A stretch of 32,000 nt of DNA, from contig JAEOSF010000036.1 of assembly GCA_016840515.1 (NCBI GenBank), forward strand, positions 3,959-35,958, in the 5' to 3' direction. This stretch comes from Candidatus Borrarchaeum yapensis (GTDB taxonomy: Archaea > Asgardarchaeota > Sifarchaeia > Borrarchaeales > Borrarchaeaceae). This document shows, piece after piece, positions 1-32,000 of the stretch. Positions within the stretch are counted from its first letter, which is position 1. Every line of letters begins with the position of its first letter. Both the position numbers and the translations under genes were made by a program. The notes under the pieces were generated by a model that was given only the letters and a program-made list of their open reading frames with translations, did no database searches and had not been told where the DNA came from.

Positions 1-90
1 AACGGCCATAGAACTCGATGATATTGAAAGTTGGAGAGGTTCATTATCAACATAAATATTGAGCACTGAAGATAGTATGCTACCTCTTAG

Positions 91-924
91 GTGAGTAAAC
101 TGGCAAAAAATTGGATTAGAATGATGGGTACTACTAAGACACCTATTGTAAACAAACGAAAACACTTCTTCTATAAAATTGGTGTTGTAACAATACATGG
201 TCGTCCAAGAATCGTGGGGAAACTCAAGAAAGGAGAACAGCGTGTCCCTAAAAAGTACAGAGCTTGGTATGGAGATATTGAGTTTCTAATCCCTGAGCAT
301 AAACTTGATGAGGCACTCGCAATTGACAGCATTGGGAGATATATCTATGAGGGAATGGGGCAAATCGCATGGAAAACAGCAAACAAAATCAAGAAACCCC
401 TTTATACCCCAAGAAAAATCAAGACTCGTAAAAAAATTCCTAAACTTTCTGATGCGCAAGAAAAATTGATTATAGCTATGCTTCTCCATGATTTCGTAAA
501 TACTGAACGGCATTCCAGCAAAATTTACACTGAAGTCACTATAGTTGACGAGGAAGTATATAATCTTGTGAAAAATCATCATAATTACGAGATGGATGAT
601 AGAAAACTCCCTCTGCTCTCACTGCTCCAATACTATGATAGAATTTCTGCTGCCATTTCTCGAAAATTCAGATGGACCGCGTTATCGCGCTACGGCGCTG
701 AAGAAACCGAAAAAATAGATTTTGATGCGCTAAAAAGAGAGATTGAACTGTGTCAATATTCCCCTTATGCACTTTATACCTTTGTTAAAAAATGTCAAGA
801 CCTTGATAAAATCAATGAATCTTTCAGATTTGGCTTCTCTTCTTTAAAGAATCACTTACTCCTCATGGTTAACTTGTATCTTGATGATAAACAAGACGGT
901 ATGCTTTCTGCAATCAGCAGATAG
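91..924 (+). CDS. hypothetical basic protein (GTG start)
   Basis: 277-aa ORF, Lys/Arg-rich N-terminus, no family motif I recognise. Followed by the hairpin GGAGAAGGG..CCCCUUCUC plus a T-run near 1053-1092. Confidence 0.5.
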   Translation: MSKLAKNWIRMMGTTKTPIVNKRKHFFYKIGVVTIHGRPRIVGKLKKGEQRVPKKYRAWYGDIEFLIPEHKLDEALAIDSIGRYIYEGMGQIAWKTANKIKKPLYTPRKIKTRKKIPKLSDAQEKLIIAMLLHDFVNTERHSSKIYTEVTIVDEEVYNLVKNHHNYEMDDRKLPLLSLLQYYDRISAAISRKFRWTALSRYGAEETEKIDFDALKREIELCQYSPYALYTFVKKCQDLDKINESFRFGFSSLKNHLLLMVNLYLDDKQDGMLSAISR

Positions 925-1469
925 CACGTTCTTGTGCATGAGACCACTCATCTATAAAGGTCTGACGCCTTTGGTGGGCAGGGATGACTCGCAGGGGACG
1001 ATAAATGTCGTAAACATTTCGCCAAGTCTCTTCAAGCCTTTTTTAACAAAAAAAGGAGAAGGGACTTTCCCCTTCTCTCTAATGTTTTTTAGAAACAAAG
1101 CAAAGTACCATAGAAATGCCAACAATTTGCCAACCTATCTACAACTCGTCAATATCTAGAATGGAATATATGGCACAGCTCAATGTCTTGATAGTTTTGC
1201 CTTCTTGTCACATATTTATCTCACATTTGTCCCATATTTGTCCCAAATTCTTATACAGGTACAAATTGACTAAATTTCAAAAGGAAGCGTAAACTTTTTA
1301 GAGTCATTATATTAGGGTTGGTGAAAAATAAATCTCTCAAAAAATTGAGAAATGAATGTTGCAGAGATTTCAAAACGATTGGAAATTTTAAACTTCAACA
1401 ATCTGAATTATTCATTAGAAATGTTTCAAAAATCATTAAAAGAACAATAATGTTGAAAGAAAAAAGAGG

Positions 1470-2822
1470 ATGAAAAATATGGTAACTACTGAAGTTGGTG
1501 ATACTTTTGAAGTACGTGATCTTTCACTTGCAGAAGAAGGAAAAAACCTCATCGAATGGGCAGAATTACACATGCCGGTGCTTCGAAAAATTCGTGAACG
1601 TTTTATAAATGAAAAACCTCTCCAAGACGTTCGAGTCGGTTGCTGTCTTCATATCACAAAAGAAACGGCAGTTTTAGGACAAACACTTAAAGCTGGAGGT
1701 GCAAAAGTTTTCCTCTGTGCATCAAATCCTTTAAGCACTACTGATGAAGTAGCTGCTGCATTAGCAGAAGAAGATGGCATTCACGTGTACGCGTGGAAAT
1801 TTATGGATACTGAAGGTTACTATAGATCGATTTCCAATGTTATCAAGAATGAGCCCCACATTAGCGTTGATGACGGTGCCGACCTAGTTGGAATCTTGCA
1901 TAAAATGAAAAGAGGAGAACAAGCCCCAGAGTTAGATATAGTAAAAAAGGTGTTAGGGGAAAGAATAGATTGGATTGATAATGTGTGGGCTGGTGCAGAA
2001 GAAACAACCACAGGTGTAATACGCCTTAGAGCGATGGCAGCGGACGGTGCAATGCTTTATCCTATTCTTGCAACAAATGATACTCCAACAAAGTGGGATT
2101 ATGATAATTATATCGGCACAGGTCAGAGCACAATTGACGGTGTTTTGAGAGCTACAGCAGATTTACTAGCTGGAAAGGTCTTTGTGGTTGCAGGGTACGG
2201 ACGTTGTGGACGAGGAATAGCGATGAGAGCAAAGGGCATGGGCGCAAGACGTGTCATAATAGTAGAAGTAAAACCGCATAAGGTACTTACTGCCGCCCTT
2301 GAAGGCATGGATGTTATGCCAATAAAAGAGGCTGCTAAAGTAGGAGATATCTTTGTAACAGCAACAGGTTGCAAGAACGTAATTGCACGGGAACATATGG
2401 AATTAATGAAAGATGGCGCAGTTCTAGCGAACTCTGGACACTTCAACGTGGAGATCGAAATACCTGCGCTTGAAGAAATTGCTGTGGAAAAGAAACAGAT
2501 TCGCCCTCTTGTGGATCAATTTACCTTAAAAGATGGTAGAAGGATATTTCTATTAGCCGACGGAAGGCTTGTTAACTTGGCAGCTGCTGAAGGACATCCC
2601 TCTGAGGTCATGGATATGAGCTTCTCCGATCAAGCACTAGCGGTTGAATGGATTAGCAAGAATAAAGATGATCTTAAAAACAGAGGTGGAGTCGTTATTG
2701 ACATTCCTAGAGAAATAGACGATCAGGTAGCTCAACTAAAATGTGAAGTAATGGGTCTAAAGTATGATGTACTCACACCAGAGCAAGATAAGTATCTAAA
2801 AAGTTGGGAAGAAGGTACATAG
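1470..2822 (+). CDS. ahcY: S-adenosyl-L-homocysteine hydrolase
   Basis: Motifs typical of SAHH: HMPVL, CLHITKETAVL, DDGADL, EETTTGV, and the NAD-binding GYGRCGRG. Confidence 0.95.
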   Translation: MKNMVTTEVGDTFEVRDLSLAEEGKNLIEWAELHMPVLRKIRERFINEKPLQDVRVGCCLHITKETAVLGQTLKAGGAKVFLCASNPLSTTDEVAAALAEEDGIHVYAWKFMDTEGYYRSISNVIKNEPHISVDDGADLVGILHKMKRGEQAPELDIVKKVLGERIDWIDNVWAGAEETTTGVIRLRAMAADGAMLYPILATNDTPTKWDYDNYIGTGQSTIDGVLRATADLLAGKVFVVAGYGRCGRGIAMRAKGMGARRVIIVEVKPHKVLTAALEGMDVMPIKEAAKVGDIFVTATGCKNVIAREHMELMKDGAVLANSGHFNVEIEIPALEEIAVEKKQIRPLVDQFTLKDGRRIFLLADGRLVNLAAAEGHPSEVMDMSFSDQALAVEWISKNKDDLKNRGGVVIDIPREIDDQVAQLKCEVMGLKYDVLTPEQDKYLKSWEEGT

Positions 2823-2859
2823 TGATTGCTTGTAACACCTCACACCTTCTTTTTCAATT

Positions 2860-4929
2860 TTAAGTTATTTTTGAACCTGGACGAAGAGGCTGATCAACCA
2901 TTAGAAGGCCTAAAGCACCTGTTTGCGGATCTTCTGCTGCTAAGAGCATTCCATTAGATTTTAGGCCACGGATTTCTGCCGGTTTAAGATTAACTAGTAC
3001 TATAATCTGTTTATTCACTAATTCTTCTGGTTTATAGTAGCCGATTAGTGATGAGACAATTTGCCGCGTTCCAAGCTCGGCACCTAGATCTACTTCCATG
3101 CGAATTAATTTTTCAGTACCTTCAACATGCTCTGCTACAACAACTTTTCCTACACGCATATCTAATGTTTTGAAGTCATCAAACGTAATGAGTGGAGTGG
3201 GTTCAGAAGGTTCAACTAGTGTTGCTTGTAACGTTTCTTCTTGAGCCTTTATTATTTTGTCATCTATCTTGGCGAACAGGGGTTCAGGGTCTTCTACGAT
3301 TTTATGCCCTGCTGGAAATCCTTCAAGGGCTGCGTCCCAGGTCTGTTCGTGCACAGAATCCTCAAAATTCAGATCTTTCCACAATCTTTCTGCTGCAAAA
3401 GGTAAGTACGGTTCCATAAAAATAGTAAGTGCTCTAACTACTTTTGCACACACACCAAGCGTAGTTTTTGCCTTTTCTGGTGCCTCTTTTATCGCTTTCC
3501 ATGGGGCTTTATCATTAAAGTATTTATTGCACTTATGCGTGAAGTCCATGATGCTTGTTAAACCAGTACGGAGTTCAAAAGACTCTATACTTTTTTCAAT
3601 ATTCTTTTGCAGTTCGCCAAGATGTTCTAAAAACTTGTTATCGGCTTCATCGAGATCATTGATTTCTTGGACTACACTGTCAAAGAAGCGATTGGTAAAA
3701 GTAAGCGTTCTGTGAATGAAATTTCCGAGATCTGAAACAAGTTCATTATTTACTTTTGTTTGATACTCTTTCCATTTGAAGTCTGCATCTTCCAAAAGAT
3801 TAGAGTAACTAATCCAGTAATATCGTAAGGTATCAGGATCAAAGTAATCTAGGAATTCAGTGAGTCCGACGTACCAGCCTCTACCTTTGGACATTTTGCG
3901 TCCTTCAAGGTTTCCATATCCATATGTGGGGATTTTGGTAGGTACTCGATGGCCAGAGCCCATCAGTTCGGTAGGCCAAAAAAGCGCATGATGGTATACT
4001 ATCCCTTTTCCAATGAAGTGAATTAATTCAGTACCTTTTTCCTCTGCAAGATCCTTTAACCAAAATTCTTTCCATTTCAATTCATCTTTCGCCACCTCGA
4101 TTGCCCACTCCATTGTAGAAGTCTTGTAACCAAGAAAAGCGTCAAACCAAACATAAACAACCTTTCCTTCAGCATTATCGAGGGGAACGGGAACACCCCA
4201 GTCTAAATCACGAGTTATACAGATATCTTCCAGGCCAGGTTCCAGATATTGCCCAATTAAATATTCCTTACCGTAAACTGGCAGTACATCTTCCTCTTCT
4301 AGCCATTTTCTTAATTTTTCTGCAAAATTTGAAAGTTTAAGATACCAGTGCTTGCTTACTTCAATTAAGGTCGCTTCGCCGCAGAGCTTACAATGTGGAT
4401 ACAACAGTTCACCCTCATGAAGGGCTCGACCGCAACTGTCACATTCATCTCCTCGTGCGTGATCAAACCCGCAATAAGGGCATTTTCCTTCTACATATCT
4501 ATCTGGTAAGAATCTCTTATCATTAGGACAATAGGGGAGCGAAAGATCCTTCTCATAGATGTGTCCTGCTTCGTATAGCTTCAAAAATACCTCTTGAGTA
4601 GTTTTATAATGTAGTTTTCTACTTGTTCTCGAAAAATTATCAAATGAAATACCTAGGCGTTTGAAATCATTTGCATCCTGCTCATAGTATTTTGTAGCAA
4701 CCTCAATTGGCGTAACGCCCTCTTCTTCAGCCCGTATACTAATAGGTGTACCATGTTCGTCTGTCCCACTTACGAATACTATTTCATGGCCTTTTAATCT
4801 GCAATAACGAACATAGATGTCTCCCGGGATATATGTACTCCGTGCATGAGCTATATGCAACTCAGAATTAGCGTATGGGAGAGCACATGTCACGAGAATC
4901 TTTCTTTTTTTCAATACTACCACCTTCAT
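2860..4929 (-). CDS. metG: methionyl-tRNA synthetase with C-terminal tRNA-binding (Trbp111/EMAP-like) domain
   Basis: HIGH-type motif (PYANSELHIAHA), KMSKGRG (KMSKS), Cys knuckles CPYCG..CDSCG, and a C-terminal OB-fold tail (DMRVGKVV..NLKP..G..S.GM). Confidence 0.96.
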   Translation of the reverse strand: MKVVVLKKRKILVTCALPYANSELHIAHARSTYIPGDIYVRYCRLKGHEIVFVSGTDEHGTPISIRAEEEGVTPIEVATKYYEQDANDFKRLGISFDNFSRTSRKLHYKTTQEVFLKLYEAGHIYEKDLSLPYCPNDKRFLPDRYVEGKCPYCGFDHARGDECDSCGRALHEGELLYPHCKLCGEATLIEVSKHWYLKLSNFAEKLRKWLEEEDVLPVYGKEYLIGQYLEPGLEDICITRDLDWGVPVPLDNAEGKVVYVWFDAFLGYKTSTMEWAIEVAKDELKWKEFWLKDLAEEKGTELIHFIGKGIVYHHALFWPTELMGSGHRVPTKIPTYGYGNLEGRKMSKGRGWYVGLTEFLDYFDPDTLRYYWISYSNLLEDADFKWKEYQTKVNNELVSDLGNFIHRTLTFTNRFFDSVVQEINDLDEADNKFLEHLGELQKNIEKSIESFELRTGLTSIMDFTHKCNKYFNDKAPWKAIKEAPEKAKTTLGVCAKVVRALTIFMEPYLPFAAERLWKDLNFEDSVHEQTWDAALEGFPAGHKIVEDPEPLFAKIDDKIIKAQEETLQATLVEPSEPTPLITFDDFKTLDMRVGKVVVAEHVEGTEKLIRMEVDLGAELGTRQIVSSLIGYYKPEELVNKQIIVLVNLKPAEIRGLKSNGMLLAAEDPQTGALGLLMVDQPLRPGSKIT

Positions 4930-5201
4930 AACTCATGTTCGTTTATGGCGAGGTTCTTGACATATTTAAATCTTGTAACTATTCTGCTAGTTTTTGATAA
5001 GCGTAAATTAAACACCACATAAAACTTTGATCATTTTAAATTTTTTCTGCATGTGGAGTTCTATGAACAGTTTTTTTTATGATATAATTTAAGGTCCTTG
5101 AAGGAGAAAAGCAAAGGTATGTTTGGAAAAATTTGAGGAAAAGTGCTTAACTAGAAATGGCAAGAAATGTGATCAAATACCTTTCTCTTTTTTGTCAATA
5201 C

Positions 5202-5870
5202 TCAAGCTGGCGTTGGCACTAGAATTATTAGAAGATTTGTAACTGCTTGATATCCAAACCACAATCCAAATGCAATTAGAATTATACCACACACAAGAGA
5301 TACATATTTTAGAAATTTACCACCTAACCGTCTTCCTCCCTTTCCTAAAATAGCGGAAAGAACGAAAAACCAGAGAACGACTCCTACGACGACAAAGAAA
5401 CTGTAGAAGAGAGCACTCAATTGGGTATCTCCACCAATTACTGAGGAAAGATAGGATCCAAAAATACCAATCCAAAAAATGATAGTGATTGGATTAGCAA
5501 CGGTAATCAAGTAACCCGCTGGAAATGACCATCGTATTGACATTCTTTTGGAGTTATTTGCTTCTTTTGACTGCAGGTCAATTTCTTTAAACCGGAAAAA
5601 ATCTTTAATGGCTAAAAAACCCAAATAGATCAAAACTATACATCCGAAAATCCAGATCGCTATTTTAACCGGTGGGAATAGGAATAAAACAGAAAGACCG
5701 AAAAACACAATCAGTAGATATGTTGAATCGGCTGCGGCAGCTCCCAAACCGGTTAAAAATCCATGATAAAACCCATTTAAACCGCGTTTGAAAACTTCAG
5801 TCGTTGTTGGACCCACTGGAGCCGCTAAGGATATCCCAATAAGAATAGCGATGAGAATTTCTGTAATCAT
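5202..5870 (-). CDS. LysE/RhtB family amino-acid exporter
   Basis: 222-aa multi-pass membrane protein with a LysE-like N-terminus (ISLAAPVGPTT) and a central charged loop. Confidence 0.8.
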   Translation of the reverse strand: MITEILIAILIGISLAAPVGPTTTEVFKRGLNGFYHGFLTGLGAAAADSTYLLIVFFGLSVLFLFPPVKIAIWIFGCIVLIYLGFLAIKDFFRFKEIDLQSKEANNSKRMSIRWSFPAGYLITVANPITIIFWIGIFGSYLSSVIGGDTQLSALFYSFFVVVGVVLWFFVLSAILGKGGRRLGGKFLKYVSLVCGIILIAFGLWFGYQAVTNLLIILVPTPA

Positions 5871-5938
5871 ACCTCGCTATCTAATACGGTTTTTTAAAAA
5901 CCTTTACATTCTGACGACTATCTTCGTTTAGTTTTGTC

Positions 5939-6790
5939 CTATTTTTCGTATGCGGGTTTAATTTCGATTCTATGATCGGGATATGCGATTTTTGGGCGTT
6001 TTATTATAAAAGAATCTTCAAGATCTTCGCACATACGTCTTGCCACGCTGATTGGTATACCAAGAGCCATGTACTTGGCCGGAAACCATGCATTTCCAGT
6101 GGGATCGACAGGTCCCGTGAATACTGAGTCATAAGGCGCATTTTTTGCCATACCTGCAGGATATGTAACGAAGGTTGCGCATGATGGTCCCCATGGTGTA
6201 AGAACTGAATAAAAAGGATTTAAACTTCTGAAATGGATGAGAGTACATAAATTTCTTATCTGTTCGCCTATGCCGAAACAAACTATGGATCTAACACCGG
6301 GATCTTCTCCTGAAAGGTCTTCACAGGCTTGAAATACGATAAATTTTCCAGGAGGCGTTATTTTGCCTATTGATTTGACGCTATCTTCGACAATCTCAGG
6401 TGTAGCCTTCAAATATTCTGCAGCACCGTTTCTGAAATCTTTGGAACCTATAGATACGAAATATTTTATATAAGGAGGAAAATCCTTAAACCCGAACCAT
6501 GCTTGTCCTCCCGGACAACATCCTTCAAGCGTTTCGTGCCCCATGTAAAGCAGGGTTGCGTCTTCACGAACTGCCGTAGTCAAGATAGCCCTAGCGATAC
6601 ACCGACTGATTGAAGCTACAGGCATTGCGTTATCAGGAGACGTTTCCGAACCATACACGCATATTGGTCTCGCAACCAATTTACCCGCTTTTGTGAGTTT
6701 GATGCCGATTTCTTTAATTGATAAATCAGACAAAACCATCACCAGTGTCAGTTGTTTATAAGAATGAACATTAGAATTAAGTTTAAGCAT
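5939..6790 (-). CDS. conserved hypothetical protein (tentatively DUF169/COG2043-like)
   Basis: 283-aa ORF with good coding character and Cys-containing motifs (CCPGGQAWFGF, GPSCATFV). The family assignment is from memory only. Confidence 0.55.
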   Translation of the reverse strand: MLKLNSNVHSYKQLTLVMVLSDLSIKEIGIKLTKAGKLVARPICVYGSETSPDNAMPVASISRCIARAILTTAVREDATLLYMGHETLEGCCPGGQAWFGFKDFPPYIKYFVSIGSKDFRNGAAEYLKATPEIVEDSVKSIGKITPPGKFIVFQACEDLSGEDPGVRSIVCFGIGEQIRNLCTLIHFRSLNPFYSVLTPWGPSCATFVTYPAGMAKNAPYDSVFTGPVDPTGNAWFPAKYMALGIPISVARRMCEDLEDSFIIKRPKIAYPDHRIEIKPAYEK

Positions 6791-6839
6791 TATTTCCTTT
6801 ATTTATAGTTCATGAAAAAGAGAAAATGAGGCGATTAAA

Positions 6840-7220
6840 ATGAAAAAAGAAGTTATTGTTTCAGATAAAATTCCTAAGCCAATTGCTCCGTATAGCCCTG
6901 GCATAAAAGCTGGGAATTTTGTGTTCGCATCAGGACAAGTTGCGTTTGATCCGCTAACAGGAGAAATAGTAGGCAGTTCAACTGCTGAACAAACGGAACA
7001 AGCATTAAAAAACCTTAGAGACGTCCTTGAGGCTGCTGGAAGTTCTTTAGAACATGTAGTTAAAACAACGGTCTTTTTAAGTGACTTGAATGATTTCAAA
7101 GAAATGAATGGAGTATATGGGAAATTCTTTGAAAATAATCCTCCAGCGCGAAGCACAGTTCAAGCAGGTCTTGTTCTAGAACTTAAAGTTGAAATCGAAG
7201 CGATTGCTATAATTCCATAA
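6840..7220 (+). CDS. ridA: RidA/YjgF/TdcF family reactive-intermediate deaminase
   Basis: 126 aa. APYSPGIKAGNFVFASGQ and the C-terminal PARSTVQ..L....VEIE are typical of the family. Confidence 0.92.
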   Translation: MKKEVIVSDKIPKPIAPYSPGIKAGNFVFASGQVAFDPLTGEIVGSSTAEQTEQALKNLRDVLEAAGSSLEHVVKTTVFLSDLNDFKEMNGVYGKFFENNPPARSTVQAGLVLELKVEIEAIAIIP

Positions 7221-7580
7221 ACTGCTTTTGATTCAAAATATATTCAAATTCCACATTTCTTTCTTTTTCAGCGTCTTGATAGTATGACTTGCTTAATTCG
7301 GAAGTTTTTAGAAGATTAAAAAGAACTCAATGTACACTATGAGGTGGATATACTGTCTAAAGAAAAAGAATCATGTTCTTTTAGAGGATGAGGCGGTAGT
7401 CCTTGGACATGGATCATTGTCTTCGCAGTACTAGTGTTACTCATTCTCTTGTCGTTTTTATCATAAAAAATCTCAAGAATAAATAGAATGAAAAAGCCTC
7501 TAAAACGTGGGGGGCTTTGGACGGCGGGTGCAACTCGCCCTTTAATTCACCGAGATGAAAAAAAAGAGAAAAAAGAACTT

Positions 7581-8819
7581 CTAAGTAAGTATATCATGAA
7601 AAGTGAGAAGTTCAATATCAAGAGGCTTTTTTGTGATGTTTCCCAGTCTTGCACCAATGAGGTATTTGATTTGTTTTTCGGAAGCGATGTCTGATAATCG
7701 TTGTGTGATGACACCATCAAACACAATCGCATGTACTCCCTCTATTGATTGAAGTTTATTAGTGAGTTCTGAGACTGGCATTGAATCTATTGAACTAAAT
7801 TCTTCACCAAATAAAACGGCTTCGGAGGTTTCTGTAATATTCTCTGCACAATCTATAAGAGGTTCCGGTACTTTGGGGGTCTTTTTCTTCTTTTTAATAC
7901 TTTCTTTTGTGGGTTTTTTTACACTTTTTACTTCCATACGTGGTTTGTCTTGACCTTCGAGATATTGTTCAATGGGTATTTTGTTCCGAAGTTCTTTGAT
8001 AATTTCTTTTCGTGACAATTCTTCAACTTCTCTATTCGGTGGAGCGCGAGCAACATAGTCTATTTCTGTAAGCTGCAGCAGTTCTTTGAGGACAAGTTCG
8101 CCACCTCTGTCTCCATCTACGAATGCAATAGCATTTTTCTTTCGTGAGAGAGTGACAATAGTATCTGGGATAGATGTACCTTCAACAGCAATCACATTGC
8201 GGAAACCATGCTTAAGAAGGTTTAATACGTCAGCTCGCCCTTCTACAATAATAATAGTCTCCGATTCGTTGATTTCTGGTCCAGCAGGAAGTTGATCCTT
8301 TCCATATTTGATGATGACTCCTAAACGTGCCGCTTTGATAACTTCTTCACTTATCCTCTGACTCTCAGGGATAACATCATCTTCCCAAGCTCTAAGGATT
8401 TGTGTTGCCCGATTTATGATATTTTTACGCTTCTCATCACGTACATCTTCTATTTTCGCCATGCTGACATGTGCTAAACATGGGCCAACTCTATCAACCG
8501 TTTCAAGAGCGGCCGTTAAAATGGCAGTTTCAATTTTATCTAAACTTGAAGGAATGGTAATGATTCCGGTTGATTTCCCGCCTTTTGAATCAATACTAAC
8601 TTGAATTCTGCCAATGCGACCTGTCTTTTGAAGTTCACGAATATCTAATTCTTCGCCAAGTAAACCTTCTGTTTGACCAAAGATCGCGCCAACGACGTCT
8701 GACTTCTCAACCACTCCGTCAACTTCTATTTTTGCACGAACAACATATTTTGTCGTGCTATAAGATTCAAAATTCTCATTCATAATTAACATCCTCCATT
8801 TTTCAAAAAGAGATTTCAC
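7581..8819 (-). CDS. dnaG: archaeal DnaG-type primase (Toprim), GTG start
   Basis: The N-terminal KYVVRAKIEVDGVVEKSDVVGAIFGQTEGLLG block is characteristic of archaeal DnaG. Toprim motifs IIVEGRADV and DGDRGG are present, plus a Lys-rich linker. Confidence 0.92.
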   Translation of the reverse strand: MKSLFEKWRMLIMNENFESYSTTKYVVRAKIEVDGVVEKSDVVGAIFGQTEGLLGEELDIRELQKTGRIGRIQVSIDSKGGKSTGIITIPSSLDKIETAILTAALETVDRVGPCLAHVSMAKIEDVRDEKRKNIINRATQILRAWEDDVIPESQRISEEVIKAARLGVIIKYGKDQLPAGPEINESETIIIVEGRADVLNLLKHGFRNVIAVEGTSIPDTIVTLSRKKNAIAFVDGDRGGELVLKELLQLTEIDYVARAPPNREVEELSRKEIIKELRNKIPIEQYLEGQDKPRMEVKSVKKPTKESIKKKKKTPKVPEPLIDCAENITETSEAVLFGEEFSSIDSMPVSELTNKLQSIEGVHAIVFDGVITQRLSDIASEKQIKYLIGARLGNITKKPLDIELLTFHDILT

Positions 8820-9017
8820 TACATTTTACAATGGATCGAAATACTCGATAATGCTCAATTTGAAAGTGAAATTAATTTTAAGGTATAACGTAAACTAAAT
8901 CGTTCTTTAACTCTCCTCCTATTTATGATATGATTTGCTAATGTAATTTTTACTTATGTAAAGGGAATTATAACGGCTATCTTTACGTTATTTTGTGGAA
9001 CTGCTCACATTATAACT

Positions 9018-9458
9018 TTAATCCTTACCGATAGTATGTTGACTCGGTACTTGGAGTTTTGAGACTAACGAACTGAGGCTTTCAACATCTTTTGTCAGTC
9101 GACTAAACACTTTTTTCATTTTGAGCCAATGTACTAAATCGGCTTTACAACGCTTTGATTCTAGATGACTTGCCAGTTTTTTTGAAAGTTTTTCTCCTTG
9201 ATCATCGAAGTCTGCTAAGAGTATAATTCGATTATAATGTTCGAGTTGCTCTGCGACTTCAAATATAGGGTCCCCAATATTAACGCAATGAATAGGACCC
9301 CGTATACCAAGTGCACGCAAGGACGCTTTGTCTTTTTTTCCTTCCACAATAATCGGTGTGCCACTGTTTGCGTCAACAATTAAGTCGTGAAGGACATTGT
9401 CCATTTTTTCGGTCCAGTTTTGTGAAGGAAACTGATTAGTTTTCTTTTTTCTTGACAA
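9018..9458 (-). CDS. small Toprim-domain protein (RNase M5-like, COG1658 type)
   Basis: 146 aa with IIVEGKKDKASLRALGI and LLADFDDQGE Toprim motifs. Confidence 0.78.
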   Translation of the reverse strand: MSRKKKTNQFPSQNWTEKMDNVLHDLIVDANSGTPIIVEGKKDKASLRALGIRGPIHCVNIGDPIFEVAEQLEHYNRIILLADFDDQGEKLSKKLASHLESKRCKADLVHWLKMKKVFSRLTKDVESLSSLVSKLQVPSQHTIGKD

Positions 9459-9708
9459 TTGTGATGCATCTGCTTTTTAGTATTTAAATGGGTAATTTTT
9501 AGCACATTATAATAGATCATAATCGCATTTACGCATTTGCACGATTCGTATCTCTTAATTTAAAAGAATACCCGTAGCTTTATAAAGCTACTGAAAGCAG
9601 TATCTTGCAGACGAGCACGATGCAAGGATTATATCAATTCATCAAGGCATCGAAGATGATTATATTTAAGTTAATGACGAAGGCAAAAATCAAAGAAAGG
9701 CGAGAAAC

Positions 9709-10734
9709 GTGGAAATTCCTGAGATAATCACCCGAAATCTGGAAGAAATCCTAACAGAAGAAGAACTAATCGAATTACTAAGATCTAAAAAGAAGATTAG
9801 GACATACGTTGGCTATGAAACAAGTGGATTTGTCCACATTGGGACTGCATCTACGGCTTTAAAGCAGTTAGACTTTTATAACGCAGGATGGGAAGTTGTA
9901 GTTCTTTTAGCAGACCTTCATACATTTTTAAATTCAAAAGGATCGAAAGAATGGATTGAAAGCATGATAGATTATTGGAGAGAAGTTTTCAAAGCCTTGG
10001 GATTGAAAAAAGCTGAATATGTCACAGGGTCTGAGTTCGAATATGAACCAAAATATGTTCTTGATCTATTAAGATCGACGCTTCTTACAACCCAAACACG
10101 AGCACGACGCAGTATGGATGTAATTAGTAAAGAAATGGATGATCCAAAGGTGGCTCAACTTGTATATCCTCTCATGCAGTCTTTAGATATTGGTGCACTT
10201 AACCTTGATGTAGCTCATGGTGGGATGGAACAACGAAAAATCCATGTACTTGCCCGTGAGATCTTACCAAAATTGGGTTATAAGAAACCAGTATGTGTTC
10301 ATGGCACATTACTTTCATCTATAAAGGGTCCTGGAGAAAAAATGAGTTCAAGTAAGCCAGAAACCGTTATTCTTGTCCATGAAAAGCCAGAAAGCATAAG
10401 AAAAAAACTGCAAGACGCTTATTGTGTTAAAGGACAAGAGGAAGATAATTTTCCACTTGATGTTGTGAAAATGATTATATTTCCTGTACTTGGAGAATTA
10501 ACTGTTATTCGGCCTGAAAAATTCGGTGGTGATGTACGCTACAATCGAGTAGAAGATATTGTTACGGACTTCGTACAAGAAAAACTGCATCCACTGGATT
10601 TGAAGAAAGCAGTAGCAGAAGCAACAATAAAGGTTTTCGCTGAAGTTAGAGATATGATTGATTCAAATAGAGACCTTCTTGAACCTTTAAAAGAAAATTA
10701 TGGTGCAGAATTAGTTAAAGAAATGAGTGTCTAA
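9709..10734 (+). CDS. tyrS: tyrosyl-tRNA synthetase (archaeal type), GTG start
   Basis: Class I motifs GYETSGFVHIGT (HIGH region), LADLHTFLN and KMSSSKP (KMSKS). TrpRS is less likely given the LADLH context. Confidence 0.88.
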   Translation: MEIPEIITRNLEEILTEEELIELLRSKKKIRTYVGYETSGFVHIGTASTALKQLDFYNAGWEVVVLLADLHTFLNSKGSKEWIESMIDYWREVFKALGLKKAEYVTGSEFEYEPKYVLDLLRSTLLTTQTRARRSMDVISKEMDDPKVAQLVYPLMQSLDIGALNLDVAHGGMEQRKIHVLAREILPKLGYKKPVCVHGTLLSSIKGPGEKMSSSKPETVILVHEKPESIRKKLQDAYCVKGQEEDNFPLDVVKMIIFPVLGELTVIRPEKFGGDVRYNRVEDIVTDFVQEKLHPLDLKKAVAEATIKVFAEVRDMIDSNRDLLEPLKENYGAELVKEMSV

Positions 10735-10793
10735 AATATTCCCTTTTCTGTTTTGTTCAATTTTTTCTTCATTCAAGAAGAAAATAGAGGGAT

Positions 10794-11083
10794 GTTAGTG
10801 TTTCCTGACACTAACTCGATGCAATCATAGGTCGGCAATTGCTCTCATTCCTTTGCACCGTTCTCTCATGCCAGGTGATCTTAACAACCCTCTCCCGCTG
10901 GCTGTCTCACGTCTGGGTTGACTCTGTTTTCATTGATGGGTGACACACCCTGCCTCAACAAGAGCCCTATTTCGTGAATTTTAAATAACCAACGGTGCTC
11001 CAGATGTCGCCTTAGTTTTGCTCTATAGCCATCATCGTTATTCCTAGGCTAGTCCTCGAAAAAGGTCTTTCCTTTCATCGCTT
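10794..11083 (-). ncRNA. GC-rich structured RNA candidate, unclassified (RNase P RNA is one hypothesis)
   Basis: About 290 nt, purine-rich on the minus strand, markedly GC-richer than its flanks, with no ORF. A perfect 8-bp long-range helix (GCACCGUU/AACGGUGC) encloses two hairpin domains (CACG..CGUG and GCCAG..CUGGC). The 3' end has the hairpin GUUAGUGU..ACACUAAC followed by a U-rich tract. A TTAAATTA box lies about 30 nt upstream of the proposed 5' end. Motifs AUAGGGC, GGCAGGGUG and AACAGAG recall RNase P RNA, but I could not build P4. Confidence 0.3.
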
Positions 11084-11246
11084 GGATCTATATACTCATA
11101 GACTAATTTAAGGATTTTTATTTTGCACGTTACGTTTGCTGTTTTTCTCTCAAAAATCTTATAATCACAAAATAATAAGCAGGTAACACTTCAATACGAA
11201 ATTTAAATTAGTAAGAACACATCATTTTTATCGACAACTTAGCCCC

Positions 11247-12797
11247 GTGCAGAGGTGCTTTCTAATGAAACAGTCGCTGACACTATTTGACACAGAAGAA
11301 ACTGTCCTCAAAACTCTTAAAGACGATTTGATGGATATTAAGAGTATATCAAAATCTACTCAATTAGATAATGCTCAGATAAACTCAATTGCATTTTCAC
11401 TTCAAGAAAAAGGACTGGTTCAAATAGTTGAGGAAAAAAGCACATTCATCTTTTTGTCAGACGAAGGCAAAAAATATGCCGCGTTAAAATTGCCCGAGAT
11501 TCGATTACTTCATTATCTCTGTAAAGTAGGAGCACAAGAAATCCCTACACTCCTACAGACGCAAGATCACGGAATGGAAAAGGTAGAGGTTACAATAGGA
11601 CTCAATTGGTTAAAGAAAAAGAAATGGGCAGAGCTTCAAAAACAACAAAATGGAGCAACGCTCCTTTATGTAACTGAAAATGGCAAAGAAGCAGCACTTG
11701 ACCCCTGTTGCGAAGAGGAACTAATTTCTCTTTTAGCTGAAAGTGATTTAGTCTTAGAGGAAATGCCATCTAAGTATAAAGATAGTTATCTTGAATTTAG
11801 AAAAAGAAAATTACTAAAAGAAAAGGAAATAACAACAAGAAAACTTCAATTAACGGAACTTGGAATGAAAGTGGCGGCAGGAGAAGTCCAAATTATCAAA
11901 GAAGTAAGTAAACTTACTCGTGATGATATAACCTCTGGAAGATGGAAATCTGTCGTGCTTAAACCCTATAATGTTACAGCATCTCCTCCTACTGTATATC
12001 TCGGGAAGAAACAGCCGTTCCTTGAATTCTTAGAAGAGGTAAGAAGAGCAGTAATCGGAATGGGATTTCAAGAGGCAAAAGGTCCCCTCATCGAGATGGA
12101 GTTTTGGAATTTTGACGCTCTTTTCCAGGCTCAGGATCACCCCGCGAGGGAGATACACGATACGTATTACTTAAAAGATCCGATATTTGGTGATTTAGAA
12201 CTAGATGATCTAAGAAAACGAGTCAAAGCGACTCACGAAAATGGCTGGACAACCGGTTCGCGCGGTTGGAGATATCCTTGGAGTTTGAAACGTGCATCCC
12301 GACTTATTCTTCGTTCCCAAACTACATCGGTATCTATGCGATTTTTGCATGAGCATAAGACTCCCCCACTCAAAATGTTCTGCCTTGATAGGAATTTCAG
12401 ACCTGATGTCTTAGATGCTACACATGCTATAGAGTTTTTTCAATTGGAGGGTATTGTAGGCGACAAGAGCTTGACTTTAAAACACCATCTAGGATATTTG
12501 AAACAAATTGTGATAGAACTAATTCCAGGTGCAGAAGTGAAATTTAAACCGGGCTATTTTCCTTTTACGGAACCTTCTGTTGAAGTCTTCGCTCGTCATC
12601 CGAAACTAGGATGGATAGAAGTCGGAGGATCTGGAATTTTCCGACCAGAAGTCGTAAAACCATTTAATGTTGACTTTCAGGTGCTCGCTTGGGGGATTGG
12701 CATTGCAAGATTAGCTATGATTTACCTTGAGTATGATGATATTCGCGATCTTTATAGCGATAACCTTGACCTTCTACGGACTAAGGAAGTGAGGTAA
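11247..12797 (+). CDS. pheS: phenylalanyl-tRNA synthetase alpha subunit (archaeal/eukaryal type)
   Basis: Long N-terminal winged-helix region plus a class II core (FQAQDHPARE, FRPD..DATH..EFFQLEG, GYFPFTEPS, GSGIFRPEV, GIGIARLAM). The ATG at 11265 is an alternative start. Confidence 0.93.
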   Translation: MQRCFLMKQSLTLFDTEETVLKTLKDDLMDIKSISKSTQLDNAQINSIAFSLQEKGLVQIVEEKSTFIFLSDEGKKYAALKLPEIRLLHYLCKVGAQEIPTLLQTQDHGMEKVEVTIGLNWLKKKKWAELQKQQNGATLLYVTENGKEAALDPCCEEELISLLAESDLVLEEMPSKYKDSYLEFRKRKLLKEKEITTRKLQLTELGMKVAAGEVQIIKEVSKLTRDDITSGRWKSVVLKPYNVTASPPTVYLGKKQPFLEFLEEVRRAVIGMGFQEAKGPLIEMEFWNFDALFQAQDHPAREIHDTYYLKDPIFGDLELDDLRKRVKATHENGWTTGSRGWRYPWSLKRASRLILRSQTTSVSMRFLHEHKTPPLKMFCLDRNFRPDVLDATHAIEFFQLEGIVGDKSLTLKHHLGYLKQIVIELIPGAEVKFKPGYFPFTEPSVEVFARHPKLGWIEVGGSGIFRPEVVKPFNVDFQVLAWGIGIARLAMIYLEYDDIRDLYSDNLDLLRTKEVR

Positions 12798-12803
12798 AAC
12801 AAA

Positions 12804-14498
12804 ATGCCAACTATTACAGTTTCTTATAATGACCTTATTAGTCTGATTGGAAAAGAGATCCCATTAGAAACAATAGAGGATCGTTTGTTTTACATTAAAG
12901 CAGAAGTTGAAGATATCACACCAATTTATGGGTCAAAAAATGAAGTAATTGATCACGATCTTCAAGTTGAGATCACTTCAGACAGACCTGATCTGCTCTC
13001 AGCAAGTGGTCTCGCGCGCGTCTTAAAAGGTGTTTTTGAAATAGAAATGGGGCTCCAAAAGTTTGATGTTGAACCTTCTGGAATTCAATGTACTGTAGAC
13101 TCTTCTGTACTAGATGTACGTCCCTATATCGTTTGTGGCGTTGTTAAAAATGTTCATTTAACAGATGCCTTAGTTCGACAGTTAATGCAACTCCAGGAAA
13201 AAATTCACGACACCCACTGTCGTAGACGGCGAAAGGGCTCTATTGGGCTTCACAATCTCGATGCAGTTGAACCACCTTTCGCATACTTGGCAGAAAAACC
13301 AGAGAATATCAACTTCGTTCCACTTAACGAGACAGAAAAAATGAATGGGTATGAAATACTAAGAGAGATTCCAAAAGGGCGGGATTATGCTCATATAATA
13401 TCGGATTTCGACAGATATCCGCTTTTGGTTGACAAAAATGGTGATGTTCTCTCTCTTCCCCCAATAATCAATGGCAATCTAACAAGAGTTGACATGGATA
13501 CTAGAAATCTCTTTTTTGACGTGACCGGAACTGATGAATATATCATTATTTATGCTCTACACATTCTTCTTGCTGATCTTTACGATCGTGGCGCGAAAAT
13601 CGAATCAGTTGAGATTCTCTATCCTGACAAAACTCCTGAAGTTTACCCTAACTTCACACCTACTAAAATGAACTTGAGTCTAAAAAACACAAATGAACTG
13701 CTTGGATTTGGCTTAAACCTGAATGATTTAACAACTATACTGAAAAAGATGCGATTTGATTCAAAAGAAATTGATGATGACACTTTAGAGGTTCTTGTGC
13801 CTGTATATCGACCAGACTTTCTTCATGAAGTTGATATAATCGAAGACGTGAGTATTGGCTATGGCTATGATATAATGGAACCTGAGCTTCCGCAATCAAT
13901 GACTGTGGGCGGCGAACTTCCTTTAAGCACATTCGAACGTAAAATTAAAGATTTGATGGTTGGAATGGGCTTTCAAGAAATTTTGAATTATGTCCTTACA
14001 AATAAGCATGATCTTGAGACAATTCGTTCATTTACTGAATCTAATGAGATAACTGAAATTGCTAACCCTGTAAGTGAGAAATATACTTTCATTCGCAATC
14101 AATTACTGCCAGGACTCATTAACTTTCTGAATAAAAATACCCATAGTGCTTTTCCGCAGAAAATCTTTGAGATAGGCCCTGTCGGAATCCCTGATTCGTC
14201 TGTTATAAATAAGGTGCGTACTGTTTCAAGAATCGCTGCAGCCATTACTGACTATGCTACAAGTTATGAGCATATTCAAGCAGTAGTAGGAGGGCTTCTC
14301 AACAACTTAGGCGTTCCATTTGAACTGAAAACTGCGGTCAATCCTTCTTTTCTTGAGGGAAGAGTTGCTGAGGTCTTTGTAAAAGGTAACAAAGTAGGTG
14401 TTTTGGGAGAACTTCATCCCGAGGTATTGCTTAAATTTAAACTAGAAAACCCCACCGCCGTTTTCGAAATTGAAGAACTCCCGCTCTTTGAAGCATAG
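12804..14498 (+). CDS. pheT: phenylalanyl-tRNA synthetase beta subunit (archaeal/eukaryal type)
   Basis: Starts 7 nt after pheS. B3/4 and B5 domain features are present (RPDLLSASGLAR, RPDFLHEVDIIEDV.IGYGY). Confidence 0.92.
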   Translation: MPTITVSYNDLISLIGKEIPLETIEDRLFYIKAEVEDITPIYGSKNEVIDHDLQVEITSDRPDLLSASGLARVLKGVFEIEMGLQKFDVEPSGIQCTVDSSVLDVRPYIVCGVVKNVHLTDALVRQLMQLQEKIHDTHCRRRRKGSIGLHNLDAVEPPFAYLAEKPENINFVPLNETEKMNGYEILREIPKGRDYAHIISDFDRYPLLVDKNGDVLSLPPIINGNLTRVDMDTRNLFFDVTGTDEYIIIYALHILLADLYDRGAKIESVEILYPDKTPEVYPNFTPTKMNLSLKNTNELLGFGLNLNDLTTILKKMRFDSKEIDDDTLEVLVPVYRPDFLHEVDIIEDVSIGYGYDIMEPELPQSMTVGGELPLSTFERKIKDLMVGMGFQEILNYVLTNKHDLETIRSFTESNEITEIANPVSEKYTFIRNQLLPGLINFLNKNTHSAFPQKIFEIGPVGIPDSSVINKVRTVSRIAAAITDYATSYEHIQAVVGGLLNNLGVPFELKTAVNPSFLEGRVAEVFVKGNKVGVLGELHPEVLLKFKLENPTAVFEIEELPLFEA

Positions 14499-14527
14499 AA
14501 GAATAAGAATTGCATTAATTAATGCGC

Positions 14528-15013
14528 TCACTTTTTTTCTTTAAGTAACTTCCCATTTTTGTTAATCGTCCCTTTCCTAATTCGTGACGATGAAATTGGC
14601 ATCCCATCTTCTGCTAATACGCGGGGTACACTTATTATGGTTAAGGGCGCAAGCCTATTTGCTTTTCTTATGTCATTGATTTCTTCTGCAGTAGGACGAG
14701 TTTCTTCAGTAACGATTATTGCCTCCATTTCAGACAATGTAATTGCAGGACCATATCGATCATTAAGCTTCACAATTTTGGCGTGTTGGAGAAGTTCATT
14801 ATTTTGCAAATAGTTTTCCATGTTTTTAACGCGCTGCGTATAAGATTGGACTTTTTTGGCGTTATCTTTATCGGAAAGCATTTCCTCAGAAGTAATTCCA
14901 ATTAAAACATGCTCTCCGATTTCAAAAGCTTTCTGAAGAAGTGTTTTATGTCCTTTATGAATACGGTCGAAGGTCCCACCAATACCGACAAACGAATATT
15001 CTTTTTGTGGCAC
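14528..15013 (-). CDS. coaD: phosphopantetheine adenylyltransferase (archaeal PPAT, cytidylyltransferase fold)
   Basis: 161 aa with the GGTFDRIHKGHKTLL nucleotidyltransferase motif and a C-terminal SSSRIR. Confidence 0.82.
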   Translation of the reverse strand: MPQKEYSFVGIGGTFDRIHKGHKTLLQKAFEIGEHVLIGITSEEMLSDKDNAKKVQSYTQRVKNMENYLQNNELLQHAKIVKLNDRYGPAITLSEMEAIIVTEETRPTAEEINDIRKANRLAPLTIISVPRVLAEDGMPISSSRIRKGTINKNGKLLKEKK

Positions 15014-15063
15014 AGATTTCCCTCAGGTTCCCTCTACAGTTTTATAGTTACTTCGCAAGAAGA

Positions 15064-15372
15064 CCCCTCAACATGTTGGGGGGATGAATTGCGTTACTTT
15101 TTCACTGTCACCCAGGTCTCTATAACTTTTAAATAGCTGTTCGCATACCTATGACCTGTGTCTACCTGCAGGCAAGAGGTCGGCATGCGAGTACCCTTCT
15201 GAACCCTGTATGCCGTAAAGCCCAGTGGGTCTGGAAGGGGACACAGTAGGGCAGGGACTGTCCGATTTAAAGCCTGTGTTAAGCCGATACCTGGTAACGG
15301 TATGGTTGGAGACGCTGCAGGTCGTCTGTGAAGCAGGAAGCCATTCAACTTGTGGGATGGTAGTTCACGTGA
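15064..15372 (+). ncRNA. ffs: signal recognition particle RNA (7S/SRP RNA); ends approximate
   Basis: The segment CCCAGUGGGUCUGGAAGGGGACACAGUAGGGCAGGGAC (15221-15260) closely resembles the archaeal helix-8 core as I recall it from M. jannaschii (CCAGGCCCGGAAGGGAGCAACGGUAGGCAGGAC). Long-range helix-5 pairings are present (GACCUG/CAGGUC, CAUACC/GGUAUG, UGAAUUGC/GCCAUUCA). A TTTTATAG box at 15040-15047 sits about 25-30 nt upstream. Length of about 310 nt fits. The only ORF here is the antisense 15094..15375. Confidence 0.7.
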
Positions 15373-15423
15373 CAAACTAAAAAAATAATTGTTAGCCTCC
15401 CCACTAAAAAACTTGTTTCTAAT

Positions 15424-15855
15424 CTACGCGCTTTGAGCGGTTTCTGTACTTTGAGGTTTAACTTCGAGTGGATTATAGGCATAAATTAAATCTATGTAAA
15501 GTGTATCTTGTCCTCCACATAACGGACAATTTCCTAGTTTCTTGTAGACATAATCGCCTTCCTTGAAGTCTCTAATTTCTGAGTATTCGCATCCTTCTTG
15601 TTCGCATTTTAATTGAGACACTGTATGCCACTCAATCTTTTTTGAACGCCCTTTGATCCAGAAATTAAATAACCAGATCGCTCCAAGTATTAAGAGACCA
15701 TACAACAATTGTGTTTGCCATTGACTCCCTTGTGGATTCTGAAAATAGCCTGCAGTTGCCGATACTATGAAATATAAGGATACTACCATTCCAATGCCTA
15801 TAAGGATTAAAATTACACGCGAAACGCGTGCTTGGGGTCTTTTTTCTTCACTCAT
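15424..15855 (-). CDS. membrane protein with C-terminal zinc-ribbon-like domain
   Basis: Two predicted TM helices followed by CEQEGC..CPLCG. Lies 10 nt downstream of the gene at 15866..16999, so probably an operon. Confidence 0.6.
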   Translation of the reverse strand: MSEEKRPQARVSRVILILIGIGMVVSLYFIVSATAGYFQNPQGSQWQTQLLYGLLILGAIWLFNFWIKGRSKKIEWHTVSQLKCEQEGCEYSEIRDFKEGDYVYKKLGNCPLCGGQDTLYIDLIYAYNPLEVKPQSTETAQSA

Positions 15856-15865
15856 CTTTTCAACC

Positions 15866-16999
15866 TCATTGTCCTACTCCAAGTGTGTTTCCAATTCCTG
15901 CTACGACTATCGTATCTCCTTCGTTTGTTTGATTATTAATAATCCAATGAATGCGTTTAATGACATCATCTACGGACATTGCTATTGATTTTTTCATTGA
16001 AGTCAGAGCGTCCTCGATCGATTGCTTTACTATTATTGCATCAATAGGGATATTGTACTTTACACCAGATTCTTCTATTTTGTGTTTTTCGGGTCCGGGA
16101 TCGCCAATTGCTGCGCCGACACCTTCGATCACATCGCCTGTCACTTCGCCTTCTAACTTCAAGGCGGCATCGATCATTATTACACGAGCAACTTTCCCTT
16201 CTTTTTCCTCTATGACATTCTTTACTCCAAGTCCGGGCTTTCCAACAGTACCTCCGGGTCCCTTAGCCTTTACAATGATGACATTGCGGTTATTTATGTT
16301 CTTTTCGACTGCAACGACCTCTTTTGCTACCTCTTTCGGTTCACCGCCTCTCATGAGTCGCGCTGCGACAAGAGGTCCTACGCCATCACCGATGGGTTTA
16401 CCTTCTGCAAAGCACTTCAACGCTTCGAAATACGCCTTAGCAAAGATCATAATTAAGGGGAGCTGCATGTAAATTTGCATGATTAAAAATGTGCTCTTAG
16501 TTTTCTTGCCAAGTAATAAGAAGTGACGTATTATTCTAAAGATAGTGAAAACGGCTATTGTCGCCTCAATCACGTTTTCAAGTGTTTTAGAATCCGCCTC
16601 ATTCGCTTTAGGTGCGACGCGAGAGACGAAGTCTTCGAATCTTGACTTTCTCACATCCATCAAATGCTCTAATCGGTTTAAAACTCCTGCCGGGTCTTTA
16701 TCCACAGGCATTATCATAAAGAATTCAAGGAACCCTTCTATCGTATCAAACACTTCCTCGTCAGAAGCATCGCTAAAATTCGAGACCCGTAACTTGCAGA
16801 TTACTTTCCCCTCCCTCTGCCATACATCCAGCTTCATAAGTGCGCGTTCAATTTGTTTAAGCCACATGAATTGCTGAATACGCTGTCCATAAAATATTGA
16901 GAAAATGATAAAGACAAAGAATAATAAATTAAAGATAACGGCATATGGATTACTTCCTTCCCCACTGCCACCTGTTAATAAATCTAATAACCCTTGCAT
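15866..16999 (-). CDS. conserved archaeal membrane-anchored protein (tentatively DUF1512-like)
   Basis: 377 aa, N-terminal TM helix, long well-formed ORF. The family name is from memory only. Confidence 0.7.
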   Translation of the reverse strand: MQGLLDLLTGGSGEGSNPYAVIFNLLFFVFIIFSIFYGQRIQQFMWLKQIERALMKLDVWQREGKVICKLRVSNFSDASDEEVFDTIEGFLEFFMIMPVDKDPAGVLNRLEHLMDVRKSRFEDFVSRVAPKANEADSKTLENVIEATIAVFTIFRIIRHFLLLGKKTKSTFLIMQIYMQLPLIMIFAKAYFEALKCFAEGKPIGDGVGPLVAARLMRGGEPKEVAKEVVAVEKNINNRNVIIVKAKGPGGTVGKPGLGVKNVIEEKEGKVARVIMIDAALKLEGEVTGDVIEGVGAAIGDPGPEKHKIEESGVKYNIPIDAIIVKQSIEDALTSMKKSIAMSVDDVIKRIHWIINNQTNEGDTIVVAGIGNTLGVGQ

Positions 17000-17182
17000 C
17001 TTTTTCAGCCAGCCTCAAATACAAGTATTTATCCGTTTTCAATATTCATACGACACTTTGCTATGCATTATCCTATTCACTTTTAAACTATTCCTTAATG
17101 GACACAGTTGACAAGAATTCAGACAGGATACATTGAATAGAGCGAAAATCCTCTAAAGGGAATTGATATAAGCAGAAAAAGT

Positions 17183-17305
17183 GGACCTTCAGCATTCAGT
17201 TTTCCCATCTGCTCTCGCAAGATAGTACTCACACGAACGTGTCCAGGCTTAACTTCTGAGTTCGGCTGGGATCAGGTGTGACCCTGGACCTATGACCGAA
17301 GATCC
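17183..17305 (-). rRNA. rrf: 5S ribosomal RNA
   Basis: The minus-strand RNA GGAUCUUCGGUCAUAGGUCCAGGGUCACACCUGAUCCCAGCCGAACUCAGAAGUUAAGCC.. contains the universal CCGAACUCAGAAGUUAAGC block. Helix I (GGAUCUUCGG / CUGAAGGUCC) closes the molecule. Length 123 nt. Confidence 0.95.
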
Positions 17306-17371
17306 AACTACAAGCATATAGGATCCATATAAAAACTTAACTATAGCTTATTTTGAGATGATTTTTAATAG

Positions 17372-17609
17372 TGGTGGGGACGGAGGGATTTTCAGAAAAA
17401 GAGGTTATCTCTATTTTCCTTTGAACCCCCGACATCCGCCAACCCGTGAATCCACGTTTTGTCATCGGGTTTCTCTGGTAAGCACAACTCCAGAAGATCT
17501 TCATCCTTCCGTCAGTTTTTGCTATTTACAAACCTCTGGAGCCCGACGTGCTACATTACCTCATACTAACCTACCAGAGATTAATACGAACTGGCTACAC
17601 TACGTCCCC
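17372..17609 (-). tRNA. tRNA-Trp(CCA) with four putative introns; CCA encoded
   Basis: Acceptor GGGGACG/CGUCCCC and A73. Anticodon arm UCGGG-CUCCAG[65 nt]A-CCCGA. T arm GGGGG-UUCAAA[31 nt]U-CCCUC. D arm GUGU-AGCCAG[36 nt]GUA-GCAC. Variable loop UG[29 nt]GUC. The segment lengths sum exactly to 238 nt, giving a 77-nt mature tRNA. Confidence 0.85.
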
Positions 17610-17711
17610 AATTCAATTGTAGGTACGAAATAGTGTTCTTGATTCAATTTTAAATCTTACTAAAATGATGTTTTGATTATTCCTCAATTACAAAATAACT
17701 TTGAAGAAGTG

Positions 17712-18857
17712 TTATTTCCTTAGTTCGCTTACAATTTTCTTTAAATCATCTGCTGTCGCTGATGGACCTACGAGTAATATTTTTTTACGTCCACCTGATC
17801 CCACGTGGCAATAGACTGCAAGGTTTTCAGTTCCTACAATATAAATATCACAGTCTTTCGCATCGCTTAACACTAAGGTATTTTGGGTTCGTTCTTTCTC
17901 TAACACACCACCAAGTAACAAGGTGTCCTGAAATTTGTCATCGCCAACAGCATCTAAAATGAATCCAATATCGCTCCAGAGACTCCCATCAACTGTGATG
18001 TAGTAATAGTCATTGAATCGTGAATTCAGATCATGTGAGAAATCTAAGGGTCCAAGTGGTTGAGATTTTTTATAGGAAAGCCGCACAACATCATCAGCAT
18101 CATTGCCTTCGCTAACAGCCTCTTTTATAGCCTGTGTAAGTTTATCTAAAACATCATCACCCGAGAAGGCCTTTAACCATGCAAGAATCGTGCCGCTCCA
18201 AATCATTGTGTTAATTCCAAAAACCACATCTGCACCTACTTTTTCTAATACGCTTGCATCTGGTTTCTCACGAAACTGAACGCATTTCAAAAGTGGGTAT
18301 TCGCCCTCTTCTAAGAGGACACATTCAGCAATGCCCATTTGAGTCGGATCATGATGTTCTTGAAACGAGGCTTGCAGACCTATAATTTTTTCGGGATGTT
18401 CCATCGTCTTATTTAAGAGGACAAGTTCAGCATTGATGAATTCATCAGCTTTATCATGATCACAGGGCATAAAGATTAGCAGAATTTCTTCTGCACAATC
18501 CTCGTTGATCCATCCTGTAATCTTGCATTTTTTACATTGATTCAAATGGGAGTAAATTATTCGTGCAATTGCAGCTGGAAACATATGTCCATTAGAACGG
18601 ACAAACGGAGGCTCTTTTAGGACTATATCGATTTTAGCCTCTTTAATCCACGATTGCGTTGCATCATCCTCTTTGATGGCGAGTATAACTTGTAGAGGTG
18701 TCCGTTCTCGAACACGTAGAACATCAGCCAGCAACATCCTAGTTTTATCTCGTCTTATCTTCAGTAAGTGCTTAGGAAATCCTCCAAATCGCGCTGCTCG
18801 TCCCCCAGCCGATGTTAAAAGAAATTTCTCTGTGTGATGGATTTTACTCTGTGCCAT
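17712..18857 (-). CDS. nucleotidyltransferase-fold protein (sugar-phosphate nucleotidyltransferase-like)
   Basis: The N-terminal LLTSAGGRAARFGGFPKHLL resembles the G-x-G-x-R..PK.LL motif of NTP-transferases. 381 aa. Confidence 0.6.
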   Translation of the reverse strand: MAQSKIHHTEKFLLTSAGGRAARFGGFPKHLLKIRRDKTRMLLADVLRVRERTPLQVILAIKEDDATQSWIKEAKIDIVLKEPPFVRSNGHMFPAAIARIIYSHLNQCKKCKITGWINEDCAEEILLIFMPCDHDKADEFINAELVLLNKTMEHPEKIIGLQASFQEHHDPTQMGIAECVLLEEGEYPLLKCVQFREKPDASVLEKVGADVVFGINTMIWSGTILAWLKAFSGDDVLDKLTQAIKEAVSEGNDADDVVRLSYKKSQPLGPLDFSHDLNSRFNDYYYITVDGSLWSDIGFILDAVGDDKFQDTLLLGGVLEKERTQNTLVLSDAKDCDIYIVGTENLAVYCHVGSGGRKKILLVGPSATADDLKKIVSELRK

Positions 18858-19031
18858 TAAGTTCTCCTCATTTTAATCTTCAGGCATCCCATCTGAATAC
18901 CATGATTTTGGAAAAGTCTCTACATTTCTATATTAGAACAGGTTACAAATAAAAAAGTTAACTTCGATTTTAAGAGGCTTATTCAGAATTTCCGCGCTCA
19001 CTGTTATATTCTACGAGGTTTATGAGCTGTT

Positions 19032-19574
19032 TTAATTTACAAAAAGGGTCGCCGTATAAATATTACCTATATCTGAGTAAATCGTAATCCTTACAAGGCT
19101 GTCTGCAGCAAAATAATCTCCAGAACCTTCACAATAGAATTTAATGTAGACAAAAATGCGTCCAGCAGGAATATGTAAGTTAAAATCGTTCGCTTTAGAA
19201 TTAAGTAGTAACTCATCGTCCCCTAAATAGACGGCTACTTTCCAATTGTCATCCTTCCATGAGGTCCAGACTCTATCCATATTCTCCACTTTCAGGCGTG
19301 TCAGAATAACCTCAGTATTTCCCGTGTTTGTAAGAATTATACTCATAGCATAGTCCTTTGGTGAACCTCCAGGCCTTACTGTGTATTGATTTGCTTTATC
19401 TCCATCCCTTCCATAATATTGAAAGCCACCCACCGCAAGCCGTTCTTCCTGCTGTGCGACTAAGATGAGTAAAACACCTATAAACAGTGTTATGAAAATC
19501 AGTGCCCCAAGAAATAAGACGTAACCCTTCATTGATTTGAGTTTATACAAGTTCCGAGCCCTCGTTTTCTTCAT
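19032..19574 (-). CDS. hypothetical N-terminally anchored extracellular protein
   Basis: Basic N-terminus (..KSMKG) followed by a single hydrophobic helix, then a beta-rich body. A class III (pilin-like) signal is possible but unproven. Confidence 0.55.
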   Translation of the reverse strand: MKKTRARNLYKLKSMKGYVLFLGALIFITLFIGVLLILVAQQEERLAVGGFQYYGRDGDKANQYTVRPGGSPKDYAMSIILTNTGNTEVILTRLKVENMDRVWTSWKDDNWKVAVYLGDDELLLNSKANDFNLHIPAGRIFVYIKFYCEGSGDYFAADSLVRITIYSDIGNIYTATLFVN

Positions 19575-19741
19575 TGATTAAGGTAACCTTTGGATAATGC
19601 CTTTTCAAGGAGTCTCTATCAATATTAAATGAAATGTATAGATGGATTGTATATATGAAACATATAGGTGAAACTCAAATAGTATTTGTTGAGTCACCAT
19701 AAAATTAAAAAAACAAAAAGCAAATCATTAACAAAGCAGTC

Positions 19742-19817
19742 GCCGCCGTAGCTCAGTTGGCAGAGCGTTGGACTTGTAATCCAATGGTCGAGGGTTCAAA
19801 TCCCTTCGGCGGCTCCA
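19742..19817 (+). tRNA. tRNA-Thr(UGU), intron-less, CCA encoded
   Basis: Perfect cloverleaf: GCCGCCG UA GCUC AGUUGGCA GAGC G UUGGA CUUGUAA UCCAA UGGUC GAGGG UUCAAAU CCCUU CGGCGGC U CCA. Confidence 0.97.
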
Positions 19818-19855
19818 TCTCACGGGCCTCATCCCAACAGATAGTTACTTAATGT

Positions 19856-20025
19856 GGGCGGGTGGTCTAGCATGGTATGATTCCGGATTTGGGTGTCCTC
19901 CTCTTAATGGGGAAGCAAAAACATCCGGAGTTCTGCTTGGGTAACCCCAGCACGATACGGAATGACTCTACACACACGCTGTGGGGTTCCAGAAGCCGGG
20001 AGTTCGAATCTCCCCTCGCCCACCA
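19856..20025 (+). tRNA. tRNA-Pro(UGG) with two putative introns; CCA encoded
   Basis: Acceptor GGGCGGG/CUCGCCC and A73. Anticodon arm CCGGA-UUUGGG[29 nt, 19894-19922]A-UCCGG. Variable loop AG[64 nt, 19931-19994]GCC. T arm GGGAG-UUCGAAU-CUCCC. 170 nt minus 93 nt gives 77 nt. Confidence 0.75.
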
Positions 20026-20121
20026 CTCTTTACTCTTTTTAAGAAATAATTAATGAAAGATAATATAATCCTTGAAATCATACTCCCTGTATTATTTGAA
20101 ATGCTCAAATTAGGTGTTTAG

Positions 20122-21579
20122 ATGAATCATGTAGAAATAATGATGCTAGATGAACAGACTCGAATCGTACTTTGGCAGCGTCTTGTTGAAGTTATTGAAG
20201 AATATACTGCAAATGTTAATCACGCACGCGTTGCACCCTATTTAGATGCAGATAAGATACGATCTCTTCTAAATTCTATTACATTTACACAGTCCATAGA
20301 TCCTTTACAGGCATTGAATTTTGTAGTACAAGGTTTGTGGGACTATCAGATGCATGTTTCTCATCCACAATATTTTGGTTTATTTAATCCTGCGCCAACC
20401 ACAATGGGAATCGTAGCAGATGCTTTGGTTGCTGCTTTTAATCCTCAACTCGCAACATGGAGCCACAGTCCCTTTGCCATAGAAATTGAACAATACTTGA
20501 TTCGACTTTTTGCATCTCAATTTGGTTATAATTCGGAAAAGGCAGATGGTACTTTTACAACGGGTGGTACTGAAGCTAATCATACGGCGATATTGACTGC
20601 TCTCACACACAAATTTCCAGAATTCGCACAAAGAGGGCTAAGAGGACTTGATAAGCAACCTAAACTGTATGTTTCTACAGAAAGTCATCACTCCCTTATA
20701 AGGACAGCTCGTTCCTGTGGTCTTGGCGCAGAAGCAGTACAACAAATACCTGTAGACGATTCACTGCAAATGAAAGTAGATGCCCTCACTGAGCAAATTG
20801 CAAAAGATAGAGCAGCTGGGTTCGCGCCATTTCTAGTGGCGGCGACCGCAGGAACGACTAACGCTGGAGTGGTAGATCCGATTATTCGAATTGCTGATGT
20901 AGCAGCCGAAGAAGAACTTTGGTTTCACGTTGATGCGGCATGGGGCGGCGCAATTGTACTTGTAACTGAGTTTCGTAATATTCTTGAGGGCGTTGAACGA
21001 TCAGATTCGATCACATTCGACACACACAAGTGGCTAAATGTTCCTATGGGTGCTGGCCTCTTCTTAACTCGCCATCCAGAAATTCTCCTTAATACCTTTT
21101 CTATAGACGCCGATTACATGCCCAAGGATGCGCTTGGACTAAATGTAGTTGATCCATATGTTCGTTCCCTACAATGTTCGCGCAGATTTATTGGTCTAAA
21201 AGTCTTTTTATCACTGCTTGTAGCAGGATGGGATGGATATAGCACCCTAATTAAACATCAAGTAAAAATGGGCGACTTATTACGACAAGAACTTAAAAAA
21301 TCAGGTTGGGGCATCGTTAATCAGACAAAGTTACCAGTTGTGTGTTTTGTTGATCAACAAAGACCAGAAGGGAGATCTGTCGAGTTCATTGAAAGCATCG
21401 CTCAAGGTGTTGTTTCTTCTGGAAAGGCTTGGATTTCTACTACAAGACTAAAACAAAATATACCTGTACTAAGAGCATGTATTACAAACTACCGAACAGA
21501 ATCAGAGGACATCTATGCTTTAGTTCGTGTGCTCAACGAAAAAAGGCAGGATTTTTACAGTAAAAATAGTCAAACATAG
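20122..21579 (+). CDS. PLP-dependent group II amino-acid decarboxylase
   Basis: TGGTEANHTA, HVDAAWGG and the PLP-lysine motif SITFDTHKW are typical of the DDC/GAD/MfnA superfamily. Confidence 0.88.
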   Translation: MNHVEIMMLDEQTRIVLWQRLVEVIEEYTANVNHARVAPYLDADKIRSLLNSITFTQSIDPLQALNFVVQGLWDYQMHVSHPQYFGLFNPAPTTMGIVADALVAAFNPQLATWSHSPFAIEIEQYLIRLFASQFGYNSEKADGTFTTGGTEANHTAILTALTHKFPEFAQRGLRGLDKQPKLYVSTESHHSLIRTARSCGLGAEAVQQIPVDDSLQMKVDALTEQIAKDRAAGFAPFLVAATAGTTNAGVVDPIIRIADVAAEEELWFHVDAAWGGAIVLVTEFRNILEGVERSDSITFDTHKWLNVPMGAGLFLTRHPEILLNTFSIDADYMPKDALGLNVVDPYVRSLQCSRRFIGLKVFLSLLVAGWDGYSTLIKHQVKMGDLLRQELKKSGWGIVNQTKLPVVCFVDQQRPEGRSVEFIESIAQGVVSSGKAWISTTRLKQNIPVLRACITNYRTESEDIYALVRVLNEKRQDFYSKNSQT

Positions 21580-21596
21580 ACCTTAGAGTTATCAGG

Positions 21597-22097
21597 TTAA
21601 CAACAGGCAAGTGAAGTATCTTCTTTCTCGGTTGAAAGTACAATAATAGTACGCGTTCGGCCTACTCCACGAAGACGATTAATCTTTATTATTAATTCTT
21701 CAAGAGTTGAAATATTTTCGGTCTTCACCTTAATCAAGAGGTCTTCATCCCCCGCCAAGTGAAATACTTCCATGACATCCTTCATATTAGCAACTTCGGA
21801 GGAAACATTAACATCCGGGTCATACTCTTTATAATCTAAAGTAATCAAAATAAATGTAGTTATATCTTTACCCAACTTCTTATCATCTAAGACAACGGTG
21901 TATTTCTTGATTACTCCGTTTTCCTCTAGTTTTTTAATTCGTTCATGGATGCTAGGGACTGATAATATCACACCCTTTGCTTTTAACCCTTCTTTGATAT
22001 CTTCAAGTTTCTGTTTAGAATCCTCTTGTAATAATTCAAGAATTCCTCTATCTTTTTCATCAATAACCAGTTCTTTTATCGTTGCCAAAATCCTCAC
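21597..22097 (-). CDS. Lrp/AsnC family transcriptional regulator
   Basis: N-terminal HTH (DEKDRGILELLQEDSKQKLEDI) plus a C-terminal RAM/ACT-like domain. 166 aa. Confidence 0.88.
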   Translation of the reverse strand: MRILATIKELVIDEKDRGILELLQEDSKQKLEDIKEGLKAKGVILSVPSIHERIKKLEENGVIKKYTVVLDDKKLGKDITTFILITLDYKEYDPDVNVSSEVANMKDVMEVFHLAGDEDLLIKVKTENISTLEELIIKINRLRGVGRTRTIIVLSTEKEDTSLACC

Positions 22098-22293
22098 CGC
22101 TTTGTTTTATTGCGGAAAAGTGTTAACTTATTAAAATCTATTTATTCAAAACTGAATTCTATTAGTTATGTATATAAATGTTACCATAAGCCATTAATGA
22201 TAACATATAAAACACCGAAATATGTAGTACGTATATGGCGAAAAAGCCGAAATAAATAAATTAATTGGATGGAAATGATGGAGGCATATCATC

Positions 22294-22590
22294 ATGTCCT
22301 TTGAAGTGAATTATGATAGAGTAACTCAAAATTTGAACTCGATTATATTAAGTGAGGAAGGGAAAATGTTGCAGGAAATAGCAAAACCTGAAACCTTAAA
22401 GAGTGTTAGCATATCTGAAAACAAATCCTTACGTCTATTTCTAAAAGACCAAAAACACTTTGTAGAGTTAATCGCGTGTGGATATAATGTTACATATTTA
22501 GCAGGAAAAACTCTGCATGAGGCAGAAAAGCGCTATATGGAACTCCTCCATAAGATAAAAAGTGGAGGAAGCATGCTAGAGCCATATTGA
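22294..22590 (+). CDS. small hypothetical protein
   Basis: 98-aa ORF with a GGAGG-like Shine-Dalgarno 8-12 nt upstream. Preceded by a 6-codon mini-ORF/hairpin at 22235-22255. Confidence 0.45.
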   Translation: MSFEVNYDRVTQNLNSIILSEEGKMLQEIAKPETLKSVSISENKSLRLFLKDQKHFVELIACGYNVTYLAGKTLHEAEKRYMELLHKIKSGGSMLEPY

Positions 22591-22834
22591 TTCGAAACAT
22601 TTGCTAGAGACCTTTTATATGATTAGGAGAACGGTTCTTGGCTATTGGATACGCGTATGGTTATGAACTAGGTCTAACTAATACGAACACAAGGCTTGCA
22701 AAAAACTGAGTATATATGTTTTTGAATTTCTTATAATCAAAAAGTTCATAAACTACAAACAGCATTAATTATGTGGCGAAAAGACGCCTAAGAATGTTCA
22801 TTATAGATTATTATAATTAAAGAGGTGAGGGGAA

Positions 22835-23107
22835 ATGAAGGTAACAATAAAGGGTTTTATACTTCAACTCCTCGACGAATCGTTCTACGAAGTCCCTGTG
22901 GCTGTTCCTAACGTCATAAAATTTACAAAAGAATTTTTCCCTGAGGAAACAGAACATAAGATCGAGGCAGTTATAAATGAATTAATTAAAGACGGTTCTT
23001 TAATCCTTGGAATCGCTTATGGCTATGTACGTGGCATAATGAGTGCGAAAAAAGTTTTTGCGAAACAGCCGTTAGCATATGTAAAGCCACTTCTCGCGAA
23101 AACATAA
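22835..23107 (+). CDS. small hypothetical protein
   Basis: 90-aa ORF with a GAGGTGAGG Shine-Dalgarno. Preceded by a similar 6-codon mini-ORF/hairpin at 22771-22791. Confidence 0.45.
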   Translation: MKVTIKGFILQLLDESFYEVPVAVPNVIKFTKEFFPEETEHKIEAVINELIKDGSLILGIAYGYVRGIMSAKKVFAKQPLAYVKPLLAKT

Positions 23108-23299
23108 CATTATCTCCTTTTTTTCGGTTTTCAGATATTTTTCAGATCTGATTTTTCAAGTTCAAAAAACGGATATATTGCCTAAATTCCCTTACTGACG
23201 TTTTTTTGAAGAAATAAAATAAGAAACCGCTTTAACGTCAATAATACTATTAATCGTTAATATTTAAAAAGCGTAGCATGAATTTAGGAAAGATCAACA

Positions 23300-23668
23300 A
23301 TGACAACTTTAAATTTTAACTTGGAAAAACTCTTAGATGAAATCCCGGTTGGACTGACTTATGTAGATAAGAACGGCATTATTCTCTATCGAAACAAGAC
23401 CGCTGCACAACGGCCTTTGCCAAAAGGAACTAGAGAATTTGGAGCACGTATAAAAGACTGCCATGCATTATCAAAGAGTTTAGAACAGATAGCCAAAATA
23501 TTTAATGATTTCAAAAGCGGTCGTAAAACGCCACACCACTATATTTCTCAAAGGACGGATATCAAAGAATTGGTAACTTTAACTCCAATATTCGAAAATG
23601 ATCAGTTTGTTGGATGTTTCTCAACTATCCATCCGCTAGAAATAAAGGGTGTCAGTAGAACTTTTTAG
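23300..23668 (+). CDS. stand-alone PAS-like sensor domain protein
   Basis: LDEIPVGLTYVDKNGIILYRNK..R..G.....CH..SKS resembles PAS modules of the DUF438-associated type (family recalled from memory). Confidence 0.6.
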   Translation: MTTLNFNLEKLLDEIPVGLTYVDKNGIILYRNKTAAQRPLPKGTREFGARIKDCHALSKSLEQIAKIFNDFKSGRKTPHHYISQRTDIKELVTLTPIFENDQFVGCFSTIHPLEIKGVSRTF

Positions 23669-23673
23669 AAGAG

Positions 23674-25191
23674 TTAGTTCCCGATCAAATCACGAATGAA
23701 CTGAACTATCAGGCGTACTCCTACTCCTGTAGCCCCTTTTGGGATGTATGCTTTATTTTTATCTGAGCGAGCAGTTCCTGCTATATCTAAATGAATCCAT
23801 GGTGTTCCTTTTTCTACAAATTTTGATAAAAATGCACCAGCTATAATTGCAGCGCCATCACGCCCTCCTACATTTTTTAAATCGGCAAAATCACTCCTTA
23901 AATGAGTAGAATACTCTTTCCATAGGGGTAATTCCCAGACTCGTTCCCCAGTTTTTTCACCTGCTGATGTAATTAGTTTCTTGAAGTTTTCTGCTTCTTT
24001 ATTTGCCATCAAAGCACTAGCATATATACCAAGAGCTATTCTACAAGCCCCAGTAAGTGTTGCTAAATCGATAATTAGTTGAGGAGTATATTTTTTGGCA
24101 TAAGTCAACGCATCTGCTATTACTAGTCTTCCTTCAGCGTCTGTATTAACAATTTCTATAGTTGTACCAGAAAGAGACTTGATTACATCACCTGGTTTTA
24201 TTGCCTTTCCTCCAGGCAAGTTCTCTGTTGCGGGAATGAGGCCGAATAAATGAATTGGCAACTGCAACTGGCTTACTGCACGCATGAGCCCAATGACTGT
24301 GCATCCGCCGGACTTATCGTATTTCATGTTCTCCATGCCTAGTTTCTGTTTTAACGAAAGCCCTCCAGAATCAAAGGTAATAGCTTTACCGACAACGACT
24401 ATAGTATCTAACTTCTCGTTATCTGATGGTTTGTATTCAAGAATGATGAGCTTCGCGGGCTGATCACTTCCTAGCGCTACACTAAGGAAAGCATTCATCC
24501 CTATTTCCCTTGCAGTGGATTCATCTAAAACCTCGCATTTGAGACTAAAAGTTGCTGCAAGTTCTTCAGCTTTTGCAGACAAGTAGGACGGGGTAGCTAT
24601 ATTGGCAGGCATATTAGCTATGTCTCGTGCAAAATTCGTTGACTCTGCGATAATATTGCCTATATTTGCTCCTTCTTGTAGTTCATCAAGAAGTCCCATA
24701 TCACGTTCCAAAAGCAGAATACTTTTTATAGAAGATGAATCACTTTGAGATTCCGTTTTGAGTTCTTTAAACTGGTACAGGCCTAATATACTTCCTTCAA
24801 TCACTGCCTGCGCCGTAGCTTTCGTGGAATTTAGACGAAATTCTTGAAGGGTGGTTACAATTTCTTGGATGTTCAATTCTCGAGTACGAACTGCAGTTTT
24901 TCCACTTACTTGTCTAAGTCTTTCAAGGCTAAGCGAGTCTTTTTTGCCTAAACCCACGAGAAGAATTCGTTTTGTAGGTAGTACATCTTTTGTTCGAAGC
25001 ATATCGATAGTATTCAATTTCCCTGAAAACTCTTTGCTCTCAAGTAAGTCTCTGATAGCGCCATTGAGGGAGGAATCTACTACCTGCAATGATCTACTCG
25101 TAAAATCACTTGTTTCATTCTCAAAAACGCCTAACACAACGATTTCATATTCTTTTTCTTCGATTTTCCCATGTTCGACAAGAATGTCCAT
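23674..25191 (-). CDS. pepA: leucyl aminopeptidase (M17 family)
   Basis: VGKAITFDSGG, the NTDAEGRL signature, DLATLTGA, and the expected length. Confidence 0.95.
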   Translation of the reverse strand: MDILVEHGKIEEKEYEIVVLGVFENETSDFTSRSLQVVDSSLNGAIRDLLESKEFSGKLNTIDMLRTKDVLPTKRILLVGLGKKDSLSLERLRQVSGKTAVRTRELNIQEIVTTLQEFRLNSTKATAQAVIEGSILGLYQFKELKTESQSDSSSIKSILLLERDMGLLDELQEGANIGNIIAESTNFARDIANMPANIATPSYLSAKAEELAATFSLKCEVLDESTAREIGMNAFLSVALGSDQPAKLIILEYKPSDNEKLDTIVVVGKAITFDSGGLSLKQKLGMENMKYDKSGGCTVIGLMRAVSQLQLPIHLFGLIPATENLPGGKAIKPGDVIKSLSGTTIEIVNTDAEGRLVIADALTYAKKYTPQLIIDLATLTGACRIALGIYASALMANKEAENFKKLITSAGEKTGERVWELPLWKEYSTHLRSDFADLKNVGGRDGAAIIAGAFLSKFVEKGTPWIHLDIAGTARSDKNKAYIPKGATGVGVRLIVQFIRDLIGN

Positions 25192-25485
25192 GACATATAC
25201 AACTCCATCTACAATTAAAGTATGTAGCGCTTTACTCTAAAAAATGGTGGAGTTTATTAAAAAAAAGCGAACACAAATACTGGATTTCAAGAGCATATTC
25301 GATGAAGATCTCGTATGTGAACTCAGTATTTCCATTTATAGGTGAAACTTGCCTGCGAATGGGAAGTGCCGAAATAAAGGTGAAGAGTTTTACGAGAAAA
25401 CTTATCTACTATTGTTACATAAATAGTATTAAAGTCTAGGAGTTTGCTTTTTAACGCCTTTAGGTGAAGCTCCTTTAAAGACGAG

Positions 25486-26016
25486 GTGATTTCTCTGAAA
25501 AAAAGTCTAATAGCCTCAATTCTAAGCTTCGTACTTCTGCTTACATTGATGCCAATTGCAACCACCAATGCAACATATACGCATGAAGATCTAACGCTTA
25601 CAGTGCTAGTAAACGGTCAAGACGTGAGTCTTAATTATGTTGAATCCGATCCATTAGTAATGGATCTGTCACAAGCTATTGAAGTAGATCTTTCGATGAG
25701 CAATGACGGCGCTACGGTTCATCTTACTGATGCTACTGTGTCTTTCTACACTCTCCAGACAATACTTTTCTGGGAGTTGGAATCGAAGGTATACGATCAT
25801 CTGGTGGATCTTGACAACGACGATGACGATGGTGATGGAAAGGAAGGTTACGATATTCCCGCTGGTACAAGCGAGTCTGAAAGCTTTGAAATAACTACCG
25901 AAGATATTGCAGAGTACCGAGACGCACTTTCTGGACAAAGTGTACGGATTGACTTCCTCTTTAACTTTGAAACCATTTCAGACTATACCGTAACAGTCTA
26001 CATAACTTTTGTTTAG
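25486..26016 (+). CDS. hypothetical secreted protein with acidic (DNDDDDGDG) loop
   Basis: Signal-peptide-like N-terminus (LIASILSFVLLLTLMPIATTNA). A T-rich terminator follows the stop. Confidence 0.55.
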   Translation: MISLKKSLIASILSFVLLLTLMPIATTNATYTHEDLTLTVLVNGQDVSLNYVESDPLVMDLSQAIEVDLSMSNDGATVHLTDATVSFYTLQTILFWELESKVYDHLVDLDNDDDDGDGKEGYDIPAGTSESESFEITTEDIAEYRDALSGQSVRIDFLFNFETISDYTVTVYITFV

Positions 26017-26210
26017 CCCCTCTCTTTTTTTCTTTTTTTATTTTGCCTCTAACTTAATTCTAGGTGTTGATTTTCCAAAGTATATTGAGAAAGAGCTGTT
26101 TTCTCCTTATGCAATAAAGAAACATTAGAAAGTTAACTATTGAGAGGGATATTCTTTTATATTGTAGTTACTTATGACGTAATCTAGCTATAATAACTTA
26201 ACATCACCAA

Positions 26211-26435
26211 GCCGGGGTGGCTAAGAGTCGATGCATGAGGAAATTGCCCTCACTACATCGATGAGAAGCCTGGTTATAGCGCCGGACACTCTCCGAGCCG
26301 GTTTCATAGAGATTATCCCAAGAAAGCCCTTTCTTGAGACATCCGGAGAGACGTTACACGTTGAGGTAATGTTCTGAAGGTCGCGGGTTCGAATGGATGA
26401 GCGTAACGCTCTTTCCGAAAAGCCCGCCCCCGGCA
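26211..26435 (+). tRNA. tRNA-Met(CAU), elongator-like (Ile2-CAU not excluded), with five putative introns; no encoded CCA
   Basis: Acceptor GCCGGGG/CCCCGGC and A73. D arm GCUA-[53 nt = 10-nt loop + 43-nt insert]-UAGC. Anticodon arm CCGGA-C[16 nt]UCAUA[32 nt]A-UCCGG gives the loop CUCAUAA. Variable loop AG[31 nt]GUC. T arm GCGGG-UUCGAA[28 nt]G-CCCGC. 225 nt minus 150 nt gives 75 nt, with exact bookkeeping. Confidence 0.75.
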
Positions 26436-26486
26436 CTATCCTTAAAGGCTTGAGACACACCCTACGAAATTGATACATCATAATAA

Positions 26487-26657
26487 GCGGGGGTGGCCGA
26501 GCCAGGTCAATTTGCCTATAAGGGTCAGATCATAGGCGCTGGTGTGTGAGGCAACTGCTGCCTTATACTACGAGACTTAAGATCCAGTGACGTAGGTCTA
26601 CGTGGGTTCGAAAAGTTTTGGCGAAAGCCTTTTTCGGAAATCCCATCCCCCGCACCA
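26487..26657 (+). tRNA. tRNA-Leu(UAA), class II, with three putative introns; CCA encoded
   Basis: Acceptor GCGGGGG/CCCCCGC and A73. The D region GGCCGAGCCAGGUCAA[23 nt]AGGCG restores the usual archaeal Leu D arm. Anticodon arm CUGG[32 nt]A-CUUAAGA-UCCAG. Long variable arm UGACGUAGGUCUAC. T arm GUGGG-UUCGAA[28 nt]U-CCCAU. 171 nt minus 83 nt gives 88 nt. Confidence 0.8.
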
Positions 26658-26696
26658 ATCATCTTCTAAAAAAACCCCTAATTTGAATAAAAAAAT

Positions 26697-26830
26697 GCCC
26701 CGATAGCTCAGCTGGTAGAGCGCGACCTTGGTAAGGTCGAGTTATCTTCGGAACTCCCGAAGATAAGATAAGTCGCGGGTTCGAAGGTTTTAAGAGAAAT
26801 CTCTTTCCGAAACACCCGCTCGGGGCTCCA
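26697..26830 (+). tRNA. tRNA-Thr(GGU) with two putative introns; CCA encoded
   Basis: GCCCCGA UA GCUC AGCUGGUA GAGC G CGACC UUGGUAA GGUCG AG[30 nt]GUC GCGGG UUCGAA[28 nt]A CCCGC UCGGGGC U CCA. 134 nt minus 58 nt gives 76 nt. Confidence 0.87.
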
Positions 26831-26939
26831 TTTCCATAATTTTTCACAATCTGTTGATAGAATATTGCGTACTCAACTCTACAGATTCACTAGTATCTGC
26901 ATTTAAAGTAATTAGAATTCAAAAAAGTAAATTAAGGGA

Positions 26940-28064
26940 TTACACAGCAAGATGAAATTCTTCTCTCAACCGCTTTGCTATTGTTTCCACTCTATTCAGT
27001 TTACTTAATCCCCATTGAGTTACTCTGTAGTATTTCTTACGTCCTCTTCGGTAGCGAACGCATTCTGCTAAACCCATTTTGACTAGTCTTCGAAGTGTAC
27101 AAACGATGCAATATTCTTTTAGTTGTGAGAGTCGTCCAAGTTCTTTAATATAGTTTTCTCCTTCTGCTAACGCCTCTAATATCTTTTTCTCGGTTATCCT
27201 GTTATTGTTCACTCGCATCATATCTACTGGATACATTGCTGATAACTCGATTTCTCCTCGGATTAACTTTACCCTCTCTACTAAATTCGTCTTGCGAGGC
27301 ATCAATCCAAATTTTTCATACAGCACTACTTTCGTCAAGTGCTTCGGATTATTGAATCCTATGCTGTTCATCCATCTCTCATAATTCTTGTCTCCATTTA
27401 TCGCCAGAATTAACGTCCCATCGTCACTTTCCCACAACCTCTTAGGAATGACAAACCCTAATCGCCTCAACTGCTCCTGCAACTGTCTCATTAAAGGCTC
27501 ACTAATTGAACTATAGCTCAGAACTGGGTAGGTATGCGCTAATCCGTCTTTACTCTTAAAACTTAGACTTCCATCTCCATCGAATAGTCCTCGCATTAAT
27601 ATACGGAGAATTCTCAGATTTTGTAAAAAATATCTCGGGATTGTAATTGTCTTTTTTTTTCCATAGGGCAGCCCTAGTACTTTATTTTTGAATAATACCA
27701 GCTGTTTAGACTTTTTTTCTACGATAATTGTCCGCTCGCCTCTTACTCCTCTGAAGTAGATTCGTGAAGTGCCTCATAATTGTTTCAATAACGGCGCAAA
27801 GTGAAATATGTAATAGGGAAAATCATCTATGGCATGACCGTGATATTGTACCTTCTTGCTATTGCCTTCATAATTACCCATATGTCCATCACTAATATGT
27901 ATCCCAACATTTTCAGCGAGCTGCTCTGTCACCTCTTCAGGTAACTTCACTGGATGGTAAATTCTGCTTCCTCCAAAGTCTAACTCCCGAGTTGGCAGCG
28001 GAATTCTGCACCTCTGTTCAACTTCTTCTAACTTCTGAGCTCGATTTACCATATTATTCCTCAC
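26940..28064 (-). pseudogene. free-standing double-motif LAGLIDADG homing-endonuclease-like gene with C-terminal winged-helix domain, interrupted by one in-frame TGA (27774-27776)
   Basis: ORFs 27774..28064 and 26940..27596 are in the same frame (27776-27596=180). I translated the 59 intervening codons by hand and found no other stop. Joined length is 374 codons. The motifs VGIHISDGHMG and LFDGDGSLSF lie about 100 aa apart, as in monomeric LAGLIDADG enzymes. The C-terminal LRRLVKMGL..YYRVT looks like a wHTH. Confidence 0.72.
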
Positions 28065-28511
28065 TATCTCGCTTTTCTTGATAAGGGTTTCATAGCGTTC
28101 ATAAGAATTTTAAAATTTGAAATAAGTCTCCTTAGATCTATATATTTTCAATAAAATTTAAGGATATTCATCATTTTTGCCGTTATTCTTATTAAATTTA
28201 CAGAATGTTCATTAGAATTGACAAGAAGTTTCTTAGAAATGACAAAAGGTTCTACTATTTTTGTTAAGGTTACACTCAATCTTGATAGAAAATTCATCGA
28301 ATGATAGGAAAACTACTACAAATTTCGAACTGGTTCCTTCTTTCAAATGTCTAACAAATCAGTTGAATTTTCCCATAATTACTTAGAACAATGATAGAAT
28401 TGGTCAGATAATGAAATAACCGCCTGCAATTGTTATTGCGAATATTATTCCATTTATAAACAAATTAAAATTTCAACTAAGTTCTTTCAATAATGATTGA
28501 GCACCGCAACT

Positions 28512-28537
28512 AATCCGCGATCCTTATATAATTAGAT
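28512..28537 (+). repeat. 26-nt direct repeat copy 1 (AATCCGCGATCCTTATATAATTAGAT), TATA-box-like core
   Basis: 25/26 identical to copy 2, which lies 113 nt downstream. The TTATATAA core resembles an archaeal TATA box. Degenerate similarity extends about 30 nt upstream of both copies. Confidence 0.8.
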
Positions 28538-28583
28538 TCGAAGGTCTGAGTAATTGCTCTGTCCGAAATACCCATCTGGGGCT
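28537..28583 (+). other. orphan tRNA 3' fragment (T-loop + 59/60-type intron + T-stem 3' strand + acceptor 3' strand + U73)
   Basis: UUCGAA[GGUCUGAGUAAUUGCUCUGUCCGAAAU]A-CCCAU-CUGGGGC-U aligns block for block with the 3' part of tRNA-Thr(GGU). No matching T-stem 5' strand (AUGGG) or acceptor 5' strand (GCCCCAG) occurs upstream. Confidence 0.65.
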
Positions 28584-28624
28584 TTATTCAATTTACTTCA
28601 AGTTTTAATAATTTTCCCCAATTA

Positions 28625-28650
28625 AATCCGCGATCCTTATATAATCAGAT
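28625..28650 (+). repeat. 26-nt direct repeat copy 2 (AATCCGCGATCCTTATATAATCAGAT), TATA-box-like core
   Basis: See copy 1. Lies about 225 nt upstream of the CDS at 28875. Confidence 0.8.
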
Positions 28651-28874
28651 CAGTTGTACTGAGCGGTAACTCCTTCAACGTTTCTTTGAATTATAGGTTA
28701 AATATCTTCAATCAAAAAACTAGATAACAAGTAATTGATGAATAAATGTAGTAGAGGGCGTAAAAATTTAATTATACGAAAAATTGAAGTAGAGGCGCAA
28801 AACTTTATTTATTATAGTTCAGTTATTAAGGTGAATAAAATTAGTGGATTTAAGAACGAAATGTTGGTGATTTT

Positions 28875-29771
28875 TTGCAGTTAATTGACGCTTTTCAAGG
28901 ACTTATTAACTCATTAGCGGCCTCAACGGGCTTAGCCGCTGTTATTTTTGAATTAATCTTTGTTGTCGTTATTCTTGTAGTGCTTGTCATTGGAGGATAT
29001 TTTGCAGGAAAATCTGTAGGAGGAGGAAAAGAATCCTCAGCAACTTCTAAACTTCTAATCCCATCTGAAGGATATTCCATAGATGAAAGTATTTCTATAG
29101 ATGAAGTAACTCAAACTCAAGAAACTCTGCAAATACTCGAAGTTGAGAAGACATCAGCAACACAGGCGATTAAAAGTGCAGAAAAAGCCTACAAAAGTAA
29201 AAAAATTAGCCCATCTGCATATCAAAAACTTATGGAACTATATTCTGAACGACTTGAAAAAATCAATTCCGAAATATCACGCCGAACAAGTGTTGTAAAA
29301 GTAGGGACTTTAGAAGCAGAATTCGAACGTGCAAGACAAGAAGCCCTTGTAGAATTGAAAGGAGAACCAGAAGAAGTTACTGAACTAGGTGTTCCAGAAG
29401 CAGGATTAATAGAAGAATCTGAAGTTCTAGAAGGACCTGCAACTCCAGCAGGACCGCCCACAGGTCCCCCTACAGGACCGCCCACAGCACCCCCTACAGG
29501 ACCGCCCACAGCACCCCCTACAGCACCACCTACAGCCCCCCCTACGACTCCACCTGCAGGGCCACCTACAGCACCCCCAACGACTCCACCTGCAGGGCCA
29601 CCTACAGCACCCCCTACAACGACTGAAACTCCCACAGCACCCCCAACGACGCCTCCAGCACCTGGAGAAGATCTTGTTGAAGCAGGAATGGCGACAGTTG
29701 CTTCACTAAGATCAGAAATGTTAAATGAGCTAAGAAGACTCAAAAAATATATGCAGAAACCACCTGCTTAA
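28875..29771 (+). CDS. membrane-anchored coiled-coil protein with Pro/Thr-rich (PPTx) repeat region, TTG start
   Basis: N-terminal TM helix, a predicted coiled-coil middle, then (G/A)PPT(G/A)PPT repeats and a short basic tail. Confidence 0.65.
   Translation: MQLIDAFQGLINSLAASTGLAAVIFELIFVVVILVVLVIGGYFAGKSVGGGKESSATSKLLIPSEGYSIDESISIDEVTQTQETLQILEVEKTSATQAIKSAEKAYKSKKISPSAYQKLMELYSERLEKINSEISRRTSVVKVGTLEAEFERARQEALVELKGEPEEVTELGVPEAGLIEESEVLEGPATPAGPPTGPPTGPPTAPPTGPPTAPPTAPPTAPPTTPPAGPPTAPPTTPPAGPPTAPPTTTETPTAPPTTPPAPGEDLVEAGMATVASLRSEMLNELRRLKKYMQKPPA
29455..29650 (+). repeat. in-frame 12-nt-periodic tandem repeats encoding PPTx, including a 36-nt unit duplicated at 29544-29579 / 29580-29615
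   Basis: Direct reading shows the two 36-nt units differ at one position. The antisense ORF 29222..29743 is a repeat artefact. Confidence 0.8.
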
Positions 29772-29849
29772 TCTTCTTCTCTATTTTTTAGATTTTTAAA
29801 AAAATTTTTTGCAAAAGCATACGTCTACGTTTCTGTTGCTAATTTTCAA

Positions 29850-30536
29850 TTAAAGTTTTGTTAATATTTTTACGCCTTTTTCTGAGCCTACGTAGACAAT
29901 ATCAGCCATATTTACGAACAAACCGTTTTCAATTACGCCTGGAATTGAGTTTAGTTGTTTTTCCATTTTATTATAATCTCTAATTTTTAGATCAAATATA
30001 TCGATGATAAAATTGCCATTGTCTGTCACCACAGGTCCAAGTTTTCTATTGCTCATTCGAACTTGAGGAATACCAAATTCTTTGAGTTGATTAAGTACAG
30101 TCGATTTAGCGAAAGGAATCACCTCAAGAGGAAGAGGGGCGATTTCTCCTAGGGTTTTAACAAGTTTACCCTCATCCACTAAGATCACGAGAAGTTTTGC
30201 GGCACACCCAACAATTTTTTCTTTTGTAAGTGCAGCGCCTCCTCCTTTTATGAGATTCAAATTGGGATCTACTTCATCTGCCCCATCAACAGCTAATGTT
30301 AAAGATGGATGCTCATCTAAGGTAGTTAAGCGAATGCCTGAAGAGATACACAACTGTGCAGTATCATATGAAGTTGGCACAGCCATAATATCTATCTCTT
30401 CGTTTTTAATTCTCTGACCAACCAATTTTATTACTTGCTTAACAGTTGAGCCACTGCCCATTCCAATGATCATTCCATCTTTTATGTGTTCAAGCGCAGC
30501 TTCTGCAGCCATCTTTTTGAACTCTTCACGATCCAT
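29850..30536 (-). CDS. rpiA: ribose-5-phosphate isomerase A
   Basis: GMGSGSTV, DGADEVD and KGGGAALTKEK motifs. 228 aa. Confidence 0.93.
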   Translation of the reverse strand: MDREEFKKMAAEAALEHIKDGMIIGMGSGSTVKQVIKLVGQRIKNEEIDIMAVPTSYDTAQLCISSGIRLTTLDEHPSLTLAVDGADEVDPNLNLIKGGGAALTKEKIVGCAAKLLVILVDEGKLVKTLGEIAPLPLEVIPFAKSTVLNQLKEFGIPQVRMSNRKLGPVVTDNGNFIIDIFDLKIRDYNKMEKQLNSIPGVIENGLFVNMADIVYVGSEKGVKILTKL

Positions 30537-30622
30537 AAATCATTCCCTCTATAGTTGATTAAACTATTGTTGTTGATTCCCATTAAATTTAAGGATATTA
30601 TATTACTTTTTGGCGAAATCAA

Positions 30623-31999
30623 CTATCCAGAAAAAGTGGTTACGGAAATTCTTTGTCCTTCTTGCAATGTTCTAAGAAGTTTTTTTCCATCCTTAGATGT
30701 CTTTCTTATTCTACAAACATCTTTTGTTCCTATTTTAGCGGTTAGAAGTTGTTTTCCATTCGCATAGAGAGTCAATATCTCGTTTGAGTGCCCTGGAGCC
30801 ATAATCATAATAAATTTCTTTTTGACCGCAATATCGAGCGGAATCTCGCTTTCTACCATATCTTCAAATTCACGAACCTCTATTTTGATGCCCAATTGTT
30901 GTTCGATTTCCCTGATTTTTAGACCGCTTTTTCCAATTATTTGGGGAACATATTCTTTGTTTGTTCGTACTATGATTCTATTTTCTGAAAGTGGCTCTAT
31001 TTCGAGAGGGGCATAAGGTACGTATTGTTCGAATACTGAAAGAATAGATTCCCGTCGCTCTTCAGATAGTTTTGGGATAACTTTCTTTTTTTCTGCGGCA
31101 CTTATAGGGATAACTACAACTTGTTCGCCAAAAGTATACAGTTCGTACAACAACTTATCTGTATCAAAATCTCGTATTTCAATGATTGGTCTGGAAAGGT
31201 CAGCTTCAAACATCCCATGTGGAACTTTAACTACCATTTGCAAATAATAAACACTATCTATGCGCCCTGAGTCCATGTATATGACAGTATCCACTATTTG
31301 TGGAATAATTCCTAATTCTACACGTCCAATTAGACGTTGAATTGCATCAACTGGTCGACTCGTATGGACCACTCCAAGCATTCCAACTCCTGCCATTCGA
31401 AAGTCTGCGAAGACCCGAAAATCAACTGTACGTCTCATCTCGTCGAAGGCCACAAAATCAGGTCTTATAAGAAGGAGCAGTTCGGCGGCTTTTTCAAAGT
31501 CACCCTCCAATGGAGCATATTGCGTAATTGTTGGACCTACCTGCAAGTCACGTGGCCTTTCAAGAGTTGCCACATTTTGTTTTTCTGCAAATAAATTAGC
31601 TATTGCTTGAACAAAAGTTGATTTACCTGATCCAGGTCTTCCCGCTATAATAATTCCTTCTGCTTGCTCTTCAATTCTTTGTCTAAGTCTTTCTGATAAT
31701 TCATAATCGCCAAGGGTTTTCGTCACAATAGGGCGAACTATGGTGACCTCAGATTTATCGGAAAATGGTGGATGCGTAATGACGATTCGGAGTTCTTTCA
31801 CCTGTAATACTGTAGCTCCTGGCTCGTCTACCTCTACAAAAGAATCTCTTTCAGTTTTAGCTCTCTCAATTAAATCTGTAGCAATACTCTGCAATTCACT
31901 GCGCTTCATTGGAAGATCGTCAACCTGTTCAAGATACCATTTCCCAGGCGTACCTCTTTTCGCCATTGGAGGCACTCCTTCTCGTAGATGCACAGACAT
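30623..31999 (-). CDS. PilT-like ATPase with C-terminal KH domain (COG1855 type); possibly 5'-truncated by the window edge
   Basis: Walker A GRPGSGKST and a C-terminal KH motif IIGKSGLKIREIE. Family members usually carry an N-terminal PIN domain that would lie beyond position 32000. Confidence 0.82.
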   Translation of the reverse strand: MSVHLREGVPPMAKRGTPGKWYLEQVDDLPMKRSELQSIATDLIERAKTERDSFVEVDEPGATVLQVKELRIVITHPPFSDKSEVTIVRPIVTKTLGDYELSERLRQRIEEQAEGIIIAGRPGSGKSTFVQAIANLFAEKQNVATLERPRDLQVGPTITQYAPLEGDFEKAAELLLLIRPDFVAFDEMRRTVDFRVFADFRMAGVGMLGVVHTSRPVDAIQRLIGRVELGIIPQIVDTVIYMDSGRIDSVYYLQMVVKVPHGMFEADLSRPIIEIRDFDTDKLLYELYTFGEQVVVIPISAAEKKKVIPKLSEERRESILSVFEQYVPYAPLEIEPLSENRIIVRTNKEYVPQIIGKSGLKIREIEQQLGIKIEVREFEDMVESEIPLDIAVKKKFIMIMAPGHSNEILTLYANGKQLLTAKIGTKDVCRIRKTSKDGKKLLRTLQEGQRISVTTFSG

Positions 32000-32000
32000 T

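Follow-up and report, generated by a model that had tools for sequence, protein, structure and literature searches.

A conserved guide-like module in the 37/38 intron of a four-intron tRNA-Trp gene from a Borrarchaeum-like Asgard archaeon

Results

A tRNA-Trp gene of five exons and four introns

The window, that is, the whole 32,000-nt stretch of DNA analyzed here, carries on its minus strand a tRNA-Trp(CCA) gene that is split into five exons by four introns, the second of which lies at the canonical 37/38 position:

17609 to 17372, minus strand: tRNA-Trp(CCA) gene with encoded CCA, 238 nt, five exons and four introns
17609-17591, 17554-17536, 17470-17463, 17433-17420 and 17388-17372, minus strand: the five tRNA-Trp exons, 19+19+8+14+17 = 77 nt
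17590-17555, minus strand: intron 1, 36 nt, in the D-loop between G18 and G19, relaxed HBh' motif, central helix (H) 3/4, inner helix 12 bp
17535-17471, minus strand: intron 2, 65 nt, canonical 37/38 position, bulge-helix-bulge (BHB) motif with the anticodon stem as outer helix, containing the predicted K-turn and the candidate antisense guide
17473-17479, minus strand: 3' strand of the intron 2 splice motif, in which ACC (h') pairs with GGU of intron nt 2-4 and AGAG (H) pairs with C32-C34
17462-17434, minus strand: intron 3, 29 nt, at 45/46, H 3/4, inner helix 3+4 bp
17419-17389, minus strand: intron 4, 31 nt, at 59/60, canonical hBHBh' motif, H 4/4, outer helix 5 bp, inner helix 5 bp

Using ARAGORN on the in-silico-spliced sequence, the 77-mer was called tRNA-Trp(cca) with a normal cloverleaf, in exact agreement with the initial annotation, which had proposed a 238-nt tRNA-Trp gene with four introns at these same coordinates. 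The unspliced gene received no ARAGORN call, and no Rfam match to it was found at the gathering threshold across the whole window. The flanks share ~95-96% identity with Candidatus Borrarchaeum weybense (Asgard), and scanning the genome collection with exon 2 returned one relevant genome only, together with four chance matches in Actinomycetota. An identical 77-nt mature tRNA results from five gene layouts, those of the window and of the relatives L002, L010, L025 and L029, which have three to five introns at seven positions, and two further related contigs with two introns yield a near-identical mature tRNA-Trp. The locus is a genuine, functional tRNA-Trp(CCA) gene of a Candidatus Borrarchaeum-like Asgard archaeon.

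The junctions of all four introns have bulge-helix-bulge geometry, with cleavage within the 3-nt bulges. An outer helix is present at 37/38 and 59/60 and is weak or missing at the D-loop and 45/46 sites, which are of the relaxed HBh' type. The 37/38 motif comprises an outer helix of 7 bp, a central helix with H 3/4 and an inner helix of 3 bp, and one h' pair of this motif (alignment columns 16/69) covaries among relatives as U-A, C-G and U-G; compensatory differences among relatives were also found in the intron 4 hairpin. All four introns would be cut by the archaeal splicing endonuclease and the exon ends ligated. Asgard archaea have been reported with an (alpha-beta)2 splicing endonuclease having an L1 loop (PMC5829648).

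The 37/38 intron was found in 11 of the 11 related tRNA-Trp genes examined and is the sole intron common to every gene. The D-loop intron has the same sequence in L002 and L029, carries one change in L010, and is missing from L008, L025 and L035, while the 45/46 intron is missing from L008, L025, L029 and L035. An additional intron at 46/47 adjoins the 45/46 site in L002 and L010, a second intron at 32/33 in L025 splits the antisense target described below, and the tRNA-Trp genes of both L010 and L030 have five introns.

Multi-intron tRNA genes were reportedly described in Thermoproteales by Sugahara et al. in 2008. A published table of Asgard tRNA genes (Valentin-Alvarado et al. 2024, PMC11291895, Supplementary Data 4) already lists four-intron genes, one for tRNA-Trp among them, and by its rows four introns are not exceptional for Asgard tRNAs. 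The Atabeyarchaeia-2 tRNA-Trp row gives 231 nt and four introns, including a 64-nt and a 31-nt one, and this 31-nt intron ends 17 nt before the gene end, as in the window gene; the Freyarchaeia rows give four-intron tRNA-Arg, tRNA-Ile2 and tRNA-Leu (PMC11291895). These rows are alike with the present gene in having several bulge-helix-bulge introns per gene at non-canonical positions, whereas the window belongs to a different Asgard lineage (Borrarchaeia), and PMC11291895 contains no discussion of a tRNA-Trp intron guide. The maximum in the Atabeyarchaeia-2 and Freyarchaeia rows is four introns (PMC11291895), versus five here, reached in L010, L030 and a putative tRNA-Met.

The 5S rRNA neighbour and the likely promoters

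Downstream of the tRNA-Trp gene lies a 5S rRNA gene on the same strand, and a TATA-like element was found upstream of each of the two genes:

17303-17184, minus strand: 5S rRNA gene (Rfam RF00001, 85.3 bits), 68 nt downstream of tRNA-Trp
17647-17658, minus strand: TATA-like AAGATTTAAAAT, ~43 nt upstream of the mature tRNA 5' end, conserved in relatives
17325-17338, minus strand: TATA-like AAGTTTTTATATGG, 28 nt upstream of the 5S 5' end

AAGATTTAAAAT is likely the tRNA-Trp promoter, and AAGTTTTTATATGG likely the 5S gene's own; in relatives AAGTTTTTATATGG travels with the 5S gene, even where the latter is inverted. The initial annotation had given the gap between the two genes as 66 nt, which measured 68 nt, and had suggested co-transcription. 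The latter was rejected because the 5S gene has its own TATA-like element and because its placement varies among relatives, in which it is found on the opposite strand, upstream of tRNA-Trp, or ~1 kb away. Elsewhere in the window, a repeat element at 15060-15375 had no Rfam match and a fold z-score of 0.04.

A guide-like module within the 37/38 intron

The 37/38 intron contains a compact series of elements, all on the minus strand, which together are called the module here:

17512-17515, minus strand: box D'-like CUGA, the non-bulged strand of the predicted K-turn, invariant in the Borrarchaeum-like set and aligned to box D' by the family profile
17506-17511, minus strand: mini-hairpin C(GGAA)G, closing the canonical stem of the predicted K-turn
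17498-17504, minus strand: box C'-like AUGAAGA, in which the preceding G and AU make the 3-nt bulge GAU, and the GA after it belongs to the tandem sheared pairs
17486-17497, minus strand: 12-nt spacer UCUUCUGGAGUU, nt 2-11 of which (17496-17487) are antisense, with G17490 pairing with C34 (17539)
17533-17542, minus strand: antisense target, namely G31, C32, U33, C34, C35, A36 and G37 plus the first three intron bases AGG, spanning the 5' splice site
17482-17485, minus strand: GUGC at the expected place of box D, not a D box, with UGC pairing with G-Y-A near the intron 5' end and so extending h'

The complement of 9-10 bp to the anticodon loop, first noted by eye in this intron, was borne out: CUUCUGGAGU (17496-17487) pairs at 10 of 10 positions, two of them G-U, with G31-G37 and intron nt 1-3 (17542-17533). 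Likewise, the CUGA and AUGAAGA that had been compared with a C'/D' K-loop are both present and conserved, and a profile of the known guide family aligns them to D' and C', respectively. K-turn prediction, proposed then as a check, recovered the consensus at the sequence level in five lineages, with NNGA leading into the canonical stem on one strand and, on the other, the stem followed by the GAU bulge (U third), GA and NNN. In the window the canonical stem of this predicted K-turn has just one C-G pair and a GNAA loop, and the loop varies among relatives as GGAA, GUAA and GCAA.

The remaining elements of a complete box C/D RNA were searched for. No box C (RUGAUGA) was found near the intron 5' end, where intron nt 2-8 read GGUUUGU, and no box D (CUGA, CCGA or AUGA) was found directly after the guide to form a terminal K-turn with box C. 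Nor was a second guide for position 39 found before box D': the 12 nt that precede CUGA show no complementarity to A38-A43, and they vary freely, differing in nearly every relative, which argues against a second guide there. A search of the window for the strict sRNA pattern TGATGA-N9-14-CTGA-N3-12-TGATGA yielded no canonical sRNA. The Rfam scan that had been proposed for the intron gave no family, box C/D or other, at E <= 10 across 17300-17700, and no box C/D family at the gathering threshold in the window.

Several alternative assignments were rejected. If box C' were read as GGAUGA, G37 rather than C34 would come to the guided position, and this register was discarded because the K-turn needs GAU as its 3-nt bulge and because the profile aligns UGAAGA to box C'. 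GUGC was considered as a cryptic D box, but it is not retained outside the Borrarchaeum-like set and belongs to the inner helix with G-Y-A. In the hairpin CGGAAG/CUUCUG of the minimum-energy fold, the G39 column becomes U or C without compensation. Outside this intron, the CUGA with which intron 4 ends belongs to the splice motif of intron 4, as its central-helix (H) strand, and is not a D box, and UGAGG in intron 1, considered as a guide box, is missing from the relatives that have no intron 1. Finally, a pseudouridylation (H/ACA) guide was dismissed, the anticodon CCA being without U and neither a pocket nor an ACA box being found.

Comparison with the known tRNA-Trp intron guides

A box C/D guide RNA within the intron of archaeal pre-tRNA-Trp was reportedly described by Clouet d'Orval et al. 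in 2001 and Singh et al. in 2004. In the compilation of Grosjean et al. 2008 (Additional file 4), the C34 guide is a 12-nt D guide located directly after box C' in 26 archaea (PMC2584109). The initial annotation had referred to such a guide in Euryarchaeota; the family is not confined to that group, Pyrobaculum arsenaticum being in the same table (PMC2584109). The intron guide of H. volcanii reads UGACGA-CCCUCUGGAGUU-CCGA and that of P. arsenaticum UGAAGA-UGGUCUGGAGCU-CUGA, UGAAGA being the C' box in both M. burtonii and P. arsenaticum (PMC2584109). The known guides also pair with intron bases, so that methylation must come before splicing (PMC2584109). Cm34 itself was found in the tRNA-Trp of H. 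volcanii, T. kodakarensis and S. acidocaldarius, and is said to stop tRNA-Trp from reading UGA (PMC7668247).

The window intron is like these guides in its host gene and its 37/38 position, in the order of an internal CUGA (D'), a loop or hairpin and then C' (UGAAGA here), and in the exact 12-nt length of the post-C' spacer, UCUUCUGGAGUU here being nearly equal to CCCUCUGGAGUU of H. volcanii. Counted from box C', the spacer base that faces C34 is number eight. From the 3' end of the 12-nt spacer it is number five, as in the known guides; the position is reckoned from the spacer end because box D itself is missing. The objection raised earlier, that the N+5 rule does not fit, stands in so far as no D box is present, but not as regards the position of C34, which is the canonical one. 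The pairing with the first intron bases, shared with the known family, means that such a guide could act only on the unspliced precursor. Unlike the known guides, the window intron, AUGAAGA-UCUUCUGGAGUU-GUGC, is without box C and without box D, and an ordinary helix (the splice-motif h') takes the place of the terminal box C/D K-turn. It also differs in having no conserved position-39 guide, position 39 being C in the window tRNA, and in residing in an Asgard host and in a gene with three further introns.

A family profile was built from 24 of the 26 known tRNA-Trp intron guide sequences. With filters off, it aligned 17516-17487 to model positions 24-52 of 61 with a weak score of 9.2 bits (E = 3.6e-4 in 401 nt); the alignment places the UGAAGA here on the UGAUGA of box C' and ends at model position 52, before box D. 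Weaker matches were obtained at the equivalent place in L035, L038, L031 and L030, and with default filters the profile returned nothing over 157 kb.

A possible guide role has been discussed for a 65-nt tRNA-Trp intron of Sulfolobus that is without consensus boxes (Danan et al. 2012, PMC3326292). By its description, the S. solfataricus intron is like that of the window in being 65 nt long, in lying at 37/38, in having no consensus C/D boxes and in its complementarity to the anticodon-loop region; it was shown as a stable circle (PMC3326292), a form that is only predicted for the window intron. The whole is an unusual variant of known things and no new kind of element.

Conservation of the module in five lineages

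In the genus-level set, the block CUGACGnAAGGAUGAAGAnCUUCUGGAGUnGUGC has 3 variable positions in 34, and among the 17 nt that precede it 10 columns vary or are gapped. The comparison was extended over five lineages, among which the neighbouring DUF1512 protein is only 51-59% identical and the 37/38 intron outside the module has diverged in sequence and length. The order of the module is constant in all five, running NNGA, hairpin, GAUGA, 3 nt, 1 nt, 10-nt antisense and 1 nt. GAUGA is invariant (5/5 lineages), the hairpins closing the predicted K-turn have 1, 2, 2, 3 and 6 bp and all differ in sequence, and the gap between GAUGA and the antisense is always 4 nt with every base changing (AGAU, AGAA, UGUA, UAUG, AUUG, CGAA). 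The antisense pairing is kept in 80 of 80 alignment cells, the substitutions being one double-sided change (G-C to A-U, L038) and two pairs with U to C opposite G. With a single double-sided change, covariation is thin (the observed score was reached by 67 of 500 column shuffles), and 7 of the 10 antisense pairs never vary, partly because the target is the tRNA anticodon loop.

The terminal boxes, which had seemed unconvincing from the first, are missing throughout: box C, box D and a position-39 guide were not found in 5/5 lineages. In L038 a UGAUGA does occur, but just 3 nt ahead of the D'-like box, and the other four lineages are without a UGAUGA-like box at the place of box C. At the place of box D the other lineages have GGAG, GGGG, UACG or GCCA, and in L030 and L031 the H strand (GGAG and GGGG, respectively) abuts the spacer, leaving no room for a D box.

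These data bear on whether the module could have arisen by chance in an A+U-rich intron, or as a consequence of the requirements of the splice motif. The splice motif does require a short intron stretch complementary to C32-C35, but its strand AGAG (17476-17473) is an element separate from the antisense strand (17496-17487), and an antisense run as long as the observed one was reached by only 23 of 5000 dinucleotide shuffles of the intron core. Short motifs of the form CTGA-N3-9-GATGA are expected about twice per 64 kb, and 3 occur in the window versus 2.0 expected (both strands), but only ~0.002 are expected per 65 nt. Since the complementarity and the K-loop motif, moreover, recur in five lineages, the comparative data already contradict such an origin, which we consider extremely improbable. 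Judged by these alignments, the module of the 37/38 intron is not due to chance.

A second explanation is that the module is the decaying remnant of an ancestral full box C/D intron, with no present function and kept as the intron is hard to lose. The loss of box C, box D and the position-39 guide would agree with decay, as would the low profile scores and the lack of any Rfam family. However, neighbouring intron sequence has diverged beyond recognition in the five lineages and near-identical genomes have gained and lost introns, and against that divergence GAUGA, the GA before the hairpin, the spacing and the 10-nt antisense have all been kept. The substitutions that did occur preserve pairing, and only the 37/38 intron is present in every gene examined. 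A functionless remnant is thus improbable in our estimation.

Two conformers and the possible function of the module

Computed folding gave two conformers of the precursor, a splice-motif conformer at -22.0 kcal/mol and a guide conformer at -19.4 kcal/mol, with a gap of 2.6 kcal/mol. The two could be the basis of a purely structural switch, in which the module pairs across the 5' splice site, with or without L7Ae, and delays or orders 37/38 cleavage or shields the anticodon loop, with no guiding of methylation. The 10-bp helix hides the 5' splice site and cannot coexist with the splice motif, the energy gap between the folds is small, there is no D box from which the methylated position could be measured, and in L025 the 32/33 intron splits the target, so that full pairing would be reached only after its removal. 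Yet genes with 2, 3, 4 and 5 introns all share one form of the module, which thus does not track intron number, and a pure switch needs neither the exact, length-conserved 4-nt gap to the K-turn nor an arrangement equal to that of proven methylation guides. We therefore regard a switch without methylation as rather unlikely.

The reading to which we give slightly better than even credence is that the 37/38 intron represents a reduced, single-K-turn relative of the known tRNA-Trp box C/D guide, directing formation of Cm34 before splicing. In the guide conformer, the 10-bp helix would bury the 5' splice site and the K-turn would remain free for L7Ae, which in turn may recruit Nop5 and fibrillarin. 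C34 would then be methylated at the position used by the known family, giving Cm34 prior to splicing, after which the RNA may refold into the splice-motif conformer, which is slightly more stable, and the intron would be removed, probably as a circle.

For efficient methylation, archaeal box C/D particles normally require both of their K-turn motifs. Box D or D' is the starting point of the fifth-nucleotide rule, and as box D is missing here, the canonical ruler is missing as well, which counts against the guide reading. How a guide of this kind might nevertheless work can be suggested only tentatively, and we hold the following to be somewhat less than an even chance: the tRNA-Trp intron of several Asgard lineages may be a minimal guide that relies on the internal C'/D' K-turn alone, the splice-motif helix and the tRNA body standing in for the terminal motif and the target being chosen by its distance from box C', not from box D.

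The conservation of half a guide (D', C', guide and exact spacing) in five Asgard lineages is difficult to reconcile with the present view of how such guides work, and points to either a reduced mechanism or another role. Should the single-K-turn reading be true, a box C/D-type particle would be programmable by half of the usual RNA, and the absence of the terminal motif would be an ancient condition that these relatives of eukaryotes have in common. With the relative described here, the range of the tRNA-Trp intron guide extends from Euryarchaeota and Thermoproteales to Asgard archaea, and this wider range supports an ancient link between the tRNA-Trp intron and Cm34.

Intron turnover and tRNA detection

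The presence of 2, 3, 4 and 5 introns at seven positions of one gene in near-identical genomes indicates very rapid turnover of tRNA introns, and the series offers natural material for the study of intron gain and loss. In the same window, a putative tRNA-Met with five introns was observed. Standard tRNA finders missed four of the five tRNA genes of the window, and an under-count of tRNAs is therefore to be expected when such genomes are annotated.

Identification of the tRNA-Trp gene and its introns

Unspliced, the tRNA-Trp(CCA) gene was missed by ARAGORN and by Rfam at the gathering threshold, which showed the 5S rRNA gene (17303-17184) alone in the neighbourhood. The gene and its inserts, positioned as in the initial annotation, are:

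17609-17372, minus strand, tRNA-Trp gene, identified by splicing and ARAGORN call
17590-17555, minus strand, D-loop intron
17535-17471, minus strand, 37/38 intron
17462-17434, minus strand, 45/46 intron
17419-17389, minus strand, 59/60 intron

In silico removal of the four inserts left a 77-nt product that ARAGORN scored as tRNA-Trp(cca), with a 7-bp acceptor stem, G18 G19, the T-loop UUCAAAU, discriminator A and an encoded CCA. Each insert was then assayed for the archaeal bulge-helix-bulge splice motif, in which two 3-nt bulges, one per strand and each cut after its second base, are separated by a central helix of 4 bp (H) and flanked by an outer (h) and an inner (h') helix. All four inserts had this geometry, and shifted registers yielding the same tRNA fitted more poorly. 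The motif was canonical in the 59/60 intron (H 4/4, with 5 bp in both h and h'), and H was 3/4 in the 37/38 intron (h the 7-bp anticodon stem, h' 3 bp), the D-loop intron (h' 12 bp) and the 45/46 intron (h' 3+4 bp). The four-intron structure initially annotated was thus borne out.

Relatives were sought by scanning exon 2 against one genome per species, by scanning metagenomes with the T-arm carrying the 59/60 gap, and by looking up contigs encoding either of two neighbouring proteins. Of the exon-2 matches only one was relevant, to the MAG Candidatus Borrarchaeum weybense JAHQJS010000005.1 (L002), from the same genus of Asgard archaea, in which the DNA flanking tRNA-Trp shares 95-96% identity with the window. 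In all, seven distinct Borrarchaeum-like tRNA-Trp genes were collected, with two to five introns each at seven positions (D-loop 18/19, 22/23, 32/33, 37/38, 45/46, 46/47 and 59/60).

Introns in the Borrarchaeum-like tRNA-Trp genes (L numbers denote related contigs)
L008/L017 and L035: 2 introns
L029: 3 introns
window, L025 and L002: 4 introns
L010/L026-28: 5 introns

Six of the seven genes were spliced and tested; ARAGORN called all six as tRNA-Trp, and five, including the window's, gave an identical 77-nt mature sequence. The remaining gene, that of L035, was parsed by eye and has a slightly different mature sequence. The same mature tRNA arising from differing intron sets proves the intron boundaries, and the comparison of spliced products shows, at the level of sequence, a gene under selection.

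Intron turnover was evident among these genes. Five-intron tRNA-Trp genes occur in two relatives, L010 (identical to L026-L028) and the more distant L030 (2272-2540). In L010 and L002 an additional 46/47 intron lies one base past the 45/46 intron and borrows CGGA, the 3' end of the latter, as its own central-helix strand, so that the two introns are structurally interlocked. L002 and L029 share the D-loop intron of the window (17555-17590) unchanged, and L010 differs by a single change; in the same genomes the 37/38 intron, in its 5' part, and the neighbouring gene (86% identity) are far more diverged. This sameness of the D-loop intron could be due to the 12-bp helix, recent spread or some function. 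On the minus strand of L002 (5314-6222; set against window 17372-17440) the tRNA-Trp gene lacks the 59/60 intron, and ~890 nt, containing a DUF1330 ORF and a repeat element, separate it from a remnant made up of the 3' half of intron 4 and exon 5, so that TCCCTCCGTCCCCACCA occurs twice as a direct repeat. This arrangement suggests integration or recombination at the 3' end of the tRNA. A DUF1330 gene also lies directly 3' of tRNA-Trp in L025 and L029.

Four introns are ordinary in this genome

The tRNAscan-SE 2.0 paper describes up to three introns per archaeal tRNA gene (PMC8450103). In Atabeyarchaeia and Freyarchaeia, introns occur in 92-95% of tRNA genes, with several in more than half (Valentin-Alvarado et al. 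2024, PMC11291895), and entries in Supplementary Data 4 of that study include a 231-nt Atabeyarchaeia-2 tRNA-Trp with four introns and Freyarchaeia tRNA-Arg, tRNA-Ile2 and tRNA-Leu with four each. Further intron-rich genes were found in the window:

26211-26435, plus strand, putative tRNA-Met(CAU)-type gene with five inserts to remove, missed by the finders when unspliced
26487-26657, plus strand, tRNA-Leu(UAA) gene with three inserts, spliced product called by ARAGORN
26697-26829, plus strand, tRNA-Thr(GGU) gene with two inserts, 45/46 (26742-26771) and 59/60 (26786-26812), spliced product called by ARAGORN

Removal of the tRNA-Met inserts (26226-26267, 26288-26303, 26309-26340, 26349-26378 and 26394-26421) gave a 77-nt product called tRNA-Met(cat) by ARAGORN; the motif is canonical at 32/33, 37/38 and 59/60, and the register is uncertain at the D-loop and 45/46. 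With five introns this gene would go beyond four, the highest number in the Atabeyarchaeia-2 and Freyarchaeia part of the Asgard table of Valentin-Alvarado et al. (2024). Unspliced, the tRNA-Leu and tRNA-Thr genes were missed by ARAGORN, and Rfam gave a partial match (30.6 bits) to the tRNA-Thr gene only. In total, the window carries 14 introns over 5 tRNA genes, these four included. Together with the published Asgard tRNAs, these genes make four introns ordinary for this genome; the four-intron state is already on record for Asgard tRNA-Trp and is a known Asgard habit.

A conserved antisense module in the 37/38 intron

The 37/38 intron is the sole intron common to all tRNA-Trp genes examined. 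In the Borrarchaeum-like alignment it contains a nearly invariant block, CUGACGnAAGGAUGAAGAnCUUCUGGAGUnGUGC, in which 3 of 34 positions vary; 5' of the block 10 of 17 columns are variable or gapped, and a variable h' strand, whose changes retain pairing (columns 16/69: U-A, C-G, U-G), also flanks it. An invariant 10-mer, CUUCUGGAGU, with variable positions at both edges, is precisely the stretch that pairs with G31-G37 plus intron bases 1-3. The observed 11-nt antisense run was matched in 23/5000 shuffles, and CTGA-N3-9-GATGA is expected ~0.002 times per 65 nt, values at which a chance origin appears unlikely. The initially noticed CUGA/AUGAAGA arrangement and anticodon-loop complement are therefore present, conserved and beyond chance expectation.

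The DUF1512 gene adjoining the 5S rRNA gene is widely conserved, and tRNA-Trp still lies near it on contigs whose DUF1512 protein is 51-59% identical. These distant contigs are L030 (five introns), L031/L033, L039 and L038, the protein of the last labelled Njordarchaeota in one source. Their 37/38 introns could not be aligned with the window's outside one module, ordered NNGA, hairpin, GAUGA, 3 nt, 1 nt, 10-nt antisense, 1 nt. The hairpins across lineages are C(GNAA)G, UU(UGU)AA, CCU(CAA)AGG, CCUGAA(CGC)UUCAGG and CC(GUAAA)GG; the antisense stretch again pairs 10/10 with the anticodon loop plus intron nucleotides 1-3, and the gap from GAUGA to the antisense is always four bases, of different sequence in every lineage. 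In a K-turn, the non-bulged strand passes from its final GA directly into the canonical stem, and the bulged strand has the stem, a 3-nt bulge ending in U, and then GA. We take the GA-hairpin-GAU-GA layout to be this consensus, presumably bound by L7Ae.

Across the antisense helix, 80/80 cells were paired; seven pairs were invariant, two had U to C opposite G, and one, between base 3 of the intron and base 1 of the antisense stretch, had both partners changed (G-C in ten sequences, A-U in L038). Since this is a single double-sided event, the shuffle control was weak (67/500), and covariation carries less of the case than conservation and spacing do.

Another layout was found in the metagenome contigs L011, L014, L015/L018/L020 and L022, where the 12-nt antisense stretch stands at the very start of the 37/38 intron and precedes a D-type box (CUGA, UUGA or AUGA), a hairpin and then GAUGA, with C34 at the fifth base upstream of the D-type box. 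Judged by this order, these introns are a second, in effect permuted, kind of single-K-turn guide.

Comparison with known tRNA-Trp intron guides

The box C/D RNAs in tRNA-Trp introns of 26 archaea (Additional file 4, Grosjean et al. 2008, PMC2584109) are ordered box C, position-39 guide, box D', loop, box C', 12-nt C34 guide and box D.

C34-guide region of known RNAs (PMC2584109) and of the window
H. volcanii: UGACGA CCCUCUGGAGUU CCGA
T. kodakarensis: GGAUGA GCCUUUGGAGCU CUGA
P. arsenaticum: UGAAGA UGGUCUGGAGCU CUGA
Window: (A)UGAAGA UCUUCUGGAGUU GUGC

As in the known guides, the window's antisense stretch lies at the homologous place and at the equal 12-nt distance. The initial annotation held that the N+5 rule fails here, for want of a D box after the spacer; the box is indeed missing, but the geometry fits, C34 lying opposite the fifth base counted from the 3' end of the 12-nt spacer. 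A profile made from 24 known tRNA-Trp intron box C/D RNAs aligned with 17516-17487 over model positions 24-52 of 61 (9.2 bits, E = 3.6e-4; 401 nt searched, filters off), beginning past the position-39 guide and ending short of box D, with weaker matches at the corresponding places of L035, L038, L031 and L030. The same profile with default filters gave zero matches in 157 kb, and Rfam, the proposed check, gave no match in 17300-17700 at E <= 10. Unlike the known guides, the 37/38 introns of the window and its relatives have no box C, box D or position-39 guide in any of the five lineages, which upholds the initial doubt about the terminal boxes; L030 and L031 have the H strand of the splice motif immediately after the spacer, with no space left for a D box. 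On this comparison, the guide-like 37/38 intron is a real conserved element, read as a reduced variant of the known family.

A candidate guide for Cm34

The 10-bp antisense helix spans the 5' splice site and shares anticodon-loop bases with the splice motif, so the two are mutually exclusive. In computed folds of the arm plus intron, the splice motif (-22.0 kcal/mol, also the minimum-energy fold) compared with -19.4 kcal/mol for the guide helix. In published reconstitution work, efficient methylation normally needs both K-turn motifs, with box D as the ruler; a single K-turn lacking box D is therefore the main difficulty of the guide reading. Alternatively, the module could be a switch for splicing order or protection, or a decaying remnant, but both readings are weakened by the exact spacing, which is kept across lineages where all else has changed. 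A Cm34-guide function is a plausible candidate role.

Because part of the intron is likewise base-paired to the guide in the known family, methylation there must come before splicing (PMC2584109). The tRNA-Trp of H. volcanii, T. kodakarensis and S. acidocaldarius is known to carry Cm34, which is reported to keep the tRNA from reading UGA (PMC7668247), and the Sulfolobus tRNA-Trp intron forms a very stable circle with complements to positions 34 and 39 (PMC3326292). Most likely, L7Ae would bind the K-turn in the guide conformer of the precursor, Nop5 and fibrillarin would then methylate C34, and the precursor would refold to the splice motif, from which the endonuclease would cut out the intron, probably to be circularised. 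We infer all protein steps and the modification; the observed basis comprises the sequence features, their conservation and spacing, and the two folds.

The 5S rRNA gene and neighbourhood

The tRNA-Trp gene and the 5S rRNA gene are separated by 68 nt, rather than the 66 nt annotated initially. Co-transcription, suggested there, was not supported: AAGTTTTTATATGG at 17338-17325 precedes the 5' end of the 5S gene by 28 nt, the usual archaeal TATA box distance, and accompanies the 5S gene in relatives, and gene order and strand vary. L010/L026/L027 carry the 5S gene on the opposite strand, L030 has it upstream of the tRNA, the two genes are divergent in L031, and other genes intervene in L002, L025 and L039. 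By gene order, tRNA-Trp and 5S are loosely linked, and co-transcription of the pair is not conserved.

A G+C-rich, non-coding repeat element of ~300 nt lies at window 15045-15375 (plus strand), L035 5590-5860 and L002 5365-5690 (minus strand), with the conserved blocks GATGAATTRC, TTAAGCCTGT, CAGGAAGCC and GGTAGYTCAC. The window and L035 share a site; L002 lacks that copy and has one beside the tRNA-Trp insert. The element had no Rfam match and a fold z-score of 0.04, and is possibly a small mobile element. Upstream of tRNA-Trp, an ORF at 17712-18857 (minus strand, 381 aa) has no Pfam domain on record; its homologues form only six clusters in a 5.8-billion-protein collection, all at least 83% identical, and it appears restricted to Borrarchaeum-like genomes.

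Follow-up and report, generated by a model that had tools for sequence, protein, structure and literature searches.

Ten putative BHB-type introns in three tandem tRNA genes of a Borrarchaeia-like Asgard archaeon

Introduction

The closest described counterparts of the tRNA cluster analyzed here belong to the same superphylum. In Atabeyarchaeia and Freyarchaeia, 92-95% of the tRNA genes contain introns, mainly at non-canonical positions and with a maximum of four introns per gene; more than half carry several introns, and many are missed by standard finders, as is the case here (Valentin-Alvarado et al., 2024; PMC11291895). A preliminary description of the present DNA had given a ceiling of three introns per gene, mainly in Thermoproteales, which these four-intron genes show to be too low (PMC11291895). 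Compared with these genomes, the locus described here belongs to a different, Borrarchaeia-like lineage and has five introns in one gene versus four at most. As to density, 16 introns were found in six genes, a local figure, versus 228 over three genomes with about 40 tRNA genes each (PMC11291895). Additionally, introns are compared here for presence and absence between species, an analysis that PMC11291895 does not give. Intron-rich Asgard tRNA genes have thus been known since 2024 (PMC11291895), and the present cluster is a slightly more extreme case.

Another example is that of the Thermoproteales (Sugahara et al., 2007; 2008, via PMC8450103). Their tRNA genes resemble those of the cluster in carrying BHB and relaxed BHB motifs at D-loop, anticodon-stem, variable-loop and T-loop sites, in the ordered removal of neighboring introns and in requiring an (alpha-beta)2 EndA. 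They differ in reaching up to three introns per gene, with a maximum of 71 introns in 46 genes (PMC8450103). Moreover, their hosts are hyperthermophilic Thermoproteota, whereas the present host is an Asgard archaeon.

In Cyanidioschyzon merolae, the D-loops and T-loops of nuclear tRNA genes are likewise interrupted by ectopic, multiple BHB introns (PMC3728597). This organism is a eukaryote (a red alga) with three introns per gene at most, alongside permuted genes (PMC3728597). In C. merolae the ordered removal of introns was demonstrated by RT-PCR (PMC3728597).

A tandem cluster of interrupted tRNA genes

The window, i.e., the whole stretch of 32,000 nucleotides that was analyzed, carries at positions 26211-26830 a tandem array of tRNA(CAU), tRNA-Leu(UAA) and tRNA-Thr(GGU) genes, interrupted by five, three and two insertions, respectively; all ten insertions were located where the preliminary description had placed them. 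The M17 peptidase of the host is 77% identical to its counterpart in Ca. Borrarchaeum weybense, and gene order is kept over about 18 kb. These sequences place the host among the Asgard archaea, close to Ca. Borrarchaeum and in a Borrarchaeia-like lineage; one further relative is recorded as Promethearchaeota archaeon. Six independent assemblies agree on the cluster sequence at 100% identity, which excludes an assembly artefact.

Eight related loci were compared with the window, giving nine orthologous clusters. The variability of exons and introns was counted over five to seven relatives, depending on the gene, and intron load was assessed for the window and its orthologs, i.e., for part of the genome. 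A second metagenome scan, for the 17-mer GCCGGGGTGGCTAAGAG, gave 29 loci, among which only L020 and L038 are true orthologs.

Evidence that the insertions are introns

None of the three raw genes (225, 171 and 134 nt) is called as a full tRNA by ARAGORN or Rfam, the single Rfam match (26697-26755) being spurious and partial. Once spliced to 75, 88 and 76 nt, the lengths claimed previously, all three are called as tRNAs by ARAGORN, and their acceptor, D, anticodon and T stems are all fully paired. Acceptance by ARAGORN is in itself a weak test, as random excisions of the same length pass at 0.4%, 2.0% and 5.7%. Stronger separation comes from the comparison between relatives: variable sites amount to 0/75 in exons versus 37/150 in introns of the Met gene (Fisher p 6e-8), 3/88 versus 19/83 in the Leu gene (p 1.5e-4) and 2/73 versus 18/58 in the Thr gene (p 8.5e-6). 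In addition, some relatives show a gap of exactly the predicted intron at Met 59/60, Met 45/46 or Thr 59/60.

These patterns bear on whether the genes could be decaying pseudogenes or insertion-riddled tRNA remnants whose functional copies lie elsewhere in the genome. Such a reading would fit the failure of standard tRNA finders, the presence of a genuine tRNA 3' remnant nearby (28537-28583) and the fact that the genome is seen in part only. However, pseudogenes would change evenly, whereas here exons are invariant or change in a compensatory manner while introns and spacers vary, and no stem of any spliced product is broken. A promoter-like box (GGGATATTCTTTTATAT) is also kept upstream in all orthologs, and five of the six tRNA genes in the window are likewise interrupted, in line with the genome-wide pattern of other Asgard archaea (PMC11291895). 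We thus regard gene decay as very improbable. The reading that we favor, with a probability of roughly 85%, is that the tRNA genes of this Asgard cluster are functional and that each is broken by several short, protein-spliced BHB-type introns.

The motif register agrees with BHB-type introns. In six of the ten introns, all 4 bp of the central helix form in the exact BHB register, versus 2.5% of control frames (binomial 5e-8), and at least three of the four positions are paired in eight of ten versus 17% of control frames. In all ten cases, either the intron helix or the exon helix is in exact register. The strict motif is found in the three 59/60 introns and, after removal of the 32/33 intron, in that at Met 37/38. 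A clean central helix is missing from four introns, namely those at the Met D-loop (2/4), Leu 30/31 (2/4), Met 45/46 (3/4) and Thr 45/46 (3/4), and three intron boundaries were placed by comparison, a clean motif being absent. Relaxed BHB criteria are permissive: BHB-like frames are common, and a composite insertion has many possible decompositions. Applied to the raw genes, a strict BHB scan gave far too many candidate frames to serve as sole evidence, and minimum-free-energy folds of the whole precursors (RNAfold) were uninformative on splice sites.

Other types of interruption were considered as well. An Rfam search of 26100-26950 with E up to 10 found no group I/II intron, C/D-box RNA or other known RNA in the introns. 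Self-splicing group I/II introns were rejected because the insertions measure 16-43 nt and have no Rfam match, whereas a ribozyme core takes hundreds of nucleotides. Likewise, split or permuted tRNA genes were rejected, all exons being colinear inside 134-225 nt.

The tRNA(CAU) gene

The tRNA(CAU) gene (26211-26435; this gene, like the two that follow it, lies on the forward strand together with its introns) spans 225 nt and comprises six exons and five introns, with discriminator A and no encoded CCA. Its exons (15+19+5+8+14+14) give 75 nt after splicing, a product that ARAGORN calls tRNA-Met(cat), and all 75 positions are invariant in seven taxa. G1:C72 excludes an initiator tRNA, and by its anticodon the gene would encode elongator tRNA-Met. 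Archaea possess three CAU tRNAs that are indistinguishable by anticodon alone. The gene could accordingly be that of tRNA-Ile2, in which C34 becomes agmatidine, a reading that we consider unlikely though worth keeping in mind and that would alter the name of the gene and leave the intron finding as it stands. An Ile2(CAT) gene with four introns in Freyarchaeia (PMC11291895) speaks for it; the ARAGORN label, Met, speaks against it and is drawn from the anticodon only.

Under either name, the first intron (26226-26268, 43 nt) interrupts the D-loop at 15/16 with a relaxed BHB motif. Its central 4-nt segment (GCUA/GAGA) forms two Watson-Crick pairs flanked by G.A and A.G, and a 7-bp intron helix has its first pair one nucleotide past the 5' cut. 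This intron is found in nine of nine orthologs, and its boundary was set so that the sole variable flank position (G/A, 26268) falls inside the intron. A 41-nt frame (central helix 3/4, 12-nt D-loop) was discarded because its pairs are lost in relatives and the variable flank position would become exonic. An intron-less CAU D-arm was sought in metagenome contigs and not found.

The second intron (26288-26303) is only 16 nt long and lies at position 32/33. It shows an HBh' motif with a complete central helix (CCGG:CCGG, 4/4), which recruits the 5' strand of the anticodon stem, and an h' of 3 bp; it is kept in all orthologs, with C/U and other substitutions in its hairpin. It is followed by the micro-exon UCAUA (26304-26308), 5 nt that cover positions 33-37, bear the anticodon and are unchanged in every ortholog. 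On the other side of this micro-exon lies the third intron (26309-26340, 32 nt) at the canonical 37/38 site, with a central helix of 4/4. Its outer helix is absent (0 bp) from the primary transcript and reaches 5 bp once 26288-26303 is removed; thus, the complete hBHBh' motif of this intron requires the prior removal of the second one. The D-loop, 32/33 and 37/38 introns occur in every ortholog, so that presence/absence lends support to none of these three.

The fourth intron (26349-26379, 31 nt) lies in the variable loop at 45/46 and has a relaxed HBh' motif (central helix 3/4, h' 8 bp). L018 is devoid of it and reads TCCGGAGGTCGCGGG, with AGGUC as the mature variable loop, which rules out a 29-nt frame that would give the cleanest BHB and a 7-nt variable loop. 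The same site holds a different intron in L015 and a composite of about 110 nt with three intron-like units in L014 and L019. Recursive BHB decomposition of this composite yields 36-175 solutions and is not unique.

The fifth intron (26394-26421, 28 nt) lies in the T-loop at 59/60 and has a strict hBHBh' motif, with h of 5 bp, a central helix of 4/4 and h' of 3 bp. It corresponds to an exact 28-nt gap in L007, L017, L018, L019 and L020, which read GGGTTCGAAGCCCGC.

The tRNA-Leu(UAA) and tRNA-Thr(GGU) genes

The tRNA-Leu(UAA) gene, 171 nt including an encoded CCA, is interrupted by three introns. The preliminary description had presented the coordinate bookkeeping of the cluster as exact; the lengths and intron positions stand, and the boundaries of this gene shift by one nucleotide, to 26487-26657 instead of 26488-26658. 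The spliced product (88 nt with CCA) is called tRNA-Leu(taa) by ARAGORN, and its exon changes among relatives are compensatory T-stem changes. The first intron (26511-26533, 23 nt) lies at the 3' end of the D-loop, at about 21/22, with a complete central helix (GGUC:GAUC, 4/4) and one mismatch in its hairpin; the sole substitution among relatives falls in the hairpin loop. The second (26543-26574, 32 nt) interrupts the anticodon stem at 30/31 and has the weakest motif (central helix 2/4); its intron helix, 10 bp long, is nevertheless in exact register, and an outer helix of 3-4 bp flanks the 3-nt bulge on the 3' side. Substitutions in relatives (G.U to A-U, A-U to G.U) preserve the 10-bp helix. 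The third (26613-26640, 28 nt) is a T-loop 59/60 intron with a strict hBHBh' motif; in L015 and L038, the site is occupied by a different intron of 30 nt.

The tRNA-Thr(GGU) gene (26697-26830), 134 nt including an encoded CCA, contains two introns, and its spliced product (76 nt with CCA) is called tRNA-Thr(ggt) by ARAGORN. The structure of its pre-tRNA is 98% paired over six taxa versus 31-49% with the partners slid. The first intron (26742-26771, 30 nt) lies in the variable loop at 45/46, with a central helix of 3/4 and an h' of 9 bp, and helix 47-55/61-69 is retained through one-sided changes. The second (26786-26813, 28 nt) lies in the T-loop at 59/60, with a central helix of 4/4 and an outer helix of 5 bp; although grouped with the strict 59/60 motifs, it has a contiguous h' of 1 bp only. 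It is missing from L015, which reads GGGTTCGAGCCCCGT, and measures 31 nt in L007, L014, L018 and L019, where its hairpin shows three compensatory pairs.

The uneven motifs raise the question of whether the intron count is too high, i.e., whether some insertions are not spliced by EndA (being removed otherwise or retained), or their boundaries or numbers differ from this map. The chief suspects are the 43-nt insertion in the Met D-loop and the 32-nt insertion at Leu 30/31: the central helix of each is only 2/4, both occur in every ortholog, leaving exact-gap evidence absent, the metagenomes yielded no intron-less D-arm, and the relaxed criteria are, as noted above, permissive. However, the D-arm or the anticodon stem is impossible unless these insertions are removed, and the exons beside both are invariant over taxa whose M17 peptidases are 77-88% identical. 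In both insertions, a long intron helix (7 and 10 bp, respectively) starts exactly one nucleotide past the 5' cut and ends six nucleotides short of the 3' cut, as the BHB ruler prescribes, and substitutions among relatives preserve these helices. Relaxed motifs of this kind are cut by (alpha-beta)2 enzymes with an L1 loop (PMC5829648). An inflated count is therefore an improbable reading, and ten introns remain our preferred number for the cluster.

Other tRNA genes of the window

The window contains three further tRNA genes. The tRNA-Trp(CCA) gene (17372-17609, reverse strand) has four introns on that strand, located in the D-loop (17555-17590, 36 nt), at 37/38 (17471-17535, 65 nt), in the variable loop (17434-17462, 29 nt) and at 59/60 (17389-17419, 31 nt), and its spliced 77-nt product is called tRNA-Trp(cca). 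The tRNA-Pro(UGG) gene (19856-20025, forward strand) has two forward-strand introns, at 37/38 (19894-19922, 29 nt) and in the variable loop (19931-19994, 64 nt), with a spliced product called tRNA-Pro(tgg); its counterpart in L007 has an additional 31-nt T-loop intron that is missing from the window. The sole uninterrupted tRNA gene of the window is tRNA-Thr(UGU) (19742-19817, forward strand), called by ARAGORN and by Rfam at 76 bits, and its L007 ortholog carries a 30-nt variable-loop intron that the window does not have.

Adding four introns in Trp, two in Pro and none in Thr(UGU) to the ten of the cluster gives 16 introns, with five of six tRNA genes interrupted, in agreement with the earlier count. 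The claim that most of them are non-canonical introns of BHB type is also borne out: 13 of the 16 lie off 37/38, the register is enriched in the cluster, and relatives show exact gaps.

Splicing and its endonuclease

In the mechanism that we propose, each tRNA gene would be transcribed as a long precursor, in which an EndA, probably a broad-specificity (alpha-beta)2 enzyme, would cut 2 nt 3' of the 4-nt central helix on each strand; the exons would then be joined by an RtcB-type ligase and the introns released, probably as circles. This agrees with the preliminary description, according to which such sites normally call for a splicing endonuclease of broad specificity. The CAU precursor adds a constraint. 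The central helices of its 32/33, 37/38 and 45/46 introns are drawn from the two strands that make up the anticodon stem, and the exons between them measure 5 and 8 nt; therefore, these three introns should not be cleavable simultaneously, and their removal would be stepwise, with 32/33 probably ahead of 37/38.

No EndA or RtcB gene was found within the window. The preliminary description had suggested a check of the EndA type, which was answered in part: about 5 kb past the window end, the contig carries an EndA-family gene (L001 1971-2609; TIGR00324 109 bits, cut-off 59.6), and the catalytic subunit with its loop was not recovered. The encoded protein is the sole EndA paralog obtained. It retains Tyr and Lys and has Glu in place of the catalytic His; because of this replacement, it is probably a structural (beta-like) subunit. 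The gene adjoins a hydrogenase maturation protease gene in the host and in Atabeyarchaeia and Freyarchaeia alike (PMC11291895). Asgard archaea reportedly have an (alpha-beta)2 EndA with an L1 loop, and enzymes of this type bearing the L1 loop cleave relaxed motifs (PMC5829648). By analogy, a beta-like paralog fits the type reported for this group (PMC5829648).

Intron turnover and biological meaning

Introns at these sites turn over fast among close relatives. A family of 59/60 introns ending in CUCUUUCCGAAA is shared by four tRNA genes of the window (Met, Leu, Thr and Trp) and by Pro in L007, and this distribution across tRNA genes suggests spread via transposition or replacement of tRNA 3' ends. 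Models of archaeal tRNA intron transposition and gain were reportedly put forward by Fujishima and colleagues in 2010. Together with the work of Sugahara et al. (2012; PMC3293823), they offer a lead rather than a test: in these models, as here, different tRNA genes share related introns at one position, and close relatives are polymorphic for intron presence. Near the cluster, a tRNA 3' remnant lies at 28537-28583. In two cases, a displaced tRNA 3' remnant with part of a T-loop intron adjoins an inserted segment, a configuration observed here in addition to the pattern of these models.

Five introns in one tRNA gene are one more than the highest count that we found in the searchable literature. 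A more speculative proposal, which we hold to be possible rather than probable, is that the Borrarchaeia-like lineage may have the heaviest intron load per tRNA gene known from any organism (five in the CAU gene and perhaps six or seven in L014 and L019, since their 45/46 composite holds three intron-like units), that the micro-exon would force ordered splicing, and that integrating elements would partly drive T-loop turnover by replacing 3' ends together with the 59/60 intron.

The known splicing mechanism of such introns is unaltered by this cluster alone. Its contribution is to extend the tRNA-intron proliferation of Asgard archaea to another lineage and to raise the per-gene count to five. 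Existing tRNA and intron finders miss all three cluster genes. For these tools, the nine orthologous clusters, which differ in the presence of introns at identical sites, form a compact, well-controlled benchmark. The cluster also provides a system for asking how the endonuclease and the ligase handle exons of 5 and 8 nt, and the displaced tRNA 3' remnants with intron pieces point to a concrete, testable path of intron gain and loss. If the proposal is true, an anticodon placed on a conserved 5-nt micro-exon would impose strictly ordered splicing, with one cut-and-ligate round each time.

Three interrupted tRNA genes in tandem

Three tandem tRNA genes on the plus strand (26211-26830) are confirmed to be interrupted by ten segments: removal of five, three and two of them from the CAU, Leu and Thr genes leaves 75, 88 and 76 nt, as first proposed, with the Leu gene starting at 26487, one base earlier than the preliminary description had placed it. 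On the raw cluster, ARAGORN called none of the three genes, with or without its intron option, and the sole Rfam match (26697-26755) was partial and spurious. Manual reading identified the acceptor halves as GCCGGGG...CCCCGGC-A in the CAU gene, GCGGGGG...CCCCCGC-A-CCA in the Leu gene and GCCCCGA...UCGGGGC-U-CCA in the Thr gene; the CAU exons measure 15, 19, 5, 8, 14 and 14 nt. After in silico splicing, ARAGORN recognized the products as tRNA-Met(cat), tRNA-Leu(taa) and tRNA-Thr(ggt). Being called by ARAGORN is in itself weak evidence, since the program also accepted 0.4%, 2.0% and 5.7% of random excisions of matching length, and the case therefore leans on relatives and on splice-site geometry.

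A 3' CCA is encoded in the Leu (26655-26657), Thr(GGU) (26828-26830), Pro (20023-20025) and Trp (17372-17374) genes; the CAU gene encodes none and is followed by CTA. About 50 nt upstream of the CAU gene, an A/T-rich box, GGGATATTCTTTTATAT (26146-26162), is kept in all orthologous loci and is a candidate BRE/TATA promoter.

Genomic context and comparison with relatives

According to the NCBI taxonomy the host belongs to the Asgard archaea. An M17 aminopeptidase gene lies 1 kb upstream of the cluster, and in six independent assemblies this protein is identical and the tRNA cluster 100% identical, which excludes an assembly artefact. The closest named relative by this protein is Candidatus Borrarchaeum weybense (77% identity), with which gene order is shared over ~18 kb. 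Starting from the M17 protein and one DNA pattern search, orthologous clusters were obtained from eight more sources (loci L007, from Ca. B. weybense, L014-L020 and L038). In L014, from a Promethearchaeota MAG, an IS200/IS605-type OrfB (TnpB/Cas12f-like) gene (3737-4819) is inserted close to that for the M17 peptidase, where the window has no such gene. The window is also rich in translation genes, namely 5S rRNA (17184-17303, minus strand, directly downstream of tRNA-Trp), MetRS (2860-4929, minus strand), a class Ib (Tyr/Trp) synthetase (9709-10734, plus strand) and both PheRS subunits (11247-14498, plus strand).

Across seven taxa, none of 75 exon sites of the CAU gene varies, against 37 of 150 intron sites (p = 6e-8); the corresponding values are 3/88 and 19/83 for Leu, and 2/73 and 18/58 for Thr. 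The rare exon differences are compensatory stem changes, such as the acceptor GCCCCAG/CUGGGGC and T-stem ACGGG/CCCGU of L015. Moreover, three predicted introns are exactly missing in some relatives: Met 59/60, as a clean 28-nt gap in L007, L017, L018, L019 and L020; Met 45/46, in L018; and Thr 59/60, in L015. Conversely, L007 has two introns that the window lacks, one of 30 nt in the variable loop of Thr(UGU) and one of 31 nt in the T-loop of Pro(UGG). Over six taxa, the proposed precursor structure of the Thr gene is 98% paired, as against 31-49% with partners slid, and its T-loop intron hairpin shows three compensatory pairs.

The CAU orthologs of L014 (398-705) and L019 (1392-1669, minus strand) span 308 and 278 nt; in both, site 45/46 is occupied by a composite of ~110 nt that combines an L015-type intron, a middle part of ~50 nt that has a separate hairpin, and a window-type intron. 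These genes may contain six or seven introns, in a decomposition that is non-unique.

Splice-site geometry

The canonical bulge-helix-bulge (BHB) rule was applied (on both strands, cleavage after two bulge nucleotides 3' of a 4-nt segment of the central helix), with same-length frames in the same genes as controls. A perfect central helix was found for 6 of the 10 introns and 2.5% of control frames, and at least three of four pairs for 8 of the 10 and 17%, respectively. The three 59/60 introns form strict hBHBh' motifs, although the contiguous intron helix of the Thr copy is just 1 bp long, and Met 37/38 forms a strict motif with a 5-bp outer helix only once 32/33 is removed. Met 32/33, Met 45/46 and Thr 45/46 are relaxed HBh' types. 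In the Met D-loop intron, also relaxed, the central GCUA/GAGA forms two Watson-Crick pairs with G.A and A.G on either side, and there is a 7-bp intron helix in register. Leu 30/31 pairs at only two of four central positions, but its intron helix is 10 bp long and exactly in register, and its 3' bulge is well formed. Relaxed BHB criteria are permissive, as the relatives' composite insertions can be split in dozens of ways, and the predicted positions of three boundaries are set by comparison rather than by motif quality. One boundary is at odds with the cleanest motif: the best frame for Met 45/46, of 29 nt, was rejected because L018, whose gene lacks this intron, calls for a length of 31 nt. 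Taken with the comparison of relatives, this geometry supports the original reading of the cluster as multi-intron archaeal tRNA genes.

T-loop introns and displaced tRNA 3' ends

The 59/60 introns make up one sequence family, recognizable by GGA/GGU on the 5' side, a short hairpin and, at the 3' end, a CUCUUUCCGAAA-like stretch pairing with the T-loop. Its members occur in four genes of the window (Met, Leu, Thr(GGU) and Trp) and, in L007, in Pro. Directly 3' of tRNA-Thr(GGU) lies a 1.7-kb segment (26831-28536), missing from L007, and at its far end stands an additional, incomplete copy of a tRNA-Thr 3' end (28537-28583, 1.7 kb downstream of the intact gene) consisting of TTCGAA, a 27-nt T-loop-intron-like piece and A-CCCAT-CTGGGGC-T. 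The segment holds two minus-strand ORFs, one (26940-27596) with a weak LAGLIDADG_3 match and an HTH-like region and the other at 27774-28064, and has the appearance of an integrated element, perhaps in decay, whose attachment site was the 3' part of the tRNA gene together with the intron. In L017, a 290-aa LAGLIDADG_3 gene directly follows tRNA-Met. In L007, the intact tRNA-Trp (17641-17899) has no T-loop intron, and ~840 nt downstream a displaced remnant (18744-18787) comprises the 3' part of such an intron and TCCCTCCGTCCCCACCA; thus, an insertion seems to have replaced the 3' end of this gene, removing the intron. Because displaced intron-bearing remnants occur at both tRNA-Thr(GGU) of the window and tRNA-Trp of L007, integrating elements that swap the 3' ends of tRNA genes offer a plausible route for gain or loss of 59/60 introns.

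Proposed splicing and an EndA-family gene

Judged from sequence, the insertions resemble the usual protein-spliced introns of archaeal tRNA genes, only unusually dense; EndA would make the cuts, and joining of the exons would fall to an RtcB-type ligase. In the CAU gene, the central helices of introns 32/33, 37/38 and 45/46 all use strands of the anticodon stem, and the exons separating them measure only 5 and 8 nt, so that motif frame analysis points to their stepwise removal. No EndA or RtcB gene was found within the 32-kb window. An EndA-family gene adjoined by a HycI-like protease gene lies ~5 kb past its end on the same contig (L001, 1971-2609; 212 aa; above the TIGR00324 cut-off), and the same EndA/HycI neighbourhood appears in an Atabeyarchaeia annotation table (PMC11291895). 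In alignment with the Methanocaldococcus jannaschii enzyme, Glu stands at the catalytic His position, with Tyr and Lys of the triad kept, and the protein is therefore probably a structural subunit. This would fit the (alpha-beta)2 architecture with a specificity-broadening loop described for Asgard EndA (PMC5829648), the only EndA-family gene recovered being one without the catalytic His.

Relation to known intron loads

The tRNAscan-SE 2.0 paper describes archaeal tRNA genes with up to three introns and a record of 71 introns in 46 genes (PMC8450103), and three was also the ceiling given in the preliminary description. This figure is too low: in three Atabeyarchaeia and Freyarchaeia genomes, introns interrupt 92-95% of tRNA genes (228 introns in total), more than half of the intron-bearing genes are interrupted more than once, frequently at non-canonical positions, and the maximum tabulated is four per gene (Valentin-Alvarado et al., 2024; PMC11291895). 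The CAU gene, with five, exceeds that maximum, and the literature searched, which did not cover every journal, held no report of five introns in one tRNA gene. Intron-rich tRNA genes are already known in Asgard archaea, and those described here, from a lineage for which we found no earlier report, are somewhat more extreme.

Follow-up and report, generated by a model that had tools for sequence, protein, structure and literature searches.

How can an archaeal tRNA gene carry its anticodon on an exon of only five nucleotides, and how could the two introns on either side of it both be presented to the splicing endonuclease? The original prediction placed the anticodon on a 5-nt micro-exon between a 16-nt intron at 32/33 (intron 1) and a 32-nt intron at 37/38 (intron 2), and the sequence, the orthologues and the restored tRNA-Met all agree with this. 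The two anticodon-loop introns therefore stand, but three further introns of the same gene had been overlooked. Within the window (the whole 32,000-nt stretch of DNA that was analysed), hand parsing defines a 225-nt tRNA-Met(CAU) gene at 26211..26435 (+), whose six exons total 75 nt and whose five introns total 150 nt, with inserts in the D-loop (15/16), at 32/33, at 37/38, in the variable loop (45/46) and in the T-loop (59/60). The evidence set out below demonstrates this gene structure, the BHB geometry of every insert and the exact sequence of the mature tRNA. The locus probably functions as an elongator-type tRNA-Met(CAU) gene in a Borrarchaeum-like member of the Asgard archaea, with five BHB introns that are spliced singly and of which intron 1 is secondary. 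As such, it is an extreme example of the fragmented tRNA genes already known in archaea and involves no new splicing mechanism.

At the anticodon arm, CCGGAC (26282-26287) is followed by ACUCUCCGAGCCGGUU (26288-26303) and UCAUA (26304-26308), and 3' of UCAUA lie GAGAUUAUCCCAAGAAAGCCCUUUCUUGAGAC (26309-26340) and then AUCCGG (26341-26346). On the genomic sequence, ARAGORN makes no call at the locus and Rfam gives no match there, either at the gathering threshold or at E<=10. Removal of all inserts yields a 75-nt sequence, ending at the discriminator A73 with CCA not encoded, for which ARAGORN predicts a clean cloverleaf, tRNA-Met(cat) (Table 1). The same 75 nt are obtained from a related lineage, L012, by excising just three inserts, and they are 92-95% identical to single-intron tRNA-Met genes.

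Table 1. Exons and introns of the tRNA-Met(CAU) gene, in 5' to 3' order
Feature	Position (strand)	Support
Exon 1: acceptor 5' strand GCCGGGG, U8 G9, D-stem 5' strand GCUA, A14 G15	26211..26225 (+)	ARAGORN fold; 100% identical in all orthologues
D-loop intron, 43 nt, placed at 15/16	26226..26268 (+)	Needed to restore the D-arm; in 10/10 orthologues
Exon 2: remaining D-loop, D-stem 3' strand, G26, anticodon stem 5' strand CCGGA, C32	26269..26287 (+)	
Intron 1, 16 nt, 32/33: A, CUC-UCC-GAG hairpin, CCGG, UU	26288..26303 (+)	Strict BHB
Micro-exon UCAUA: U33, anticodon C34 A35 U36, A37	26304..26308 (+)	Invariant in all orthologues
Intron 2, 32 nt, canonical 37/38	26309..26340 (+)	Strict BHB and shuffles
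Exon 4: A38, anticodon stem 3' strand UCCGG, A44 G45	26341..26348 (+)	ARAGORN fold
Variable-loop intron, 31 nt, placed at 45/46	26349..26379 (+)	L012/L009 comparison, shuffles
Exon 5: G46 U47 C48, T-stem 5' strand GCGGG, T-loop UUCGAA	26380..26393 (+)	ARAGORN fold
T-loop intron, 28 nt, 59/60	26394..26421 (+)	Strict BHB; precise absence in relatives
Exon 6: G60, T-stem 3' strand CCCGC, acceptor 3' strand CCCCGGC, A73	26422..26435 (+)	ARAGORN fold

Splice sites were sought with a strict BHB scan, which requires a 4-bp central helix (H) and 3-nt bulges with the cut between bulge nucleotides 2 and 3. Because a permissive scan gives dozens of chance motifs per gene, only boundary-fixed tests were applied, in which each intron was shuffled 100,000 times with its boundaries held and scored as H plus the inner helix reached. 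The expectation that 32/33 and 37/38 both fit a BHB is borne out, the strict scan locating both at exactly the predicted boundaries and far above chance. For intron 1, H is CCGG/CCGG (4/4), with bulges ACA and UUU and an inner helix of 3 bp; the intronic CCGG pairs with 27-30 as a strand of the central helix, and 67 of 100,000 shuffles match this arrangement. For intron 2, the strict scan of the primary transcript finds H UUCA/UGAG (4/4), bulges UAG and ACA and a 3-bp inner helix, and the intron also contains an internal hairpin (AAGAAA/UUUCUU). Its UGAG partner is U(intron 1)-U33-C34-A35 before excision of intron 1 and C32-A35 afterwards, and matching shuffles fall from 29/100,000 in the primary transcript to 4/100,000 once intron 1 is removed. 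The T-loop intron lies in a textbook hBHBh' motif, with an outer T-stem of 5 bp, H UUCG/CGAA (4/4) and an inner helix of 3 bp plus a hairpin (186/100,000 shuffles). The variable-loop intron adopts a relaxed form, CCGG(40-43)/CUGA with 3/4 pairs and an 8-bp inner helix (9/100,000), and the D-loop intron is likewise relaxed, with 2/4 Watson-Crick pairs in H, flanked by G.A and A.G, and a 7-bp inner helix (26/100,000).

Comparison of orthologous genes had been proposed as a check on the structure, and ten related lineages were compared, the nearest being Candidatus Borrarchaeum weybense; one further relative, P0010, lies outside this DNA comparison. Both anticodon-loop introns occur in 10/10 lineages, whilst the variable-loop and T-loop introns come and go. 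The exons and both anticodon-loop introns are under strong purifying selection: the exons are 100% identical in the ten lineages and mean identity is 97% for intron 1 and 96% for intron 2, as against 77% for the upstream flank and 75% for the spacer. The sole changes in intron 1 are at nucleotide 4 (C>U, the pair being kept as U.G) and at loop nucleotides 5-6, its 3'-terminal CCGGUU being invariant in 10/10 orthologues, and substitutions in the introns sit in loops or preserve pairs. The T-loop intron is precisely absent from five of the ten lineages (L001, L011, L012, L013 and L015), which read GCGGGUUCGAAGCCCGC. L012 also precisely lacks the variable-loop intron (UCCGG-AGGUC-GCGGG), and L009 has an unrelated 30-nt intron at that site. 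These natural deletions, of both introns in L012 and of the T-loop intron in the other four, all fall exactly at the BHB-predicted junctions and establish precise gain or loss of the two introns among close relatives; it is this precise presence and absence that defines the mature sequence.

By sequence alone, the variable-loop cut is equally possible at 43/44, 44/45 or 45/46. A 7-nt variable loop, AGAGGUC, was a first guess (strict-BHB register 26349/26379, H 4/4, same product) and was discarded, L012 and L009 allowing only AGGUC. No allele lacking the D-loop intron, intron 1 or intron 2 was found among the ten orthologous lineages, so these boundaries rest on BHB geometry together with the restored tRNA. 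The D-loop intron is placed at 15/16 because its last nucleotide is G or A depending on lineage and only this position keeps the D-loop AGCCUGGUUA constant. An alternative cut after 26226, giving a 41-nt intron and a 12-nt D-loop, is strict-BHB-like (3/4 in the window, 2/4 in other lineages) and was ruled out, as the mature D-loop would then vary among lineages. The D-loop, 32/33 and 37/38 introns are common to all ten lineages, yet the 32/33 intron is missing from 59 more distant homologues; among 63 metagenomic tRNA-Met genes sharing this anticodon arm, 59 have the 37/38 intron alone. The favoured reading is that intron 1 was inserted secondarily, into an ancestor of the gene in which the canonical 37/38 intron was already present.

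Processing of such a transcript would involve cutting by a broad-specificity (αβ)2 EndA and rejoining by an RtcB-type ligase, presumably one intron at a time; introns of this archaeal type are often released as circles. No EndA or RtcB gene lies within the 32,000-nt window; an (αβ)2 EndA with an L1 loop conferring relaxed-BHB cleavage has been reported in Asgard archaea (PMC5829648). The 3' part of each ectopic intron would pair with four exon nucleotides located 2 nt upstream of its 5' cut, so that the 32/33 intron would sequester 27-30 and the 45/46 intron 40-43. The D-loop, 32/33, variable-loop and T-loop motifs appear compatible in one primary-transcript fold and might be removed in any order; the acceptor stem and these four BHBs coexist in a fold of -65.4 kcal/mol. 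Intron 2 differs. Because the micro-exon is just 5 nt long, the central helix of intron 2 in the primary transcript (U16 U33 C34 A35) reaches one nucleotide into intron 1 and overlaps its 3' bulge (U15 U16 U33), and since the motifs share U16 U33 they are mutually exclusive. Excision of intron 1 leaves intron 2 in a perfect hBHBh', with CUCA/UGAG stacked on the native 5-bp anticodon stem; this canonical motif exists only at that stage, an interrupted form relying on the intronic CCGG being all that is available beforehand. Most likely, intron 1 would leave first, together with the variable-loop intron, 27-31 and 39-43 would then be free to make up the anticodon stem, and the canonical intron would go last. 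We infer this order of removal from the modelled motifs; it would keep the 5-nt exon covalently attached throughout and hence never freed as a pentamer. Precedents exist in the archaeal introns noted for tRNAscan-SE 2.0 as lying so close that one must leave before the second BHB forms (PMC8450103), and in the work of Soma et al. 2013, in which ectopic introns of the red alga Cyanidioschyzon merolae are removed before 37/38 and nested archaeal introns are cited (PMC3728597).

Predicted energies offer a partial guide to this order. The minimum-free-energy folds contain no BHB (arm -15.7 kcal/mol, whole transcript -88 kcal/mol; native stem P = 0.90) and conformers that do have the BHBs come out 7-23 kcal/mol less stable in the model, which means that they must be selected through binding of a protein or through folding during transcription. 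Motif energies, which rank conformers weakly given that both BHBs are missing from the minimum-free-energy folds and the native stem prevails there, are -5.2 kcal/mol for intron 2 before removal of intron 1 and -9.9 after it, with -6.0 for the motif of intron 1 itself.

The strongest competitor to sequential removal concerns the role of intron 1. It was originally claimed that the intronic CCGG forms the outer helix of intron 2 with exon UCCGG, and that intron 1 thereby supplies the helix needed if its neighbour is to be presented. The first claim holds in part: the CCGG does pair with 40-43, but a U.U mismatch breaks the stack and the scan scores the outer helix as 0. The second is not supported in that form; the pairing is possible, yet it is automatic, overlapping and weaker. 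In its fullest version, the CCGGUU at the 3' end of intron 1 would be a selected mimic of 27-32 (CCGGAC) with 40-43 and G(-3) of intron 2 as its pairing partners, EndA taking the canonical intron first, or the two in either order, and intron 1 leaving later through its own BHB. The pairing exists (CCGG/CCGG, UUCA/UGAG and AGA/UCU, with bulges UAG and ACA), it surpasses chance at fixed boundaries (the 29/100,000 shuffles above), imperfect outer helices are tolerated by broad-specificity EndA (PMC5829648), and the invariance of CCGGUU includes two bulge U residues that the motif of intron 1 does not obviously constrain. However, the intronic CCGG is complementary to 40-43 because it is self-complementary and is required for the helix of intron 1 with 27-30; the palindrome provides the complementarity automatically, so no extra selection is needed. 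The proposed motif begins its central helix with a U.G pair after the U.U mismatch and, at -5.2 kcal/mol, is weaker than both the motif of intron 1 (-6.0) and the canonical form of intron 2 (-9.9); its whole-transcript fold is 4 kcal/mol worse and deprives the variable-loop intron of 40-43, a strand of its central helix. Two metagenomic loci, L046 and L052, have introns at 30/31 and 37/38 with no possible surrogate strand and the architecture persists, and in C. merolae it is the 37/38 intron that goes last. Covariation offers no support for the mimic and is uninformative, since the critical CCGG segments never vary among relatives and no substitution separates the two models. The surrogate route is thus possible, not needed, and a selected mimic seems rather unlikely; sequential, nested splicing, known in archaea, is the simpler explanation. 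Were the mimic real, one intron would be a structural stand-in presenting its neighbour to the endonuclease, and the BHB overlap would act as a built-in switch that enforces one-at-a-time splicing and guards the 5-nt anticodon exon from loss. With five introns per gene (L008 and L013 may have as many as seven) and a turnover of these introns between near relatives, the Borrarchaeales would then have the most intron-dynamic tRNA system known.

A second alternative retains the architecture and changes the identity of the product. Archaeal tRNA-Ile2 also carries a CAU anticodon, and the gene could encode a tRNA-Ile2(CAU) whose C34 is agmatidine-modified and read as Ile; CAU alone cannot separate the two, and the ARAGORN isotype is by anticodon only. 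Against this, the acceptor stem GCCGGGG/CCCCGGC and the arm CCGGA/UCCGG resemble those typical of elongator tRNA-Met in archaea, 59 single-intron genes of wide distribution share this arm, and an Atabeyarchaeia gene annotated Met is likewise listed in a Met / Leu(UAA) / Thr(GGU) neighbourhood. An Ile2 identity is accordingly regarded as improbable. Archaeal initiator tRNAs are characterized by A1:U72 and three G:C pairs at 29-31:39-41, and these features are absent from the mature tRNA, which has G1:C72, A31:U39 and the loop CUCAUAA. The elongator tRNA-Met assignment is a putative one, made by resemblance to genes annotated Met and to archaeal tRNA-Met sequences.

A shifted register at the anticodon arm fares worse. 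It had been argued that only the double excision at 32/33 and 37/38 gives a legal loop. Hand enumeration confirms that no single excision between the stem strands gives U33, but the boundaries are not unique in this respect, as a 16-nt excision 6 nt upstream (26282-26297, at 26/27) also yields a legal loop, UUCAUAA. The second CCGG would then be the true stem strand, forming CCGGU/UCCGG with a U31.U39 mismatch, and the same enumeration gives a 7-nt loop with U33, CAU and A37 from an intron of the same length. This register has no BHB (H 1/4, inner helix 0; 80,581 of 100,000 shuffles equal it), and its product departs at 31 and 32 from the 59 single-intron homologues, all of which read CCGGAC-UCAUAA-UCCGG. 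The 32/33 boundaries are preferred on both grounds, and the upstream register is highly improbable. Readings of the locus as a pseudogene, whether decaying or unprocessed, or as a repeat that was mis-assembled are hardly credible: standard tRNA finders miss it and five introns are without precedent in the literature searched, but the exons are 100% identical over ten lineages with flanks at 75-77%, intron substitutions lie in loops or preserve pairs, intron losses leave the mature sequence untouched, the same structure recurs in independent assemblies from NCBI, JGI, ENA and Logan, and the window holds three more tRNA genes of like construction.

Accepting a functional gene that is spliced sequentially, one close parallel is with the multiple-intron tRNA genes of the Thermoproteales (Sugahara et al. 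2007, 2008; Fujishima et al. 2010; summarised in PMC4033280 and PMC8450103). Common to both are BHB introns at canonical and ectopic sites (D-loop, anticodon arm, variable loop and T-loop), relaxed forms, the recurrence of similar introns across tRNA genes, order-dependent close introns and an (αβ)2 EndA. The Thermoproteales belong to the Thermoproteota rather than the Asgard archaea, and their published maximum is three introns per gene. A sister architecture is that of the Atabeyarchaeia tRNA-Met(CAT) of Valentin-Alvarado et al. 2024 (PMC11291895, Supplementary Data 4), which the metagenomic loci L046 and L052 match. It too has two introns bracketing an anticodon micro-exon, a T-loop 59/60 intron and a Met / Leu(UAA) / Thr(GGU) gene neighbourhood, and 92-95% of Atabeyarchaeia tRNA genes have introns, more than half of them several (PMC11291895). 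Its upstream intron, however, is 24 nt long, unrelated in sequence and located at 30/31 (H CGCC/GGCG), leaving a 7-nt exon, ACUCAUA; unlike in the gene described here, the 37/38 central helix is wholly exonic, which keeps the two BHBs apart and leaves no strand that could serve as a surrogate. The tables of that study list at most four introns per gene, and the micro-exon architecture appears only as table rows, undiscussed in the paper (PMC11291895).

Further comparisons are provided by C. merolae, whose nuclear tRNA genes have up to three BHB introns (D, 37/38 and T; PMC3728597), and by the tri-split tRNAs of Caldivirga maquilingensis (Fujishima et al. 2009; PMC4033280). In C. merolae the order was shown experimentally, ectopic introns first and 37/38 last, and correlates with BHB free energy (PMC3728597), but this is a eukaryote whose introns fold independently, neither nested nor overlapping, and there is no micro-exon. 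In C. maquilingensis a short anticodon piece is likewise flanked by two BHB junctions, although the pieces are separate genes joined in trans, whereas here there is one transcript and the middle piece is 5 nt. In the literature searched, no description of a 5-nt anticodon exon was found, though one may exist in the primary papers (RNA 2007, MBE 2008), nor was anything relevant on the 32/33 and 37/38 combination, nor any report in text of four or five introns in one archaeal tRNA. The five introns exceed the maxima found in print, which are three in text and four in a table.

At an exon length of 5 nt two BHBs must overlap, and the gene is therefore a natural test of the order of the EndA and RtcB reactions. 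With relatives that have three, four, five or more inserts at defined junctions, it also offers an unusually clean series for following how tRNA introns are gained and lost, in the archaeal lineage that is nearest to the eukaryotes. Kaneta et al. 2018 suspected that disrupted tRNA genes go undetected in Asgard archaea. Four of the window's five tRNA genes escape standard tRNA finders, and genomes of this Asgard lineage will consequently seem to be without essential tRNAs. Beside the tRNA-Met locus lies a gene for an M17 peptidase.

The original prediction held that nucleotides 26282-26346 carry a tRNA-Met anticodon on a 5-nt micro-exon between two introns, and the sequence matches this reading exactly, the segment being a portion of a larger gene in which inserts break every arm or loop. 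This gene is detected by neither ARAGORN nor Rfam in the genomic sequence of the window; removal of the five inserts yields a 75-nt product, GCCGGGGUGGCUAAGCCUGGUUAUAGCGCCGGACUCAUAAUCCGGAGGUCGCGGGUUCGAAGCCCGCCCCCGGCA, which ARAGORN folds into a normal tRNA-Met(cat) cloverleaf. Since G1 pairs with C72 and A31 with U39, this tRNA is not an initiator. An A+T-rich element, UUCUUUUAUAUUG followed by CUAUAAUAA, precedes the 5' end by 15-55 nt, is kept in three relatives (L001, L015 and L059) and is a plausible candidate for an archaeal TATA/BRE promoter.

Features of the tRNA-Met gene and of other elements in the window
Feature	Position	Strand	Description
tRNA-Met acceptor stem	26211-26217 / 26428-26434	+	GCCGGGG/CCCCGGC, perfect 7 bp
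tRNA-Met discriminator	26435	+	A, directly after acceptor 3' strand
tRNA-Met D-stem			GCUA/UAGC
tRNA-Met anticodon stem			CCGGA/UCCGG
tRNA-Met T-stem			GCGGG/CCCGC
Insert, D-loop 15/16	26226-26268		43 nt
Insert, anticodon loop 32/33 (intron 1)	26288-26303		16 nt
Insert, anticodon loop 37/38 (intron 2)	26309-26340		32 nt
Insert, variable loop 45/46	26349-26379		31 nt
Insert, T-loop 59/60	26394-26421		28 nt
A+T-rich element	26150-26200		
M17 leucyl aminopeptidase gene	23674-25191	-	adjoins tRNA cluster
tRNA-Leu(UAA)	26487-26657	+	encoded CCA; three inserts, the first in the D-loop
tRNA-Leu(UAA) insert 2, 30/31	26543-26574		32 nt; 10-bp inner helix, central helix 2/4 pairs
tRNA-Leu(UAA) insert 3, T-loop 59/60	26613-26640		28 nt
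tRNA-Thr(GGU)	26697-26830	+	encoded CCA; two inserts; Rfam matches 5' two-thirds only, 30.6 bits
tRNA-Thr(GGU) insert 1, variable loop 45/46	26742-26771		30 nt; 9-bp inner helix, central helix 3/4
tRNA-Thr(GGU) insert 2, T-loop 59/60	26786-26813		28 nt
tRNA-Trp(CCA)	17372-17609	-	GGGGACG...CGUCCCC-A-CCA; four apparent inserts: D-loop, ~70 nt at 37/38, variable region, T-loop 59/60 (central helix UUCA/UGAA)
tRNA-Thr(UGU)			one gene, uninterrupted
5S rRNA gene			
Region missing from B. weybense	26833-28555		~1.7 kb, directly after tRNA-Thr(GGU)
LAGLIDADG_3-domain ORF	26940-27596	-	within that region
Partial tRNA-Thr 3' copy	~28536-28585		degenerate; T-loop, intron, acceptor
Direct repeat	28512-28550 / 28625-28663		39 nt

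Both anticodon-loop sites had been proposed to form bulge-helix-bulge (BHB) motifs. The geometry used here places on each strand four helix nucleotides followed by a 3-nt bulge that is cut after its second nucleotide, and agrees with the classical anticodon-intron pair of position 32 with intron position -3. In intron 1, the central helix joins C27-G30 to CCGG (intron nucleotides 11-14), with bulges A31 C32↓A and U U↓U33 (↓, cut) and the inner hairpin CUC-UCC-GAG. In the primary transcript, the central helix of intron 2 joins U16 of intron 1, U33, C34 and A35 to UGAG, with bulges U36 A37↓G and A C↓A38 and the inner helix AGA/UCU; after intron 1 removal this helix is CUCA/UGAG, with Watson-Crick pairs throughout, and stacks on the native 5-bp stem. 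A permissive BHB scan yields many chance motifs, and weight was given only to tests with constant boundaries and 100,000 shuffles of the intron. The observed features were matched in 67 shuffles for intron 1, in 29 for intron 2 within the primary transcript and in four for intron 2 once intron 1 is taken out. Strict geometry and shuffles together bear out both sites as BHBs.

The neighbouring M17 peptidase led to Candidatus Borrarchaeum weybense (L001; JAHQJS010000005.1; 77% amino-acid identity), an Asgard archaeon of the phylum Borrarchaeota in which gene order is conserved with the window. Six further contigs came from M17 homologues, two (L015 and L059) from a metagenome pattern scan, and one (L077; JGI 3300027917) is identical to the window, giving ten lineages in total. 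Mean pairwise identity across the ten is 100% for the exons, 97% for intron 1, 96% for intron 2, 87% for the D intron, 77% for the 60 nt upstream and 75% for the downstream spacer. Of the seven variable positions in introns 1 and 2, each either lies in a loop or turns a pair into a wobble (C-G to U.G in the intron 1 hairpin, A-U to G.U in the intron 2 hairpin); this pattern of conservation rules out a pseudogene. The M17 leucyl aminopeptidase itself is 77-88% identical inside the Borrarchaeum-like clade; outside it, the best matches (46-52%) are mostly bacterial (Thermodesulfobacteriota, Nitrospinota and Nitrospirota), and the gene may have been acquired horizontally.

A comparison of orthologues for the presence or absence of each intron, as suggested alongside the original prediction, shows natural deletions: all relatives have the D, 32/33 and 37/38 inserts, and those of the T-loop and variable loop vary. 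Five relatives (L001, L011, L012, L013 and L015) lack the T-loop insert to the nucleotide, their T-arm reading GCGGG-UUCGAAG-CCCGC, the product predicted from the 59/60 BHB. In L012 the variable-loop insert is missing as well (UCCGG-AGGUC-GCGGG). The 45/46 site is occupied by a 30-nt intron of unrelated sequence in L009 and L059, and by ~110 nt in L008 (minus strand ~455-565) and L013 (corresponding region), comprising an L009-type intron, a third unit and a window-type intron in tandem. From these alleles it follows that the mature variable loop is AGGUC; a strict-BHB register of this insert, leaving a 7-nt loop, is rejected by them. The third unit (~48 nt) has a CCUCCA...UGGAGG hairpin. The tandem units look like nested or serial introns sharing a single site and, if so, would bring one tRNA gene to six or seven introns. 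Lineages differ in the final base of the D insert (G or A), and the cut was placed at 15/16 because at no other site would the mature D-loop be constant.

The pattern GCGCCGGAC-N(0-30)-TCATA-N(10-40)-TGAGNN-ATCCGGAG matched 63 metagenomic loci, 59 of which have a canonical intron of 16-44 nt and no 32/33 insert, whilst two belong to the window's clade. The remaining two (L046 and L052) bear a 24-nt upstream insert, which is a 30/31 intron in a perfect BHB (central helix CGCC/GGCG) and leaves a 7-nt micro-exon, ACUCAUA. Their intron lengths (24 and 29 nt, with a further intron in the T-loop) agree with the tRNA-Met(CAT) rows that Valentin-Alvarado et al. 2024 (PMC11291895, Supplementary Data 4) give for Atabeyarchaeia, so one version of the micro-exon (30/31 + 37/38) is already in a published table. 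Asgard tRNA-Met genes have therefore acquired an anticodon micro-exon between two BHB introns on at least two occasions. A canonical intron alone is the common state and probably the ancestral one, and intron 1 is best read as a later insertion. Archaeal tRNA genes disrupted by BHB introns are a known kind, order-dependent neighbouring introns and intron-rich Asgard tRNA sets included, and the present gene is classified as an extreme case among them. Measured against the open-access literature, what is new is the lineage (Borrarchaeales), the pairing of a 32/33 with a 37/38 intron around a 5-nt exon such that their motifs overlap, and five introns in one tRNA gene. Searches of that literature for an archaeal tRNA with four or five introns yielded none; reviews give a maximum of three per gene (PMC4033280, PMC8450103), and as many as four are tabulated for Atabeyarchaeia (PMC11291895).

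The original prediction also cast the intronic CCGG as a surrogate stem strand needed to present intron 2. Its pairing with 40-43 is real; the need for it is weakened, and a route in which intron 2 is excised first on that stem appears improbable. CCGG is a palindrome that must pair with 27-30 for intron 1's own motif, and is therefore complementary to 40-43 automatically. Moreover, because the exon is only 5 nt long, the central helix of intron 2 (U16 U33 C34 A35) reaches one nucleotide into intron 1 and overlaps its 3' bulge (U15 U16 U33); the two motifs cannot coexist, and splicing must therefore be sequential, so that a free pentamer would never be released. BHBs are not displayed in minimum-free-energy folds. 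In a nearest-neighbour model, one fold (-65.4 kcal/mol) holds the acceptor stem together with the D, 32/33, 45/46 and 59/60 motifs, with intron 1 occupying 27-30 and the variable-loop intron 40-43; the surrogate fold lies 4 kcal/mol higher and deprives the variable-loop motif of 40-43. Energies of the single motifs (kcal/mol) are -19.2 for the T-loop, -12.1 for the D-loop, -7.9 for the variable loop and -6.0 for intron 1; intron 2 has -5.2 on the surrogate stem and -9.9 after intron 1 removal. The 30/31 + 37/38 genes, furthermore, manage without any surrogate strand. No substitution among the relatives separates the surrogate route from one in which intron 1 goes first. Archaeal introns so close that the second BHB needs prior removal of the first are described (tRNAscan-SE 2.0, PMC8450103), the 37/38 intron is experimentally the last removed in C. 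merolae (PMC3728597), and a broad-specificity (alpha-beta)2 EndA is reported from Asgard archaea (PMC5829648); no splicing enzyme is encoded within the window. Given this literature and the weakened surrogate claim, the best reading, which we infer, is that the ectopic introns would be spliced first and the canonical 37/38 intron last.

Three other tRNA genes in the window are similarly disrupted. That for tRNA-Trp(CCA) is detected by neither ARAGORN nor Rfam, and its 37/38 intron holds AUGAAGA and CUGA motifs reminiscent of the box C/D guide that tRNA-Trp introns carry in other archaea. In the Met, Leu and Thr(GGU) genes, which lie side by side, the T-loop intron is 28 nt long in each case, sits at 59/60 and shows shared sequence, with CUCUUUCCGAAA common to Met and Thr; this likeness suggests intron copying from gene to gene, a process described for Thermoproteales, or else convergent constraint. 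The ~1.7-kb region missing from B. weybense, with the LAGLIDADG_3 ORF inside it and the partial tRNA-Thr copy and direct repeat at its far end, looks like the footprint of an element integrated into the 3' end of that tRNA-Thr gene. In L011, the sequence downstream of tRNA-Met departs from the window after 5 nt, and a longer homologue of this ORF (290 aa, 72% identical) lies just downstream of the gene.

Follow-up and report, generated by a model that had tools for sequence, protein, structure and literature searches.

Interrupted tRNA genes and their T-loop inserts

The window, a stretch of 32,000 nucleotides from the genome of the uncultured Asgard archaeon Candidatus Borrarchaeum yapensis, carries tRNA genes broken by multiple inserts, as well as a fragment made up of a T loop and a tRNA 3' end. 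The tRNA features and their T-loop inserts are as follows.

26211..26435, plus strand: tRNA-Met(CAU) gene, 225 nt, called by ARAGORN after manual splicing, orthologues aligned; compared with a 75-nt cloverleaf it has five inserts, in the D loop, at 32/33, at 37/38, in the variable loop and at 59/60
26394..26421, plus strand: Met T-loop (59/60) bulge-helix-bulge (BHB) intron, 28 nt, TGGATGAGCGTAACGCTCTTTCCGAAAA
26487..26657, plus strand: tRNA-Leu(UAA) gene, CCA encoded, called by ARAGORN once spliced; three inserts, in the D loop, in the anticodon stem and at 59/60
26613..26640, plus strand: Leu T-loop intron, 28 nt, AAGTTTTGGCGAAAGCCTTTTTCGGAAA
26697..26830, plus strand: tRNA-Thr(GGU) gene, CCA encoded, with a weak Rfam match to its 5' part and called by ARAGORN on the spliced sequence; two inserts (variable loop, 59/60)
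26786..26813, plus strand: Thr T-loop intron, 28 nt, GGTTTTAAGAGAAATCTCTTTCCGAAAC
17372..17609, minus strand: tRNA-Trp(CCA) gene, CCA encoded; at least four inserts, in the D loop, at 37/38, in the variable loop and at 59/60
17389..17419, minus strand: Trp T-loop intron, 31 nt, GGAAAATAGAGATAACCTCTTTTTCTGAAAA
19856..20025, plus strand: tRNA-Pro(UGG) gene, used for comparison; its T loop has no intron in the window
28537..28583, plus strand: orphan T-loop/3'-end fragment; intron at 28543-28569, 27 nt

An earlier, sequence-only reading of this DNA had described five inserts, in the T loops of Met, Leu, Thr(GGU), Trp and the orphan, and all five were recovered with the same positions and lengths when the window sequence was read again. 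Their assignment to a class of BHB-type introns at position 59/60 is borne out by the geometry at the exact coordinates. We used a scripted BHB rule, in which exon nucleotides 54-57 pair with intron nucleotides e-5..e-2 and the bulges are formed by 58,59|i1 and e-1,e|60. Under this rule the central helix has the four pairs out of four that had been proposed for the Met, Leu, Thr(GGU) and Trp inserts, the T stem has 5 bp in all four complete genes, and the inner helix measures 3 bp in Met, 2 in Leu, 1 in Thr and 5 in Trp, which means that both outer helices flanking the bulges are present (a T stem of 5 bp and an inner helix of 1-5 bp). Because its inner helix consists of only 1 bp, the Thr intron is a relaxed BHB form; it has a separate 5-bp hairpin besides. 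The orphan insert has kept the central helix and is missing the 5' strand of the T stem. The architecture pattern matches four times in the window versus 0 times in 100 shuffles, and the 12-mer CTCTTTCCGAAA, said to be shared by Met and Thr, does occur in both.

In each gene A-rich sequence repeats on either side of the junction, which leaves the exact cut site uncertain by 2-3 nt. In each T-arm minihelix the BHB fold lies 2.4-6.3 kcal/mol above the minimum-energy fold; in the minimum-energy fold of the Leu minihelix a longer helix takes in the 5' bulge, and the predicted BHB motif of Leu may be relaxed. For the D-loop and variable-loop inserts, read by eye, a strict BHB register at its best still has two nucleotides too many in the loop; where a standard loop is obtained, only three of the four central pairs form. 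The Trp D loop could contain either one insert or two.

With the inserts taken out by hand, the genes give canonical cloverleaves, which ARAGORN identifies as Met(CAT), Leu(TAA), Thr(GGT), Trp(CCA) and Pro(TGG). The unspliced intron-bearing genes are missed by ARAGORN and Rfam, except for the weak partial Rfam match to Thr(GGU), and the default yield of the two programs is limited to an intron-less Thr(UGU) and that partial match. A homologue of the splicing endonuclease EndA adjoins the window. As the catalytic histidine is missing from it in an alignment with Methanocaldococcus jannaschii EndA, this homologue is probably a non-catalytic subunit; no catalytic EndA subunit was seen. Asgard EndA has been reported as an (alpha-beta)2 enzyme with a broad-specificity loop (PMC5829648).

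Presence, absence and similarity of the introns among relatives

The comparison with related genomes that the sequence-only reading had proposed reveals clean presence/absence differences at Met, Trp and Pro, in interrupted genes that are syntenic in four related genomes. In an alignment of orthologues, the Met intron is precisely missing from B. weybense (L007) and from L015, and the L063 Met orthologue has a divergent T-loop intron. The Leu intron is identical in sequence in B. weybense and L015. The working Trp gene of B. weybense has no T-loop intron; since a relic of this intron survives in a B. weybense orphan that adjoins the 5S gene, the Trp intron is best read as ancestral, not as a recent gain. 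Compared with the window Pro gene, that of B. weybense has a clean 31-nt T-loop insert. Intron-less orthologues thus correspond to the predicted spliced product for Met (L007, L015), for Trp (L007) and, conversely, for Pro. Because B. weybense Met and Trp have uninterrupted T loops of exactly the sequence expected after splicing, the Met, Leu, Thr(GGU) and Trp inserts, as judged from these orthologues, behave as introns.

The surroundings of the genes have a mixed history. Sequence identity is a mosaic, with values of 95-96% dropping to 80% at Trp and breakpoints located at tRNA genes, and L015 is window-like on one side and L007-like on the other. In an attempt to polarise gain versus loss by a simple tree, the regions that flank Met gave conflicting relationships, which indicates recombination. 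A genome scan with the M17 peptidase returned one archaeal relative only, the other six loci being bacterial with 28-47% identity.

Helix conservation was assessed on 22 T-loop introns that had been selected for the central helix and not for the inner helix; pair counts were limited to anchored helices, the variable inner hairpins not being placeable in common columns by MAFFT. The central helix is 100% paired in this set, which was chosen for that feature, and the inner helix is 79.5% paired, with both-side changes at all four pairs. The pair that involves R57 covaries, being A-U in 11 introns, G-C in 9 and G.U in 2. The introns from metagenomes were fetched with a pattern that forces a U-rich 3' motif, and they are no evidence that the motif is universal; it is missing from the L029b, L063c and L064a introns, which were found free of this constraint.

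Similarity between introns of different tRNAs was judged against a background of 351 intron pairs, with a median score of 0 and a 95th percentile of 10. The window Trp intron and the B. weybense Pro intron score 15, second best among the 351 pairs; the latter is identical to the Trp relic of the same genome at 26 of 31 positions, and it retains the Trp-matched strand UGAA, which leads to a G.U pair with the UUCG of Pro. The window Met intron scores 10 against the Thr introns of relatives (B. weybense) and 7 against the Met intron of L063, and the sequence GAGCG...CGCTCTTTCCGAAA is common to the window Met and B. weybense Thr introns, as is the 11-mer GGAAATTTGAG to the L063 Leu and B. weybense Thr introns. 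The closest relative of the window Thr intron is orphan 1 in L083 (score 14). Among the window introns themselves, Met and Thr score 3 with the forced 3' end excluded (shuffle p about 0.009), and the similarities of Leu to Met and of Leu to Trp are not significant (p 0.07-0.09). Similar introns at the same position between unrelated exons are therefore found for Trp/Pro and for Met/Thr, relatives included, and not for Leu versus the other window introns; the Leu intron belongs to the same structural class, whether or not it shares their descent.

Spread of one intron type between non-homologous tRNA genes, as claimed in the sequence-only reading, thus holds for Trp/Pro and Met/Thr once relatives are included, and the window alone offers thin grounds for common descent, with Met and Thr weakly similar and Leu not significantly so. 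The intron transposition invoked there needs to be qualified as well, part of the turnover being replacement of whole tRNA 3' ends by a mobile cassette. We regard the copying of intron sequence between non-homologous tRNA genes as supported by these comparisons, because near-identical introns occur in different tRNAs (Trp/Pro and Met/Thr).

A LAGLIDADG cassette at tRNA 3' ends

Relative to B. weybense and L015, the window has an insertion between the tRNA-Thr(GGU) gene and the orphan, with the following features.

26831..28536, no strand assigned: 1.7-kb insertion, a decayed LAGLIDADG cassette
26940..27596, minus strand: putative LAGLIDADG homing-endonuclease gene, 5'-truncated, with a winged helix-turn-helix (wHTH) domain, 218 aa
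27774..28052, minus strand: small cassette ORF, 92 aa, from gene calls mapped to window coordinates
28512..28537, plus strand: cassette-end motif AATCCGCGATCCTTATATAAT, just 5' of the orphan; direct repeat D2

Window positions 22813-26832 and 28556-29573 abut in L007 with a 33-nt overlap (blastn), and likewise in L015. The orphan is followed by the native flank ATTCAATTTACTTCA, which is found directly 3' of Thr in L007 and L015, and the orphan intron is closest to the Thr intron of L015. It is evidently what remains, in decay, of the former tRNA-Thr(GGU) 3' end with its T loop and intron, so that what had been counted as a fifth locus is an ancestral part of that same gene, displaced from it. 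The working Thr(GGU) gene owes its T loop and 3' end to the cassette; its downstream flank matches the cassette end in L083. An older second copy of the cassette-end motif lies at 28625-28650, and the motif AAATCCRCGATCC is found 5' of the orphans in L082-L086 and also within the native Thr flank of L007 and L015.

The putative endonuclease encoded in the window matches Pfam LAGLIDADG_3 with an E-value of 1.7e-7 and has 39 homologues, some of them named LAGLIDADG family homing endonuclease [Promethearchaeota]. Full-length homologues have about 362 aa and contain the motifs LAEExGxHISDG and LRGLFDGDGS, of which the window copy retains only the second in the alignment; a search by sequence yielded no relative of known structure for the nuclease domain. 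In L082 and L084 an ORF of 88-93 aa lies immediately upstream of the endonuclease gene, and the small ORF in the window has the corresponding position. At seven loci (the window, L083, L084, L085, L086, L087 and L088) a working tRNA is separated from an orphan by the cassette, and a direct repeat of the 3' part of the tRNA flanks the inserted DNA in the window and at six further loci. No integrase or recombinase was found in the 1.7-kb insert or in the L082-L087 cassettes; a faint Phage_integrase match in L088 falls outside the cassette.

The T-loop intron is present in both the new and the old copy in the window, L083 and L084, in the old copy only in L085 and L086, and in the new copy only in L087 and L088; the two T-arm copies hence differ in intron state at four of the seven cassette loci. 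At L087 an intron-bearing Pro 3' end has been supplied by the cassette and the orphan left behind is intron-less. The endonucleases found at different tRNAs are 51-58% identical, which implies that the cassette has jumped between tRNAs rarely and long ago. A role of T-loop introns as protection against the cassette finds no support, as intron-bearing copies adjoin the cassette on both sides.

Origin and spread of the T-loop introns

Taken together, we consider it likely that these inserts are 59/60 BHB introns which are mobile over evolution, being gained and lost, copied between tRNAs and exchanged by the cassette. In the precursor, U54-R57 of the T loop would pair with the four intron bases e-5..e-2, forming a 4-bp central helix that stacks upon the T stem, and the remainder of the intron would fold into a hairpin. 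A58, A59 and the first intron base would make up one 3-nt bulge, and the last two intron bases with N60 the other, on the opposite strand; EndA would cut both after their second nucleotide and RNA ligase would join the exons, the splicing step being inferred. In this lineage, T-loop introns of such size and shape would form a frequent class that is mobile over evolutionary time. The cassette, consisting of the 88-93-aa ORF and the LAGLIDADG gene, would insert at the 3' ends of tRNA genes, carrying its own T arm, intron and 3' exon and displacing the old copy downstream, and the cassette could later be lost through recombination between the copies, with a clean gain or loss of the intron as the result.

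An unlikely alternative to shared ancestry is convergence, in which constraints imposed by EndA and by structure make independently arisen inserts look alike, as a 59/60 intron must end in YGRA plus two bases in order to pair with UUCR and needs a minimal hairpin. The weak or absent similarity of the window introns outside the forced 3' end (3 for Met/Thr, not significant for Leu) would fit this reading, and so would the L029b, L063c and L064a introns, with the same length and fold and a different sequence, and the U-tract, which in many members is the 3' strand of the inner helix and pairs with an A-rich 5' strand. Constraint of this kind does not account for the near-identity of the B. weybense Pro intron and Trp relic, with a UGAA that fits Trp better than the Pro gene in which it is retained, for the stretches common to Met and Thr and to Leu and Thr introns, or for the U-tract kept in Thr, where it is unpaired. 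Quite improbable, too, is that turnover amounts only to replacement or gene conversion between alleles of the same tRNA, by the cassette or by recombination between strains, with no moves from one tRNA to another. The direct evidence is indeed limited to replacement of same-tRNA 3' ends, and the mosaic identity points to frequent recombination with breakpoints at tRNA genes; however, Trp-like introns are found in Pro genes with Pro-specific exons (B. weybense, L087), and the window Met intron is nearer to Thr introns than to another Met intron.

That the interrupted genes are pseudogenes, or that the inserts are kept in the mature tRNA as T-loop expansions, is suggested by the failure of standard tRNA finders to call them, but appears very improbable, given that the exons are conserved, that the spliced forms are perfect cloverleaves with the expected anticodons, that synteny extends over four related genomes, that the intron helices show compensatory changes and that intron-less orthologues match the spliced product exactly. 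Moreover, an insert of 28-31 nt in the T loop is expected to disrupt the contact between D loop and T loop, so that retention would break it. It is equally hard to credit that the orphan is a functional 3' half, with a promoter of its own, of a tRNA that is split and trans-spliced, even though a TATA-like TTATATAA lies about 10 nt 5' of it and the motif is also found 5' of other orphans. A 5' partner, recognisable by the acceptor GCCCCAG and the T stem ATGGG, is absent from the window, decay has affected the 5' strand of the orphan T stem, the 3' strands of its T stem and acceptor are unlike those of all intact Thr genes except for the L063 acceptor, and relatives have progressively decayed copies at the corresponding position. 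This identity was rejected in favour of a decayed Thr 3' end.

Within the mobile-intron reading, we tentatively suggest a further step, possible though on balance doubtful: that the free-standing LAGLIDADG cassette, targeting the T arm and 3' end of tRNAs, is the vehicle of BHB-intron mobility. It would integrate along with a T loop, intron and 3' exon of its own and then be removed by recombination; in addition, breaks made by the putative endonuclease in the near-universal T-loop sequence GGTTCRAA might sometimes be repaired from another tRNA gene, whereby an intron would be copied across non-homologous tRNAs. Such a scheme in an Asgard archaeon would be akin to collaborative homing. The phage systems with free-standing homing endonucleases for which "collaborative homing" has been described (PMC3984707, PMC6083498) likewise have the endonuclease gene beside, not inside, the intron-bearing target, with co-transfer of flanks and intron; they involve self-splicing group I introns and clean homing, whereas the introns here are of the BHB type, the target is left duplicated, as the orphan, after insertion, and replacement ends with and without an intron both occur.

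Earlier work has already documented 59/60 BHB introns, Asgard tRNAs rich in introns and intron "transposition". In Thermoproteales, non-canonical BHB tRNA introns and their "large-scale intron transposition" have been described (Sugahara 2008; Fujishima 2010; as presented in PMC4033280 and PMC4090602). As far as these accounts go, the resemblance includes short protein-spliced introns at non-canonical positions, several per tRNA, tRNAs of differing identity that carry similar introns at a given position, and a broad-specificity (alpha-beta)2 EndA; the differences are a host that is Asgard, Borrarchaeota-like, and not a crenarchaeon, five inserts in tRNA-Met versus a stated maximum of three, and the presence/absence snapshots and candidate vehicle found here where the mechanism was left open. 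Atabeyarchaeia and Freyarchaeia have introns in 92-95% of their tRNA genes, often non-canonical and multiple (Valentin-Alvarado 2024, PMC11291895), and in Supplementary Data 4 of that study many introns end 17 nt before the gene end, one of 31 nt in Trp among them, which is consistent with T-loop introns. That study gives counts and coordinates only, with no intron families, orthologue comparison or link to a mobile element, and its table has at most four introns per gene, versus the five inserts of tRNA-Met. In Caldiarchaeum subterraneum a mobile insertion of about 1.8 kb separates tRNA-Thr(GGU) from a fragment of the same tRNA (Sugahara 2012, PMC3293823), an arrangement shared with the window; that insertion encodes a DNA recombinase and is associated with a 5' fragment, whereas here there is a LAGLIDADG endonuclease with no integrase seen, and the duplicated part runs from the T arm to the 3' end, T-loop intron included. 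Permuted tRNAs with their BHB junction at this 59/60 site are known from Thermofilum pendens and Cyanidioschyzon merolae (Chan 2011, PMC3218864); the T-loop junction and BHB processing are shared, with genes that are circularly permuted there and colinear, with an intron, here.

What is added is a further example of a known intron type and a candidate vehicle for its mobility. It also shows the reason why standard tRNA finders miss most tRNAs of such genomes. How protein-spliced tRNA introns arise is a question for which "transposition" was inferred in Thermoproteales without a mechanism. The present lineage offers natural before/after pairs, with Met, Pro and Trp each occurring with and without the T-loop intron, as well as a cross-tRNA copy from Trp to Pro and a recurrent endonuclease cassette that exchanges intron-bearing and intron-free 3' ends, and this makes the question of intron gain experimentally approachable. 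Asgard archaea are the closest known relatives of eukaryotes, and their intron-dense tRNA genes, along with the dynamics of these, therefore bear on the ancestry of eukaryotic tRNA splicing.

Short introns in the T loop

Reading of the sequence gives six tRNA genes in the window (G+C content 38.7%), where ARAGORN reports only one tRNA and Rfam that same tRNA, plus a 5S rRNA and a weak match to part of a further tRNA. The metagenome contig to which the window belongs was found in samples of marine and estuarine sediment, as JGI Ga0309836_1000230 and also as a contig from White Oak River SMTZ1.

tRNA genes in the window
17372-17609, minus strand, tRNA-Trp(CCA)
19742-19814, plus strand, tRNA-Thr(UGU)
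19856-20025, plus strand, tRNA-Pro(UGG)
26211-26435, plus strand, tRNA-Met(CAU)
26487-26657, plus strand, tRNA-Leu(UAA)
26697-26830, plus strand, tRNA-Thr(GGU)

Four of the six (Trp, Met, Leu and Thr(GGU)) carry a T-loop insert between positions 59 and 60, exactly where the sequence-only reading had placed it. We scored every possible intron by the canonical bulge-helix-bulge (BHB) rule, which derives from the known geometry of anticodon-intron pairs: the four exon bases preceding the last two pair with intron bases e-5 to e-2 (e being the last intron base), with one bulge of two exon bases and one intron base and another of two intron bases and one exon base. All four inserts form the 4-bp central helix that had been proposed for them (4/4 pairs) on a T stem of 5 bp, and their inner helices measure 3 bp (Met), 2 bp (Leu), 1 bp (Thr) and 5 bp (Trp); the architecture pattern has four matches in the window and none in 100 shuffled versions, and the 12-mer CTCTTTCCGAAA said to be common to the Met and Thr introns is real. 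In an alignment of 22 T-loop introns from the window, Candidatus Borrarchaeum weybense and metagenome contigs, the inner-helix columns, which played no part in choosing the introns, are 79.5% paired, with both-sided changes at 4/4 pairs, and the R57 pair covaries (A-U 11, G-C 9, G.U 2). For the minihelices (T stem plus T loop with intron), the minimum-energy fold is 2.4-6.3 kcal/mol more stable than the BHB fold; in that of Leu a longer helix absorbs the 5' bulge, so the Leu intron may represent a relaxed motif.

After removal of the inserts by hand, ARAGORN folds canonical Met(CAT), Leu(TAA), Thr(GGT), Trp(CCA) and Pro(TGG) tRNAs. Stronger support for intron status comes from orthologues in B. 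weybense (Asgard, phylum Borrarchaeota), the only close relative of the window in the species collection, whose locus L007 is syntenic with it across the stretch compared and whose M17 peptidase is 77% identical. The Met orthologue in B. weybense and in metagenome contig L015 reads GCGGGTTCGAAGCCCGC: compared with the window it cleanly lacks 28 nt, the sequence on both sides being identical, and the other four Met inserts are all conserved in both. The working Trp gene of B. weybense is uninterrupted (GGGGGTTCAAATCCCTC), and conversely the T loop of its tRNA-Pro is cleanly interrupted by 31 nt that the Pro gene of the window lacks. These comparisons indicate that the T-loop inserts are introns, and we infer that they are spliced. 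Just past window position 32000, at 7316-7954 of the extending contig (L001), lies a gene for a 212-aa homologue of the tRNA splicing endonuclease EndA, which, when aligned with M. jannaschii EndA, keeps the catalytic Tyr and Lys and has Ala in place of His. Since the catalytic His is absent, this protein is probably the structural (beta) subunit, a reading that fits the (alpha-beta)2 EndA with broad-specificity L1 loop published for Asgard archaea (PMC5829648). No catalytic subunit was seen.

The same genes hold other inserts. Removal of five inserts (about 43, 16, 32, 31 and 28 nt) from tRNA-Met(CAU) leaves a 75-nt cloverleaf; the D-loop and variable-loop inserts have borders that misfit a strict BHB in the register that yields standard loops. 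The tRNA-Thr(UGU) gene is intron-free and 73 nt long in the window but 103 nt long in B. weybense (L007 15387-15489), so that here, too, an intron is present in one genome and absent from the other. In tRNA-Pro, the insert in the variable region (19930-19995, ~64 nt) contains several overlapping good BHB candidates and may consist of two introns or a nested pair.

Copying of introns between tRNA genes

The sequence-only reading took one intron type to have spread between non-homologous tRNA genes. When the introns are compared pairwise after removal of the forced last six bases, the within-window evidence for one family is thin: Met and Thr score 3 (shuffle p about 0.009), and neither Leu versus Met nor Leu versus Trp is significant. 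Among 351 pairs, with a median score of 0 and a 95th percentile of 10, the second highest score, 15, belongs to the Trp intron of the window and the Pro intron of B. weybense (GGAATAGAGAGAAACCCTCTCTTTCTGAAAA). The latter agrees at 26/31 positions with the relic of the Trp intron in its own genome and keeps UGAA, which pairs perfectly with UUCA of Trp and makes a G.U pair with UUCG of Pro. The window Met and B. weybense Thr introns have GAGCG..CGCTCTTTCCGAAA in common (score 10), above the 7 that the former scores against the divergent Met intron of contig L063, and the Leu intron of L063 begins with the same 11 bases as the Thr intron of B. weybense. Such cross-tRNA matches in relatives argue that copying between non-homologous tRNAs has taken place, resembling the "intron transposition" of Thermoproteales (PMC4033280; PMC4090602). 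The proposed spread is supported for Trp/Pro and Met/Thr through relatives, but not for the Leu intron of the window against its other introns. The class of T-loop introns is broader than any one sequence family, since those retrieved without motif constraint (L029b, L063c, L064a) have size and fold in common but differ in sequence, and the metagenome retrieval pattern imposed a U-rich 3' motif.

Precisely at the Trp gene, identity between the window and B. weybense falls to about 80% from 95-96% (L007 against window 14319-17417 and 17357-26832). On the M17 side the nearest match to L015 is the window (89.8%), and on the rpiA side it is B. weybense (92.6%), as measured over window 23864-25191 and 29850-31990 against L015, L007 and L063. 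From these identities, recombination between diverged strains appears to have its breakpoints at the tRNA genes. After Borrarchaeum (77%), the closest relatives that the M17 leucyl aminopeptidase (23674-25191) has in the genome collection are bacterial (Thermodesulfobacteriota/Syntrophaceae, 46-47% identity), which hints at a bacterial origin of its gene.

A recurrent cassette with a putative endonuclease gene at tRNA 3' ends

A fragment at 28537-28583, comprising T loop, intron (28543-28569) and tRNA 3' end, had been counted as a further locus of the intron family; it has the central helix and lacks the 5' strand of the T stem. Comparison by blastn with B. weybense and L015 reveals that the window has an insertion of 1.7 kb (about 26831-28536) with a copy of the Thr T loop, intron and 3' end on either side. 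The native flank ATTCAATTTACTTCA lies directly 3' of the fragment in the window and directly 3' of Thr in B. weybense and L015, and the closest intron to that of the fragment is the L015 Thr intron. The working Thr(GGU) 3' end is followed by inserted sequence; this working end and its inserted flank recur as an orphan in another genome, at locus L083 (assembly GCA_048940565.1). The fragment at 28537-28583 is instead the old end of Thr(GGU), an orphan beside the insertion.

Within the insertion, a 218-aa ORF matches Pfam LAGLIDADG_3 and is a 5'-truncated version of a gene whose full-length protein (~362 aa) combines a MarR-like winged helix with two LAGLIDADG-type motifs; 39 homologues were found, some named LAGLIDADG family homing endonuclease [Promethearchaeota] by NCBI. 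Seven homologue loci were inspected (L082-L088), of which L082 stops short of the working tRNA gene. Every locus with sufficient flank has the same arrangement: the putative endonuclease gene is antisense to the tRNA gene with 3' ends adjacent, and on the far side of the cassette stands an orphan copy of the same tRNA, from T arm to 3' end.

T-loop intron in the new and old (orphan) copies at cassette loci
Window: Thr(GGU); new, yes; old, yes
L083: Thr(GGU), three orphans; new, yes; old, yes in the first orphan
L084: tRNA with acceptor 3' strand CGGACCC; new, yes; old, yes
L085: tRNA with acceptor 3' strand CGGGCCC; new, no; old, yes
L088: same tRNA as L085; new, yes; old, no
L086: Leu-like tRNA; new, no; old, yes
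L087: Pro; new, yes (Trp-like intron); old, no

At four of these loci (L085-L088) the new and old copies differ in T-loop intron state, so that the cassette has exchanged intron-bearing and intron-less ends. The intron-less orphan of L087 retains the native flank found in the window. The cassettes contain no integrase, and from the gene family we infer that they move through endonuclease-induced breaks. Endonucleases at different tRNAs are only 51-58% identical, which argues that the cassette rarely changes its host tRNA. We hypothesize that the cassette could be lost if the direct copies recombined with each other at a point downstream of the intron; such deletion would account for the clean gain at Pro in B. 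weybense and the clean loss or gain at Met.

At Trp in B. weybense, an 830-bp insertion (L007 17905-18745) has an intron-less new 3' end, and the old intron-bearing end is stranded beside the 5S gene. No LAGLIDADG gene was seen in this insertion, which may therefore be a different or more decayed element; it holds a small ORF (MPAYVISMMAIHDPDTYRKY...) and a ~300-nt G+C-rich, structured-looking stretch without an Rfam match. Most orphans are preceded, at a distance of 15-25 nt, by a conserved motif, AAATCCRCGATCC, which occurs at window 28512-28537 and 28625-28650, in L082-L086, at L007 8356 and at L015 6688. Its presence in the apparently native Thr flank of the cassette-free B. weybense and L015 suggests older, decayed insertions there. 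At Thr loci the motif is followed by TATA-like TTATATAA; its candidate roles are cassette end, promoter or recognition site.

Downstream, the ORF at 28875-29771 encodes a long proline/threonine repeat (PPTGPPTAPPT...) without a Pfam match, and the opposite-strand ORF at 29222-29743, its glycine/valine-rich mirror, is probably spurious. On the same contig, the RNA polymerase subunit B gene (L001 1-1714) contains an intein (Pfam Intein_splicing), a further endonuclease-associated selfish element of this genome.

Relation to known systems

Junctions of the BHB type at 59/60 are known in permuted tRNAs (PMC3218864). Thermoproteales are known for intron transposition and for several non-canonical introns per gene, three being the stated maximum (PMC4033280), and the Asgard Atabeyarchaeia and Freyarchaeia have tRNA genes rich in non-canonical, multiple introns, tabulated at up to four per gene (PMC11291895); the Met gene of the window, with five inserts, exceeds both. 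Many introns in that table end 17 nt before the gene end (PMC11291895), which is compatible with T-loop introns. In Caldiarchaeum, a mobile element of 1.8 kb has been described together with intron gain and a fragment of tRNA-Thr(GGU) (PMC3293823). In the literature searched we found no description of T-loop intron families in Asgard archaea or of a LAGLIDADG cassette at archaeal tRNA 3' ends. The initial observation is confirmed and its interpretation partly supported; the comparisons add orthologous pairs with and without the intron, the Trp-to-Pro copy and a corrected account of the orphan, together with a recurrent cassette that is a candidate vehicle for intron turnover.

Follow-up and report, generated by a model that had tools for sequence, protein, structure and literature searches.

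Gene ends stranded beside homing-endonuclease ORFs are already known from the mobile endonuclease ORFs (mORFs) of fungal mitochondria. A mORF inserts in the 3' part of atp6, atp9, cox2 or nad3 and brings with it a replacement C-terminus, as described for atp6 of Allomyces macrogynus and for Glomus sp., and the stranded copy of the gene end matches the sequence found in close relatives (PMC3630166). A second system concerns tRNA genes: in the tRNA cluster of T-even phages, the endonuclease SegB cuts within tRNA-coding DNA, and the ensuing repair co-converts the flanks and can yield segmental duplications with short-homology joints (PMC13096335). For Asgard archaea, a 2026 preprint on tRNA introns leaves open the route by which these introns arrive and does not mention homing endonucleases (10.64898/2026.10.13.758758). 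In the literature we found no report of stranded ends in tRNA genes or in archaea, none of such ends as carriers of T-loop introns, and none linking LAGLIDADG genes to Asgard tRNA genes. Here we describe an orphan tRNA 3' piece in the genome of Candidatus Borrarchaeum yapensis that is probably a spare tRNA-Thr(GGU) 3' end, made when a free-standing LAGLIDADG cassette entered the gene at its T arm.

The stretch of DNA that was analysed (the window; 32,000 nt, G000:C95:3959-35958) belongs to a 100%-complete assembly of 3.63 Mb in 124 contigs with 37% G+C (G000), and was compared with three genomes of the same genus, G001, G002 and G003. The tRNA genes of G000 are rich in protein-spliced introns, many of them of the T-loop type with the form GTTCRAA-[intron]-CYGAAA, and this packing with introns means that ARAGORN and Rfam detect only part of the tRNA set. 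An intact tRNA-Thr(GGU) gene lies on the plus strand at 26697-26830, as indicated by an Rfam tRNA match of 30.6 bits, a stem-matching scan and orthologues in G001, G002 and G003. It contains a variable-region intron and a 59/60 T-loop intron, has the acceptor strands GCCCCGA/TCGGGGC and U73, and encodes its CCA.

The orphan piece occupies 28537-28583 on the same strand and reads TTCGAA + GGTCTGAGTAATTGCTCTGTCCGAAA + T + ACCCAT/CTGGGGC/T, that is, T54-A59, a 59/60-type intron, CCCAU, CUGGGGC and U73, where it stops (28583) with no encoded CCA. Neither ARAGORN nor Rfam gives any call within 28300-28950. When aligned column by column, its T-loop, 59/60 intron and 3' exon correspond to those of tRNA-Thr(GGU) of G000 and of three relatives. 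An earlier sequence-only reading had described a Thr-like tRNA 3' portion with a 59/60-type intron, ending in CCCAU-CUGGGGC-U and related to the tRNA-Thr(GGU) 3' end, and the sequence and the alignment agree with it on each of these points. Since the working tRNA-Thr(GGU) of G001 uses the same acceptor strand, CTGGGGC, the piece is best read as an allele of tRNA-Thr(GGU) and not of tRNA-Thr(CGU).

Comparison with relatives places the piece at the right-hand edge of an insert. A search with positions 28400-28720 in 40 relatives split the query, G003 and G002 matching only from 28556 on and G001 only over 28410-28542. In G003 and G002, one uninterrupted piece of DNA carries tRNA-Leu, tRNA-Thr(GGU), about 45 nt of trailer and spacer, a single copy of a 26-mer that occurs twice in G000, and the same downstream DNA. 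Window positions 26420-26832 and 28556-29000 align to adjacent stretches of these two genomes that overlap by 33 nt, and positions 1501-1533 of the G003 locus (L005) align twice, to 26800-26832 and to 28556-28588. From 28556 on, the window is collinear with the tRNA-Thr(GGU) 3' end and downstream flank of G002 and G003, including the resident tRNA trailer and spacer at 28584-28624 (plus strand; TTATTCAATTTACTTCAA...), which stand directly behind tRNA-Thr in both.

The extra DNA in G000 amounts to 1757 nt, measured between two T54 positions, one in the intact tRNA-Thr(GGU) at 26780 and the other in the orphan at 28537. It lies between two copies of the segment that runs from T54 to the tRNA 3' end: the left copy (26780-26830, plus strand), delimited by BLAST and alignment, completes the working gene, and the right copy is stranded before the resident trailer, spacer and 26-mer. 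The left arm of the insert (26831-26939) has by BLAST no counterpart in cassette-free relatives or in other cassettes. It is followed by the endonuclease gene on the minus strand and by a conserved region at 28089-28355. Farther right, at 28410-28511, comes an extension of the right arm that is found by sequence comparison at Thr loci only and is 79% identical to the endonuclease-free Thr locus of G001. BLAST detected no second copy of the insert in the G000 genome.

Foreign DNA that has integrated into a tRNA gene is classically recognised by flanking direct repeats of a tRNA 3' part. The insert might accordingly be the remnant of an integrase-type element, a virus or a plasmid, that used the tRNA-Thr 3' part as its attachment site, with the orphan as attR and the endonuclease as a passenger. 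Like the products of such integration, the insert is a foreign segment flanked by a tRNA 3' repeat, here of about 51 nt, with the tRNA gene kept intact. However, this repeat is imperfect: its two copies are identical at 39/51 positions (76%), with TTCGAAGGT and CCGAAA as the only identical runs, and do not resemble a near-identical attL/attR core. The 1.76 kb of the insert contain no integrase or other element gene; the LAGLIDADG-wHTH ORF is their only gene, and the ORFs of at least 20 aa in 28065-28700 are junk. Moreover, the mobile core shared by all four loci at which this gene was found consists only of the endonuclease gene and its upstream region, and viral contigs carry only remote relatives of the endonuclease family. 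An integrase-type origin is thus very unlikely. One explanation offered from the sequence alone, a decayed tRNA or att-type remnant tied to the neighbouring LAGLIDADG gene, agrees with these comparative data, the vehicle being a homing-endonuclease cassette that lacks an integrase.

The LAGLIDADG-wHTH homing-endonuclease gene (26940-28064, minus strand), defined from its translation, Pfam and homologues, is a 374-codon frame with a single TGA at 27774-27776. It matches Pfam LAGLIDADG_3 (PF14528) at 1.7e-7, above the curated cut-off, and the N-terminal 96 aa of the frame are 85% identical to the protein P0002. The TGA takes the place of a Trp of invariant type that is present in 16 full-length homologues (consensus PLLKxLWG), so that the gene reads as a fresh pseudogene made by one TGG-to-TGA change; such an inactivation would place the element in the decay phase of the homing cycle. 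A large protein collection contains 39 homologues, mostly of 360-370 aa, with PF14528 and in some cases also PF01978. Among 301 sampled genomes of the phylum, the family is seen in this genus only. The region upstream of the gene (28089-28355) is conserved in every cassette, with 66-72% identity in an all-against-all BLAST of the cassette right sides, and presumably represents the endonuclease promoter and leader.

The same layout recurs at other tRNA genes, always in the order of an intact tRNA, a unique left arm, an antisense endonuclease gene, about 270 nt of conserved upstream sequence, a short unique right arm and an orphan tRNA 3' piece. Four loci show it, together with one remnant without the endonuclease gene; apart from the Thr locus, the cassettes are those at tRNA-Leu in G001 (G001:C36), at tRNA-Arg(CCU) in G002 (G002:C48) and at tRNA-Arg(UCU) in a metagenome contig (L019). 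Only the endonuclease gene and the sequence corresponding to window 28089-28355 are homologous among the cassettes, the arms being locus-specific. Two of these sites are empty in G000. At the Leu site, C47 16556-17254 and 17255-17762 map to L016 602-1299 and 3146-3649, which flank a 1.85-kb insert; at the Arg(CCU) site, the DNA of C72 up to 69401 and from 69380 on flanks the 1.6-kb insert of G002.

The tRNA ends on the two sides of these cassettes differ in their T-loop introns. At the G001 Leu locus the working 3' end has CCA at its terminus and no intron, whereas the stranded piece agrees with the cassette-free orthologue in its T-loop intron and ACTC trailer, and by this match is clearly the old resident end. 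The tRNA-Arg(UCU) locus shows the reverse, with an intron in the working end and none in the stranded one. At tRNA-Arg(CCU) the working end has the intron and the stranded piece has decayed, and at the Thr locus the two ends carry two different introns. The left edge of the orphan also varies, lying before the T-stem (Leu), at T54 (Thr) or near the 3' strand of the T-stem (Arg(CCU)), so that no single cleavage site is defined.

Two details of individual cassettes may be added. About 110 nt separate the orphan tRNA-Arg(CCU) piece of G002:C48 (L015:700-870, minus strand) from a TTCGAA motif ahead of it; the piece has either decayed strongly or acquired an insertion of unusual length between T-loop and 3' strand. 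The Leu cassette contains, just upstream of the endonuclease gene and overlapping it by a few bases, an extra 121-aa ORF (L016:2577-2942; G001:C36, minus strand) that is absent from the other cassettes.

The fungal mORFs suggest, by analogy, how such loci would form. The endonuclease would cut, in or close to the T arm, a tRNA allele that lacks the cassette, and a cassette-bearing allele would serve as the template for repair. The tract copied from it would include a replacement 3' end, with the result that the tRNA stays functional, and the old 3' end would persist downstream as dead DNA. The loss phase of the homing cycle would account for the Thr locus of G001, where the right arm, the junction between 26-mer and T-loop and the orphan piece are kept and neither tblastn nor blastn finds any trace of an endonuclease remnant. 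A wider proposal, to which we give somewhat less than even confidence, is that the cassette hops among the tRNA genes of Borrarchaeota-like Asgard archaea, cutting the T arm, installing 3' ends and adding, removing or exchanging 59/60 introns.

The orphan piece is joined on its left to the first of two copies of the 26-mer. Copy 1 (28512-28537, plus strand) contains the TATA-like box TTATATAA at 28524-28531, and copy 2 lies at 28625-28650 on the same strand. A repeat search pairs 28512-28550 with 28625-28663, at a distance of 113 nt. Over the first 21 nt there is no difference, and over the first 26 there is one (T/C; 25/26), which confirms the direct repeat as it was first noticed. It had also been noticed that copy 1 abuts a piece starting at T54. 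The start at T54 holds, but the two do not simply abut, since T54 doubles as the final T of the 26-mer, an overlap of 1 nt. Within the window CGATCCTTATATAAT occurs only at the two repeat sites (0.15 expected by chance), and the genome-wide search for other copies of the 26-mer that the sequence-only reading called for ran over all 3.63 Mb of the assembly and gave no third copy of the 21-mer below 3 mismatches. The sole other 26-mer-like site in the genome, L003:1501-1521 (G000:C27:27680-27700; AATGAGCGATCCTTATATATT), has 3 mismatches and is followed by about 360 nt free of ORFs, with no Rfam match and no similarity to the region behind copy 2.

In G002 and G003, the single 26-mer stands about 45 nt past tRNA-Thr, before a conserved ORF-free leader and a membrane-protein ORF. 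The TTATATAA box and this conserved place, before an ORF-free leader that is 92-94% conserved, suggest that the 26-mer is a promoter; in G000, the membrane-protein ORF behind copy 2 starts at 28875 and encodes 298 aa. Since trailer, spacer and 26-mer behind the orphan piece all belong to the resident locus, the native, promoter-like element is copy 2, and copy 1 represents the final 26 nt of the insert. The same junction of 26-mer and T-loop is present in G001. A promoter duplication, another of the explanations first considered, is therefore real as a duplication and yet no separate event, being part of the same insertion. The leader also has, at 28738-28805, a direct repeat (GTAGTAGAGGGCGTAAAA / GAAGTAGAGGCGCAAAAC) that G002 and G003 share, a possible regulator site; this part of the leader contains a 48-codon ORF as well, which is not conserved in G003.

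The duplicated 26-mer raises the question of whether the duplication came before the cassette. On that account, the locus first acquired a 113-nt tandem duplication that spans T54 through the 26-mer, and the cassette landed in the first spacer only afterwards, which would make the orphan a duplication scar of which the cassette is not the direct cause. The order of the parts (tRNA 1-53, unit 1, unit 2) fits this exactly, and the homology of the repeat ends precisely at the joint. The G001 locus has the joint without any endonuclease remnant, so that the duplication could predate the cassette, and tandem segmental duplication driven by a free-standing endonuclease has a documented precedent in SegB, at the tRNA loci of phages (PMC13096335). 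However, beyond the 26-31-mer the sequence before copy 1 is not significantly similar to the fragment and spacer (z = 1.5). Likewise, no significant homology was found between the two 26-mer regions beyond about 31 nt, nor between the left arm and the resident downstream DNA. In addition, orphan 3' pieces adjoin the same endonuclease gene at three other loci, which ties the pieces to the cassette. Taken together, these observations make a prior tandem duplication unlikely as the source of the orphan piece.

An origin of the orphan through the cassette itself has to accommodate the fact that the Thr cassettes alone end in a copy of downstream host DNA, no such duplication being found beside the others. 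This, together with the differing left edges of the orphans, counts against the cassette as the cause. Copy 1 of G001 agrees with the G000-type 26-mer at 21/25 positions (counted by eye) and with the presumed, diverged resident copy of G001 at 16/25, and this closer match to the G000 type than to its own presumed resident copy suggests that copy 1 travels together with the right arm. With low confidence, one may speculate that in the founding event, repair synthesis from a donor in which the cassette stood between tRNA-Thr and the 26-mer ran through the donor 26-mer. The end so produced would then have been fused to the unresected break end at T54, with a 1-nt (T) overlap. As the source of the second 26-mer, this course and an earlier tandem duplication agree equally well with the exact order in which the parts stand.

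The two Thr 3' ends can also be compared between lineages. The 3' exon of the working gene, CCCGC-TCGGGGC, is identical to that of G002 and G003, and the exon of the orphan piece differs from it at 5 of about 21 positions. In G001 the orphan Thr piece, which is about 60% identical to that of G000, has TCGGGGC plus CCA and resembles a G003-type end. The acceptor strand of each orphan thus matches the working gene of the other lineage, in both directions, which argues that 3' ends have been exchanged between the lineages. The signs of residency at the Thr locus diverge: the flank points to the orphan as the resident end, and the exon sequence points away from it, since it is the working exon and not the orphan that matches G002 and G003, a further observation that counts against the cassette origin. 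If the orphan is nonetheless the resident end, the 53-nt 5' half of the tRNA must have been co-converted, which would be unremarkable for homing tracts.

Intron similarity does not discriminate between the two ends as a test of residency, all pairs being 55-65% identical. The flank identities to G002 and G003 show no clear mosaic of co-conversion; against G003, tRNA-Leu is 98.9% identical and tRNA-Thr 89.7%. The neighbouring tRNA-Leu, including its introns (window 26480-26660, compared with L005 and L006), combines this high identity to G003 with 83% to G002 (extra intron), and the DNA around it is 86-93% identical to both. This may mark a tract of recombination or co-conversion.

Split and permuted tRNA genes have been described in Nanoarchaeum, Caldivirga, Staphylothermus and Thermofilum, and split or permuted tRNAs broken at 59/60 are known from other archaea. 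The orphan piece could, in the same manner, have a function: with the TATA of copy 1 as its promoter, it would yield the 3' half of a split (trans-spliced) tRNA-Thr or some other small RNA. It resembles such genes in two respects, the break at the position of an intron and an upstream promoter-like box of its own, which is TATA-like and precedes the intron tail by about 25 nt; the 26-mer, too, is better conserved between its copies (25/26) than the surroundings are. Unlike split tRNA genes, however, the piece has no partner and no complementary leader or trailer in the 100%-complete assembly. Pattern scans of all 124 contigs found no GCCCCAG followed by a D-arm and an ATGGG T-stem, extending to the whole genome the lack of a 5' partner (GCCCCAG..AUGGG) that had been reported for the window. 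The complement of the would-be leader, searched assembly-wide with up to 4 mismatches, gives many matches, none of which lies behind a tRNA T arm, and the only exact match is the locus itself.

Nor is a Thr isoacceptor missing that a split gene would have to supply. All of them are intact in G000, namely Thr(UGU) at 19742-19817, Thr(GGU) at 26697-26830 and, outside the window, Thr(CGU) at about 8977-9093 on the minus strand of contig C15 (G000:C15). This last gene, a complete copy of which the sequence-only reading had proposed to look for, is called by ARAGORN after excision of a 41-nt intron. The intron lies right after position 9, at the boundary of acceptor stem and D stem, and the Rfam match to the gene is limited to model positions 6-65. 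The insert-free relatives G002 and G003 do not have the orphan piece at all, and the G001 counterpart is, at about 60% identity, quite different. Folding of the piece is no better than that of shuffled sequence (z = -1.0) and yields only a small intron hairpin. A transcribed 3' piece of a split tRNA, ranked last among the original explanations, is contradicted by the intact tRNA-Thr(CGU), the lack of a 5' partner and the lack of any further 26-mer, and we regard a function for the piece as highly improbable. If the TATA of copy 1 fired, the RNA would be short, consisting of the intron tail and the 3' exon and ending in the T-runs of the old tRNA terminator, and it is expected to be functionless.

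On its own, then, the orphan piece is dead DNA, and its value is that of a dated scar. The scar points to a LAGLIDADG cassette that enters tRNA genes and replaces their 3' ends in this Asgard genus, exchanging alleles between lineages, and the swap of 3' ends also alters the T-loop intron content of the host tRNA. If the hopping of the cassette among tRNA genes is true, it would constitute a concrete, DNA-level route for the gain and loss of archaeal tRNA introns. For annotators, it follows that tRNA-like 3' fragments preceded by a TATA in intron-rich archaea are not necessarily split tRNAs.

Like the cassette, SegB is encoded by a free-standing endonuclease gene beside tRNA genes. It differs in being a GIY-YIG enzyme of a phage genome, in that its duplications are whole tRNA-plus-segB units under selection, and in that no replacement and stranding of 3' ends is described for it (PMC13096335). 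The arrangement at the Thr locus resembles that of the fungal mORFs. In both, a LAGLIDADG (or, in mORFs, GIY-YIG) gene lies between a replacement 3' end, by which the host gene stays whole, and a stranded old 3' end, close relatives have empty sites, and the two copies of the end differ, which in mORFs is read as transfer between lineages (PMC3630166). Unlike the mORFs, the cassettes sit in tRNA genes of an archaeal (Asgard) chromosome. Their endonuclease gene runs antisense and is predicted to be transcribed separately instead of being fused in frame, and the swapped segment may have a protein-spliced T-loop intron or none. Moreover, the copy that differs from close relatives at the Thr locus is the stranded one and not the working one.
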